In this document: positions 1-64,000 of the stretch, piece after piece
Position numbering within the stretch: position 1 is the stretch's first letter
Layout: every line of letters begins with the position of its first letter
Assembly (NCBI GenBank): GCA_014905635.1
Contig: JABVCE010000010.1
Location: 620,001-684,000, forward strand
Direction: 5' to 3'
Length of the DNA stretch: 64,000 bases
Source: Scenedesmus sp. PABB004
Lineage: Eukaryota
Translations under genes and position numbers: made by a program
The notes under the pieces: generated by a model
What the model saw: only the letters and a program-made list of their open reading frames with translations
The model's database searches: none
What the model was told of the DNA's origin: nothing

Positions 1-875
1 GCGAGGCGGCGGGCGTGCAGTTCCGCGCCGCGGTGGCGGAGCTGCAGGGCAGCGGTGCCGCGCTGGCGGCCGCCGCGGGCGACGCGCACGCGGCGGACGA
101 GGCGCTCGCCGGCAGCCTGGCCGGCGCCGCGCAGGCGGTGGGCCAGCAGGCCAGCGGTGTGTGCCGCCGCCCGGGCGCGCGCCGGGGCGCGCGGCCGCTG
201 CCGCTGCCACCGCCGCCGGCTTCTCGCGAGCTCCGCGCCGCCCGCCTGCCGTGCCCGCAGCCGCCGCCGCGCAGCACGCGGAGCGCCTGGGCGAGGTCGC
301 GGCGAGCGTCGCGGCGCAGACCGCGGCCCGGCTTGCGGTGGCGCCGCCGGCGCTGCCGCCGCGCAGGGAGGTGGACGCGCCCGACCCGCAGCTGGTGGGC
401 CAGCTGTGCTGCCCGCCGGAGCTGGTGCTGGTGGAGCACTTCAGGGAGCAGCGCAAGGCCATCCTGGAGGTGCGCGGCGCCGCGCGCGCGGCTGGCGCGC
501 GGCGCGGCGCGGCGCGGCGCGGCGCGGCGCGGCGCCCGTGCGCCCCGCCCACACGCGCCGCCCACACGCCGCCCGCCGCGCCGCGCCGCGCCGCAGCGCG
601 GCGGCGACCCGGTGGAGGTGTTTGGCCTGCTCGCGCCCGTGGCAGAGGAGGAGGCGCAGGAGCCGGGCAGCGAGGCCGGCGCCGACGCCGCCGCGCCGGA
701 GGAGGCGGCGGCGGGCGAGAACGCGGCGCCCGACTCGCCCGCCAGCGCGGCGGGCAGCGTGCGCAGCATGCGCAGCGCCGCGGCGCCGGCGGCGGCGGGC
801 GAGGCCGGCGGCAAGCGCAGCCGCATCCCCACGCTCAGCCGCGCGGGGCTCGCCGACAGGACCAACGTGGGCTGA
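1..875 (+). CDS. 3' end of a gene entering from the left; probable kinesin-5 (BimC family) C-terminal tail. Exons ~1-156, 261-469, 597-875
   Basis: GT-AG introns 157-260 and 470-596. Spliced peptide ...PPRREVDAPDPQLVGQLCCPPELVLVEHFREQR... resembles the plant kinesin-5 tail and ends RAGLADRTN (D-box-like RxxLxxxN). The motor domain is outside the window, so the family call is inferred. Confidence 0.45.
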   Translation, partial: EAAGVQFRAAVAELQGSGAALAAAAGDAHAADEALAGSLAGAAQAVGQQASGVCRRPGARRGARPLPLPPPPASRELRAARLPCPQPPPRSTRSAWARSRRASRRRPRPGLRWRRRRCRRAGRWTRPTRSWWASCAARRSWCWWSTSGSSARPSWRCAAPRARLARGAARRGAARRGARAPRPHAPPTRRPPRRAAPQRGGDPVEVFGLLAPVAEEEAQEPGSEAGADAAAPEEAAAGENAAPDSPASAAGSVRSMRSAAAPAAAGEAGGKRSRIPTLSRAGLADRTNVG

Positions 876-1007
876 GGTGTTCATGTCAACTGCCTGACCG
901 AGTTGGGGCGGCTGACCGGGAAGGGGTGGGGCGCGGGGTGGGGGCGATTGGCGGCGCGTTGCCGAGGGCGCGGGCGGCTGCGTGCGACCCGACACCCTCC
1001 CAACGGA

Positions 1008-1012
1008 TGTAA
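1008..1012 (+). promoter_or_regulatory. TGTAA chlorophyte polyadenylation signal of the upstream gene
   Basis: TGTAA ~130 nt after the stop at 875. Equivalent signals lie at 41680-41684 (+, after LCB2) and 49858-49862 (-, after the fasciclin gene). Confidence 0.6.
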
Positions 1013-1553
1013 CGCTGACAGCGCACGAGAGAAGCCGAGCCGGTTACCGTCGGGTGCCGCTACGCTGACTAGTTATTGTCGAGGGCCAGAAAAATGGATG
1101 AATCAAGGGCGCCGCAGCACCCCAACCACACCGGGCCGGTTGGCATGCGAGCGGTGCCTGGATGCAGGCGGGCCGCCAACGCGCGGCCAAGTGCTCACAC
1201 ACTCACTCTGCATGGATGGTGCTAGCCGTGCGACTGCTCTACTCTGAAAGTGGCGAGCGCAACAAAATGCCGGTGCTGGGGTTGGGTTGGGGGTTATCCA
1301 TGCCGCCCTCGTGCCTTGCGTCGTGGTGCAGCTTGTGGGCGGGCGGCTGCCGCCGTGCTCGACGCAGTCGCGTGGCGCTGCAGAACGCCATCAAATGTGC
1401 CAATCAAATGGAGACGCCGCCGGGGCCGTCGACGCGGGGGGTCGAACCAACCGACAAACGACAGGCCCAGCAGAAAAAAACGTGAGGCGCACCGCGCGCG
1501 TCCCGTGAGGCGCGTTGGATCAAACAGCGCGCGCTGCCGCCGCGCGCGGCAGC

Positions 1554-4275
1554 CTAGGTGCTCGCGCACGCGACGACGTTGGCGCCCTGCGCGCACTGCG
1601 CGCCGCGCCCGCTCGGCCAGCCGGCCGCGGTGTAGATGGGGCGCCCATTCATAAGAGAGTAGGCCTTGGGCGGGCCCCACCAGCCATAGCCATAGCGCCC
1701 CGCGCCGCGGCCACCCATGCCTCCCATGCCCCAGCTCGAGCCGCCGCGGTGCCCCATCCCGCCGGCGCGCTCCTGCACCTTGGCGCCCTTCGCGGGCGCC
1801 GCAGCGGCCGTGGCGGCCGCGGCGTGGCTCGTGGGGGCGGCGTGCGCGGCGTGCGCGGCGTGCGCGGCGTGCTTGGCGGCCTCCTTGGCGGGTGCGGGCT
1901 TCGCCGGCGCGGCCGCGGCCGTGGCGGGCTTGCTCAGGGGCTTGGCGTGAGCCTTGTGGGTGGCGGCGGGTGCCTTGGCGGCGCGCTCAAGCCCTGGAGT
2001 TGGCGGCGGGAGCGGGGCGCGCGCGTGAGCCCGAGCCGGGCGCGTCGTCTGCAGGCCCAGCTGCACCGGTCGCGTGGCGGCGCGGGCAGTCGGCGGGCTG
2101 CCCGCCGACTCACCGTCCACTTGCCTGTTGGGCGCCCAGGAGCTCCAGGAGCCAGGCCCGTAGCTGCCGCCTGAGTGGGCGCTGCCGCGCTCCTCCTTCT
2201 TGAGGGTGCTGGCCAGGAGGGCGCGCGCCGGCGCCCAGTACTGCCAGGAGTCGGGCCCAGAGCTCCCGCCCGACTTGGCGTTGCCGCGCTCGAGGGCCTC
2301 GCCCTTCACGGGCTGGATGGCGCGCAGCTGGCGCTGGGGCGCCCAGTACTGCCAAGAGTCGGGGCCGGTGCTGCCGCCAGAGTGCGCCTGGCCGCGCTCC
2401 TGCTGCTTGTCGGCGTTGGCCAGCAGGGCGCGCTGGGGCGCCCAGTACTGCCAGGAGTCTGGGCCGGTGCTGCCGCCGGAGTGCGCCTGGCCACGCTCCT
2501 GCTTCTTGTCAGCGTTGGCCAGCAGGGCGCGCTGGGGCGCCCAGTACTGCCAGGAGTCTGGGCCGGTGCTGCCGCCGGAGTGCGCCTGGCCACGCTCCTG
2601 CTTCTTGTCAGCGTTGGCCAGCAGGGCGCGCTGGGGCGCCCAGTACTGCCAGGAGTCAGGGCCGGTGCTGCCGCCAGAGTGCGCCTGGCCGCGCTCCTGC
2701 TGCTTGTCGGCGTTGGCCAGCAGGGCGCGCTGGGGCGCCCAGTACTGCCAGGAGTCTGGGCCGGTGCTGCCGCCGGAGTGCGCCTGGCCACGCTCCTGCT
2801 TCTTGTCAGCGTTGGCCAGCAGGGCGCGCTGGGGCGCCCAGTACTGCCAGGAGTCTGGGCCGGTGCTGCCGCCAGAGTGCGCCTGGCCACGCTCCTGCTG
2901 CTTGTCGGCGTTGGCCAGCAGGGCGCGCTGGGGCGCCCAGTACTGCCAGGAGTCTGGGCCGGTGCTGCCGCCGGAGTGCGCCTGACCGCGCTCCTGCTGC
3001 TTGTCGGCGTTGGCCAGCAGGGCGCGCTGGGGCGCCCAGTACTGCCAGGAGTCTGGGCCGGTGCTGCCGCCAGAGTGCGCCTGACCGCGCTCCTGCTGCT
3101 TGTCGGCGTTGGCCAGCAGGGCGCGCTGGGGCGCCCAGTACTGCCAGGAGTCTGGGCCGGTGCTGCCGCCGGAGTGCGCCTGGCCACGCTCCTGCTGCTT
3201 GTCGGCGTTGGCCAGCAGGGCGCGCTGGGGCGCCCAGTACTGCCAGGAGTCAGGGCCGGTGCTGCCGCCGGAGTGCGCCTGGCCACGCTCCTGCTGCTTG
3301 TCGGCGTTGGCCAGCAGGGCGCGCTGGGGCGCCCAGTACTGCCAGGAGTCTGGGCCGGTGCTGCCGCCGGAGTGCGCCTGGCCACGCTCCTGCTGCTTGT
3401 CAGCGTTGGCCAGCAGGGCGCGCTGGGGCGCCCAGTACTGCCAGGAGTCTGGGCCGGTGCTGCCGCCGGAGTGCGCCTGGCCACGCTCCTGCTTCTTGTC
3501 AGCGTTGGCCAGCAGGGCGCGCTGGGGCGCCCAGTACTGCCAGGAGTCAGGGCCGGTGCTGCCGCCAGAGTGCGCCTGGCCACGCTCCTGCTGCTTGTCG
3601 GCGTTGGCCAGCAGGGCGCGCTGGGGCGCCCAGTACTGCCAGGAGTCTGGGCCGGTGCTGCCGCCGGAGTGCGCCTGGCCACGCTCCTGCTTCTTGTCAG
3701 CGTTGGCCAGGGGGGCGTGCGAGCCGTCGTTGGTGGCGGCGCCCTTCTCAGGAGTGGTCGCTGCGGGCAGCGACAGGCAGGCGGGGTGGTGTAAGCGAGC
3801 AGGCATCGCCACAGCACGGCAGCCGCTGCCGCAGCCGAGCGCGCGCCGCGCCGCGCGGCGGCGCCCGCTCACCGAGGAGGCCGCGGATCGTGTTGGTGCG
3901 GGCCTGCTTCCAGCCGCCCACGATCTGGTTGTCGCGGATGTTGTTGCCGGCGCGGCGCTGGTAGTTGTACCCACGCTCGTGCACCGCGTCGCTGCCGGGC
4001 TCGGGCAGCTCCTTGATCGGCCGGGCGGCGGCGTCGGCTGCGCACGGCGGACGCGGCGGCGCGGGGCGACGGGCGTGAGAGCGGGGCGCGGCGGCGGCGG
4101 CCCAGCGCGCGCGGCGTGTGGGGCTGCGGCCGGGGGCGGTGCGGGCGCGCGCCCCGCGCTCTGGGCGCCGCCGCCAGCCCCCACGCCCCCGCCAGGCCGC
4201 GCCGCCGGCGCGCCGCGAGCGCTCACCCGCAATGGCCGTGGCCAGCAGCAGGGCTGCGACGGTGCACAGCTTCAT
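1554..4275 (-). CDS. Secreted multi-repeat peptide precursor (~766 aa). Exons 4275-4227, 4037-3873, 3760-2114, 1993-1554
   Basis: GCCGCCATG start and signal peptide MKLCTVAALLLATAIAADAAA. Three phase-1 GTGAG..CAG introns give a 2301-nt in-frame CDS. Contains 14 copies of LANADK(K/Q)QERGQAHSGGSTGPDSWQYWAPQR(A/Q)L plus 2 variants, then an Ala/Lys/His-rich linker and a Gly/aromatic C-terminal segment. Confidence 0.85.
2120..3710 (-). repeat. Coding 99-bp tandem array: 14 near-identical units (~2325-3710) plus 2 degenerate units (~2120-2325)
   Basis: The motif cagtactgcc recurs every 99 bp from 2344 to 3631. Units differ by synonymous SNPs and a K/Q codon (the last unit ends RQLR). Confidence 0.95.
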
Positions 4276-4950
4276 GGCGGCGGGCGTGTCGTGCACGGGG
4301 CTTGGTCAAGCCGCCTGGTCAAGCGCGCGGGCGGGCGGCGCGGGTGGGCGTCAGGGCGGGGCGCCGCATGGTCCCAGAGGCGCATCCTAGGGCGGGGGAG
4401 CGTTCTCGTGGCCCGCTGCGGCGCGCGGAGGCCTGGCGCGCGGGCTGGCGGGCCTACGGCCTGGGGGCGCCCGGACGCGAGCGCGCGCGTCGCGGCTGGC
4501 CGTTCGCGCGGGCGCTGCCACGGCGCAAGCGAGGCGTAGGCCGCGACCCTCACCTCCGGTGGCGTGCGTCGGGGGTGGCGTGGCCGGCACGCGCGGGGAG
4601 GAGGTGGTCGGAGTGCTGCACTCGTCGACGGCGACCGCACAATGGCGCTGGAGCGAGCGCAACGCGACCTTTATGCGCGTGGTGGGCCTACCGGGCGCGC
4701 GTTAGTCTGGGCGGGACGCGGGCCCCCGCGGCCCGCGTGCTGCCCGCGCAGCTGCCCGCGCAGCTGCGCCCAATCGGCTGGCAAGTGTGAGCGTGCTGGG
4801 GCGCACACTGGTGAGAGCGGGCGAGCTGCGCCGCGCGCTGTGGCGCGTGGCCAGCCGGCGACGCTGCTGCCGCCGCTGCCAGCGCCGGCCCGGCGGCCGC
4901 ACGGCGCATCGCCTGTTGCAGCAGCCCACGCCCCAGCAGCACACAGCCAG

Positions 4951-6950
4951 CTACCGCTGACCAGCGACGCCGCCCGAGGAAGAGGGCGTGCCGGCACGCA
5001 GCAGGCGCCGCGCGTCGCCGCCCGGGGCCGTGTCCGGGTCCTCGCCAGGCGGCGGCGCGCCCGGCTTGGTGCCGCCCGTGCTGCTGCTGCCGCCGCCGGC
5101 CTGCAGGCTCGCCATCTGCAGCGACTGCTGCTCCCCCGGCGGCGCGCCGCCGCCGCCGGGCGCGCCGCCGCCGGCCTCGCTGCTCTGCAGCGGCGCGTAG
5201 CCGGCGCGCAGCCGCGCCGCGACGCGCGCGGCCATGAAGCACGCCGCGCCGCCGGCGAGCGCAGCGACGGCGCTGAAGACCACCCAGCTCGCGACGCGCA
5301 CGCCGCCGGGCAGCACCGCGTCCGCGCCCGTGTCGAGGCCGCGGCGCGGCTGCAGCAGTGCCGGGTTCATCGTCGCCAGGTACTGGTACGTGCAGCCGCC
5401 CGGCTGCCCGGGCGCCGGCTGCAGCAGCAGCGCGCTGCCCTGGCGGAAGAGCCGCCCCGGCGACGCGCCCGCGGCGCAGTCGGCCGGCGGCGGCGGCGCG
5501 CCGGCGGCGCCGGCGCCGCGCCGCGCCGCCGCCTCGTCCTCCGCAGCGCTGAGCGCGTCGTCCGCGCCCTCGTCCTCATCGCCGGCCTCGCCGCCGCCGG
5601 CCGCCGTTGCCAGCCGGCGCCGCTGCCGCCGCCGCCGCGCCGCGCGCAGCCGCAGGCGGCGGCGGCGCCGGTCGCCCCCGCCCGCCCCCAGCGCGGCGCT
5701 GTCGGCTGAGGCGCTGCCGTTCGCAGCAGCGCCGGTGACGTTGGCGCCTGCGGCGCTCGGCGCTGGCACTGCGCCGGCGTCCGTGCCGGAGGCGCCGGCG
5801 TCCGCGCCGGCGGCGCCAGCTGCCGCGGCGCCGCCGACGCTGCCGCCGCCGGCGGTGCCGTTGAGCGGCTGGGACGCATTCGCGGCCGCCGCTGCCGGCG
5901 GCCCCGGCGCCGGCACGCCTGTATTGTTCACGCCCGCCGCGCCCGCCGCGGCGCCAGCAGCGCCCGCCGCCGGCAGCGGCGCGGGCGTTGAGGGCGGGAC
6001 GGGCTGCTGCTGCGGCTGGCCGCCGGGCTTGTGCCGCCTGCCTGGGCGGGCCCGCGCGCCCCCCGCGGCCGTGCTGTTGCTGCGGTGCCGCGCCCCCGCC
6101 GCGGCCGTGCCGTTGCGCGGCCGGTGGCCGCCGCGCCGGCGCGGCTGCGCGGGGCGGTGGCGCGGCGCGCTGCCGCCGGCCGCGCCCGGCGCTGCCGCGG
6201 CGGTGGCGTTGGCGCCGCCCGCTGCCTGCGCCGGCGCCGGCGCCGACGCCGCGCTGCCGGCGCTGGCGCAGCTCGCGCCGGTCCGGCCCTTGCGCTGCGC
6301 GACCGCGCGGCCAAACAGCTTTGCCAGGCTCGCCAGCGCCGCGGCCTGCGCGCTGGACGTGTTGACGGGGACGTCGGACCCCAGCGACGCCGGCAGCGCA
6401 TTGGCGAACTTGGCGGGGCTGATCACGCCGACCAGGCTCGCCGAGTTCGCGTCTGCGCCCGCGGGCAGCGCCGGCGCTCGCGCGCTGCGCTGCGCAGCGC
6501 CGGCGCTGCGCGCGCAGCGTCGCGCCCCCGCCGCCGCGCGCGGCCCCGCGCACCTGTGAGCGCGCCGCGCGCAAACATCGCCGCGCACAGCGCCGCGTGC
6601 CGCGAGCCGCGCGGCGGGCGCGGCGTCAGCACGACGGTGCAGTCCTGCACCGTCGCGCGCACGGACGAGAAGCAGGCCGCGACGGCCGCCGCGACCGCCG
6701 AGTGCCCGGGGCGGCACGCGGGCGCCAGCTGCGCCGCATTGGCGAGCACCAGGCGGCTCGCGCCCGTGTTGCACGTGCGCCAGGTGGTGTTGGTGTGGGT
6801 GCTGGCCTGCGCGCCAGGCGCGGCGCCCGCCGCGCCGCCGCCGCACGCGAGCGACAGCCCGAGCAGCAGCAGCGGCAGCAGCGCCGGCAGCGGCGCCGAG
6901 CGTTGCCCGCGCCCTGCGGAGGCGCTGCCCGGGTCGCGGCGCCTCGTCAT
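4951..6950 (-). CDS. Uncharacterised type-I membrane protein: signal peptide, Cys-containing N-domain, Ala/Gly-rich N-glycosylated stalk, one TM helix, short cytosolic tail. Exons 6950-6554, 6452-4951
   Basis: Hydrophobic PALLPLLLLGLSLACGG; intron 6553-6453 (GTG..CAG, in frame); several NxT/S sites; TM segment VASWVVFSAVAALAGGAACFMAA followed by R..R.R and YAPL. Confidence 0.6.
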
Positions 6951-7373
6951 GAGGACCGGCGCCCTCAGCACGAGCGGCGGGAAGCGCCCAGCTCGAGGGT
7001 GCTGCACGCGAGGAGGCCCGCCCGGGGCCCTAGGCCGCGCACTCCCGTCTCGCCGTGAGCAGCTCGGGCGCGGAGCGCGGCACTGGCTTGGCCAGCGATC
7101 GGTCGCGAGGGGGCGCAAGAGCGGGGCGCGCAGCCGCGCCGCGGGGCGCGACGGCGGGCGGCACGGCAGCGGCGCGCGTCGTTCGCGGCGGCAGCAGCGC
7201 GCGAGCAGCAGCTCCTAGCTGAGTGAGGCGTGAGCGCCCCAGGTGGGGGGCGTCGGCGCGGCGCACTAGAACCTCGGCGCCTGCCCGCGTGACGAGCGAC
7301 CGGCGCCGCCGCCCCGCCGCGCGCCGCGCCGCGGCGCACGCACACCCCCGTTCCCCCCCGCCACCCCGCAACG

Positions 7374-8576
7374 ATGCGCGCCGCTGTGTTGCTCCTGCTG
7401 CTCGTGGCGCTCGCGGCGGCGCGCGCGGGCGCCGCCGCGCCGCCGCGCCGCGCCCTGCTGCAGGGCGGCCCCGGCGCGGCCCCGAGCGCGGCGGCGGGGG
7501 CGATGGCGGGCCGCCGGGCCTTGGAGGCGGCGGGCCGCCGGGCCTGGGCGGCGGCGGGCCGCCGGGCCTCGGCGGCGGCGGCGCTGCGGGCCTCGGCAGC
7601 AGCGGCGGCACGGGCCTGCCCAGCGGCGGTGGCGGGCCGCTGATCGGCCCGCAGCTGCCGCCGCTGGCGGTGCAGCCCGCGCCGGCGACGCCCTTCGCAG
7701 CGGGCCCGGGGCTGCCGGCAGCTGCTGCGCAGCTGCCGGCAGCGCCGCCGGGCCTGCCGAGCCTGCCGCCGGGCGGGCTGCAGGCGGGCGACGTGGGCGC
7801 GCTCATCAGCAACGCGCTCGCGTCCAGCCGCGCCGACGCGGCCGCCACCGTGCTGGTCGCCGCGCCCGGGCAGGGCCAGGCGAGCGCGGCGGCCGGCGTC
7901 CTGGTCTCCCAGGCCCAGCGCGGCAGCAGCGAGGCGGTGGCCGCGGCGACCGCGACCGCGGCGGCGCAGAACGCGGCCGCCACGGCCACGGTGCTGGCGC
8001 AGGCCGCGGTCGAGGCGGTGCAGCGCGGCGCGCAGGAGAGCTTTGGCCGCTCCCAGGCGCGCGCCCTGTCCAAGGCGCGCGGCGCGGGGCGCGTGGACGC
8101 GATGGCCGCCACGTTTGCGCAGGCCATCAACGAGGGCGGCGCCAGCGCGGCGAGCGCCTACGGCGTCGCGTTTGCCCAGGCCGCCGGCGGTGCCAGCGAC
8201 GAGCAGCAGGCGCTCGCCGAGGCGACCGCCGTCGCGTTCTGCTCCGGCGGCAGCACCGCCACTGCGTTCGCGAGCGCGTACTCTGTGGCGCTCTCGCGCA
8301 ACGCGCAGGTGCGTTGGCCGGGGCGCGCGGGGCACTGCTGCCGCGCTCGCCCCTGCCGCGGTGGCGGCCCCCGACGCCCGCCCGCCCGCCGCGCGGTGCT
8401 GCGCCGCGCCGCCGCCACGCCGCCAGGGCTGCCTGGTGCTGTCGCGCGCGCGCGCCATTGCGATTGCGCAGTGCGGCGGCGGGCAATTCCGTGCTTATGC
8501 CGAGGCCAGCGCGACGAGCGAGGTCATCGGCTTCTGCAGGACGCGCCGCCTGGGGCTGTGGGACCTGCTCGGCTGA
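7374..8576 (+). CDS. Secreted Ala-rich protein with a C-terminal Cys-bracketed domain; apparent 1-bp frameshift near 7475; intron 8309-8426
   Basis: Signal peptide MRAAVLLLLLVALAAARA, then RRALLQ. GGPPGLGG repeats and the AQA-rich domain ..AFCSGGSTATAFASAYSVALSRNAQ|GCLVLSRARAIAIAQCGGG..VIGFC lie in another frame; one extra C at ~7475 would join the two. Confidence 0.7.
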
Positions 8577-8804
8577 GCCCGCGGCCCCGCCCGCTCGCGA
8601 GCGGGCAGGCGGGCTGGGGCGGCAGCGCCGGACCAATGCGCGGCGCGCCGAGGACGAGCCGCGGGGCGGGCGCGCGGGGGTGCGAGTTGAGGCTGGCTCG
8701 CAGCGTGGCAGGGTCAGCGCGCCGGGCCGGAGCGGAGCAGCAGAGTAACATTGCGGGGTCAACCGCCGCGCGTCACTTGACTGCCCGCAGCCCCGAGGCG
8801 GCCC

Positions 8805-9850
8805 TCATCGCTGGCCCAGCAGCAGCGGCTCGCGCAGCGGGTCGTGCGGCGCCCGTCCGCCGGCGAGCACGCCCGCGGCGGCCGCGTGGCAGCTCAGCAG
8901 CGCCTGCGCGAGCGGCGACGCCGGCCGGCGCGGGGAGGCTGCGCTGCAGGAGCTGCTGCTGCCACCGCTGCCGCAACCGCCGACGCCGCCGCCAGCAGCA
9001 GCTGCCACCGCCGCCGGTGGCAGAGCTGCTCCTGCTGCCTCTCGCCGGCGTTCGGCGTCGAGAGGCAGCACTGGTCGCGGCGCGAGCAGCGGCCACGCCT
9101 GCTGCACGATGCGCGATGCGCGCTGCTGCTGCGGCGGCGGCTGCTGCTGCTGTGGCTGCCGCTCCACCCCGGCCAGCGCCTGCTGCTGCTCGGCTGGCTC
9201 CATCGCCTGCGGCGCGGGCCACACCGCTGCGCGGCTGCGCCGCTGGGGCGGCGCGGGCGGCGGCGCGCTCAGGCGGGCCGCGCCGCCCGCCACCGCGGCG
9301 GCGATCTGCGCGCGACGCGCGGGGCGTGCGCGCGCCAGGTCAGCAGCGGAGGCCAGCGGCCTCCTCCCGAGCGGCCAGCGCGCGAGGCACGGCGCCGCAC
9401 CTTCCGCCGCGCGGCCTCCTCGCACGCGGCGAGCTGTGCGGGCGACTCGGCGGCGAGCACGAGCCGCACCGCCGCCTCCCGGCGCTCCAGCGCCCGCGCC
9501 TGCGCCGCCGCGGTCGCGCGTGCAGCGGCCACCGAGGCGCCGTGCCGCCGCGCCGCCGGCGTCGCCTCCTGCGATGGCCACGCCACCTTTGGGCTGGCGG
9601 CGGGGCCCGGGCGGCGGCGGCGGCGCGCCGCACGGCGCGTGCGGGGCCGGCGCGCGGCGCTGCCGCGCGTCGGTGCGGCGGCGGCGAGCGGGCGGCCGCG
9701 GCCGCTCACTGTGTGATGTTCTGGCGAGCTTCTTGGCCAGCGTGGGTGCGTAGCTCGAAGGCGGGCGGACAGGGAAGGCGGGCGGACAGGGCACAAGCCC
9801 CTGCAGCCCGAAGCCCTGTCGCTGACGCGCGCTCCTTGACCAGCACACGC
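8805..9850 (-). CDS. Hypothetical spliced protein, start not identified
   Basis: Donors near 9709 (GTGAGC) and 9400 (GTGCGG) separate coding-like segments (..YAPTLAKKLARTSH; ..QARALERREAAVRLVLAAESPAQLAACEEAARRK; ..MEPAEQQQ..DPLREPLLLGQR*). No domain recognised. Confidence 0.3.
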
Positions 9851-10300
9851 GTCCCCCGGACCAGCCGTGGCGAGGCGGGCAGGCGTCGCTGCGTCCGTCG
9901 CGCGCTGCAGCAGCGGGCCGCGTGAATCAGGCTCGCCGGCTCTCGGCCGTGGGGTTCAGGTGAGGAGGGGGCTTTGTGGGCACCGTGTGGGGCGCGGCAC
10001 GACCATCCGGGCCCGGCACGCGGCGTGGGCGGGGCAGATGCTGCTCCAGGAGCAGCAGCAGCAAGCCCCGGCAGCGAGCAGGCCCCAAGCTCGGGGCAGC
10101 CCCGGCCCGGCGCTGAGGGTGGCGGGGGAGCAAGCAACGCGGCACCGAGGCTCGCGCCCAGGCCCCCTCCCCCCTCGCCGCCGCGTGCCGCTGCTGCGCC
10201 GCGCGCGCCCGCTGACGCCCGCAGGCCGCTTTCGCCGGCGCACGCAGGCCGCATGGCGCGCCGCCCCTGAGGCGGCCGCCGGGCCGGGCCGGCCGGCGCG

Positions 10301-11564
10301 ATGGCGCGCAAGCTGCCGCTCCCGATCGACGGCCAGGTCTGCTGGTTCTGCAAGCAGCCGAGCGACGAGACGAGCTGGATGGGTCTCGGGCGGCTGAGGA
10401 GCACGCACATGCCGATGTTTGAGTGAGCCGCCCGCGCCGACGGCGCCGCGCGCGCGCGCCGACGGCGCCGCCGCGCGCGGCTCGCAGCCGACGTTGAGCG
10501 CCGACCGCTGACCGCCCACCGCCGGCCGCCGACCGCGCCGCGCCGCGCGCGCCAGGGGGTGCTACATTCTGTACCACGAGTGCTGCGCCGTCTTCTCCAA
10601 CGGCTCGGGCGACCTCGGGCCGGAGGGCATGCCGGACGACAAGGTGCTGGACTTTTGGCTGCACGGCGAGCGCGCGTCCGGCATCGGCCTGCGCTGCCAG
10701 CTCTGCGGGCTGAGGTGCGCCGCCGCCGGCGCAGCAGCACGAGCAGCGCCGGCGCCAGGAGCGGCGGCGCCAGGAGCAGCGGCGGCGGCACGCCGCCGCC
10801 TGGGCCGACCCTCGCCCGACCCTCGCCCGACCCTCGCCCGACCCTCGCCGCCGCCGCCTGGCGCGCAGGGGCGCGACCACGGGCTGCCTGCACGGCCCCT
10901 GCCAGCAGTTTTACCACTACCCCTGCGCGCGTGTGCGCGCGCTGCAGGGGCACCTCATCTTTGCGCGCCACAACCGCTCCCTGGTCTGCCACGACCACGC
11001 CGAGCTGTGAGCGGCGGCGCCGGCGGCGGCGCCGGCACGACTGCCCCTTTGCCTGCCCCCCACACACACTCACACGCACACACTCACACGCACCCGCCCA
11101 ACCCACCCCTGCGCGCGCCCCCGCCGCGGCGCCGCGCGGCACGCAGGCTGCAGCCGCCGGTGGAGGGCAAGTTCCTGGGCATGTGGATGGAGGGCGCGGG
11201 TGGCTGGAACCACGCGCTGCAGGCGCACGCCAACGCCGACTGGCTGCCGCACTACGGCGCCCGCATGCGCGCGTTTGAGGCGCAGTGGCACGGCCTCATG
11301 GGCATGGTGCCCGCCGACATGCTCAAGGCCGCGGCCGCGGCGGCGGCCAAGCAGCGCCGCGGCGGCCGCGGCAGCCGCGGCGGCCCCGCGGCGGGGAGGA
11401 CAGCGACCCCGAGTTTTCGCTCAAGCGCCGCAACAAGCGCAGCAGCGGCGGCGGCGGCGGCGGCGGCGGCGGCAGCGCGCGGCAGCCGCAGCGGACGGGC
11501 TCGGGCGGCGCCGCGCTCGCCGGCGCGGTGCGCCAGCAGCGCTCCGGCTCCGTGGGCGGCGCGC

Positions 11565-11598
<34 letters not shown>

Positions 11599-14470
11599 GC
11601 GCGTGAGCGTCGGCCCCGGCACGCGGCCGCCTACGTCGCAGCAGTCGCGGCCGCCGGCGGGGCTGGGCGCGCAGGCGGAGCTGGCGGCGCTGCAGCAGCT
11701 GCTGCAGCCGTTTGTGGGCGCGCCGCCGGCGCCGCTGCCGGCGCAGGTGCCGGCGCCACCGCTGCCGGGGCTGGCCGGGGTCGCGGCGCGCGCCGGGCTC
11801 ACCCTGGTCCCGCGCCGCTCCCAGGACGGCGGCGGCTTGCCGCCGCCGGGCGGCGCGGCCGACGCGGCGCCGCCGGCGCTGGCCGACGCGCTGACCGCCG
11901 CCGCTGCCGCGCTGGCAGCCGCCAGCGCGGCCGCCAACGCGGCCGCCGAGGGCGGCAGGCCGCTGGACGCGGCGTCGCCGGCGCAGGACGCCTCGTCCGC
12001 CGACAGCGCGCCGGCGAGCGGGCAGCCGGGCCGGCGCGCGGGCGCGGGCGCCGCGGCGGCCGCCGACGCCCCGCTGCGGGGGCACGACTTTGCGTCGCTC
12101 GCGGCGGCGGTCGCGGCGGCGGTCGGGGGCACGCGCGGCTTCGCCGCGCCGCGCGGTGGCGCCCCGGCGACGCTCGAGTTTGGCGGCGCGGCCGCTCCGG
12201 GCGGCGGCGGCGGCAGCGGCGGCGCGCCGCGCGCGGCCGCCGGCGCGCAGCAGGCCGAGAGCAGCGCGCTCAGCGACGGCGGCGCGAGCTTCAACGGCAG
12301 CGGCCGCGCCGGCGCCGCGGACAGCCGCGGCGCGGCCCCGCTGAAGCGGAAGCAGCAGCAGGAGCCGCAGCAGCAGCCCCAGCAGCAGCAGCAGCAGCAG
12401 CAGCAGGGCCGGCCGCGGCGGTACCTGGACGTCAACGCCTACGCCCACACCGGCGTCAAGCTCATCACCCTCGACCCGCCCGGCCGCGCCGCGGCGGCGC
12501 CCGCGGGCGGCGGCGGCGGCGGCGGCGCCGGCGGGGCGCCCGGCGCGGCGGCAGCGGCGCCTGCCGGCGGCGGCGGCGGCGGGGGAGCGCCCGCCATCCA
12601 GGGCTGGCCGCCCAGCCGCGGCGGGGACACGATGAGCTGGCTGCAGGCGCGCGCGCAGGCGCAGCAGCTGCACGAGGGCGACGGCGGCGGCGGGGGCATC
12701 CTCCCCGCGCCGCGCGCGGGCGGCGACGGCGCGCCGCCGCGCGGCGCGGCCCCCAGCGGCGGCGGCGGCGACCCGGCGGCGCTGACGGGCGTCGTCACTC
12801 GGCTCCAGGGCCACGAGGCCGGCAGCGCGGTCGCGGCGGTCGCCGACGCGGCCGCGGCGGCGCAGGCGGCGGCGGCGGCCGCGGCGACCGGCCAGGGCGG
12901 CGGCGGCGCCGCGCTTGGCCCGCGCGAGTCCAGCACGCAGGTGCCGCCGCTGCTGGGCCGCGGCGCGCAGGGGCGCAGCCCGCGCGGCGGCGGCGGTGGC
13001 GGCGCGAAGGGCCGCAGCCCGCGCGGCGGCAACGGCGGCGGCGGCCGCGGCGGGCAGCGGGAGGGTCTCGGGGACCTGCTGCAGCAGCTCGCCGGCGGCG
13101 GCGCAGCGCCGCGGCCGGCGGCGGCGCAGCGCCGCGCGGCGCCGCCGGGGCCGCCGCCGGGGCCGCGCCCGCCGACGCCGCGGCGGCGGGCGCCACGAAT
13201 GGTCGAGTACAGCGGCTGCGTGGCCGCGCCGCCGCCGGTCGCGCCGGGCGAGCTGCGCGTCGCGGGCGTGACGGTCAGCCCCACCGTCGTCGCCGCGTAC
13301 ATCAGCCACGAGGCCGCGGCCGCGGCGCACACGCTGCAGCCGGTGGGCGCCCCGCGCGGCGGCTCCGGGGCCGCGCGGCCGGCGGGCGCGCTGCCGCGCG
13401 GCGCCCCCGCGGCGTCTCACGCCACCGCCGCCGCCGCCGACGTGCAGTGGTCCATCGTGCTGCCGCAGGACGCGCTGAAGCAGCTCGAGCGCTGCGGCGT
13501 GCACCCCCAGGCGCTGGCGAGCCAGCTGTACGAGCTGCTGCAGCAGAGCAACGTCGCCAACGGCCACGCCGTCTCCGCGAGCACCGCCGGCGCGGCCGCG
13601 TCGGGCGGTTACGCCGGGATGCCCCAGGACCTCCCCGTGCGCTACGTGCAGTGCCGCCACGTCCCGCAGAGCGACCCGCGCGCCGCGCTGCGCGGCGGGT
13701 TCACCCTGGAGGCCATCCAGGCGCGCACCGCACCGCGCGCCGCGCGCCGCGCGCCGCGCTTGCGCACCGCACCGCCGTGCCCCGCTCACGCGCCGCCGCC
13801 GCCGCCGCCGCGCCGCCGCGCCATGCGCGCCCCGCGCGGCAGGACCTCGAGCCCGGCACGATCCTGGGGCCGTGGCGCAGCTACGCGATGAGCGCGGCCG
13901 AGTTCACGGCGCTCAGCCTCGACGTCCCCCGCGACTGGGACGCGCCGCCGGGCGTGCCGCGCCAGTCGGCGTGGATGGAGCTGCTGCACAGGCGCGCGCC
14001 GCGCCGGCCCGCCGCGCCGGCCCGCGCGCCGCGCCCCGCGCGCCGCGCGCCGCCGCGCCCACGCGCCGCCGCGCCGCCGCGCCGCCGCGCCGCGCAGGTA
14101 CACGCTGCTGGTGCGCGTGCCCGCGCTGCAGGGCGGCAACCCCTACGCCTCGGCGCTCAAGCCCGGCGCGGCGGCGCCGCAGCTCCACTTTTGCGCGCTC
14201 GGGCGCGGCAACCTGTGCGCGCACATCAACGACCCCGCGACCGACCCCGCAGCGCCGGGCGGCGGCGGCGGCGCGCCGGCCAACGCCGAGGTCGTCGTGG
14301 TGCTGGTCAACGGCCTGCCGCTGCCGCTGCTCGTCGCGGGCCGCGCCGTGCGCGCGGGCGAGGAGCTGGGAATGTCGTTTGGCCCCCGATACTGGGACGT
14401 CTGGCGGCGCGTGACCGCCGACATGCGCACCGCGCGGGACGGCGGCGCCGGCGCGCTGCTGCCGCTGTAG
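10301..14470 (+). CDS. Chromatin protein: N-terminal extended PHD finger (zf-HC5HC2H type), long low-complexity linker, C-terminal SET-like domain; apparent frameshift at ~11395
   Basis: Spliced N-terminus CWFC...YHECCAVFS...RCQLCGLRGATTGCLHGPCQQFYHYPCAR...LVCHDH matches the ePHD pattern. C-terminus GNLCAHINDP...NAEVV...AGEELGMSFGPRYW matches the SET pattern. Introns include GC-AG at 13721-13842 and 13992-14097. Confidence 0.75.
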
Positions 14471-15005
14471 CGGCGGCGCAGCCGCCCGGGGCGGCGGGGC
14501 GGGCGGGCAGGGAGAGGCCCGGGGGAGGGCGCGAGCGCGGCGCGCGTCACTGCTCCTTGCGTGCGCATTGCGGGGTGCCGCGCCGCGCGTGTGGGCGGTG
14601 CTGGCCGCTAGAGCGGTGCGCGTGCGTGTGTGCGTGTGTGTCTCGTGCGAAGAAACGTCGGGATGTCCTCCATTTTGCCGCGCGGCGGGCCCGTGAACGC
14701 GCTCGTGGTGGTCAGGGATTGACTGCCTGCTGCCGGGGGGCGCGGCGGTGGCGGCGGCGCCGCGCGCGGGCGGCGCCGCCGGCTGCACGGCTGCTGCCGG
14801 GGGTGGGGCGCGCGGGGAACGAACCGAGAGAGCGCTTGCAGCGCCGCGGCGTGCCTCGCGGCACCGCGCAGCCCGCTCGCGCGCCGCCAGCCCGCTCGCG
14901 CAGCGCGCAGCGCGCCGCGCCCGCGCGCCGACGGCGGTCCGAGCCCGCCCCGCTCCCCGCCCCCTGCGTCCCGCCCAAGCAATGCATGCACAGCCACGCG
15001 CTCGA

Positions 15006-16489
15006 TCACTGCTCCTTTTTGTCGTCGCCGTCCGCCGCCGCCGTTGCCGCGGCCGCGGCCTCCGCCTCGGCCGCGTGCTCCTCCTGGTGCGCCCACACCG
15101 CGGCGAGCTCGCCGCGCAGCACGGCGTGGCCCGCGACGGTCGCGAGCACGGCGGGCACGATGTAGAGAAGCGCCGGCTGCGCCGCGTTGAACGCGTTCAT
15201 CACGCCGATCGTCGTGCCCAGGCCGGCGACGTAGCCCCAGAACACGCTCGCAAAGTAGTTTGAGCGGAACCCGCCCGCGACGTCGTAGCGCAGCATCAGC
15301 GCGACAAAGAGCCCGGGGATGACGATGTCGCCGAGGCCGAGCATCGCAAAGTTGGGCTTGGGCGCGGCGCCGCCGGCCGCGGCGGCCGCGGCGGCGGCCG
15401 CCGCGCGGCGCGGGAAGAGGAGCTTGATCGGGGCCTCGAAGTTCTTGGCGACCGAGACCATGACGGGCGTGCAGAAGACCCAGAATATGTCATACACAAA
15501 CAGCCCGGCCAGCAGGATGGCCGCGGTCTTGACGCTGCCGAGGCTGACGCTCTCGATGCCGAGCACGCTGAACGCGATGCCGAGCGCGTTGTTCGCGAGC
15601 CAGTGCTTGGTCGCGCAGTACCACGCGCCGAGCGCGAGCGCGGGGCCGCAGAGCACGAGCTGCGGGAGCGTGAGCTCGAGCGGCGTCGGCTCGGGGCTCA
15701 GCAGCGGCACCGCGGGCAGCGTCGGCAGGCGCAGCACGCGGCGCCGCGCGCCCGGCGGGAAGAGCGGCGCCACGAACGGCAGCGCGAGGGAGTTGATCGC
15801 GAGCGCGCCGAGCAGCGTGATGTAGGAGGAGAGGACGAGGTTGACCAGCCACTTGGGGACGAACTTGAAGCACAGGAACAGCCCAAACAGCACGCAGCTG
15901 CCCATCTGCGCCAGCCGGCGCGCCGCGCGCGCGCGGTCCGTCAGACAGGCGGAGAGCGCGGCGTGGGGAGGGGAGGGGCGGCGGCGGCGGCTGCCGCGCC
16001 GCGCGGGGTCGGCGCGGCGCGGCGCGGCGCCCCCCGCCGCGCCCGGCGCACGATCGGAAACTTCATGGCGTCCCGGTGCGTCATGCTCTCCTGCGGCGCC
16101 TCCGACTGCACCGAGCGCCAGCAGCCGACGTACACGGTCAGCGCGGCGTGGAGCACGACGCTCACGCTGCGCGCGGCGCGGCCGCCGCAGGCGGGTGGGC
16201 GGCGGCTGCGGCCGGCCGGCGCCGCGCGGCGCGGCTGCGCGCCGCCGCCCGCCGCAGCGGCCAGGTGCGGTCCCCTGCGCCGTCTGTGACACCGCCCAGG
16301 CCGCCGGGCGGGCGCTGGGCGCGGCCGGCGCGGCCGCCAACCGCCGAGCGCTGCTGCGCCGGCCGCCGAGAGAGCGCACCTGTACGGGATGTACACGACC
16401 GTGGGCAGCAGCGTGAGCGCCAGGAGCAGCCCGTGCGCCTTGAGCGCGGGCGGCAGGCTCTGCCCATCCCACTTGACGAACGAGCCCAT
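15006..16489 (-). CDS. SPP: Signal peptide peptidase (peptidase A22B, presenilin-type aspartyl intramembrane protease)
   Basis: Catalytic YDIFWVF and LGLGDIVIPG motifs, QPALLY motif, C-terminal KKxx (DDKKEQ). Three exons: ~16489-16380, ~16166-16052, ~15906-15006. Confidence 0.95.
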
Positions 16490-17085
16490 GCTGCCGCTGC
16501 TGATGGCCGCTGCTGATGGCGGGCCGGGGCGGCCGGGAGCGGCCAGGAACGCGGCAGTGGTGGCGCGCTCGCTGTGCCTAGGACTGCCGCCGCTGCCGCT
16601 GCACCGCCGCACTGCACCGCCGCGCTGCGCCGCCGCACTGCACCGCCGCGCTGCGCCGCTGCCGGAGCGCCGGCGCCATCTGATTATTAAGGCCGTTGAA
16701 CGGCAGCACGCGTGGCGGCTGCAATGCATCGTCGTCGCCGCTCGCTCGCTCTCCCCACGCCCCGCGCGCTGCGTTTATCCGCAACTTGCTGCTGTGCACG
16801 GCTGTGCACGAGTCATTGTTTCGCGGGCGCGCCCGCCACAAAAGGATGGAGCATACCCGCAGCCAACCTGGGCGCCCGTCGTGTGCGCGACCGCCGGCGC
16901 CGGCCGGCGCCGCCCAAAGCCCCAGTCCTGCCCCGGCGCGCGCGCGTGCGCGCGGCGCAATTGTGACGCCCGCGCGACCGCGGCCGCGCGCCAACCGACG
17001 CACAGCCCCCGGGCCGGCGGCCTGGCACTGATGATGATGCAGCCAGGCGGGCGCGCCCCCTCGCAATCCCGTCCCGCGCCGCGGC

Positions 17086-18739
17086 TCACGCCTCGGCGCG
17101 GCCCTCTATCGCGCCCATGCCGCGCAGCAGCACGCCGAGGCCCTCCTCGCCCGCGGCGCCCGCGCCGGCGGCGTCGGCGGCGGCCCTGCAGTCGTCGGGG
17201 GCCGCGCCCGCCTCGATCTTGACCGGGGGCGGCGGCCTGGCGTCGCCCGGCGCGCCGCCCGCGTCGTCGGCTGCGGCCGCCTCCGGCGGCGGCGACGGCC
17301 GCTGCGGCGGCGCCTGCCGCGGCTCCTGCTCCTGCTGCTGCTGCTGCTGCTGCTGCGCCTCGCCGTCGGCGGCGTCGCCGCCGTCATCGCCGGCCGCGCC
17401 GCTGCCGCTGGGCTCGCCCGGCGCGTCGCCGCTGCTGCGCTGGCCCGCGTGGTCGTAGCTGCTGCGCTTGCTGCCGCCGCCGTGCGCGGTCGCCGCCGCC
17501 ATCGCGGCCGCCATGGCCGCCGCCATGGTCGCCGGGTTGAGCCCGCCCAGCCCGGACAGCGGGTTGACCGGCAGGCCGGCAAAGCCGTTTGGCGTGGGCG
17601 GCTGCTGCGGCTTCATGAGGAACTGCGCCAGCACCTGGTTGGCGGTGTTGCGCGTCGTCAGCAGCTCCTGGCTGAGCTGCTGCAGCTTCTCCTCCAGCGC
17701 GCGCTGGCCGCACTGCAGCTCCATGACCTGCTGCCGCGACGCGAGCAGCTCGCGCTCGAGCGCCGCCGTGCGCGCGGGGCCGCTCGGCGGCAGGCCCTCG
17801 AGCCCGCCGCCGTCGCCGCCGCACGCGCCGCCGCCGCCGCCGCCGCCCGCGAGGCGCAGGCGCCGGTTCTCCGCGCGCAGCGCCGCCATCTCGGCCGCGA
17901 GGCGCTTCACCTCGGCGGGGCCGACACGCGTGCCGAGGTTGATCGCGCTGCTCTGCCGCGGCACGTGGCGCACGCGGCGCGGCATCGGCGGCCCGCCCTC
18001 GCCCGCCGGCGGCCCGCCGTCGCCACCCTCGTCCGCGAGCGCCTCGCCCAGCGCGTCCTCCAGGTCGCCGCGCTCGCCGCCATCGTCGCCGCGCTCGCCG
18101 CCGTCGGCCGGCGCGCCGCCGCCGCCGCCGCCGCCCTCGGCGTCGCCGCGCCCGCGCGAGCTGTGCGGCCCGCTGCCGCTCTTGTGCCCCGTCACCGGCT
18201 CGCTGTCGTCCTCCTGGCTGATCGCCTCGTCGTCGATGTTCAGCGGCGGCGGCGGCGGCGGCGCGGCGCCGCCGCTGCGCTGCGAGGCGCCACGCGCGCC
18301 GCCGCTGCCGACGGAGCGCCCCGGGCCCGCGCTGCTCGTGCGCCGCGCGACGCCGTCGGCCGCGACCGCGCCGCTGCTGATGACGTCCGCCGCGGCGCCC
18401 GCGTTGTCGCCGCTGCGCTCGCGCAGCCCGCTCGTCAGCCCCGCGGTCCGCATGAGCGAGTGCAGCAGCAGCGCGCTGTCCACGCCCGCGCCGCCGCCGC
18501 CGGCGCCGCCGGCGCCCGCGTCGGGCGTGGCCGCGATCATGCTGCTGCTCGGCCGCCGCATCGGCTTGCGCTGCCGCTTGCGGAACGACTCGCTCGACGT
18601 CGGCGCGGCGCCGCCGGCGAGCGCGTCGGAGAGCCCCGGGCCCGACGCAATCTCCTCCTCCGCCTGCGGCGCGCGGCACGGCGCGGCACAGCGGGCGGCG
18701 CGGGCGGCGTGGGCGGTCAGCGCGGCCGGCACCTCTGGC

Positions 18740-18779
<40 letters not shown>

Positions 18780-20624
18780 GCCGGCTGGGCATGCTGCTTG
18801 GCCGGGCCCGCTGCCTGGGCTGCAGCTGCTGCCCGCCCGCGGCCACCAGCCACTGCTGCGGTCGCCCCCCAGGAGCCCAGCCCGGCACCCGCCCGCTGCA
18901 GCGCGGCCGCCCGCTCACCCTGAACGCGTCCAGCGCGTTCTGCAGGCTGTCCACGTCCCCGAACGACAGCGCGCTCCACAGCCGGCTGCGCTGCCGCGAC
19001 GGCAGCCCGTGCGCGGCGCTGCCGCGCCCCGCCGCCGCCGCGACGGCCGCCGCCGCCGCTGCGCTCAGCCCGCCCGCGCTCGCCGCGGCCGCGGCGGCGG
19101 CGCCGCCCGCGCCGCCGAGCGCCGCGAGCGGCCCGCCGAGCCGGCTCTCCACGGGCGCCTCGCCGCCGCCGGCCGCCGCGGCGGCGCCCTCGGTGCCGCC
19201 CGTGGCCGCCATGACCAGGGCGTCAAACGCGAGGCTCGCCTGGCTGCCGCTGCGCTTGATCCCCTCACTGTCGCCGCCGCGGCTGACCGCCGGCAGCGCG
19301 TCGCCGCGGCTGCGCGCGCCAAAGGCCTGCAGCGCGTAGCTCGGGTCGGCCAGCAGCCCGGGCATCTGCGCGCGGGCGCGGGCGCGGGAGTGAGCGGCGG
19401 CGCCGCGGCGGCGCGGCCGCGCGCGCGCGCGTGCGTGCGCGGCACGCACGTTGGTGCACGTGCACGCCTCGGCGCCGGCCGAGACAAACGTGGACTGGTT
19501 GTCGTTCTTGGCGTCGATGATCTCCACGTCCACCATGCAGGGGCAGAGGCCCAGGTACTCGAGGTCAAACCGGATGACTGCGCGGCAACAACACACGAGC
19601 GCGCACGCAGGCGGCGCGCGTTTGGCTGTGGCCGCCGCCGCGCCGCGCCGCGCCAGCCAGCCCGGCCGGCGTGCGTGCGGGCGGGGGCGCGCACCAGTGA
19701 AGAGGTACTGGTCGTCGTTGCCGTAGCGGTTGCGGTCGAGGTTGGTCGAGTACTGCCCGCCCTCGCCGTCGGACAGGTAGTGCTTGCGCAGCTCGTCGGG
19801 CACGCGGTGCGTGCCCGTCGAGAGCTCCACGACCTTGGTGCGGCGCGTGTTGGTGGACAGGATCTGCGCCAGCGCGGCGCGGCGCGGGTCGGCGCACGGG
19901 GGTCGGCGGGCGCACGCAGGGGGGCCCGCGCGGCTGCCGCGCCGCGGCCGGCCGCCGCCGCCGGGGCGGGGGGGGGGGGCCGGGCCGGCCGCCGCCGGGG
20001 CGGCCGCTGCTGGGCGGCCGCGCCGCGCCGCGCCGCGCACCGAGAGGATGTTGCGCTGCTCGCCCACGCGGAAGCCCTCCGCCAGGTTCAGGGTGTGCAG
20101 CACCTGCGCGCGCGCCGGCGGCAGCGGGCGTCGCGGCGCCGCGGCGGCGCGCCGCCGGCGCCGCGCCGCGCCGCCGGCGGCCGGGCGGCTCGGCGCGTGC
20201 GGTGGGGGCGCGTGGGCGGGCGCGCGCCTGGAGGAAGGCCGCGGTGACGCTGGGGCAGGCGTCCGTCTCGGTGGGGAGGTGCGCCGTGCCGGCGCGAAGC
20301 TTGTGGCCGTAGTGAGCCCACCGAAAGTAGGCCTTGTACCTGCGCGTGTCGGGGCGCCCAGCGGCGCGGCGCGGCGGCGGGCGCTCGCGCCGCGCTCGCG
20401 CGCTCTCGGCGCATGCCGGCCGGCGCCGCCCCCGCGGCGCCCCGGACTCACAGCAGCTGGTTGTTAGTGGGCCGCGACCGCCCCGCCGCGCGCGGCGTCT
20501 GCGCCACCATCGTGCGGCGCGCGGTGCGGCCGGAGGTCGTGCCCCTGATGGTGCCGCCCTCCTCCGCCATGTAGTCGTCGTCGCTGTCTCCGCCGCCGTA
20601 GCCCGCGCCCTTGGCGCGCTTCAT
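17086..20624 (-). CDS. Uncharacterised protein: globular N-terminal domain, low-complexity middle, C-terminal coiled coil; putative nuclear regulator
   Basis: Spliced N-terminus MKRAKG..NNQLL|YKAYFRWAHYGHKLRAG..AFLQ|VLHTLNL..|ILSTNTRRTKVVELS..DQYLFT|VIRFDLEYLGLCPC... Basic NLS-like RKRQRKPMRR; heptads LAAEMAALRAENRRL and LERELLASRQQVMEL..LEEKLQQLSQEL. Confidence 0.7.
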
Positions 20625-21346
20625 GGCGCCCGCACCACGCGCACGCGGCACCGGGAGGGCGCACCGCCGGCAGCGGGCTGGCGAGGGCGCCTCAATTCCC
20701 CGCTCGCGCGCCCTCAGAGGCGCGCCATGACCCTGAGCACGCTCCGCGGTGGCTCGCGGGGCCGCCGGCACGGCGCGGGGGTCGCGGGTGCTGCAGCGGC
20801 GGGCGCGGCGCGGGCGCGGCGCGAGTGTCGCGGCCGCTGGCGTTGCCGTGGGGGGCGCGGGTGCGTGTGCCGGGACGCGCGGCACGCCAGGGGGGCGGCC
20901 TGCGCCGGATGGCGGGCCGAGTGCCTGACATCCCTCGAGAACCCGTTCTCTCTCACGCGGCGCTGGCAGCAGCGGCCACCCACACCACGACACGCCGCGC
21001 GGAGCAGCCGGCCGCCGGCCCAGGCGCGCGGCGCGCGGTCAAACCGCCCGCCGGCGGCGCGCGCCGCAGAGGAAATCACGCCACTGCGATCAAGTGTGCA
21101 CGCGCTGGGCGCCGCCGTCGGCGGCAAGGAGGCAGGGAGCAGTGACAGACAGACAGACAGTCTCGCGCGGCGCGCCCCGCCGCGGTCCGCAAGTGCGCAC
21201 GCACCAGCTCGACGAAAACACGCCAGCAACGCACACTCGTCACGCGTCGACGCAACAGCAACAACAACAACCAGCACCACCACACAGTCCCGCAATCGGC
21301 AGTGCCCCAGCGCACAGTGTCGGCGGTGCTCGTCAGTCCCCCGTCC

Positions 21347-22246
21347 CTATTCGCTGCAGCCGGGCGGCACCGCCAGCCCCGGCGACCGCTCCGCCGCCGA
21401 CTCGGTCGCCTGCTCGTCGCCGCCGTCGTGCAGCTCCGGCACGAGCGCCAGGCCCGCGCACTCCGGCTGCTGCCACGCCTGCCCCGGCGCGCCGCCGCCG
21501 CCGGGCGCGCCCGGGTGCGCCAGCGCCCGGCCGAGCGCGGCGGGGCGGCTCAGCGCGAGCGACCCGACGTACGCGCCGCCGCCGCCGTCGCCGCCGCCGA
21601 GGCCGAGCGCCGCGGGGCCGCTGCCGCCGGGCGCGCGCTGCAGCGCGGCGGCCGCGTGCGCCACCGCGCTCTCGCCCGACGTCGTGCAGGCGCTGACGTC
21701 GTCCGCCGCGTCGTCGTCGTCGTCCTCCTCCGCCTCCTCGCCGTCGTTGTTGCTCAGGCTCGTGAGGTTGCTGCTCGCGACGCTGATGTTGCTCAGCACG
21801 CTCAGCGCGCTCAGGCGGCGGCCGCGCGGCGGCCGCGTGCGCCCCCACGCCGCCGCCGCGGCGACCGCCGCCGCCGCCGCGCCGCCGTACGCCTCGCTCG
21901 CGGGCACGTCGTGCAGGACGAGCCCGTCGACCGCGCGCTCGCTGTGCTGGGCCTGCTGCATGCGCAGCAGCGCCATCTGCGCCGCGAGCGCCGCCAGCGG
22001 GTAGGCGGACGTGTCGGTGCTGAAGCGGCGCAGCCGCGGAGTGCGCCGCGCCGCGGGGGGCGCGCCGCCGGCGGCTGCGCTGCCAGCGCTGATCGAGCCG
22101 CCGCCGCTGCCCCCGGGGAACAGCGCTGCCGACTGCTGCTGCGGCTGCTCCTGCAGCTGCTGCGCTGCCAGCTGCTCCAGCTGCGGCTGCGGCACGGGCA
22201 GCTGCTGCCGCTGCTGTGCCGGCGCCGGCGCCGGCGCCGGCGCCGG

Positions 22247-22284
<38 letters not shown>

Positions 22285-24556
22285 CCGCCGCGGCTGCGCC
22301 GCGCTCTGCGCCCGCGGCCAGCGCCTGCTCGGCGCGCAGCGCCACGCCGGCCTGCCGCTCCTCCTCCAGCAGGGCTGGGGGGACCGCGCTGGGCGCCGTC
22401 TGCACGCCGTTGCCAACAGCCACAGGCGCGGCTGGCGGCTGCGCGGGCAACGCGGCCCCCGCAGCGGCAGCGGCCGCCTGCGCCGCGCCGCACGGCGCCA
22501 GCTGCTGCGGGCGTGGCGGCGACAGCGCGCCGTCCAGCGAGCCCCCCACCAGCGCCGCAAGGTCGGGCGCGCTGGCGGGCCGCGCCGGCACGTCCTGGCC
22601 CCCCGACACGGCCGGCAGCTGCTCCGAGCGGCCGTGCGGCTCGCCCGCGCCCGCCGCCACCACCTCCGCCTGGCGCTGCCGCCGCGCCGCGGCCTGCTCC
22701 TCCCCCGCCGCCAGCAGCGCCTGGTGCTCCTGCAGGCGCAGCATCAGGTGCTGCTGCTCCGACAGCGACAGCGACAGCCCGCGCGCCGCGGCCGCGGCGC
22801 TGCTGCCCGCGCCGCCCGCGCCGCCGACCAGGCCGTGCATGCCCGCCGCGGCGCCGGGCGGCACGTGCAGCACGCGCTTGCGCCGCCCCTTGTCGAGCAG
22901 ATCCTGCGGCAGACCCATCTCCTTCTGCAGCCTGCGCGCGCGTGCGGCGCGCGTGTGCGGCGCGCGTGTGCGGCGCGCGCGCTGCGGTCCGCGGCGCGCA
23001 GGCGCGGGCGCGCGGCGGCGCGCGGGCGCGCACTTTGCAAACAGCTCCTTTGAGCCGCTGACCCAGCCGTCGGGCAGCTGCGCGCGCTGGCCCTTGCGCG
23101 CGAGCGGCAGCTGCAGGGGCTGCTTCTTGCACACGTAGGCGAAGAAAAAGTTGGAGTAGCGCACGCCGGGCGGCAGGCCGACTGGCGGCGGCGCGGGCGG
23201 GTGGCGGGCGGTCGGGCGGGCGGCGGCGCGGGCGGGCGGCGGGCAGGCGGGCGGCCGTGAGGCAGGTTCAGGCGGCGGAGGTCAGAGGGGCCGGCCGCCG
23301 CCGGCCAGGGCTGGGCTGACGGGCCGCCCCGCGCACCGATGGTCTCTGCGTCCAGCACCTCGTACGGGCCGTCCACCTCGATGGGCCGCACCGTGTCGTT
23401 GATCGGCCTGCGGCGCGCGTGAGCGCGGGCAGGCACGGCGCGGCGCGCGTGAGCGCGGACACGCGCTGGCGGCTGGAGCGCTTGCGCGCGCCGCGCGGCG
23501 CGGCGCGGCGCGGCGCGCGGCGCGTGGCACACACTTCCCGTCCACGTAGGCCTGCGCGCCGGCCGCAATCTTGGGGAGGAGCAGCAGCGACACCTTCCAC
23601 GCGAGCCGCGCGTCGAGCAGCAGCGGCAGGCGCCGCGAGGGGTCGCCGAGCGTGATCAGCAGGAAGGTGCCGCCCGGCTGCAGCACGCTGCGCAGCGACA
23701 ACGCGACGGCGGCGTCAGCGGCGCGTCGGCGCGCGCGGGCGCCCGGCCGGCGCTGCCGGCGCCGCTGGCGCCGCGTCGAGCGCCGCCCACGGGCGCTCAC
23801 CGCCAGACCTCCAGCAGCATGCGCATCACGTTCTCGGTGCCCTGCTTGCAGCACAGCAGCGCGTCCATGGTGCCTGCGGCGGGCGGCGGCGCGTGGGCCG
23901 CGGCAGGCGCTCCGCTGCGCTGTGCCGGCCGGCGTGCCGGCCGTGGCGCGCCCCGCTCCGCCGCGCGGCCGCGCGGGCGCCGCCGCGGCGGCGCCGCCGC
24001 GGCGGCGCCGCCGCACCCTTGTCCAGCACGTGGCCAAACTGGCAGTCCATGTACTCCGGCATGCAGCGGCAGTCTGCCACCTCGTACGAGAGGCTTGGGT
24101 ACTGCGCATGCCGCCGGCGCATCTGCTCGATGACGACGCGCGAGATGTCGATCTGCAGACAGCGGCGGCGGCGGCGGCGCGCGCGCGCGCTCACGCGGCC
24201 GCCCGCCCTCGGGCAGGCGGGCGGCGGGGCGGCTCTGCCGGCCCGGCCGCGGGGTCGCCGCTGCGCCGCGGGCAGCGGCACGCCCCCGCCGGCCAGCGCG
24301 CCCGCACGCGCCCCCGCGCGCTCACGTTGACCACGACGTAGCCCGACTGCGCCATGCCCTCCTGCAGGTTGGATGTGCCGCAGCCGATCTGCAGCACGGG
24401 CTTCTTCTTGCCCACGTAGGCGCGCAGGAGGCGCCGCAGCGCCGTGTGGCCGAAGAACCACTCGAACAGCGCCGGCTCCCGCTCGTAGCGGCAGTCCCAG
24501 TACTCCGGCTCCGCGTAGCGCACGGTGGCGCCCGCGGGAGGGCCGCGCTGCGCCAT
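21347..24556 (-). CDS. Class I SAM-dependent methyltransferase, EEF1AKMT4/METTL13 N-domain-like, with long disordered C-terminal extension
   Basis: YWDCRY..FEWF, motif I LQIGCGTS, IDISRVVIEQM, ADCR, DK|GTMDALLC, VLQPGGTFLLIT; multi-exon. Confidence 0.88.
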
Positions 24557-26409
24557 GCGGGCGCCGCGAATGGCCGCCGCCGCTGCTGCGCCGGTCACGC
24601 CCGCCCGCCGCCGCTGTGCGGCGCGCCCGGCCGCCGATCGAGGCTCATCTCCTCTTCGTCAGCACCAGCAGACGCGGGGCCGCGTGCTGCTGCTGCCCAG
24701 CGGCCCCCCCTGCTGCCTGGCAGCTGGTGCGGGCGGGGCTCGCGGTCTCGTTAGCGTCACGAGCTCAGGCCGCGGTGCGCGGCGTGTTGTGCAGGCGGCG
24801 GCGTGCGGCGGAGATGTTGCGCGCGGCGGCGCAGCGCCTGCACCGCCGCGGGCGGGGCGCTGCCGGGGGACGGCGAGCCCGTGCGCCCGTGCGCGCCATC
24901 CGCACGGGCACGCGTGAGGCCGTGAGAAATTGCCCGCAGCAGGCCGCGCGGCGCGGCGCCCGGCGGCACGAGCGCCGCGCGCGCGCCAGCTTGCCGCCGC
25001 AGCCTGGCAGCGCCACGGCACGCGCTCGCGCCGGCCACTGCAGAGCTCCTGCAGGGTGCACCCAGATCCCTGCCGGGCCGGGCGGCATGGGCGTCGTCGC
25101 TGGCGCGGCCGCGCGGCCCAGCTGCAAGAAGCGGGCGGCGGAGTCAAGTTAAACTGCAGGCAGCGGCAGCATGCATCATCACAGCGCCCTCGTCGCCTGC
25201 GACTCACGGGCGTCAGACAGACAGCGTCGACGGACAGCGTCGGCACGCGGGCGGCGCAGCACAGGTGCTGATGTCGCCGCCACGCGCGCGCAGATGCGCG
25301 GTGGGCAGTCGGCGGAGGGCGCGCGCCGCGCGTGCAGCACCTCCGCCTCAGGCTGCTAGGGAAAACAAGGGCTGTGCACCGCCTAACCGGCCCAGGCAGC
25401 AGGGCCCGCGGCCCCAAGCTAGCAACGACAAGGGCCCGCAGAGCGCACGAGGCGCACGCATGGAGCCACGCCACGCAGGCGGCGGCTAGGGCATAAAACA
25501 AGAAACGGGTGGGCCGCATGTGCGTCGCGAGAGCCCTGTGCTGCTGTGTTAGAATAGGACCCCTCGCCGTGATAGAATAAGACCCCTCGACGTGTTGAGT
25601 CTGTCAGGCGCTGCGGAGGACGAACGAGGTGCGTGCCGCCCGCGGGCGCGTCGCACCTGCTGGTGCCACCACCGAGAATAGCCGCGCAGCAGCCGGCGCT
25701 GCGCGAGGGGTGCGCCGGCAGCCAAACCACCACCAAACCGCGGCGAGCGCGCCCCAAATGCGGCGGCGGCGCTGCGCCCGGGGCAAATGCGCCCAGCGCA
25801 GGCGCGACGCGCGCCGCTGGCCCGCCCTGCCGGCTCTGCTGCGGCGCGCAAGCGATCTGCCCCAAGACCCCAAGACCCGTGCGCAAGGCAGTCAGCAGCA
25901 GCCCCCAATCCGGCGCCCTGACCAGCAGCCCCCGGGCCCGTGCTGCTGCGCGGCGCCGAGTCCCGCCCCAGATGCAAAGCAGCGCTCATTCAAGTGCTGC
26001 GCCGCGCCGGGGGCGCGCATGCGGCCGCCGTGGCGGCACGGTTGCGCGCCCCCGCGCGCGTGCGCGTGCGCGGGGCGGGCCGCCACGCGCACGAACAACA
26101 CACACTTAGACCCCACCCCCTCCGAAACTGTACAGATCTGCGCGGCGCGCCCATGCGCGCCGGCGCTGCGGGCAATTACCCGCACGGCATCGTCGCCCCG
26201 CATATGCAGGGCGCGCCGCCGCCGCCGCGCGCCGCGCGCGGCCGCAGCCGGCGACCACGGGCGCGGCGTGCGGCCTGGGGCCTGTGTCCTGTGTCTGTCC
26301 TGTGTACAGCCCGGCAGACGCTAGCAATGCAGCGGCTGCTGTGCACCCGCCGTCGGGCCTGATCAGTGCGCTCCCATGGCGCCAGGTGCAGCCCAGCACA
26401 GGCAGACGC

Positions 26410-27154
26410 GGTCGTCAATCTTCGTGTGGCGCGGCGCCACGGGCGCCGCCGCGGGGCTCCGGGCGGCGCCGCTCACGCACGTGGCGCGCGGGCCGCGGCG
26501 TCGCCGGCGTGCGCCTGCCAGAGCCGGCTGTTCACCACGGCGCGCGCCTGGAGCATGCGCTTGTAGTGTGCGTCGTCCCTGAGGCGGGCGGCCGGCGCGA
26601 CCTGTCGTCAGCAGCAGCGCTCCACGCACCACGCGCTGCCGCGGCCTCCCGGCGTCGCCGCGCCCCCTCCGCAGCTGCCACCGCCCGCGTCTGGGTGCGG
26701 CCAGGCCCTGGCGGCGCTCGCGCCGCGTCTGGCGCCGCGGGCGGGCCAGAATTGGCAGCATTCCCGCGCGAGGCCCGGAGCACCCGCGCGCTGCCAGCCT
26801 CGCGGGCTTGACGCGCTGCAATTCTGGGTGTGACTCGCCCCTACCAGCACTCCCGCGCGCCGCGAGCGCCTCCGGCGCGGCGCCTGGCTCGCGCCTGGCT
26901 CACCGGACTGGGATGGCGATGCTGGTCGGCGACGACTCGCGCTCGTCCTCGTCCTCGCTGCAGCAGTCCTCGGAGAGGTCGTCCTCCGCGTAGCCGCTAG
27001 CGCGGTCCTCCGGCGGGCTCTCCACGAGCAGGCGCGCCAGCAGGCCGCTCGCGACGGGCTTCAGGCCTCGCCGCTGCTCGCTGCCGGGGCTCTGGGGCTG
27101 CGGCACCTCAAAGCCAGCCACCGTGCGCACCGGGCTGGACGCGGGGCGGCACAT
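26410..27154 (-). CDS. Small hypothetical spliced protein; downstream exons uncertain
   Basis: ATG at 27154, acidic exon (..YAEDDLSEDCCSEDEDERESSPTSIAIPVR) ending at a GTGAGC donor near 26903; later coding-like segment DDAHYKRMLQARAVVNSRLWQ at ~26515-26577. Confidence 0.35.
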
Positions 27155-27925
27155 GGCTGCGACGCGCCCGCGGGCGCTGAGAGCGCGCTGGCGCTGGGCG
27201 GAGGTCCCGTGGCTGCGTGCCAGGGCGCCAGCGGGAGCTGCGCGCCGAGCCGTGTGAGCGCGCGGGGCGGCGGGGCGCGCCGTAGACGCGGCGCGCCGGG
27301 CGTCACTGCTTGTGCCCCAGCTGCTGCGTTGTGTGAGTCAGGCGGGCGAGCCGCGGCGCAGCCGGTGGCGTCCCCGGATCGTGTCAGGCCGGCGCCAGGC
27401 CCCGCGGCGGCGCGGCGGGGCGGCTTGGCGGGAGCACTAGCAGCCAACCGGCCGAGACCACCTGTCTCCTGCTTCCGGGGCGCTTCCCGCGGCGGTGGTG
27501 GCCGGCGCCGCAGCAGTCCTACACGTTGCGAGCGCCCGCGGCCGGCACGGCTGCCGGGCCAAGCTTCCCGGCGGCTCGGCGTGCGCTGCGGCGCGGCTGC
27601 GCTGGTGACGCTGTGCGGTGCCGCCGCCATCGCAAGCGACCCGCCCCCGAGCCCGCCAGCCAGGCTGGGCACCCACCCTCGGCACGGCCAGCGGCAGGGC
27701 GCCGGCACGCGCTCTGCGGCTGCAGCGCGACAGGCTGTCGCGCGCTGCCGCCGAGGCTGGACCGCAAGCGGGAGCTGCCGCTTGCGACCCGTCCGGTTCC
27801 CGGCGAGACTCGCGACGACAACTTGCCCCCTGCGCCGCCCCCACAGCATGCAGCATGCGGCGTGCACCTCCCCAACTCTCCCGCGGCGGGCGACGGCACA
27901 CCCAGCCGCCCGCCAAGCCCCGCCC

Positions 27926-30124
27926 TCACTCGCCGCGCGCTGGCGCCGCTGCCGCCGCGCCGAGCGTGCGCGCGACCGCCGCGGCCGCGGCGCCCAGGCC
28001 GTCCTCGCCGCGCAGCGCCGCCGCCGCGGCCGTGGCCGCGGCCTCGAAGCCGGGGCGCCCGGGGCCGAGCAGCTGCGCGAGCGCGGCGCCCAGGCGCGGG
28101 GCGGTCATCGCCTCGAGCGGCAGCGGCGCCGGCCCAACGCCCAGGCGCGCGCAGGCCTCGCCCCAGAAGAAGAGGTCGCCAAAGGCAGGCACCGCGAGCG
28201 TCGGCCGCCCGCACCGCAGCCCGACCGCGGTCGTGCCGACGCCGCCGTGGTGCACCAGCGCCGCGCAGCTGCGGCGCGAGACGGGCGCCCGTGGCCGTAG
28301 CGCGCCGCGGCGGCAGCGCGCGCGGCGCTGCGCCTGCGCGCGCGCGGCGCCCGCGCCGCCCGCAGGCAGGCGCTCACCGGGGGAACAGCCAGTCGTGGGG
28401 CGCCTCGGCGATGCGCAGCACCTGCGCCCCGCCCGCTGCCCCGCCCGCCACCGCGCCCGCGCCGCCGCCGCCGGCGGCGGGCGCCGACCAGCCGCTGCAC
28501 AGGACGACGCGCTGCCGCGCCGGCAGCGCCGCGAGCGCCGCCTCGACCTCGGCCGCGTGACGGGCGCTCAGCACGAGGCTGCTAAAGCCGACGTACAGCG
28601 GCGGCGGCCCGCCGGCCAGGAACGCCGTGAGCGCCGGCGGCGGGCGCCAGCCCGCGCCGGCGCGGGGGCCGCCGGGGCCGGCGTCGCTGCCGCCGCCGCT
28701 GCCGCCCGGGCTGTCGCCGGCGCCGGCGCGGCCGAAGCGCGCGAGCGCATCGTCCAGGAACACAAAGCCGCCGACGCCCACGTGCGCCGCCCAGTCGGCG
28801 GGCCGGGGCACGAGGCGCGCGCTGAAGAGGCAGGACGCGGGCAGCCTGCGGGGCGGCGGCACGGGCGGCGGCGCGGGCGTGAGCGGAGGGGCCTGCAGCG
28901 CGCGGCGCGGCGCGCGCGGCGGCGCGCGGCCGCGCGCCCCGCGGCCGCGGCGGCACCGATAGAGCGCTCCCGGCAGGTCGTTGGGCGAGAGCAGCGGCAG
29001 CCCCAGGCGGCGGCGGAAGCGGAGGACCAGGTCAGCGATGCCCGCCCAGGCGGTCGAGTCGAGCAGCGGGCCGCTGGCCGCGTTGGCGGCGGCCGCGACG
29101 CGCGCGAGCAGCACGCGCCGCGCGCGCGCCGCGGCGCCCGGGCGCAGCGCGGCGAGCGGCGCCAGCAGCGGCGCCGCGGCCGCCGCTGCCGCGGACGCGG
29201 CGTAGTCGGCCACGTTGGCCCCGTACGCGCGCGCCCACGGGTGCGGGAACGCCGCGGTCGGCAGCCAGGGCACTGTGAGCAGCACGTGCAGAGGCTCGCA
29301 CAGCGCCTCCGCCACGTGCACCTGCGGCCGGCGGCGGGCGGGCGGCGCTGGCCGCCGCCGCTGCACCATGCTCGCCAGCGCGGCGCCCCGCCAGCGGGCT
29401 GCGCGACGCCGCGGCGCGCCTGGCCCCAGGCGAGCTGGTTGGCGGCGATCAGGTCTGGCTGAAACGCGGCCGCGGCCGCCCAGACGCTGTCCTGGACCTT
29501 ATCGATTTGCCTTCGCAGCCACGTGATGCCCCCGAGCTCGGTCGGCAGCATGCCCCTGTCCACGCGGCGCGCGGGCGGCGGGCGGCCTGTGGCTGCCGCG
29601 GCGTGACGGCCGCGGCGGCGCGCGCGCGCGAGAGCCTCCGCCCGCGGCGCGCGAGAGCCTCCCCCCGCGGCGCGCGCGCACCCCCAGCGAACGGTGAGCA
29701 CCATCATGCGCCGCGCGTCGCCGCCGAGCGGGGCGAAGGCGAGGCCCGGCGCGCCCTCGACCAGGCCCTGCAGCGCCCGGTCCGCCGCGAGACACACGAT
29801 CGCCCCCTGCGCGGCCAGCGCGACGCCCAGCGCCGCGGCGGGCTGCACGTCGCCGCGCGTGCCGCCAGCGACGATGAGCACGCGCCGCCCGCGCAGGGCG
29901 CCGCCGAGGTCGTCGGCGGCGAGCGCCGCGGCCGCCACCGCCGCCGCCGCGACGCTGGCAGCGCCGCCGCCGGCCGCGCCGCGCGGCGGCTCTCGCAGCG
30001 GGGGCGTGCCCGGCGCCGCCGGCGGCTTGTCCGGGGCCGCCGCGGGCCGCGCGTCGGCTGCGCTGCCGGCCGCCGTGACGGCGCGCGGCGCCGCCTCGCC
30101 CGCCTCGGCCTCGCTGACGTCCAT
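27926..30124 (-). CDS. Sterol 3-beta-glucosyltransferase-like glycosyltransferase (UGT80/UGT51 type, GT-B fold)
   Basis: GGTRGDVQP, TVPWLPTAAFPHP, LYVGFSS, PHDWLFPR|CAALVHHGGVGTTAVGL..PAFGDLFFWG..LGVGP; multi-exon. Confidence 0.9.
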
Positions 30125-30696
30125 CGCAGCGGCGCGCACGTGAACGACCGAGGGCGGTGCGGCTCGGGATGTGGCGCGCCAGCGGCGGCCGCGTCGGCGC
30201 CGGCGCCTGCGGAGTCGCCGCGGTTTGGAGACGCTGCGTCGCGCACGTCCTTGCACGGCCTCCGTGCAACCCTCCAGCACCACACGACCACGCGCACCGG
30301 CGCCGCATCGAACCAGGGCGCGCACGCCGGACGCGGCGCAGCAGCAGCGGCGCGCCGCACGTTCGCGCCTGATGAGCTCGCAGCGGCGCAGCGCCACCGC
30401 CACCGCGACCGACCCACCTGCGCAGCAGCAGGACGAGCACGCATGCGAGCCGCCGCGCCTTCAATGAAGGCCTGCGCACGCCCGGCCGCCTCTCGCCCGC
30501 TGCTGCACAAAAAGCTTGCGTGCAAAGGCTGCAGGAACGCGCATGGTCACCACGCCACTCTGAGCATGGGGCCTGCTTCAGCGGGCGCAGCTGCAGGTGC
30601 GCCGCCGCTGCTGCGCCGCCGCCGCTGCTGCTGCGCCGCCGCCGCCGCTGCCGCTCGCGCCGCCATGCCCCCGCGCCGCCCCGTCCGCCAGGCGCC

Positions 30697-31598
30697 ATGG
30701 TGCACCCGCGCCTGCGGCACGGCGTGGCAGCGGCGGCGGCCGGCGGCCCGGGGCCGGGGCCGGGCACGAGCCTGCAGCCGCAGCCCCCCGCCGCGCCGAG
30801 CGCGCCGCCGAGCCGCAGCGGCAGCAAGGACCTCGAGGCGGCGCTGCCGGGCGCCCCCGGCGGCGGCGAGCCCGGCAACCCGAGCTGGCTCACGCTGGTG
30901 GGCAGCGCTGGGCACCCGCCGGGGCGGGGCGCCGCCTCGGTGCGGCGCGCGCCCGGCGTGAGGCGGCGACCGCGCCCGCCGCCGCCGCAGGTGCTCGTGG
31001 CGGCAGCGGGCGTCGTGATCTGCTACGCCGACCGCTCCAACATGAGCACCGCGATCCTGCCCATGGCAGAGGCCTTCAACTGGGACAAGGCGCGCCGCCG
31101 CGGGCGCGGGCGCGGCGCGGCGGGCGCGCGCTGCGCTCTCGGCGGCGGCCCGCGTCGCATTGCGCGCGCGCGCGCGCGCGCCCACGTCGCGCGCCCACGC
31201 CGCGCCGCGCACGTCGCCCCGCGCGCGCGCAGGCGTTTGAGGGCGTCGTGCTGTCTGCATTCTTCGCCGGCTACGCCGCGACGCAGGTGCTCGGAGGTGC
31301 GCCGCCGCCGCCGCTGCCGCCGCCGCGCCGCGGGGCGCGCGGGGTCCCTGCTGCTGGTCCGCCGGCCGCTGGTCCGCCGTCCCACGGCCCGGGCCGGCGC
31401 ACAGGCTCGCTGGCGGACCGCTACGGCGGCAAGCTCGTGCTCACCGCGGGCGTCTTCCTCTGGTCGGTCTTCACCGTCGCGACGCCCGCGGCCGCCGCGG
31501 CGGGCACGCCCGCGCTGCTCGCCGCGCGCGTGCTGCTCGGCGTGGGCGAGGGCGTGGCGTTCCCCTCGATCCACTCCATCATCGGTGCGCGCCGTCAA

Positions 31599-31672
<74 letters not shown>

Positions 31673-31677
31673 GCGCA

Positions 31678-31712
<35 letters not shown>

Positions 31713-33177
31713 GCGCAGCCGCCGCCGCGCGCAGCCGCCGTCGCCGCTGCGCGCGCGGCCCGCGGCCCGCGGCCCACGGACGGCGGCCCACAGCCCACGG
31801 CCGGCGGCCCGTGCGACCCGCGCGACCCGCCCCGCGCCCCGCGCCGCCGCCGCGCAGCGCGCAACGTGCCGCCGAGCAAGCGCTCGACCGCGGTCGGCGT
31901 CGTGACCGCGGCGTCGTACGCGGGCACGGCGCTCGCGTTTGGCATCAGCCCCCTCCTCATCAGCCGGCTTGGCTGGCAGTGGGTCTTCTACTTGTTTGGC
32001 GCCTCGGCGCTGCTCTGGCTGCCGGTGTGGCTTCCGCTCAACGTGCAGCGCGAGCTCGCGCCGCCGGGCGGCGCGGGCGCCGGCGCCGGCGCCGCGCCCG
32101 CCGGTGGCAGCGGCAGCGGCGGAGCCGCCGCGTGCGGCGGCGCGGCGGACGCGGACGCGCCGCCGGCGCCCGCGGGCGCCGGCGGCGGCGGCGAGGAGGA
32201 GGGGCAGCCGCTGCTCGCGCGGGCGAGCTTCGAGATCGTCCCCGGCGCCGCCGCCGCCGCCGCCTCCGCCGCCGCCGCCGGGGCGCCGCCGCGCGGCCCG
32301 CGCGCCGCGCCGGGCACGGGCTTTGCCGCGCTCATGCGGCGGCGCGAGGTCTGGGCCATCTGCGCGTGCCAGTACGCGCAGAGCTACGGCATGTACGGCC
32401 TGCTGACCTGGCTGCCCACCTTTTTCAGCGACTACTATCACGTCGAGGTGGGAGACCTCGGTGGCTATACGCTGCTGCCGTACGTCGTGCAGGTGCGCGG
32501 CCGGGCGGCGGCCGGCGGGGGCGGCCGACGGAAGCAGGGCGCGGCGGCAGCAGAGAGAGAAGCGGGGGGGGGGGGGGGGGGGCGCGGGCGGACGCGCGCG
32601 CGCGCGCGCGGGCGGGCGCGGCCGCCGACGCCGCGCGCGCGCGCGCGCCGCCGCCGCGCGCGCAGGGCCTGGTCGGCCTCGGCGCGGGCGCGCTCGCCGA
32701 CTCGCTGCTCGCGACGCGGGGCTGGGGCGTGCGGCGCGTGCGCGTGGTGCTGCAGCTCGCGGCATGCTCGGCCCCGCGGCCTGCCTCGCGGCCGCCGTGT
32801 CGCCGCTCGGCGGCGGCTCGCCGCAGGCCGCGTCGGCCTTCATCACGCTCGGCCTCGGCCTCAGCGCGCTCTCGCTCGGCGCGGTGAGCGTGAACCACCT
32901 GGACATCGCCCCCCGCCACGCGGGCATGGTCTTTGGCGCGGGCAACACCGCCGCGACGCTCGCGGGGCTCGTGTCGGTGCCGCTCACCGGCCTGCTGCTC
33001 GAGCGCACGGGGAGCTGGGCGCTGGTCTTCGGCATCATCGGCGCGCACTTTGTCGCCGGCAGCGCCGCGTGGGCGGCGTGGGTCGGCGACACGCCGCTGC
33101 CGGAGGACGGGCCCGACGACGGCGGCGCCGCGCCCGGCCGCGGCCGCGCGCTCGGCGGCAGCGCCGCGGGCGGCTGA
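30697..33177 (+). CDS. MFS anion:cation symporter (SLC17/PHT4-ANTR family phosphate/anion transporter); apparent frameshift at ~32762
   Basis: ICYADRSNMSTAILPMA, SAFFAGYAATQVLG|GSLADRYGGK, LGVGEGVAFPSIHS, LLTWLPTFF, NHLDIAPRHAGMVFGAGNTAATLAG. Confidence 0.92.
31599..31712 (+). repeat. (GCC)n microsatellite in an intron of the anion transporter
   Basis: Long perfect GCC run at 31599-31670 and a second run to ~31712. Confidence 0.9.
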
Positions 33178-33357
33178 GGCGACGCGGCGCGGCGTGCACG
33201 CGGCGCGCGCGCAGCAATGCCTGGCTTGCAGGTCACTTTGCAACACGACCCAAGCATGCTGGCAGGCAGGCACGCCACTCTTGCTTTCAGACTCTCCTGA
33301 GAGACTCGAACTCAACACGCGGCAGCAGTCGCTCTCGCCCCGCCGCTCACGCCGCCG

Positions 33358-36300
33358 TCACGGCACCGCGCCCCCGCCCGCGCCAGCGCCGCCGCCGCCG
33401 CCGCCCCCGCCCCCGCCCGCGCCGCCCGCCGCGGGCACCAGGTACGCAAGCCCCAGCTGCGCGAGCGCGGCGCGCACCGCCTCGGCGGCGGGGCCGCCCG
33501 GGTCGCGCAGCTCGCCCGCGAGCGAGAGCAGCGGCCCGACCGCGTCGGCGAGGAAGAGCTGGCGCTTGACGTTGGCGTTGATGGCGAGCACCGTGATGAG
33601 GTTGGTCGCGAGCACCTTGGAGCGCAGCAGCAGCTCCCGCGGGCCCGCGCCGCCGCCGCCGGCGGCCGCCACGCGGCTGCTGGCGCGCCCGAGGCCGCGG
33701 CCGCGGCCCGCCGCCGCGGCGGCGCCGCTCGGCGGCGGCGCGCCCGCCGCCGCGCCGGCGCGGCGGCGGCGCGGGCCCGGGGCCCTGCCGCAGCACGCCG
33801 ACAATGACCGGGATGATGGCCGCCGCGAGCAGCACGCGCCGGTGGCACAGGCTCAGGCTGTCCAGCAGCGCGAGCAGCTCGACCTGCAGCACCAGCCGCG
33901 CGTGCGCCGACGCGCCGCCGCCGCCCGCCGCCGTGTCCTCGCCGCCGCCGCCGCCGCCGTCCGCGCCGCCGGCCAGCGCCGCGACGACCGCGCTGAGCTG
34001 CGACACGACCTGGCCGAGGCCGTCCGCCGCGAGGAACGCCTCGGCGAGGCGCGCGTCGAGCTCCACGCAGCAGCGCAGCAGGCGCACCGCCGCGCGCTGC
34101 ACGGCGCGCGCGCGCGCGCCGCCGGTGCCGTCCGGCGGCGGCGGCTTCAGCGCGCCGCCGCCGCCGCCGCCGCCGGGGCCCAGCCGCATGTTGAGGCAGG
34201 CGAGGCAGAGGCCCAGAAGCTCGGAGCGCTCGGCATCGGAGGCGAGGCCCCCCAGCGCGGCGCCGTCGACCGCGCCGGCGTCCAGCAGCGCGGTGAGCAC
34301 GGCAGCAGCCGCCGCCGCGTCGTCGTCGGGGGCCGCCGCGCCGGCGCCGGGCGCCGCCGCCGGGCAGGCGCGGCCGCTCAACCAGCGCGCGAGCGGCAGC
34401 AGCACCGGCTCGCGCGCTGCCGCCGCGCACAGCTGGCGGTCGCCCGTGCTCGTCAGCGCCGCGAGCGTGGCGAGCGCGGTGGCGCGCGTGCGCGCGGCCG
34501 CGCCGGCGTCGTCGCATTCAAAGCCCAGCAGCATGCGCAGCACGCCGGCGGCGACGCCCGCGGCGTGCAGCTGCTCGGGGCACGCCGCGCCAAGCTCGGC
34601 CGCCAGGCGCAGCGTCGCGCGCGCCGCGACCGCGCCGGCGGCGTTTGGCTGCACCTCGGCCATGCACTCGGCCAACGTCCGCGCCACGCCGTGCTCCAGC
34701 ATCGCCGCGCCGCACACGTCCGGGCTGGCGGCCGCGAGCGCGGCGAGCAGCTCGGCCGCGGCGGTCGCCGCCCACTGCTCGCCCAGGAGCGTGACGAGCA
34801 GGAGCATGGGGCTGCCAGGATCTTCCACCGGCTCGCCCGGCGCGGCGCCCGCCGAGGTCGTGGAGGGCGCGCGCGGTGCAAACGGCGCCCACGGCGCCGC
34901 CGCCGCGGCGTCTGCGCCGGACGGCGCCGCCTGCGCCTGCGCCCTGTCCTTGGCCGCCGGCGCCTGGTGGGCGGCGGGCTTTGCCTGCGGCCCGGCAGCC
35001 GCCTTGCCCCCGAGCCCCAGGCGCGACAGCAGCCCCGTGCTGCTGCTGCGCACGAGGCTGGCGCCGCCGGCGCCGCCGCTGCCGCCGCCCCCACTGCCGC
35101 CACCGCCGCTGCCGCCACCGCCGCTGCCGCCGCCCAGCACGCTGGCGTTGCCCAGGCTGCTGCTGAGCACGGGCGCATGCACCGCGACAAAGCTGCCGCC
35201 GCCGCTGCTGCTGCTGCTGCTCGCGAAGCTGAGCGGCGTGGCGGGGAGGTGCCGTGGGCTCTGCGGCAGCGGCGTCGGCACGGCGCGCGGGCCGCCAGCC
35301 GCGCGGGGGCTGTCGGCCGCGCCGCCACTAAACAGCGAGGCCGCGGCGCCGGCGAGCGAGGTGCCGCCGCTGCCCTGCCTGCCGACGCGCATCGCAAGCA
35401 CGCCGCCCGCCGCGGCGGCCTGATACGCGGCCTCCAGCTGCGCGGCCACCGCCGCGGCCGCGGGCGAGCAGCTGCACAGGTGCGCGAGCGCTTCCAAGGC
35501 GCTCTGCGTCTGCTGCAGCGAGGGCAGGCTCTCGTCCAGCAGCGCCAGCAGGTGCGGCGCGAGGCTGCTGCCCTGCTTTGCCCCGGGGCCGAGCGGCGGC
35601 TGCTCGCCGGCGATCGGGAAGCTGCGGAGGCCCTGCCGCCACTGCAGCGGCGGCGGCTGCTGCTGCTGCTGCTGCGGCTGCTGCTGCTGCTGCTGCTGCT
35701 TCTGCTGCTTCTGCGGCTCGTCGGCGTCGCTGCCGCCCTCCGCTGTCGCTGCCTGGATGAGCTGCGTGAGCGCCACCGCCAGCAGCGACCGCCCGGTGGG
35801 CAGCCAGGCCCACAGCACCTGCACCCAGCCCTGCGCGATCATCGACTCGAGCAGCGCTGGCTCGCGGTGCGCCGCCAGCGCCGCCACAAGTGAGAGCAGC
35901 TGCTCATGCAGGCTCGCCACGTGGTGCGCCGGGCTGAGCAGCAGCTGCTGCAGCAGCCACAGCAGCGCGGCCACCGCGCCAGGCCCGTCCCGCGCCGCCG
36001 CGGCGCCGCCGCCGGCCGCGTCGCCGCCGCAGCCGCTGCCGCGGCGCAGGGCCGGCACGAGCTGGCCCAGGTCGCCAAACGCGGCCGCCGCGGCTGCGGG
36101 GTGCTTCCAGACAAAGCTGGGGCTGCTCATGATCGCAGCTGCTGCCGCAGGCGACGGCCCCGGCGCCGCGCCGCCCGCCGCGCCCGTCAGTGCCGCCGAC
36201 AGCTGCGACTGCGGCCGCCCGTCGCCGGGCTGCGACTGCGCCGGCGGCTGCGCGTCGCCCGCGCACGTCGCGCGGGCCACCAGGATCTCTGGGCTGGTGG

Positions 36301-37925
36301 CGACCTCGCCCAGCAGCGTCACCGCGAGCTGGACCTCCAGCACGCTGCTCTGCGGCCCGGGCGCGCCGCCGCCGCCGCCGACGCCCGCCAGCACCGCGGC
36401 GCACTGCGGCAGGAGGCCCAGGCGCAGCAGCTGGCGCTGCAGCTCGGCGTGCTGCGTGGGCGGCTGCGCCTGGCGACTCGCCGCCAGCAGGCGCGCCAGC
36501 ACTGACATCGCCCGCTTCCGCGTCTTGCGGTCTGCCGGCCCGCAGCAGCGCTGCACCAGCACCGCCAGCAGCTGCGGCGCAACGCCGGCGCCTGCGGCCC
36601 ACACCGACAGGACGCTGGCCGCGTCGGTGGCGGCGCCGCCGCCGCCGCTGCCCGGCGCGGCGCCGCCCTTGGTGGCCTTGGCCAGCAGCCGGCACAGCTG
36701 CTGCTCCGGGCAGGCGTGCGCGGCCTGCTCGAGCGCAGCGAGGCCGTCGCAGTTGATGAGCGCGCGCCGGCCCTCCGGCAGCGACGCCAGCTCGCCCATC
36801 AGCTGCAGCGCGCCGCCCGCGCAGACGGCGGAGCCGCGCAGCAGCTGCGCCAGCCCCGGCATCACACCCGCCGCGAGCAGCTCCGACGCGAGCTTGGGGT
36901 CGCCGTGCACCAGCGTCGCCAGCGCCGTGAGCGCCGCCTGTGCTGCGGCCACCTGCGGCGGCGGCGCCTCTGGCTGCTGCTGCTGCTGCTGCCGCGATGC
37001 GGCGCGCGACGGCGCCGGCGCCGCCGGGCCGCCTGCCTCGCCGCCGGCGCCCCGCAGCAGCCCAACCAGGCGGGCGATGCCGCCCGCCGTGACGATGCGC
37101 GCGCGGTTCGCTGGCGCCGCCGCGAGCAGCGCGACCAGCTCGGCCGCCGCGGCCGCCGCCTCGGGGCGGGCCGGGTCGAGCAGCCCGCACAGCGGCTCCG
37201 CCACGCGCGCGCCGATGCGCTCCGCCGCGTCGCCGCCGCCGCTCGCCGCGTGCAGCAGGTGCTGCGTGGCGCGCAGCGCGATCAGGCACGTCGTGCTGCC
37301 CGGCGCGGCCTGCATGTCCTCTGTGAGCAGGTCGACCACCCGGAACGCGCTGCCCGCGTGGCTGAGCACCTCGGGCGACCACGCCGACTCGCAGGAGAGC
37401 TGCCACAGCGCGCGCGCGGCCGCGTCGCGCACGTCGGCGCCGCCCTGCGGCGCGCGCGGCGCCGCGTCAGCGGGCGGCGCGTCAGCGGGCGGCGCGTCAG
37501 CGGGCGGCGCGTCAGCGGGCGGCGCGTCCGCTGCCGCTGCCGCCGCCCGGGCGCTCGCCGCTGCCGGGCCGCACCTGGCAGGCCATGCCCATGAGCCGGC
37601 CGACGACGCTGGGCGGGCTGAGGACGAGCCAGCAGGCGCGGCTGCTGCAGAGGGCGCACAGCAGGTCGGCCGCGCGCTGCTTGGCGGGCGGCTGGGTGCG
37701 GCCCGACGCCATGAGACAGAGCAGCGCCTCGAGCACCGCCGACGGCCCCGCCGCCAGCGCGGCCTCCGCGAGCTCAGCCGCGCGCTCGCGCGCCAGGCCC
37801 GACAGCGCCGCCAGCGCGGCCTCCTTGGCCCGCCACGGCGCGGGGCCGGCCAGCTGGCCGAGGGCGGCGAGCGCCTGGCCCTCGGCGGCCTCGTCGAACG
37901 GGGGCGCCGCGGCGGCGGGGGCCAT
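33358..37925 (-). CDS. Large armadillo/HEAT-repeat protein. Exon 37925-37575, then 37444-33358 with an apparent frameshift near 33770
   Basis: ARM-like helical repeats (NRARIVTAGGIARLVGLL; ELLAAGVMPGLAQLL; LHAAGVAAGVLRMLL; KRQLFLADAVGPLLSL). The intron holds four copies of a 15-bp repeat (gtcagcgggcggcgc). Confidence 0.75.
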
Positions 37926-38364
37926 CGCGCAGCACCTGCTGCTGCCGCTGCCGCGTCCGTTGAGCAGAGCTACGGCCTTGAGCAGGGGGGCGGGCGCGCC
38001 GGCACTGCGGCCCGCCGCCGCTCAGGAGGGCCGTGGCGGCAGCGACGGCGGCGCGGCCATCACATAACGGCCAGAGAGAGGCGGCGAGGGGCGGGCGGCG
38101 GCGGCGGGCCAGCCGCACATGCGTCTGCTGGAGCGGGGAGTCGGGGACAGGCGGCGCCAGCGAGTCTCGCCGCTTGTCCAGCAAAAAGAGACCGAAATGA
38201 CAAGTTGTTGCGGCAGCACCTTCGCGCGCCGCGCCCGCCGCGCGCCAGGACCCGGCCGGGAGGCACGAGAACCGAACTCCGCGCCTGTCTTCGACCGCGC
38301 ACGCCCGCACACCCGGCGCTGCGCTGGCGGTGCCGCGGCGCTGCGCGTGTGGGCGCCGTTGACG

Positions 38365-41300
38365 ATGGGCGAGACCGGGCACGCGTCGGCGCCCTGGTAC
38401 ATCAACGCCATATGCACTGCGGCGTGAGCAGCTGCGCGACGCGGGCCACCGGCGCCAGCGATGGCCGCGCGCGCTGCACCAGGCGCGCGGCCCCGGCCTG
38501 GGCGGCCTCCCGCCCCCCTCACGCGCGACCGCCGGCGCACAGGCTGTCCGTGGTCATCTTCTGCGGCCGCATACGGGACCTGTTCTGGCGCCGCCCGCAG
38601 ACGCGCAAGGTGCACGGCGCGCGCACGCGGCGGCGCTCGCGCACGCGCGCTCGCCGGCCGCCCCGCTGCGGAAGGCCGCGCGGACCGGCCTCCCTGGAGG
38701 GCAGCAGCGGCCCCCTTGCGGCCGCGCGGCCCGCGGGCGCGGGCGCCGACGCCGCGGCGCGCCGCTGCGGCCGCGCGGCGCCGCGCCGCGCAGGGCTACG
38801 CGGACCTGTCGGACCAGCGGGAGGACTTTTACAACCGGCGCATGTACCGCCGCATCCACGTGAGGCGCAGCGGCGGCCCGCGCGCCGCGGGGGCGCCGCG
38901 CGGCGGTTGTTGGGCGGGCGCCGCCGGCGGCGCCCGCGCCCCGCGCCCGCCGCGCCCGCCCGCGCCGACGCGCCGGCGCCGCGCGACCGTGCGCGCGCGC
39001 CGCAGGACTGCTGGAACCGGCCGATCAGCAGCGCGCCGGGGGCGTGGATTGACGTCATGGAGCGCGTCGACATCGACGGCCGCGCGTGAGCCCCGCCCGC
39101 GCCGGCAGCGCCCCGCGGCGCCCGCGCCGGCAGCGCCCCGCGGCGCCCGCGGCGGCCGCGGCGGCAGCGCCCGCGCGCCCGCCCAGCGCCCTCCGCCGCC
39201 GCCGCCGCCGCCGGCGCAGCATGCGCGTCGACCCGGACGTGACGGGGCGGACGCAGCGCTGCCTCAACCTGGGGTCGTACAACTACCTGGGTTTTGCCGC
39301 GGCGGACGAGTACTGCACCCCGCGCGTGCTCGACACGCTGCAGGACTGGGGCGTCGCGACGTGCAGCCCGCGCTCGGAAGCGGGTGCGGCGGCGGCGGGG
39401 GGACGGCAGGGCGCGCGGCGGGGGACGCGGCGGCGCCGCGGGGTGGGGCGCGGTGCTGCGCCGCCGCCACGGCGTGGCGAGGCCGCCGCTCGCCGCTCGC
39501 CGCCGGCAGGCACGTGCGCGCTGCACGGCGAGCTGGAGGCGCTCGTGGCGGACTTTTTGGGCAAGGAGGACGCCATCACCTTTGGCATGGGTGCGCCCGT
39601 CTGACTGGCGGCGGCGCTGCGGCGTGCGCAGCGCTGCGCGGCGCAGCCGCCGCGACGCCCCCCCCTTCTGCCGCCCACGCCGCGCCTCCCCGCGCGGTCG
39701 CGCAGGCTTTGCCACCAACGCGGCGGCCATCCCCGCGCTCGCCGGCCCGGGCAGCCTGGTGCTGTCGGACGCGCTCAACCACACGAGCATCGTCGCCGGC
39801 GTCAAGGCGAGCGGCGCGGTGGTCAAGGTGTTCCGGCACAACGACATGGCCCATCTGGAGAAGCTGCTGCGCTGGCACATCGCCGAGGGCCAGCCGCGCA
39901 CGCACCGGCCGTGGAAAAAGGTGCGCGCCGCGCCGGCCGCGCGGCGGCGGTCGCGCGGCGGCGGTCGCGCGGCGGCGGCAGCGGTGGTCGCTGGGGCTGT
40001 GGGCAGTCGCTGGCCTCTGCGCCCGCGCTCTCGCACGCCCGCCCGCCCGCCTCCCGCCTCCCGGCGCCGCGCGCGCTCAGGTCATCATCGTGGTAGAGGG
40101 CATCTACAGCATGGAGGGCGAGACCACGCTGCTGCGCGAGCTGGTGCGCGCCGCGGCCGCCGCCGCCGCGCGCGGCCACGCTCGGGCCCGGCGAGGCTCC
40201 CGCCCAGCCGCGCGCGTCCAGTTTGGTCAATCCCCCAACTCGATCCGCCCGTCAATTGCCGTCTTCATTCTTGCCTTGTTCATGAATGAATGACATTGCC
40301 TTGTTCATAAATGCATAACATTGCCTTGTTCATAAATGAATAACATTGCCTTGTTCATAAATGAATACATTGCCTTGTTCATAAATGAATAACATTGCCC
40401 AACAACCTGACTAACCTTGCCCTGCTCGCTCACTTGCCCCCGTCTCCCCGCCAGGTCGAGGTGAAGAAGAAGTACAAGGCCTACCTCTACCTCGACGAGG
40501 CGCACTCCATCGGCTGCATGGGCGCGCACGGGCGCGGGCTGTGCGAGCACGCGGGCGTCGACCCCGCCGACGTCGACGTGCTCATGGGTGCGCACCCCCG
40601 CGCCCGCGCCCGCCGCCTGCCCGCCGCCGCCCCGCCGCCCTGCCCGCCGGCGTTGACGCGTGCGCCCGCCCGCGCGCCCGCCGCCGCCAGGCACGTTCAC
40701 CAAGTCGTTTGGCAGCGCGGGCGGCTACATCGCGGGCAGCCGGACGCTCGTTGCGTACCTGCGGCGCCACTGCCCGGCGCACCTCTACGCGAGCAGCATG
40801 GCCCCCGGCGTCGCGCAGCAGATCATGAGCGCGATACGCCTGCTCCAGGGCGCCGACGGCAGCGGCCGCGGCGCGGCCAAGATCAAGCAGCTGCACGACA
40901 ACGCCAACTACTTCAGGCGCGCGCCCCGCGCCCCGCGCCCCGCGACACGCGCCCCGCGCCCCGCGCCCCGCGCCCCGCGCCCCGCGCCCCGCGCCCCGCG
41001 CCCCGCCGCCGCCCGCCTGCCCCCTGCCCGCCTGCCTGCCTGCGCGGCCGCCCGCCCCCCTCTCACCCCACCACCACCACACGCACACGCGCACGCACAC
41101 CGCCCGGCCGCCCCGCCGCGCACCCGCGCGCAGGCGGCGCCTGCTGGAGCTGGGCCTGCACGTGCTGGGCGACTGGGACTCGCCGGTCATGCCGATCATG
41201 GTGTACCACCTCTGCTACATCAGCGGCATCAGCCGGCGCTGCCTCGCGCGCCATGTCGCGATGGTCGTCGTCGGCTTCCCCGCGACCGCGCTGCTGCAGA

Positions 41301-41635
41301 GCCGCTGCCGCGTGTGCATCAGCGCGAGCCACAGCCGCGCCGACCTGGACTACGCGCTCGACGTCATCGCCGATGTCACGCGCAGCATGGCGCTGCGCTA
41401 CGACGCGCCGCAGCTGCCCTGGCCCTGGTGCTGGCTCGCGCTCGCGCTGTGGCCGCGCGCGCGCGGCGGCGCGGGCGGCGGCGGCGCCCCCGGCGCCGCG
41501 TGCAAGGGCGCGGCGGGCAAGGGCGGCGAGGCGCGCGCGAGCTGGCGCGCGCTCGGCGAGGTGCTGCTGGGCGTCGTCGGCGGCAGCGGCGCGCCGCTGG
41601 GCAAGGGCCAGCCGCTGGTGACGGCTGCGGCGTGA
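38365..41635 (+). CDS. LCB2: Serine palmitoyltransferase catalytic subunit (long-chain base biosynthesis protein 2)
   Basis: [70 protein letters not shown] lysine motif GTFTKSFG; about 11 exons. Confidence 0.95.
40271..40399 (+). repeat. AT-rich 25-bp minisatellite (5 copies, TTGCCTTGTTCATAAATGAATAACA) inside an LCB2 intron
   Basis: Five tandem units with a few substitutions and one 1-bp deletion; strongly AT-rich relative to the flanks. Confidence 0.9.
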
Positions 41636-41909
41636 GCGCCGCCTCGGCTCGTGAGCGCGTGCGAGTGATCCCTCCCCCCTGTAACTCTCTCCTGCCGCGT
41701 GGTGCGTTGTCCCCCATTACTCTCCTCGTCCGATCCAGAGGCGGCGCACGCAGCTGCTGGCCAATCGACCAGCAGCTGAGTCGCGACTCAGCTCCCCCCT
41801 GCAGCGCTGCCTCGACGCGCGGGCCAGCCCAGCGCCAGCGCTGGCGCAGGCCGCCTCCACACGCCGGCCCCCTTGCGGGGTCGCGCCGCGCGCGCGCGCG
41901 CCCCTGCCC

Positions 41910-44853
41910 TCACAGCGGCGCGCCGGCGCAGGCGGTGTTGTCGACCAGGCTGAGCTCCCACGGCGCGATGCCTGCACGCGCGAGCGCGCCGTGCACGCGC
42001 GCCGTGTGCACCGCCGGCCACGCGCCGTCGGGCGTCGCGAGCACCGCGCCGCTGTAGCTCAGCCCTGCGGCCGCCGCGGCGCCGGAGTAATAGAAGAGGC
42101 AGAAGGACAGATCCTCGGCGCAGTCGAGGATGCGCCAAAACTGCGCACGAGCGCAGGTACGCGCGGCGGGCGCGGGTGCGGCGGGTGCGGCGCGTCAGGC
42201 GCCGCCGGGGGCTCGCGCGGCGCAAGCGGTGGCGGCGGCGCGGCGGCGCGGCGCGCCTCGTTGCTCGTGACGCCGTTGTCCAGCACCGAATAGTTGAACG
42301 TGCCCGGCACGCTGCCGCGGCGTACGCGGTAGCGGCGCCGCCGCCACACCTGCGCACGCGGCGTCACGCGGCGGGCCGGCGTCACGCGGCGGCGGCGGCG
42401 CTCGCCGACGGCTGCCGACGGGCCGCGCGGCGCCGCGCCGGCAGGGGCGGGGCGGGGTGCCGCAGCGGTCGCGCAGCGCGCGATGGCGGGCCCGCCAGGG
42501 GCCGAAACGCGCAGCGCGCGCCTGCCGGCCGTCGAGCGTGACCGCCTTGAAGACCGGCTCGTACCACATCTGGCCCTTGCCCTTGCCGTAGGAGTAGAGC
42601 TGGTGCTGGCAGGGAAAGTAGTCGTACGCTGGCGGCGGCCGCGGCGGCGGCGGTGCGGCGGCGCGGCGCATGGGCGCCCCGCGGCGCGCGCCGGGCGCCT
42701 GCGCGCGCGGGCCCCGCCCGCACCCGGGTTCTTGCCGGCGGCGACGAGCCACGACCAGGGCTTAAGCGCGCCCGCGCCCGCGCCCGGCGGCAGCTGCGGC
42801 CCCGCCTCGCGCCAGCCGATGAAGAGCGCCTCGGCCGCCTCGTGCGTGAGCGGCGCGCCGCGGAAGCTGCCCATCGGCGCGGGGTCGGGCAGCGCCGGCG
42901 GCTGCGCATTGAGGCCGCGGCAGTTGTGGAGCTGCAGAATGCAGAGCGCAAAGTCGGAAAACTTGGGCGTCTCGTGCGACACGATGCAGCGATACTGGCA
43001 GACCTGCAGCGCGGCAGCGCGGCGCGGGGCGCAGCTTGGCGGCGGTGCGCGCGCGGCGGCGCGCGGCGCGGCCCGGGGCCGTGCGCCGCGTGCCTGGTCG
43101 TTGAAGGAGCAGCCCTGCAGGCAGTCGAGGCCGGCCTTGCAGGTGGGGTCGCTCACGCAGTCAGCAATCTTGGGGCCGCAGTGCCGGACCATGCACAGCA
43201 GCGACGACAGGTCCGTCCCCTTGGTCGTGTTGGCCACGTCGGGGACGGGCGTGAAGTACTGATTGATCAGCACAAGCCACGTAAACAGAAGGTCGTCTGG
43301 GCGGCGCGGGGCGGGCGCAGGCCGGGGCGGGCGCAGGCCGGGTCGGGCGCAGGCGGGGTCGGGCGACGCGAGCGCGGCGCTGGGGCGGCCGCGGGGGCGC
43401 GCGCGGCGCGCGCACCCGACGTGTGGCGGTCCCACAGCGTGCGCAGCGTGCCCAGCACGCCCGCGGCGCGCGCCTCGGCGCTGAAGCCGACGCGCGCCGC
43501 GAGCGCGCGCGCGAGCGGCCCCGCCGTCGCGGGCGCGAAGCCGTCGACGCGCGTCGCGTCGTTCAGCGCCGGCGCCGACTCCCAGAACAGCGCGGTCGGC
43601 AGCGCGGCCGTCGCGGAGGCCAGGAACTCGGCCACGCCCGGGTCGGTGACGCCGACGGCGACGAAGAGCGGCAGCCGCCGCGCCGCGCCGGCGCCGCCGC
43701 CCGTGGGCTCCGCGAGGCCGGCCGCGAGCGCGTCGCGCGCGGCGGGGTCGGCCGCGAGCGCCGCCGCGTCGACCACGGTGAGAGCAAAGCGCGCGTCGCT
43801 CCACGCGAGGCGGCGCGCCATGTGCGCCGCGACCTCGCCCCACGGCGCGCCGCGGTAGGGGCTTGCCGCCGACGCGTCCACCACGGCGTACATGCGGATC
43901 GCCTCGCCGCGCGGCGCCGCTCCCGGCGGCGGCGGCATCTGCGCGGCTAGCGCCGCCGCCTCGCCCGGCGCGTACGAGTCCCAGCCCCCCGCCGCCGCCG
44001 CCGCGGCGCCCACCGCGGCGGCCAGCGGCGCCGCGCCGCCGCCGGGCTGCCGGCCGCCGCCGCCGCCGTGCATCGACAGGGGCCAGGCCGAGCGCTGTGC
44101 AGCGGCGCCGCGGCCGCCCGCCGCCGCGCGCGCCCCGCCAGCCGCTGTGGCGCGCCGGCGCAGCCACGCGCCGGGTGCCGCCGCTCGGAACGCCAAGCCA
44201 GCGAGGCCGCTGCCCAGGCCGCGGCCGAGGCTGCCGCCCAGGCCGTGCGCACCGCTGGTGGCGGCCGGGCCCGCGCGCGGCGCACGGCCGGCCAGGAGGA
44301 GCGCCGCGCCCACGCCGAGCAGCGCCAGCAGCGCCAGCGCGCGCGCCAGGCTCCCCGGCAGCCGCACCGCACGCCGCGGCGGCGGCGGCGCGGCGGCGGG
44401 CGCCGCGGCCGGTCGTGCGTCGGCGGCAGGCGCCAGCTGCTGACGGGCCCCGCCGCCGTCGGCGCTGCCGCGGCCGCGGCGGCGCCGCGTGCGCGGCACG
44501 CGCACGTCCTGCTGTGCAGCAGCCCGCGCCGCGGCCGTGGCGATCGGCGCCGGGCTGGTCAGGTCCTCCCTCTCAGAGTCGCTGGCGTCACTCAGCTCCA
44601 CCGCGTGCGACGCCAGCCCGCGGACGACGAGCATCGGCGCCGCTGCCGCCGCCGGCCGCTGCGGCGGAGCCCAGGCGACACGATCGGGAGCCGGCGATGG
44701 CGCATAAGTAGGTGTCTCGCTCCGAAGTGACGTGGGAGCGCGGGGAGCGTCCACGGGCCGCGGGCGTGCCGGGTGCGGGATGCTGCCCGCGGTGCTGCGG
44801 GCTCCCGGCACGGCACGAGAGCCCGCCCGGCGCGACAGCCCGCCCGCGAGCAT
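41910..44853 (-). CDS. VDR: Violaxanthin de-epoxidase-related protein (VDR); start codon uncertain (44853 or 44073)
   Basis: WGEVAAHMARRLAW, LWDRHTS|DDLLFTWLVLIN, Cys-rich CMVRHCGPKIADCVSDPTCKAGLDCLQGC..DQ|VCQYRCIVS, lipocalin part AGKNP|AYDYFPCQHQLY..WYEPVFK..VWRRRRYRVRR..DNGVTSNE|FWRILD..SYSGAVLATPDG. Confidence 0.88.
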
Positions 44854-45585
44854 GGCGGGGGCGCTGCCAGGAACAACGGGACGAGACGCCGGGGCGCAGT
44901 CAGGCCGCGCTGGGCAGGGACCGGCGAGAGCACCGCTGCTGCTGGAGCCGCTGCCGTGCGAGCGGCGGCGCGCGGCCGCGTTGCTGGGTCGATCGATGGA
45001 GGTGCAGCAGCAGCGGTTGCACACGCGCACACACTCCCGAGCTCTCCACACGCGGTTTTGCAGCCGCCGCGACACGCACGCTCTGCTCTGCTTATGATGA
45101 TCCCCTCTGACCGGCGCGTGCGCGTGCGCCGGCGGCATGCGCCGCCGCCGCTGCGCGCGCGCGGGAAACACACGCTCCCGAGCCGCGCTGCTTCACAGCG
45201 CGCGGGCCGTCTCCGTCATCATCCTAGGATGAACAACACGTGGCGCCACGTGGCCGAAACAAGCAATGCGCAGTGCCCCGCCCGTCTTTTGTACACCCAG
45301 CCAGCCAGCCAGGAGATGCGCTCCCACTCGACGGCCCCCGTGACCGGGGTCAACAGCGGCACCAGCAGCAAACGTAGAGCGCGGCGCACGGCGCGCGCGC
45401 GGCACTCCCCAGTCGACGCCTCCCCGCCGGCGCCCGGCAGCGGGCCCGGCGGCGCTCACCACGACACAGCACGCCGGTCGGCACGCGCGGCTCACTGCAG
45501 CAGCACCTCAGCTCGCAGCGCTGCCAGGCACAAGGATAGCGCAGCCCGACCCCACACGACTCTAGCGCAGCCCCGGCGCGCGAGC

Positions 45586-47499
45586 TCACCGCGCGGACGT
45601 GGCCGCGGGCGCGGGCGCGGGCGCTGCCAGCACGGCCGTGAGCGCCTCGCCGAGCGCGCGGCGCTCCGAGGTGCGCGCGAGGCGCGCAACCTCGGCGCCG
45701 GCGCGGTAGATCGCGTACGTGGGCAGCCGCTCGAGCGCGAGCTCGCCGCCCAGCGCCGCGGCCTCGCCGTTGGCGTCGACGTCCAGCACCGCAAACGGCA
45801 CGCCGCCGGCGTGCGCGCGCGCGGCGTGGTGCAGCGCGCCGTACGTCTTGACGCACGGCGCCGCGGCGGCGCAGTGGAACGCGACGACCGCGACGTCGGC
45901 GCTGCGCACGTGCGCCTCGAGCGCGGCGCGGCCGCCGATGCGCGGCAGCAGCGCGCTCGGACGCTCGCCGCGCGTGTCGGCGTCCCCCAGGAACAGCAGG
46001 CCAGACGGCAGGTCGGCCTCGATCTTGGTGCCACACACCTCCAGCAGCTTGCGCCCGCTGACGGGCTCGACGACGAGCACCGACAGGCACTCGCTCACGC
46101 CGAGGCGGCGGCACAGCGCCTTGGCGCGCGGCGTGTCGCTCTGGAGGCTGATGAAGCGGAACGGCGCCGCGCCGGCGCCGGCCGGCAGCGGCGCCGCGGC
46201 ATACGCGGACGCGAGCTCCGTATACCAGCGGTGCACGGGGCTGTCCAGCCCGCGCGCCGCGCCCGCGCACGCGCCGCCGCCCGGCCCGCTGCAGGCGCCG
46301 CTGCCGAGGCCGAGCGCGCCGGGCGCGGGGCCGCCAAAGTCGACCGAGCCGAGCGAGCCCAGCGCGCCGCCAAACCCGCTGCCGGCGCCGCCAAAGCCGC
46401 TGCCGACGCCGCCAAAGCCGCTGCCGGCGCCGCCAAAGCCGCTGCCGGCGCCGAAGCCCGCGGCGCCGCCGAAGCTGCTGCCGACGCCGCCAAAGCCGGC
46501 GGCGCCGCCAATGAAGCTGCTGCCCGCGCCGGGGGCCATGACGCCGTAGGAGCCGCCGGAGGGGCTGAAGCTCTCGTGCGACGCCAGGTAGGCCGCCAGC
46601 GCGGGCGGCAGGCTGCTGCCGTGGCCGTCGCCGGCGCCGGGGCCGCGCAGCTGCGGCGACGGGGGTGGCGCGTGAGCGCGGCGCGTAAGCGTGCGTGCAG
46701 GCGGCGGGAGCCACGAGGCCGCGCCGCGGGCCGTGCCGCGGGCCGTGCCGCGGGCCGTGCCGCGGGCCGTGCCGCGGGCCGCGCCGCTCACCAGGTTGCG
46801 GCAGCCCTCGGCCTTGACTACCAGCAGCTGGCCCGCCGCGGCGGCGGCCGCGGCCTCGCGCTCCCACTCCACCTCGCACATGATGCTGACCACGGCCGCG
46901 CCCTCGCCGCCGGCCGCCGCGCGCCCGCGGCCCTTGCGCGGCGCCGCGGCCTTGCGCGCCGCTGGCGCGGCCGTCGGCGGCGGCGGCGCCGGCGCCAGCA
47001 GCAGGCCGTCGAGCACGCGGTCGAGCGCCGCGAGCGACGGCGCTTCGCTGGACCAGTCCACCGCCGCCGCCGCGACCACGGGCTGGCCCTTGGCGCTGCT
47101 GCTGCACGCCCCGCCCAGCGAGATGGGCAGCGGCGCCGGCGCAACCGCCGCAACCTCCGGCGGCGGCGCCGGCACGCTCGGCGGTGCCGCGGGCTGCTGC
47201 GGCGCCGCCGCGGTCTGCGGGTTGAGCGTCACCGAGCCGGGGGTCTTCAGGAAGCTGGTCCGGATGTCTGCGCGGCGCCGGGCGGGCGGCTGTGAGCGCG
47301 GCGCCGCCGGCGGGGCGCGGCGCGGCCGCGCCAGGGCAGCCTCGGCCGCCCGCGGAGAACGCGGCGGCGCGGGCTGCTCGTCCCTTGGCCGCCGCGCCGG
47401 GCGGTGTGGGGCCGCCGCAGCGGCGTGCGGGGGCGCGGCATCCCGCAACCACGCACAGCCGCCCCCGCGCCCCTGGAGGGCATCGAGGCTCGGCGCCAT
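45586..47499 (-). CDS. Tandem thioredoxin-fold protein (CDSP32-like architecture) with atypical active site
   Basis: Domain 1 VVSIMCEVEWERE..QLLVVK..VHRWYTELASAY..FRFISL..LCRRLGV; domain 2 DVAVVAFHCAAAAPCVKTYGALHHAA..VPFAVLDVD..LERLPTYAIYRAGAEVAR. Confidence 0.65.
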   Translation of the reverse strand: MAPSLDALQGRGGGCAWLRDAAPPHAAAAAPHRPARRPRDEQPAPPRSPRAAEAALARPRRAPPAAPRSQPPARRRADIRTSFLKTPGSVTLNPQTAAAPQQPAAPPSVPAPPPEVAAVAPAPLPISLGGACSSSAKGQPVVAAAAVDWSSEAPSLAALDRVLDGLLLAPAPPPPTAAPAARKAAAPRKGRGRAAAGGEGAAVVSIMCEVEWEREAAAAAAAGQLLVVKAEGCRNLVSGAARGTARGTARGTARGTARGAASWLPPPARTLTRRAHAPPPSPQLRGPGAGDGHGSSLPPALAAYLASHESFSPSGGSYGVMAPGAGSSFIGGAAGFGGVGSSFGGAAGFGAGSGFGGAGSGFGGVGSGFGGAGSGFGGALGSLGSVDFGGPAPGALGLGSGACSGPGGGACAGAARGLDSPVHRWYTELASAYAAAPLPAGAGAAPFRFISLQSDTPRAKALCRRLGVSECLSVLVVEPVSGRKLLEVCGTKIEADLPSGLLFLGDADTRGERPSALLPRIGGRAALEAHVRSADVAVVAFHCAAAAPCVKTYGALHHAARAHAGGVPFAVLDVDANGEAAALGGELALERLPTYAIYRAGAEVARLARTSERRALGEALTAVLAAPAPAPAATSAR

Positions 47500-48420
47500 G
47501 CGATCTGGGCCTCTGACAAGCTGTGTCAGCTGCCGGTTCGCGCTGCCAGCCCGGCGAGCGAATAAAGAGCCCGCCAACCTGTGGCTGGCCAGCCAGGCTG
47601 TGGTCGCGCGCCGCTGCCCTGCCCGCTCCCGCGCGCCTCCCCAGCGGGCGCCGCGTCACTCACCCCGCAGCTTGGGCGCCCGCCGCGGCTTGGCGGCGTG
47701 TGTTGTGGCGCGGGCGGCCTTTGGATGGCGCGCGACGACCTCCACCGCCGTGGCGCTCCGCCCGCGGCGGCCCAGCGCAGCATCTAGGCTGCCCATGCTG
47801 CCGCCTGCGTTGTGCGGCGCAGCGCTGGCGGCGTGCGCGCCACAACCCTCCGCGCTCTGGCTGCTGGGGCGCGCTGGACGGGCTGGTGAGCGCGGGTCGA
47901 GCAAGCGCGAGCAGGCCAGGTGCCGGTGTGACGCGGCGAGCGAGCCGCGCGGCGATCTGCAACCGCGCGTTGTCATAAGGTAGGAGACTTGCGTCTGCGG
48001 CCATGCCCTGCGGCACACGTCGCCCGCCCTTGGGACGAGTCGAGCGCTGCCGCGTGGCCAGCAGGTGCGCGCCGAACGCTGCTGCGCCAGCGCATGCGCG
48101 CGCGCCGCGCGGCGCCGCCGCCAGGCTGGCTCGAGCGACGCCGAGTGCCGCCGCACAGCGGCGGCAGCTGCTGGGCTGCCTGTGAGGTGGCCGGCGGGCT
48201 GCAGCAGCTGCACGCGAGCTCGACGCGCCGCCAGACGGCTTGCGGCAGCAGAGTCAGTGACGGCCGCGCCGCTGGCACGCCGGCGCCCGGGCCAGCTCCT
48301 GCAGCGGCGGCGGCGAGGCCCCAGAGCACTGCAGTCGGGCGCTGCCACCGGCGTGCACGGCCCGGGAGCGCCGCAGGGCAGCAAGGAGCGCACCGCCGCG
48401 GCAGCGCTCCGCACGGGCAC

Positions 48421-49794
48421 ATGCAGCAGCGCTGCGCCCCGCCAGCGCGCAGCGGCCGTGCGGCATCGTGGCCGCAGACCCGTCGCAGAGCGCCAGCGGC
48501 CGGCCGCCGGCGAGGCGCGCAACGGCCGTGCGCCGACGCTGCTGCTGCTGCTGCTGCCGCCGCTGCAGCGCCGAGCGCGGCCCAGCCGGCGCTGCTTTAC
48601 GACTTTCACGATTGCCTGGTTCCCTACGAGCAGGTGCGCGCGCCCACCGCGCCTCCACCGCCGTTGCGCGGCGCACGCTGCCGAGCCGCCGCGGCCGCGC
48701 AGGCGTGGGAGTGGCAGCGGCGCCGCGTGGCCGAGCTGTGCGACCCCAGCACGTCCGACCGCCGCGACACGGTGTTCCTGCTGCAGGCGCGGCGCGGCGC
48801 TGCGTGCCCGCGCGCGCTCGTGCCTGTGCCTCGGCGGCGCGCGGCTGCCGCAGAGCTGCCCGCCCCGCCACGCGCAGCACCCGCCCGTCTACACGCTGGG
48901 CGCCGGCAGCAGCGAGGAGCACGTCAAGTTTGACCTCGCCGCGCCGCCGCACCCGCTCTACCGCACCGAGCGCGGCGGCGAGGTGACGTACCATGGCCCC
49001 GGGCAGGTGTGGGGGGCGGCGCCCGCGGGCCTGCGCCGGCGCCAGCGGCCGTGGGCTGCGCGGCGGCCGCGCGGCCGCCGCGCCCCCACCCACGCGCGCC
49101 GCCGCGTCGCCGCGGGCGCCGCCGGCAGCTGGTGCTGTACCCGGTCCTGGACCTCACGCGGCACCGCCAGGACCTTCACTGGTACCTCCGGGCGCTCGAG
49201 GAGATCGTCATACGCGCGCTGGGCGACACGTCGGGCCTCGCCGGCGAGCGGCTGCCCGGGCTGACCGGCGTGTGGGTGGCCGGGTGCAAGCTCGCAGCGG
49301 TCGGCGTGCGCGCGCGCAAGTGGGTCACCTATCACGGGCTCGCGCTCAACGTGTCGACGCACCTCGGGCCCTTTGCCGCCATCACGCCGTGCGGCATCGC
49401 CGACCGCCCGGTCGGCAGCGTGCGCGCGGCGCTCGCCGCCGAGGGCCACGGCGGCGGCGGCGGCTCGGCGGGCGGCGCGCAGCCGGGGGGCGCTGCGGAG
49501 CAGCTGGCGGCGCAGGCGCAGGCGGTGCAGCGGCAGGCGCCGCCGGCGGCGGCGACGGCGGGCGCGCTGGCGGTGCCACAGCAGGCGGCTGCGGGCGCGC
49601 TGGCGGCGCAGGACGCGGCGCGGGCCCTGCTGGCGCCCGCGAGGGACCCGCTAATCGTGGAGTATCGCTACGCGCTGCTGGAGGCCCTGGAGGACGTGCT
49701 GGGGCTGAGCCTGCAGCCCGCGAGCGAGGCGCAGCGCGCGGCCCTGGTCGCGGGCGCTGGCGAGCCGGCGGCGGCGGCGGCGGCGGTGCGGTGA
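48421..49794 (+). CDS. lipB: Octanoyltransferase / lipoate-protein ligase B (LIP2), with organellar transit-like N-terminus
   Basis: [60 protein letters not shown]. Confidence 0.95.
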
Positions 49795-49987
49795 CGCCGG
49801 TCGGGCGCGCGCGAGCGCTGCGCGCGCGGTGCCGGCGCGTGCAACCGGCACTCATGCTTACAGTGAAGCAGGGGCGAGCTCGAGCGCGGGCTAGCGCGCG
49901 CGCGCGGCGTGCCTCGCGGCAGGTCGTCGAGGCGCGCGCCAGCAGCAGCAGCAGTCCTGCGACCCCTCGCCCCCCCCCGCCTGCGGC

Positions 49988-52170
49988 TCACAGCAGCAGC
50001 ACCGCCGCGAGCAGCGGCGCGGCGAGCGCCGCGACCGCGGCTGCGCTCAGCGCGGCCGCGCCGCTGCTCGCGCGCGCCGTCGCGTTGCGCGCGTCGCCCG
50101 TCGCGTTGCCCGCCGCCGCCGCGCCGGCGCCGGCGGCCTTGGCCGCGGCCGCGGCGGTCGCGTTGCCGGTCGCGTCGGCAGACGTAAGCGCCTCGGTCAC
50201 GGTGGCGTTCTTCTTCTTGGTCGCCGACCCGGCAGTGAACGAGTCCAGGTACGTGAGCGTGGACTCGGGGACGAGCACGGCGTCGATGCGGTGGAGGTAG
50301 CTCCGCCCCGCGATGATGTCGGCCGAGTTGACGGTCGCCTCGTCGCCGTCCGAGTTGGGGCGGAGGATGATGTGCATGCTCGGGTCGACGCCGCTGATCT
50401 TGGCCGCGACGACGCCGCCCGCCTCGCGCACGATCTGCTCCGCGGCCTTGCGCGCCGGCCTGGCGCGCGCGGGGGTGGTTGGGCGCGGGGGCGCGGGCGC
50501 GCGTGGGCGGCGCGCGCGGGGCGCCCGGCGCTGGGGCGCGGCGGCGGCGCGCGCTGGGCGCGGCGGCGGCGGCGGCTGCTCACTTGTCGGTCACGTGGAC
50601 CTGCACGATCTCGCCGTTGGCCATGCGCAGCTGCATCTTGTCCTTGAGCTGCCCCGCGCGCAGCGCGCGCTGCGGCCGCGGCACGGGCGGGCGGGCGCGC
50701 GGTCGGCGGCGCGTGCGCGCGGGCGCGGGACCCCGTGCTGCTCCTCGACCCCGACGTGCCCCGCGAGCCCCGCGCGCGCTGCGCGCGCTGTGCGCGCCTC
50801 GGCGACGATGTGGTACTTCACCAGGTTGGCCAGCTGCTTGCGGCTGCCGGTGATGGCGCTGACGTTGCCGGTGTAGTAGCTGGACATCTGGTCGATGCTG
50901 TACCAGGCCTGCGCGCGCAGCACGGCGCAGCACGGCGTGTGTGTGTGCACGCGCGCGCGCACACCACGCCGGCGTCGGCGGCGCGTCGGCGCCGAGGCCG
51001 CGCCCGCCGCGGCCGCCGCGGTGCCCGCCGCGCCGCCGCACGTCGTCCGTCGGCGCAAACACGGTCGCGACGGTCTGGGGGTTGGCGAGGTAGGTCGACA
51101 GCCCGCTGTCAAAGATGGCCTGGCTGAAGCGCGTGAGCGAGTCGTCCCAGCCGATCGCCTCCTCGAGGCTCTTGTAGAAGCGCACCGCGTCGGCCTGCTT
51201 CAGGTTGAGCTGCAGCGGACGCGGGCGCGGACGCGGCGGCGGGCCGCTCGGGCGCGTGCGGGCCGCGCCGCCGGCTGCCAGCGCCGCCGCCGGATCCGCG
51301 CCCGCGCGCCCGCACGGCTGCCCGGCCCGCGCACGCGCGCGCGCGCACCGAGGCGAGCTCGTCCGGCGGGAGCAGCATGTTGTCGATGACATTGAACATC
51401 GCCGCGCCGGCCTTGACGTCCTTGGTCGTGACCGTCGCCGAGCTGCCCGAGTTGACGCCCACGTCGCCGCCGAGGCTGGGCGCGGCGCGGCGCGGCGCGG
51501 CGCGGCGCGGCACGCGCGTCAGGCCGCGGCCCGTGCGGCCGGCCCGCGTGCACGCGGGCTCGGGCTCGGCGAGCGGGCCCGCCACCGGCCCGCCCCGCCC
51601 CCGCGCCGCCCCGGCCCCCGGCGCGGCCCCCGCCCCGGCCCCGGCCCGGCCCGGCGGGCCCTAAGCAACCCCGCCCACCTCTTGGTGATGGTGAGGGCCT
51701 TGCCGCGCATGCTCGTGTAGACGCCGTCGTCGCGGAGGCTGGCGCTCGACGCGGCGATGCCGGGGACGACGTGGTACTGCACGATGTCGACGAGCAGCGT
51801 GTTGTTGGCGTACAGCTGCTTCTTGGTCACGCCCGCGATGTCGAGCGCGGCCTGGATGGCCTCGTCGGTCGGCGCAAACACGGTGCCGATGAAGCCCGGC
51901 GACGCGAGCTGCGGCGTGAAGCCGATCTTGTCGGCCGCCTCGAGGAAGAGGTTCAGGTTGTTCGCCTTAGCCGCCTCCACGATGCTGCCGTACTCGGCCG
52001 CCGCCGCGGCGCCTGCACGCGCGCGCGCGCGCGCGCGCGCGCGTGAGCGGCGGCGCCCGCGCAGGCGTCACCGGCAGCGGCGGCGCCGCCGCCGGTGGCG
52101 GCCCGCGGCGGGCGCGCGCACCCGCCAGCGCCAGCGCCAGCACCAGCAGCGCCAGCGGCTGGGTCCTCAT
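49988..52170 (-). CDS. Fasciclin-like protein with two FAS1 domains, signal peptide and probable GPI anchor
   Basis: Two H1 motifs TVFAPTD, YH motifs (QYHVVPG, KYHIVAE), H2 motifs (FNVIDNMLLP, LHRIDAVLVP); signal MRTQPLALLVLALALA; C-terminal SSG followed by a hydrophobic tail. Confidence 0.9.
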
Positions 52171-53081
52171 CCTGCGGCCGCGCGGCGGGGGGCGTGGGGG
52201 CGCGCCGGGCCGAGCAGGCAGCCACCCGCCCCAACGACCGCGCCGTGTGCCCGCGCAGCGCTGCGCCGCACGTGCGTCGCAGCACCGCCCGGAAGCGTCT
52301 ATCGCGCCGCGTTTCGCGCGCCCACGCCGGCTCTTCGGCTCGCCGGCTCGCGGTGCCGCGCTGCTGCCGTGACGACGTCGCTTCTTCTGGAAAAGCCGGA
52401 CGAGCGTGAAGGCAGCGGGGAGGATTACGGTTGGGCGAGACTGCGCGGGCGCCGCGTGGCCGAGCAGGCAGCAGCGGGCCCAGGTGGGCGCCCTCCCGAC
52501 TCCCAGCAGCGATCAGCGGCGCCTGGTGGTGATCGCGCATGGTCGTGGGAGCTCGGCGCACGCTTCTTGCGCTGGGAGTCGGGCGCGGCGGCGGCGCGGA
52601 GCGGCGGGCAGCGAGCGTCACCAGCCAGCGGCGCGGCCGGGCCCCAGTCTCTAGGCGGCGGGGCGCACGGAGCGCCCTCCCGCACGCGCGAAGGGCACAA
52701 GTGAGCGCAAAGTCCGCAGTTTTCGGCCGCGCCAGCTGCGCGAGGCAGCGACGAAGCAGGGCGGCGAGCCGCAACCAGGTTCTGCAAGAGGGACAAGTAG
52801 GTGGAGGGCGGTGCCAAGGCCCCGGAGGGAGGGAGGGAGGATCACCCCGCAGGGCGTGGCCCGCCGCGCGCGGCGCGCGCGCCGCGTGCGATGCAGGGCT
52901 GCTGGTGATGCAGCCCGCCCGCCGCAGCCGGGTGACGCTCGGCTGCGGCGGTGGTTATGCCCCCCACACACGTGCATGCCCGCTGCAAAGCAGCCCAGGC
53001 TATTTATGTATATGTATATGTGTGCCCTCGCACGTCGTACACGCGTACAATCGCCACGTGTCGCGGCCCCACTCAGATGTT

Positions 53082-53188
53082 GTGTGGGCCAGCCCGTTTG
53101 CCACACCCTGATTTGGTCACCCCACCCGACAGCGGTTGTGGCCAGCCCGTTTGCCACACCCTGATTTGATCACCCCTCCGCCCGACAC
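53082..53188 (+). repeat. Intergenic direct repeat, two copies of ~52-55 bp
   Basis: gccagcccgtttgccacaccctgatttg(g/a)tcacccc occurs at ~53087 and ~53141. Confidence 0.8.
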
Positions 53189-53587
53189 GCAGGGACGCCT
53201 GCGGGCGCGCAGCGTCAGGGCAATGGATCGACACCCTGCCCGTTGCCCGTCCCGCCCGGCAGCCCCTTGAGCATAACACTTTCTGTGGGCATAGCAATCA
53301 TTGCGGCCACGTTGGATGGCGTCCGAGAAGGAGGGACCAGACAGCGAGTCATGCAGACGTGCGACGATGCAGAGAGCATGCATTGCACGACGCACAACAA
53401 GAGTACGGCCGCAAGCAAGCGCGGCCGTTCAGCATGCGCGAGCACGGCGGGCGCCCTGCGCTTGCGCCTCCAACAGGCGCGTGATGCGCCTCAGGGGCCA
53501 ACGTCCCGTGCCGTGCACGCACGCGTTTGAATACATACCGTTCCTCAGGCGCCTCCCCCGCCCCCAAAAGAACAACAACAGGCGCGC

Positions 53588-56500
53588 TCAGCGGCCGCCG
53601 ACCTGGACGAGCGCGCCGCCCGGCCCGGTCAGCACGGCGCTGGCGGCCGCGGCGGAGAGCATCTGGCACTCCGCTTCGCGCTGCGCGGCGCAGCGCTTGT
53701 CGTGCTTGCGGCACTTGCGCTTGCAGTCGCACGGGCGGCACCTGCCGTCGGTGCCGCAGGTGGAGCCGGGGCAGCAGTCGCGCGGCGCGGCGCACGCCTC
53801 GCCGTTCTGCTTGCACGCAAACGGCTTGGTGCACACGCCGCGCTTGCCGTAGTGGTCCCACTTGCAGGTGAGGCCGTCGCAGCAGACGCCGCCGCCGCCG
53901 CACTCGCCGCAGGGCTGGCCCTCGGGGCGGCAGCCCTCGCCCGGCTTGCACGCGTACCACGACGTGTGGATGCCGTAGACGGGCTTGCACGCGCTCGTGC
54001 TGTCGCAGCAGGGGTTGCAGCCGGGGGCCGTGCAGGGCTCGCACATGCGCCAGGTGGGAACGCAGAACTGCGGCCGCCGCGCGGGCGGCGGCGGGGCGAC
54101 GTGGCGGGTGAGCTGGTGGGGGCCGGCGCGCGCGTGTGCTCGGGCGGCGGTGCGCACGCGCGACCAGCGCTGGGGACGAGGCGCGCGCGCGCGCGGCAGG
54201 CGCGCGCAGGCCGCCGCGGCAGGCCGCCGCCGACTCACCGCCGCCGGGCAGAGCGCAACCGTGCAGCTCGCGTTCTGCGTCCACGTGCCATTCACGCAAG
54301 TCGACTCGCGCACGGGCGCTGTGCACTTGCGTGCGGTTGAGTCGCAGCACGCGCCCGTGGCCGTCGGCAGGATGGGGCAGGCGACCTGGCTGCAGGTCAA
54401 GCCGCGGTTCCAGGTGCCGTCGTCGGCGCGGCACACACTGGCAGTGCCCTCCGCGCACGCGCCGCTGGCCAGGCAGCACGCGCCAATGGCGGCAGGGCAG
54501 TTGGCGACCGTGCAGGCCTCGTCTTGCGCCCACTGACCGCCCTGCGCCTGGCACCAGGCTGCCGTGGCGTTGGGCGTGCACCTGCTCTGAGCCGGCTGGC
54601 AGCACGCGCCGCGCGGGGTCACCGGCGGGTCGCTGCCACAGGTCGTTGGGTTGCAGGTCTGGTTGGCGTAAAATGTGCCGGCGTCCTGGGTGCAGGCGTT
54701 GAGCGTGTAGTTGTTGCGGCAGTCCCGCCCCACGCAGCACGCGCCGACGGTCGGCTTGCGCGTGCACGTCACGGTTGCGCAGCTCTGGCCTGGATTGTAC
54801 ACGCCGTCCACGCAAGCTGACTCGGACACCACCAGGCAGCGCCCGCTGCTGGTGCAGCACACGCCGCCGACCTGTGCACACACGAGCGGGGCAGGCGGGT
54901 GCCACGGGTGAGCGGCAGCATCGCGCACGCGCATGAACCGGGCAGCAAGCAGGGCGCGCCGCCCCGCGCCGCGCCCGCCCCAGCCACACGGTTGGGGCGG
55001 CTGGCCGCCAGCCGCTGGCCGCGGCCGCACGCACGCCCGCGCAGGTCAGCGCACCACGGTGACACGCGCTTCCGCTTTGTTGTTGCCCTGGTTGCGGTCG
55101 TTGGTCGCGTTGACCGAGGCGCGGTTGATGAAGCTGCCCGCACGCGCCGCCTTGACCGTGACTGCCAGCGAGTAGGTCTCAGCAAAGGCCAGGTCCCCTA
55201 CCGCGCAGGTGATCACAGGATAGCGAATGGTGCACCCAGTGTCTGCGCAGCGGCGCGCGGCGGCAGCACGGCACAGTTGCAGCGGAGGCAATCAGTTGGG
55301 GGGATGCGCCGCGCCGCCGGGCGACGGGGCAGCGGGCGGCCAGGCGTGGCGCGCGCTGCAAGGGCTGCGCTCAAAGGCCGAGGCTTGCTGTGCGGCCCGT
55401 GCCCCGCAGGCGCGCGGCGCGCGCACCCGGCCTGACGGCAACAAGCTCGAGGCCGCCCGGCAGGCGGTCTGTGATGACCACGTCCTTGGCGCCGTCGAGT
55501 CCGTCGACCACGGTGGCGGTGAGCTTGAAGTCAAAGACCTGGCCGACCAGCTGGGTGCTGGTGGGGCCTGTTTTGGTGATGGCGATGTCTGCAACTGCGG
55601 TGGGGTCGATGGGCCGGTCCCCGCACACGCCCGATGACGCACCCAGCAACTGGTTGCAGACCGGTTTGCTGAGCGGGCACGTGCAGGTGATGAAGCCGCC
55701 GCAGCCGTCGGTGAAGTTGCCGCAGAGTCCGGCGTAGGACGAGTTGCAGGACAGGCAGGCGACCTGCACGGTGCTGTTGGCCTGGTTGTTGCTCGGGTTT
55801 TTGTCGCCGGTCGCGTTGACCGTGGCGACGTTGGTCCACGAGCCCGCGGCGGTGCCCTTGACACGCACGTCGACAAACACCGTCTCCGCCAGCGACATGG
55901 GGCCGATGTTGCAGGTGATCGTGGCGCCCGAGGAGGAGCAGTTGCCCTTGTCAGGCTTGGCGGACACCAGCGCCAGCCCCGCGGGCAGCGTGTCTGTGAC
56001 GTTGACGTCGTTGGCACCACTGTCGCCCTTCTCCACGCGCACCGTGAGCGTGAAGTCAAACTCGCTGCCAGCCAGCTGCGGGTCGGTGGGGCCGCTCTTG
56101 TCAATGGAGACATCCAGGTCGCGGCTGGGGACAAAGGGGTTGTCGGAGCAATAGCCTGGGTCCGAGTTGCCGCGCAGCAGGTCGGTCTGGTGGCAGTACG
56201 GCTTGTCGGGCGGGCACGTGCAGGTGATGATGGTGCCGCAGTCGTTGTCGTAGGAGCCGCACAGGTCGGGGAAGTCGTAGCACGTCTTGCAGTCCGTCTG
56301 CGGCACGACAGGGCGGCAGCGGCACACGCGCGTGAGCTCAGGTCAGGGCCGGCACGAGCGCTGGCAGGTTGTGCAGCCGCGCTCGCCGGCTGCCCTGCCA
56401 GCCGCAGCAGCTGCCGACCGCAGCAGCGCAACCCAGCCGCCCCCAGCCGCCACTCACGCAGCAGGTCTGCTGGCTCGGGTTGGGGTTGGACGCCTGCGCT

Positions 56501-59500
56501 GGGTTGTACTTGGAGCCGGGGCTGCAGGCGTAGCGGCTGCCGTCGGAGTAGTATTGCTCGCACGTGCGGGTGACCGTGACGGGCGCAACCACGGGGCCGT
56601 TATTGTCTGGGTTGGGATCGTTGTCGGCCGACACGCGCGCAGAGTTGTTCCAGCTGCCCGCTGCAATGGCCGTGACCGGCACCAGGTACATGAGCTTGTC
56701 GCCAGCCACCACGGTGCTGGGGCCGCACGTGAGCACCTGCGCGACTTGGGAGCAGCCTGCGTGCGCGAGCAGCAGCAGCGCGCGCCGTGAGCGCCGACAG
56801 CGGGCGCGGCGCAGGCGCGCCAGCGAGCTGCCCAGCGCGCGTTGCCGCCCAGCCGGCAGCTCGACCGACGAGCTGAGCCCCCCCCCCCCCCCCGCCCCAA
56901 CCCGCCGCACCTGCTGGCAGGGGCGTGGCGAACGCGAGACCGGCCGGCAGCGTGTCGTTCACGATCACGCCCGTGGCGGTGGCGCTGCCCATGTTGGTGG
57001 CGGTGATGGTGTACGTGACCTGGTCGCTGATCAGCACCGACGGCGACGACACGCTCTTGGCGATTGACATGTCAGGGTCCCCGATGGGCGCAACCTGTGG
57101 GCATGACGGTTGGGGCAGTGAGTGTGAGTGGGCAGCTGCATGTGTTCCACATGTGTGCATGCTGCACTGCAGCGGCGTGCAAGCGGCGCGCTGTGCGCAG
57201 CGCGGCAGGCTGCCACGCTGCGCGTGGGTCCCCATGCGCCCTCGCACCTGGGTGATCGTGACTGTTGCGTTGCTCTTGTTGTTGCTGGGATCGCGGTCGT
57301 TGGTCGCCGACACCTCTGCGTAGTTGGTGTAAGTCCCGAGCCTGTTGCCCTTCGTGCGGATGTTGATGTAGCGCGTCTCAGCGAGGCTCATTGAGCCGAG
57401 AGAGCAAGTGATGAGCGGGAACTGCACGGTGCAGCCAGTGTCTGCGATGCGGGCGGGCGGGCGGCAAGCAAGGGCTCAGATCTGGAGCGCGCTGGCCGCT
57501 AGCGCAGCCTGGGTCAGGCCACCCAGGCGGTGCGTGTGCCGGCAGCAGCCCGTGCCACAAGGCGGCGCGCAATGCGTGCCCCACGGCGCCGTGCACGGCG
57601 CGCACCTGGTGTGACCGCAACCAGCTCAAGGCCGGTGGGCAGGGTGTCCTTGACCACAACGTTCTTTGCGCCCGCGAGGCCGTCCACCACGCGCACTGTC
57701 AGCAAGAAGTTGAACTCCTGGCCCGGCACCGGGTCGAAGCCGGGCCCTGTTTTGTAAATCGCGACGTCCGTGATGTCCGTGGGGTCAATGGGCTGGTCCG
57801 AGCAATAGCCTGACAGCCCCGCGCGCAGCAGCTTGCTTGTTTGGTGGCAGTACGGCGCGCTTGCCGGGCAGGTGCAGTTGATGGAGCCGCCGCAGCCGTC
57901 GCTGAAGGTGCCGCACAGCCCCACGTAAGTCGTGCACGACAGGCAGGCGACCTGCACAGTGCTGTTGGCCTGGTTGTTGCTCACGTTCTTGTCGCCGGTC
58001 GCGTTGACCGTGGCGACGTTGGTCCATGAGCCCCCGGCGGTGCCCTTGACGCGTACAGTGACAAACACCGTCTCCGCCAGCGACATGGGGCCGATGTTGC
58101 AGGTGATCGTGGCGCCCGAGGAGGCGCAGCTGCCCTTGTCAGGCTTGGCGGACACCAGCGCCAGCCCCGCGGGCAGCGTGTCTGTGACGTTGACGTCGTT
58201 GGCGCCGCTCTTGCCGTCCTTCACACGCACCGTGAGCGTGAAGTCAAACGCAGTGTCAACCAGCTGCGGGTCGGTGGGGCCACTCTTGTCAATGGAGACG
58301 TCCAGGTTGCGGCTGGGGACAAAGGGATCCTTGGAACAAAAGCCTGGGTCCGAGTTGCCGCGCAGCAGGTCGGTCTGGTGGCAGTACGGCTTGTCGGGCG
58401 GGCACGTGCAGGTGATGATGGTGCCGCAGTCGTTGTCGTAGGAGCCGCACAGGTCGGGGAAGTCGTAGCACGTCTTGCAGTCCGTCTGCGGCACGACAGG
58501 GCGGCAGCGGAACACGCGCGTGAGCCCAGGTCAGGGCCGGCACGAGCGCTTGCAGGTTGTGCAGCCGCGCTCGCCGGCTGCCCTGCCAGCCGCAGCAGCT
58601 GCCGACCGCAGCAGCGCAACCCAGCCGCCCCCGGCCGCCACTCACGCAGCAGGTCTGCTGGCTCGGGTTGGGGTTGGACGCCTGCGCTGGGTTGTACTTG
58701 GAGCCGGGGCTGCAATCGTAGCGGCCGCCAGTGGCGTTGTATTGCTCGCACGTGCGGGTGACCGTGACGGGCGCAACCACGGGGCCGTTGTTGAACGGGT
58801 TGGCGTCCTTGTTGGCCGACACGCGCGCAGAGTTGTTCCAGCTGCCCGCTGCTATGGCCGTGACCGGCACCAGGTACGTGAGCTTGTCCCCGGCGGCCAC
58901 GCTGCTGGGGCCGCACGTGAGCACCTGCGCGACTTGGGAGCAGCCTGCGTGCGCGAGCAGCAGCGCGCGCCGTGAGCGCCGACAGCGGTTGCGGCGCAGG
59001 CGCGCCAGCGAGCTGCCCAGCGCGCGCCGCCGCCCAGCCGACAGCTCGACCAACGAGCTGAGCCCCACAGCCCCACCCGGCGCACCTGCTGGCAGGGGCG
59101 TCGCGAACGCGAGCCCGGCCGGCAGCGTGTCGTTCACGATCACGCCCGTGGCGGTGGCATTGCCCACGTTGGTGGCGGTGATGGTGTAGGTGACCTGGTC
59201 GCTGATCAGCACCGACGGCGACGACACGCTCTTGGCGATTGACATGTCGGGCACGCGCTCGGCCTGAGGGCGGCGGTGTGCAGCGGCGGCACGCACGCAG
59301 GCGCGCAAGGGCGGAGGTGAGCGATGGTGGATGCTCAAGCCTCAGCGGCCCATGCTGGCCAGCGGCTGCCCACCATGCAGCAGGTGGCCTGGCTGGGGCT
59401 GGTGTTGTTGGCCTGCGTTGTGTTGAGCTCGGTGCCGGCCGAGCAGTTGAAGGGGCCGCCGTCCGCGGTGAAAACTGCGCACGTGGCGGTGACCGTGACC

Positions 59501-62500
59501 GGCGCCGTCACGGGGCCGTTGTTGACTGGGTTGCCGTCCTTGTCGGCGGTCACGCGCGCCGAGTTGTTCCAGCTGCCCGTTGCGACGGCCTTGGCAGGGA
59601 AGATAAAGGTCATGCTCTGACCCGGCGCCAGGTCAACGGGGCCGCAGGAGATGTTGCGGAAGAGCGGCTGCGCGCACAGCACCCGGTTCTCGCTGCACGC
59701 GCGCAGGCCAGCCAAGGAGCAATACTCGGCCGTGCCTGCACGGGGGCAGCGGCGGCTCAGCGGCGGCGGCTCAGCGGCGGTCTTGCAGGGCCGCGGCAGC
59801 TGGAGCGGAGCAGGCGCGGAGCTCGCCGCGCGACGCGCACCCGGCGGCAGTGGGGTGGTGATGACCACGCCTGGCGGGAAGTTGTCCACGACGACTGCGT
59901 TGTTAGCGGCCCCGTCACCGACGTTCGTGATGGTCACGGAATAGTTGAACGTGCCGCTGATCAGCAGCGTCGGGGTGGACGCGTTCTTGGTGATTGCGAC
60001 GTCAGGCTTCAGCAGGGTCTGCGGGGAGGCGGCAGCGCCAGGCGGGAGGCCGTTCAGCGACTGGGCGCGTGCGTGCGGCGCTCGCGCGCGAAGGGGTGGG
60101 AGGGGGAGTCCAGGTGCGCGCGGGGGGCTTTCGGCCCTTGGCACGCGGCGCGGCTCACGCAGCAGACATCCAGGCTGGGGTTGCGATCGTTTGCGGCGCT
60201 CGTGTTGAACACGTAGCCCGCGTCACAGACGTACGGCACCACGTTGTTGCCCAAGGGACCCAGCTTGTACTTGGCGCAGGTGTTATAGACCGTGACGTTG
60301 GCCACGACAGGGCCGTTGTTGGCAGTGTTGTTGTCGCCCTGCCCCGACACAACGGCGCTGTTGTCAAACTGCCCCGGCAGCGTGCTCGTCACCGGTATGA
60401 CGTAGCTCACGCTCGCGTTGACGACCAGCCGCGAGGGGCCACACGTCAACACCTGCCCCGCTGCGGAGCAGCCTGCGCGGCAGCGGCGGGCAGCGGCTCA
60501 GCAGGCAAGGATGGCATCGCACGCGCCGCGGGCACAAGCAAGCGCGCGCGCACGGTCAGGGGCGGAGAGCTGCCAGGAACATGCGGCCAGGCGGCCCGCC
60601 TGGCTGCGCGCGCACCCGCCGGCAGCGGCGTCTGGATCACGAGGCTGGCGGGGATGGTATCTGTGACCGTCACGTTGTTGGCGGTGACATTGTTTGGCGA
60701 CTGGTTGGTGACGCGGATCGTGTAGGCAAACGGCGTCCCGAGCTCAACCACCGGGCTGGAGACAACCTTGGTGATGGCAAGGTCAGAGCCTGGGCGTGGA
60801 GGGCAGGGCGGAGAGCGCGGCGGCGGGGGCAGGCGCATCAGCTGCAAGCCGGTTGCAAGCCGCTGGCTGCTCGTGGCGGGGCGGGCCTGCGGTCTGACGA
60901 GCCGGCGCCCAGGCGTGCGCCGCACCGTTGAGCGGCGGCGGTGGCGGCGGGCGCGCCGGCACCACGACCGTTGCCTGGGCCTTGTTGTTGTTCGCGTTGC
61001 CGTCCTGGGACGCGAAGACCTCAACAATGTTGGTCCAGTTGCCTGCTGCCGTGGCATTGGTGAGGAACGAGTAGCTCCAGGTCTGCGCCACCGGCATCAG
61101 CGTGTTGATGGTGCACTTGAGCTCGCGCGTGGCCGCCGTAAAGGCGCACGACGCTGTGGCGGCGGCGGCGGCGGCGGTGCATGTTGGGGGAGGGGGTCGG
61201 GCAGCAGCGGCCGGCCGGCGAGCTCCGCTGCGCGCTGCGGCGCCGCGCCCCACCCGCCGGCGAGCTGCCCAGCCGCGTGACGCCCGCGCTTGCGTTGTAC
61301 GCGAGCCCAGCCGGCAGCGTGTCGGTGAAGTTGAGCGGCGGCCGGATGTCAAACTTGCCGGTGTTGACCAGGTCAATGCGGAAGGTAAAGCTGCCGCCGA
61401 TGGGCTGCGGGCTCGCTGACGCCGACTTGGCGACGCCCGCGTCTGTGCACACGCCGCGCACGATCTCGGCCACCGCGGCCTGCAGCTGGTCGTAGTTTGC
61501 CACAGGGTAGTACTGCCCGAGGCTGCTCAGGAAGGCCGCGTCCACCGAGGAGCCCACGCCCACCGAGATGAGGGTGATCTTGTCGGCCTTGATGGCGTCA
61601 GCTGCGGTGCAGCGTGAGCGTGCGCGCGGTTTGGTGGTTGGGACCAGGCTGCGCCCGCTTGAAGGTCAGGGCGCGCTGCTGGCAAGCCGCGTCAGGGGCG
61701 CCACTGCCGCTGTCGCGGCCTGCGCCAACGCGGGTCCAATTGCTGCGGCTGCAGCGGTTGTTGCCGCTGGTGCAGCTGGCGCGGCTGGCGCGCTGCCGCT
61801 GCCCGGCAGTGCTGGTGCCATCGTTGCGCCCGGCCGCCCCGCTCACCGCGCAGCCTGACAGAGTTGTCAGCGCAGGTCTGCGTCGATGGCGCGCACACTT
61901 GGGGCGTTCCCGGTTCGTTCCTGACTGTGCAGGTACAGTTGGGCGGGCTCGCCGTGTTCTTGGTGTTTGGGTCGCCATCCGTGATCAGCATCACGATGCG
62001 CGGCAGCTCGGGGATGACGTTGCGCGTGATGATGCCGCCCTTCACGCCGTTGGTGACGTTGAAGCACGCTGCGCGCCGCGCGGCGAGCGGGTCGCAAGCG
62101 GACGGCCGGGCGCGGGCGCGGGCGCGGGCGCAGGCGCAGGCGCCGCCCGGCCCAGCACGGGGCGCTGCGGCAGGCTGGCGCGCGCGCCGCCGCACCGGCG
62201 AGGCCCGCCTCCATGTTGGTATAGCCCGCGCTGTAGGGCATGTTGTTGATGGCGGCCTTGGCGGCGGTGGCGTTGGTGGTCATATTCCCCAGCCCCGACA
62301 CGAGCACGGCGCGCGTGCTGAACTGATTCGCGCCCCACTGCGACACTGCGCACGGCGGGGCGCGCGGGCGGGGGCGGGGTCAGCGGCAGCCCGTGGGGCG
62401 GCGGCACGGCGGCATGACACGCTGCCGCTGCTGGTGCCGCCGCCGGTGCGCCGCCGGCCGCCAGCCGCCGCAGGCACGCTGCTGCGGCCGCGGCCGCAGA

Positions 62501-62786
62501 CCCGCACGCCGCCGCGGCGTGCGGCCGCACCGTCTGCCGTCTTGGTGACGCCGTCGATGACATCAACGACAAACTTCTTGGCCTTGACAAAGTCGGTGCT
62601 ACCGATGGAGCCGCTGTCGTCGATCGCAAAGCAAATAGCCACGCCGCACACGTTGACGGGCGCATCGCCCGCCTCGCGCGACAGCGGCGGCGTGGTCACC
62701 TGCGCCGCGGCGGCGGCCAGCAGCGCCAGCAGCAGCGCGAGCGCCGCCGCCGGCTGCGCCCGCCTCCGGGGCGGCGTCCGCCTCAT
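53588..62786 (-). CDS. Giant secreted adhesin-like protein: signal peptide, VWA domain, ~9 DUF11-type Ig-like domains with Cys-rich linkers, five GxCC repeats, C-terminal knottin-like modules
   Basis: Signal AAALALLLALLAAAAAQ; intact MIDAS (DDSGS..YTN..TDG); repeated D(L/V/M)xIxK..(F/Y)T(I/L)xVxN..V.V.DTLPAGL..C..W.N.A.V....D....NN; roughly 18 exons with clear splice sites. Confidence 0.88.
55056..59247 (-). repeat. Intragenic tandem duplication of a ~2.2-kb, three-DUF11 block including introns (57248-59247 vs 55056-57072)
   Basis: Near-identical exons (DMSIAKSVSSPSVLISDQVTY.., TDCKTCYDFPDLCGSY..) and near-identical introns (56310-56455 vs ~58498-58643) at an offset of ~2175-2190 bp. Confidence 0.92.
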
Positions 62787-64000
62787 GGCCGCGGCCGGAG
62801 CCAGGCCTGCGGCGGCGGCAGCACGGCGAGCAGCGGCGTCACCCGGTGGGCCGCTGCTGCTGCCGCCGCTGCCAGCCCTCGCGGTGCGGGCGCGGCCCCG
62901 CCGCGCGCACGCGCTGATCAGAATTCTGGCGCGGTACGCGCCTCCGCCGGCGCCCCCGCGGCCGCGCAGGCCCCGGGATGCCGCGCCGAAGCGTGCGGGA
63001 AGCCGGTCGCCCCGCCGCGCTGCGCCGCGCAGCCCCGCCCAATGAGCAGCGAGAAGCGGCAGCGGACCATGGGCGCACCCAACGTCGTCGGCGCGCGCGG
63101 CGTGGGGCCTGCAACGGCAGGCTGCTGCTGCTCACCGTATCGACCGCTGTGTCGCACCGACCGCTCGCCCCGCAGCTCGAATGCTTCCTACAGCGATCAG
63201 AGTCGCCCGAGAGGTGCTGCAGAAGCGCAACGGCTGCGCCTGGGGCTCGCTGCTGTGTTGTTGTTGAGTGGCCGCACGCGCTGTGGCCTGGCCGCGTCGG
63301 TGCGCGCCCGGTCGGTGTCTCTGGATCTGCGGAGCGCCAATCTCGCGCGTCGTCCGCCACGCGCGCGCGCGCGTGCGGCGTCACACGCCTGGCGGATGCC
63401 GACCGGTCGGGTGTTGACGAGTACGAACACCGCTGCGACGGCGCGTGCACTCCACGCGGCGCCGTGGCGCCTCGCGGAAAGGAGTGACAAGCAGGAGCAC
63501 GATCCGCGAAGAGGGCGTGGGCAGCCAAAAGTCATTGCTGCTCAGGGGTCACTCCACGCCGTGCCGCCGCTGTCGCGCGGCGCCTGGGGTGCGTCGGCGC
63601 CTGCAAGCGGCGGCCGCACGGGGCTCAGGTCTCACGGGCGGTGGGGTGGCAAGGCGGCCCAGCATCGCGACCTCGCGAGAGTGGCCTTACACAGGCGGCG
63701 GCGGAGCAGCGCGGCAGTCCCCTGCTGCTGGCACGGCGTCGAGCTCGCGCTGGGTCGGCCGGCCGCACCTCCACGCCGGGCACGTCGACGGGCGCGCTTG
63801 CCCGCCCCGCTCGACTGCGGCGCCGCCCGCGCAGCGCCGCCTGCGTGGCGAGCGCCGCGCAGCGTGCTGCCGAGCCGCGCGCGTGCGCGCGTGGCTGTCG
63901 CTGCTGCCTCATGAGTCGCCAGGCGGCGAGCAGGAGGTCCGGACCCCAGTTTCCAAGCGGCGCGGCGCACGGAGCGCCCTGCCGCACGCGCGAGAGCACA

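Follow-up and report, generated by a model that had tools for sequence, protein, structure and literature searches.

Animals, fungi and land plants are well known to signal with secreted peptides. The locus at 4275..1554 (minus strand) of the 64-kb stretch of DNA analysed here, which we call the window, raises the question what a protein with many copies of a Trp-rich unit behind a signal-like N-terminus is made for: a precursor cut into extracellular peptides, a protein that acts uncut outside the cell, or a repeat without function. The preliminary description of this DNA favoured a multi-core secreted precursor from an algal host and considered a RiPP, pheromone or peptide-hormone system. 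The host genome is very GC-rich (about 78% GC), with long open frames in all six frames. A match to VDE lipocalin at 42062-44572 fits a photosynthetic eukaryote, in agreement with the algal host suggested earlier. Rfam at gathering thresholds gives 0 matches in the window.

The gene consists of four exons with an overall GC3 of 0.92. Exon 1 (4227..4275, minus strand as are all features below; GC3 0.875) starts with the ATG at 4275 and encodes the signal-like hydrophobic N-terminus (MKLCTVAALLLATAIA...). It is followed by intron 1 (4038..4226; 189 nt, GTGAGC..GCGCAG, 89% GC), which was placed by splice consensus and frame. Exon 2 (3873..4037) covers an N-terminal region with HERG...GGW...RGLL, and intron 2 (3761..3872; 112 nt, GTGAGC..CCGCAG) brings exon 3 back into frame with exon 2. 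Exon 3 (2114..3760) holds a short lead-in and the entire repeat array in a 548-aa open frame without stop. Intron 3 (1994..2113; 120 nt, GTGAGT..CTCCAG) is itself in frame and without stop, so that its retention would add 40 aa. Exon 4 (1554..1993; GC3 0.918) encodes an Ala/Pro/Lys/His-rich stretch, a Gly/aromatic-rich tail (QERAGG...) and two C-terminal Cys (residues 754 and 763), and ends with the stop codon at 1554-1556. When spliced, the exons (4275-4227, 4037-3873, 3760-2114 and 1993-1554) yield 2301 nt, or 766 codons plus the stop. The 766-aa model with three introns had been proposed before and is borne out by the consensus splice sites (GTGAG..CAG in all three introns), by the single frame and by the coding periodicity found in all four exons (GC3 0.88-0.98 against GC2 0.48-0.71). 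We regard the spliced gene as real.

The 650 nt 3' of the stop, scanned on the minus strand, contain no TGTAA, and the assemblies of four sequencing runs, aligned to 3720-5000 with the tandem array excluded, contain no intron-bridging contigs. Most run-contig matches to 3720-5000 are short GC-rich pieces of other organisms. Among the sequencing runs sharing words with positions 1000-5000 of the window, none of RNA type is listed; five DNA-type runs shared 5-7% of the words.

The signal peptide claimed for the N-terminus is signal-like by hydropathy. Residues 1-17 reach 11-residue Kyte-Doolittle means of 2.1-2.6; position 2 is Lys, and small residues (AIA/ADA) come behind the hydrophobic core. 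Residues 1-24 hold the only 19-residue stretch with a mean above 1.6, no other TM-like segment being present. We therefore refer to it as putative. A plastid transit peptide was considered and dropped. A Rubisco-binding or pyrenoid-linker motif was dropped as well, given the known form of such motifs and the classical hydrophobic N-terminus.

A single array, at 2130-3717, is detected by Tandem Repeats Finder, with a period of 99, 15.9 copies, 92% matches and a score of 2573. At the protein level the pattern ERG-x19-R matches 16 times in the 766-aa model. Fourteen matches are exactly ERGQAHSGGSTGPDSWQYWAPQR and the other two are variants, which confirms the count of 14 cores plus two variants given in the preliminary description. 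Units 1-14 (2322..3707) are 99 nt each and consist of a spacer ANADK(K/Q)Q, the stretch ERGQAHSGGSTGPDSWQYWAPQ and RALL, replaced by RQLR in unit 14. Units 15 and 16 (2115..2312) have diverged spacers and the cores GNAKSGGSSGPDSWQYWAPA and GSAHSGGSYGPGSWSSWAPN. No further copies of the motif occur in the six frames of the 64-kb window.

The flanks of the core were examined for protease-type punctuation. RALL follows the core in 14 units (13 identical units and unit 15) and RQLR in unit 14, so the claim that each core is followed by RxL(L/R) holds for 15 of the 16 units; it fails in unit 16, which reads RQVD. The whole protein contains 15 RxLL sites: an RGLL at residue 68 in the N-terminal region, 13 RALL contributed by the identical units, and that of unit 15. 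Dibasic positions are limited to RR at residue 44, KK in five spacers and residue 592, and no Gly precedes any of them at the end of a unit. Of the 14 identical units, five have KK, as does unit 16, and nine read DKQQER without a dibasic pair. A convertase site at ER|G was dropped because a basic residue stands at P5 in 9 of 14 units.

Similar punctuation appears outside the array, with three extra ER[G/A] sites (ER seen three times against 0.43 expected) and one RGLL. The HERG...GGW...RGLL segment of exon 2 retains ERG and RxLL and resembles a unit 0 that has diverged strongly. Gln makes up 10.1%, Trp 5.0% and Ala 17.5% of the mature protein. Its spacers are Gln/Lys-rich, and its C-terminal third is Ala/Pro/Lys/His-rich (an APAKPAPAK/HAA stretch) and ends in a Gly/aromatic tail with GYGWWG. 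The 766-aa model has no N-glycosylation sequon.

Comparison of the units at the DNA level separates core from spacer. The 14 identical protein cores come in 10 distinct DNA versions, although five units are identical in DNA. Across the ER and core codons of these 14 units we count 6 synonymous and 0 non-synonymous changes, and the sole non-synonymous variant within units 1-13 is the K/Q of the spacer. Compared with the consensus, the 7 spacer codons carry 7 (unit 15) and 5 (unit 16) non-synonymous and 0 synonymous changes, whereas the 22 ER and core codons carry 7 synonymous and 4 non-synonymous changes in unit 15 and 5 and 6 in unit 16. In both units the spacer is fully replaced and SGGSxGPxSWxxWAP is kept in the core. 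The counts in units 15 and 16 thus uphold the earlier proposal that the core is constrained while the spacer varies freely. There is selection on the core.

The gene also has relatives. A HMMER search against 1.84 billion representatives yields 25 matches at E<=1e-3, the best at 6.9e-25; 11 of them carry the motif and the other 14 were rejected as repeat-on-repeat matches to long repeat proteins without it. A profile search adds 17 motif-bearing fragments. Together, the motif GP[DG]SWxxW is present in 55 copies in 28 short unnamed protein fragments, all of them fragmentary and derived from public metagenome and sequencing-run assemblies (labels jgi, ena and lgn). The search pattern fixes G, P and the second W, which are therefore invariant in the 55 units; among the positions it leaves free, D occurs in 40/55 and S in 49/55, and the first aromatic of WxxW is Tyr in 8/55. 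Spacer length and sequence vary between fragments, and the motif is kept down to about 40-50% identity. Other searches were less productive. A word-indexed protein search with the array, at near and at shorter lengths, returned 0 of 8000 scored candidates at E<=1e-3, probably because low-complexity proteins drowned out the words. When metagenome contigs were scanned twice with family alignments, 61 and 109 sites matched the pattern, but tblastn confirmed none of them; prokaryote genome contigs gave 31, again none confirmed. Viral contigs gave 6 pattern matches, of which 1 was tblastn-positive, but yielded no locus.

The relatives allow a closer look at the flanks, both of which the preliminary description expected to be conserved in homologues. 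One of them is. An R-x-[L/M]-x site follows the motif within 3 aa in 35/55 units and at 4-7 aa in another 10, thus within 7 aa in 45/55; the remaining 10 units lack an RxL site and continue via xK(Q/N)N-E into the next unit. The upstream ER is not kept: among the 48 homologous units with full upstream context it is present in 2, and Glu alone in 42. From the aligned fragments the family unit can be written as E-x-[G/A]-[Q/G], 4-8 small or polar residues, GP[D/G]SW-x-[F/Y]-W, 2-3 residues and R-x-L-L. By sequence comparison, then, the gene is not an orphan and appears as the first full-length example found of an undescribed family.

That the core belongs to no described family, as was supposed, agrees with our Pfam, PDB and full-text motif searches, none of which returned one. 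No exon product matches a Pfam family at E<=10. Scattered Pfam matches below cut-offs in family members (Peptidase_C53 in 3/23 and DUF645 in 4/23) were set aside as noise. The best PDB profile match (E 0.017, a homeobox protein) was rejected, leaving no PDB relative. AlphaFold2 yields a pLDDT of 44.1 with the single sequence and of 44.7 (pTM 0.10) with a 23-row alignment, low values that are weak evidence because the alignment is shallow. The ESM Atlas has no entry for the protein itself; its model of the relative P0012 reaches a pLDDT of 0.41 with all structure matches at TM<=0.36, and a feature search with this relative found no usable match. The hydropathy of the array (0.362) lies under the 0.419 boundary. 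Taken with the AlphaFold2 models, this suggests that the protein is intrinsically disordered.

We tentatively prefer to read the protein as a polyprotein cut after RxLL by a subtilase of the S1P/SBT6.1 type, and give this close to, though less than, an even chance. Secretion, cleavage, the identity of the protease and any bioactivity are things we infer here. The signal peptide would direct the protein into the ER, and in the secretory pathway a site-1-protease/SBT6.1-like subtilase would cut after each of the 15 RxLL sites. Units 2-13 would give rise to 12 identical Trp-rich peptides of 33 residues, next to an extended product from unit 1 and one or two variants. Trimming by exopeptidases may follow, as may modification of the invariant WxxW or Pro. 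Outside the cell the peptides might then act as a signal, a pheromone or a defence. The protease assignment leans on known specificities: AtS1P/SBT6.1 and SBT3.5 cut RxxL/RxLx, as in RRIL|A of RALF23 and RRLM|G of PROSCOOP12 (PMC13082318), and the RxLL and RKLM sites of the family fit this motif, as the earlier assignment to the S1P consensus had it. In Chlamydomonas the subtilase closest to human SKI-1/S1P is Cre14.g628800 (PMC6313938). A narrower version, in which S1P-type cleavage at RxLL turns the members of a lineage-restricted green-algal pro-hormone or pheromone family into about 16 extracellular Trp-rich peptides each, with WxxW possibly modified by C-hexosylation or an aromatic cross-link, strikes us as rather unlikely.

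Several observations count against cleavage. There is one candidate site per unit, units 14 and 16 depart from RxLL, the homologues are without ER in most units and in some without RxL, and no dibasic or Gly-basic amidation grammar is seen. The 256 open frames scanned across the window also yielded no domain of a protease or modifying enzyme. Moreover, RxLL directly adjoins the conserved motif and may thus be part of a binding motif instead of a cut site. This leads to a second reading, the main rival and in our view somewhat less likely, in which the protein stays uncut as a disordered, multivalent scaffold of the extracellular wall or matrix. GPDSWxxWxPxRxLL would then be a short binding motif for a polysaccharide, lectin or receptor, cross-linking would fall to the Gln/Lys-rich spacers together with the Tyr and Trp residues, and the Ala/Pro/Lys-rich C-terminal part would serve as an anchoring or glycosylated module. 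The wall proteins of Chlamydomonas are cross-linked by transglutaminase and via tyrosines. Such a cross-linked protein would look much like the C-terminal third and the spacers found here; the overall Gln, Trp and Ala content, the APAKPAPAK/HAA stretch and the GYGWWG tail also resemble matrix-protein composition, and the disorder fits this reading and the precursor equally well. Yet the protein has no (Ser-Pro)n or other hydroxyproline-glycoprotein motif (exon 4 contains AP/KP dipeptides but no SPP run), no pherophorin or wall-protein Pfam domain and no site for N-glycosylation. Fourteen exact cores in spite of synonymous drift indicate a stronger constraint than most structural repeats show, and RGLL and ER[G/A] recur like punctuation outside the array.

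Two further readings fare worse. The array could be a recently expanded, non-functional minisatellite in a chance open frame: GC-rich DNA of this kind is open in all six frames, the array is young (five units still share their DNA) and the locus has no RNA-type run listed. Against these stand the periodicity of every exon, three consensus introns that restore one frame from a signal-like start to the stop, the 6:0 ratio of synonymous to non-synonymous changes in the core and a motif conserved in 28 independent fragments, so that we regard it as barely credible. A RiPP of the burpitide/dikaritin type, in which a dedicated oxidase cross-links the aromatic core (W-Q-Y-W) to a macrocycle before or after excision, would share its layout with ustiloxin-type precursors, namely a signal peptide and many aromatic-rich cores (PMC7329392). 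However, the protein has no BURP, DUF3328 or other Pfam domain, and the 256 open frames scanned in the window (where intron-split genes could escape) encode no protease (peptidase S8 included), oxidase, BURP/DUF3328 or other tailoring-type domain. In addition, the occurrence of Tyr as first aromatic in relatives and a conserved unit of about 25 residues including RxLL, long for such cores, do not favour it. The RiPP system considered in the preliminary description is hence unsupported and seems very improbable to us.

If the precursor reading is true, the gene represents a multi-copy precursor with S1P-type punctuation that is conserved across several uncultured relatives. It would offer a defined peptide for cell tests on mating, colony formation and responses to grazers or bacteria, as well as a natural substrate for an algal S1P-like subtilase and a search pattern for more members. 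Should the pro-hormone or pheromone version hold, it would be a chlorophyte peptide-signal system without dibasic convertase sites or amidation. An intact protein would still present a new Trp-rich matrix motif, though of narrower interest.

Among known systems, the fungal KEPs (yeast alpha-factor, ustiloxin-type) share the general plan of a signal peptide (putative here), tandem core copies and a recurring protease-type motif between them. KEP mining looks for at least 3 repeats of 8-100 aa bounded by KR, KK, RK or RR (PMC7329392). With 16 units of 33 aa the protein satisfies the repeat rule, but a Kex2 pair (KK) is present in five identical units and unit 16 only; the recurring motif is RxLL. 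Nor is the host fungal: the VDE domain points to a photosynthetic eukaryote. No DUF3328 partner is seen. The analogy with Kex2 and dikaritin precursors made earlier therefore breaks down at the dibasic sites.

Plant propeptides cut by S1P/SBT6.1 or SBT3.5 (RALF23, GLV1/CLEL6 and PROSCOOP12) come closer in their punctuation. In these secreted precursors P4 is Arg and P2/P1 is Leu, and their RRIL|A and RRLM|G resemble the RALL|A and RQLL|A found here (PMC13082318). In RALF23 the site lies directly upstream of a single mature peptide (PMC13082318), whereas the candidate site here follows the motif and recurs 15 times. The sequence itself has no similarity to the RALF23, GLV1/CLEL6 or PROSCOOP12 families.

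WxxW, present in 16/16 units, invites another comparison. WxxW/C is the C-mannosylation sequon of thrombospondin repeats, with mannose added to its first Trp in the ER (PMC10154233, PMC8433626). The present protein has no TSR domain, and its relatives may replace that first Trp by Tyr. A C-mannosylation review (PMC12990085) makes no mention of plants, yeast, Chlamydomonas or protists.

Within green algae, the Chlamydomonas protein Cre03.g204500 of the GATI-amide family is likewise a domain-less, precursor-like protein with a proposed extracellular peptide (PMC6919629, PMC6313938). Precursors of this type are processed by subtilisin-like convertases and PAM, using paired basic sites and Gly-basic amidation, and give one characterised peptide per 94-kDa protein (PMC6919629, PMC6313938). 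Here neither signal is present, the copies number 16 and no sequence relation was found. Finally, the criteria for neuropeptide precursors are a signal peptide, the lack of any recognised domain and several copies of similar peptides (PMC6313938). Although it belongs to a different kingdom and does without the dibasic and amidation grammar of the animal precursors, the gene described here combines all three features, the signal peptide being putative.

Splicing of the repeat gene, which runs on the minus strand from 4275 to 1554, reproduces exactly the four exons, three introns and 766 codons of the preliminary description. The exons are located at 4275-4227, 4037-3873, 3760-2114 and 1993-1554, and together they yield a frame of 2301 nt (766 codons and a stop). 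All three introns (189, 112 and 120 nt) start with GTGAG and finish with CAG. Across all four exons GC3 is 0.88-0.98 against a GC2 of 0.48-0.71, which matches the expectation for coding sequence in so GC-rich a genome. Within residues 1-17 of the protein, a Lys precedes a hydrophobic stretch that is signal-like by hydropathy and constitutes the only hydrophobic segment of the protein. The third intron (1994-2113) is in frame and free of stops, so its retention would leave the reading frame unbroken and lengthen the protein by 40 aa. No contig of four sequencing runs aligned to 3720-5000 spans an intron, which is uninformative on expression either way. TGTAA is the chlorophyte-type polyadenylation signal; the 650 nt that follow the repeat-gene stop on its own (minus) strand contain none, and one is present at 1008, about 130 nt past the stop (873-875) of a plus-strand gene that terminates at the window's left edge.

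Tandem Repeats Finder reports a single 99-nt array at 2130-3717 (15.9 copies, 92% matches). In the protein, ERG-x19-R occurs 16 times and 14 of these copies read ERGQAHSGGSTGPDSWQYWAPQR, so that the earlier count of 14 identical cores plus two variants holds in every countable detail. The 14 protein-identical units are encoded by 10 DNA versions, with six synonymous and no protein-altering changes in their 22 codons of ER and core. The sole protein polymorphism in units 1-13 is K or Q in the spacer, and unit 14 deviates at its end (RQLR). In units 15 and 16 the seven-codon spacer has been replaced entirely or for the most part (7 and 5 non-synonymous changes, none synonymous), and ERG, SGGSxGPxSWxxWAP and the Arg are retained; this supports the claim that the variants change the spacer freely and keep the core. 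The comparison establishes that the gene is real and coding, its core under constraint and its spacer free to vary, and the reading that it is no gene at all is disfavoured to the point of being hardly credible. Core constraint and spacer freedom by themselves are no demonstration of processing. Outside the array ER[G/A] is found three times (HERG, LERA, QERA) against 0.43 expected, and the N-terminal region, which ends in RGLL, resembles a 'unit 0' that has diverged (ERG...GGW...RGLL).

AlphaFold2 gave a mean pLDDT of 44.1 for seven units by themselves and, for five units supplied with a family alignment of 23 rows, a pLDDT of 44.7 and a pTM of 0.10; secondary structure in the five-unit model is limited to three-residue turns at WQY. 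The relative protein fragment P0012 has a pLDDT of 0.41 in the ESM Atlas. Also, the mean hydropathy of the array (0.362) is below the charge-hydropathy boundary of 0.419, and a PDB profile search returned no credible match. These predictions, weak evidence given the shallow alignment, give no sign of a folded repeat domain.

Pfam yields no match for any exon product of the repeat gene, even at E<=10, and two attempts at a word-indexed protein search with the array found no relative. When 1.84 billion representatives were scanned exhaustively with HMMER, 25 matches reached E<=1e-3. Eleven are short fragments (77-326 aa) with the motif; the other 14, long unrelated repeat proteins without it, were dismissed. 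A profile built from nine fragments retrieves 26 proteins (17 new), each unnamed or merely called 'hypothetical protein' and situated on contigs up to 71.5 kb (jgi 20, ena 3, lgn 3). Many fragments turn to nonsense right after '...RQLLA(T)G' or '...NEGGNYGE', which we attribute to a prokaryote-style gene caller reading into a GT... intron, and we infer that the fragments are exons of eukaryotic genes. A search of prokaryotes (one genome per species) gave 31 pattern matches, none confirmed as a relative; in a viral contig collection, one of six pattern matches is accepted by tblastn as related to the array. The family also comes in a second type, NEGGNYGP[GD]SW[MS]YW, seen in fragments P0010, P0029, P0032, P0034-P0041 and P0044, which finish in NEGGNYG-E plus nonsense or start with nonsense plus A-GPDSW. 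This lineage seems to carry an intron within each unit, in which case its repeats would be exon-by-exon duplications.

The motif GP[DGEN][SG][WY]xxW is present in 55 units from 28 relative fragments, with D (40/55) and S (49/55) at its free positions and W (47) or Y (8) as first aromatic. A site R-x-[L/M]-x follows within three residues in 35 units, mainly as [GA]PNRQLL or QKQRQLL, and one of this type 4-7 residues further on in 10 (APKEGTRKLQ/M); another 10 lack the site and continue as xK(Q/N)N-EAGQ into the next unit. Ahead of the motif, 48 units can be compared over 16 residues: 2 contain 'ER', 29 contain E-x-[GA]-[QGHA], and 42 have a Glu within 14 residues. Spacers of the relatives vary freely in sequence and length. 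Of the two flanks proposed as conserved, the downstream RxL-type site is a family feature (45/55), whereas upstream 'ER' is not (2/48) and just the Glu is kept. The repeat gene is more than an orphan repeat and defines a conserved motif family with a protease-type site. Motif strings in open-access full text led only to three unrelated papers, and the family appears undescribed in open-access text, Pfam and PDB.

For the surroundings, 256 stop-to-stop open frames across the window (14 + 101 + 141; mostly at least 130 aa, some overlapping ones omitted) were scanned with Pfam, a procedure that intron-split genes can escape. Matches are a signal peptide peptidase (15009-16577, minus, E 3.4e-71), a GT28/EryCIII-like glycosyltransferase (27929-30460, minus), an MFS transporter (30564-33566, plus), an aminotransferase fragment (39243-40286, plus), a VDE lipocalin domain (42062-44572, minus, E 7.8e-7), a lipoyl ligase (47984-49791, plus), a fasciclin domain (51522-52067, minus, E 1.9e-12) and a cluster of DUF11-repeat open frames (55374-62379, minus, best E 6e-30). 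The cluster holds near-identical paralogues at 55374-56342 and 57517-58530, each starting with a Cys-rich stretch, and its GC (0.69-0.73) is below that of the rest of the window. Per 4-kb block GC is 0.69-0.82 (0.76-0.82 in most), extreme for a eukaryotic nuclear region, and all six reading frames contain open frames longer than 100 aa (n=382). As host, a photosynthetic eukaryote (probably one of the chlorophytes) agrees with the VDE match, with the consensus of the introns and with the remaining eukaryotic genes; the signal peptide peptidase and fasciclin matches, like VDE, mark the window as such DNA. The upstream same-strand neighbour (4951-7029, minus), an open frame of 692 aa, carries numerous N-x-S/T sites and one hydrophobic segment close to the C-terminus, has no Pfam match, and may encode a type I membrane glycoprotein. 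Between both genes, at 4473-4857, low-depth contigs of 151-201 nt from sequencing runs X1, X3 and X4 (X3 and X4 labelled freshwater metagenome) align end to end with 0-1 mismatched letters, one with three gaps. Such near-exact short contigs suggest that the source organism or a near-identical one may be present at low abundance in the freshwater samples.

That the repeat protein is a polyprotein precursor of peptides is plausible but unproven, and we put it a little short of an even chance. Four features favour it: the 14 cores are exactly identical, the spacers are free, no domain or fold is evident, and ER[G/A] and RGLL occur outside the array like punctuation. According to PMC13082318, mammalian S1P as well as AtS1P/SBT6.1 and SBT3.5 of plants cut RxxL/RxLx (RRIL↓A, RRLM↓G), and PMC6313938 describes a Chlamydomonas subtilase closest to human SKI-1/S1P. 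R-x-L-L is the best-matching form of the RxxL/RxLx motif. One cut per unit would free 33-residue peptides, which exopeptidases could trim afterwards. Exopeptidase trimming after cutting is known from yeast alpha-factor.

An uncut multivalent matrix protein fits almost equally, and we consider it a serious possibility, though a less probable one. The RxLL is directly continuous with the conserved motif and, as a site type, absent from 10 of 55 homologous units; the Gln/Lys-rich spacers, the Ala/Pro/Lys/His-rich C-terminal third and the Gly/aromatic tail point the same way, but hydroxyproline-glycoprotein motifs, wall-protein domains (Pfam) and N-glycosylation sequons are all missing. The precursor reading in its RiPP version, put forward in the preliminary description, is without support and very improbable: the screen of 256 open frames, which intron-split genes may escape, gave no BURP- or DUF3328-type enzyme. 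Neither a subtilase nor a prolyl hydroxylase came up in that screen.

Compared with known systems, the layout is like that of fungal KEPs and alpha-factor, but their defining dibasic boundary (PMC7329392) fails here: KK occurs in just 5 of the 14 identical units and in unit 16, so the proposed Kex2 analogy does not hold. The paired-basic and amidation grammar described for Chlamydomonas precursors of the GATI-amide type (PMC6919629, PMC6313938) is likewise absent. Each unit contains a WxxW C-mannosylation sequon (PMC10154233, PMC8433626), though without a thrombospondin repeat. The repeat protein shares the motif of plant S1P substrates without sequence relation; in RALF23 the site is immediately upstream of a single mature peptide (PMC13082318).
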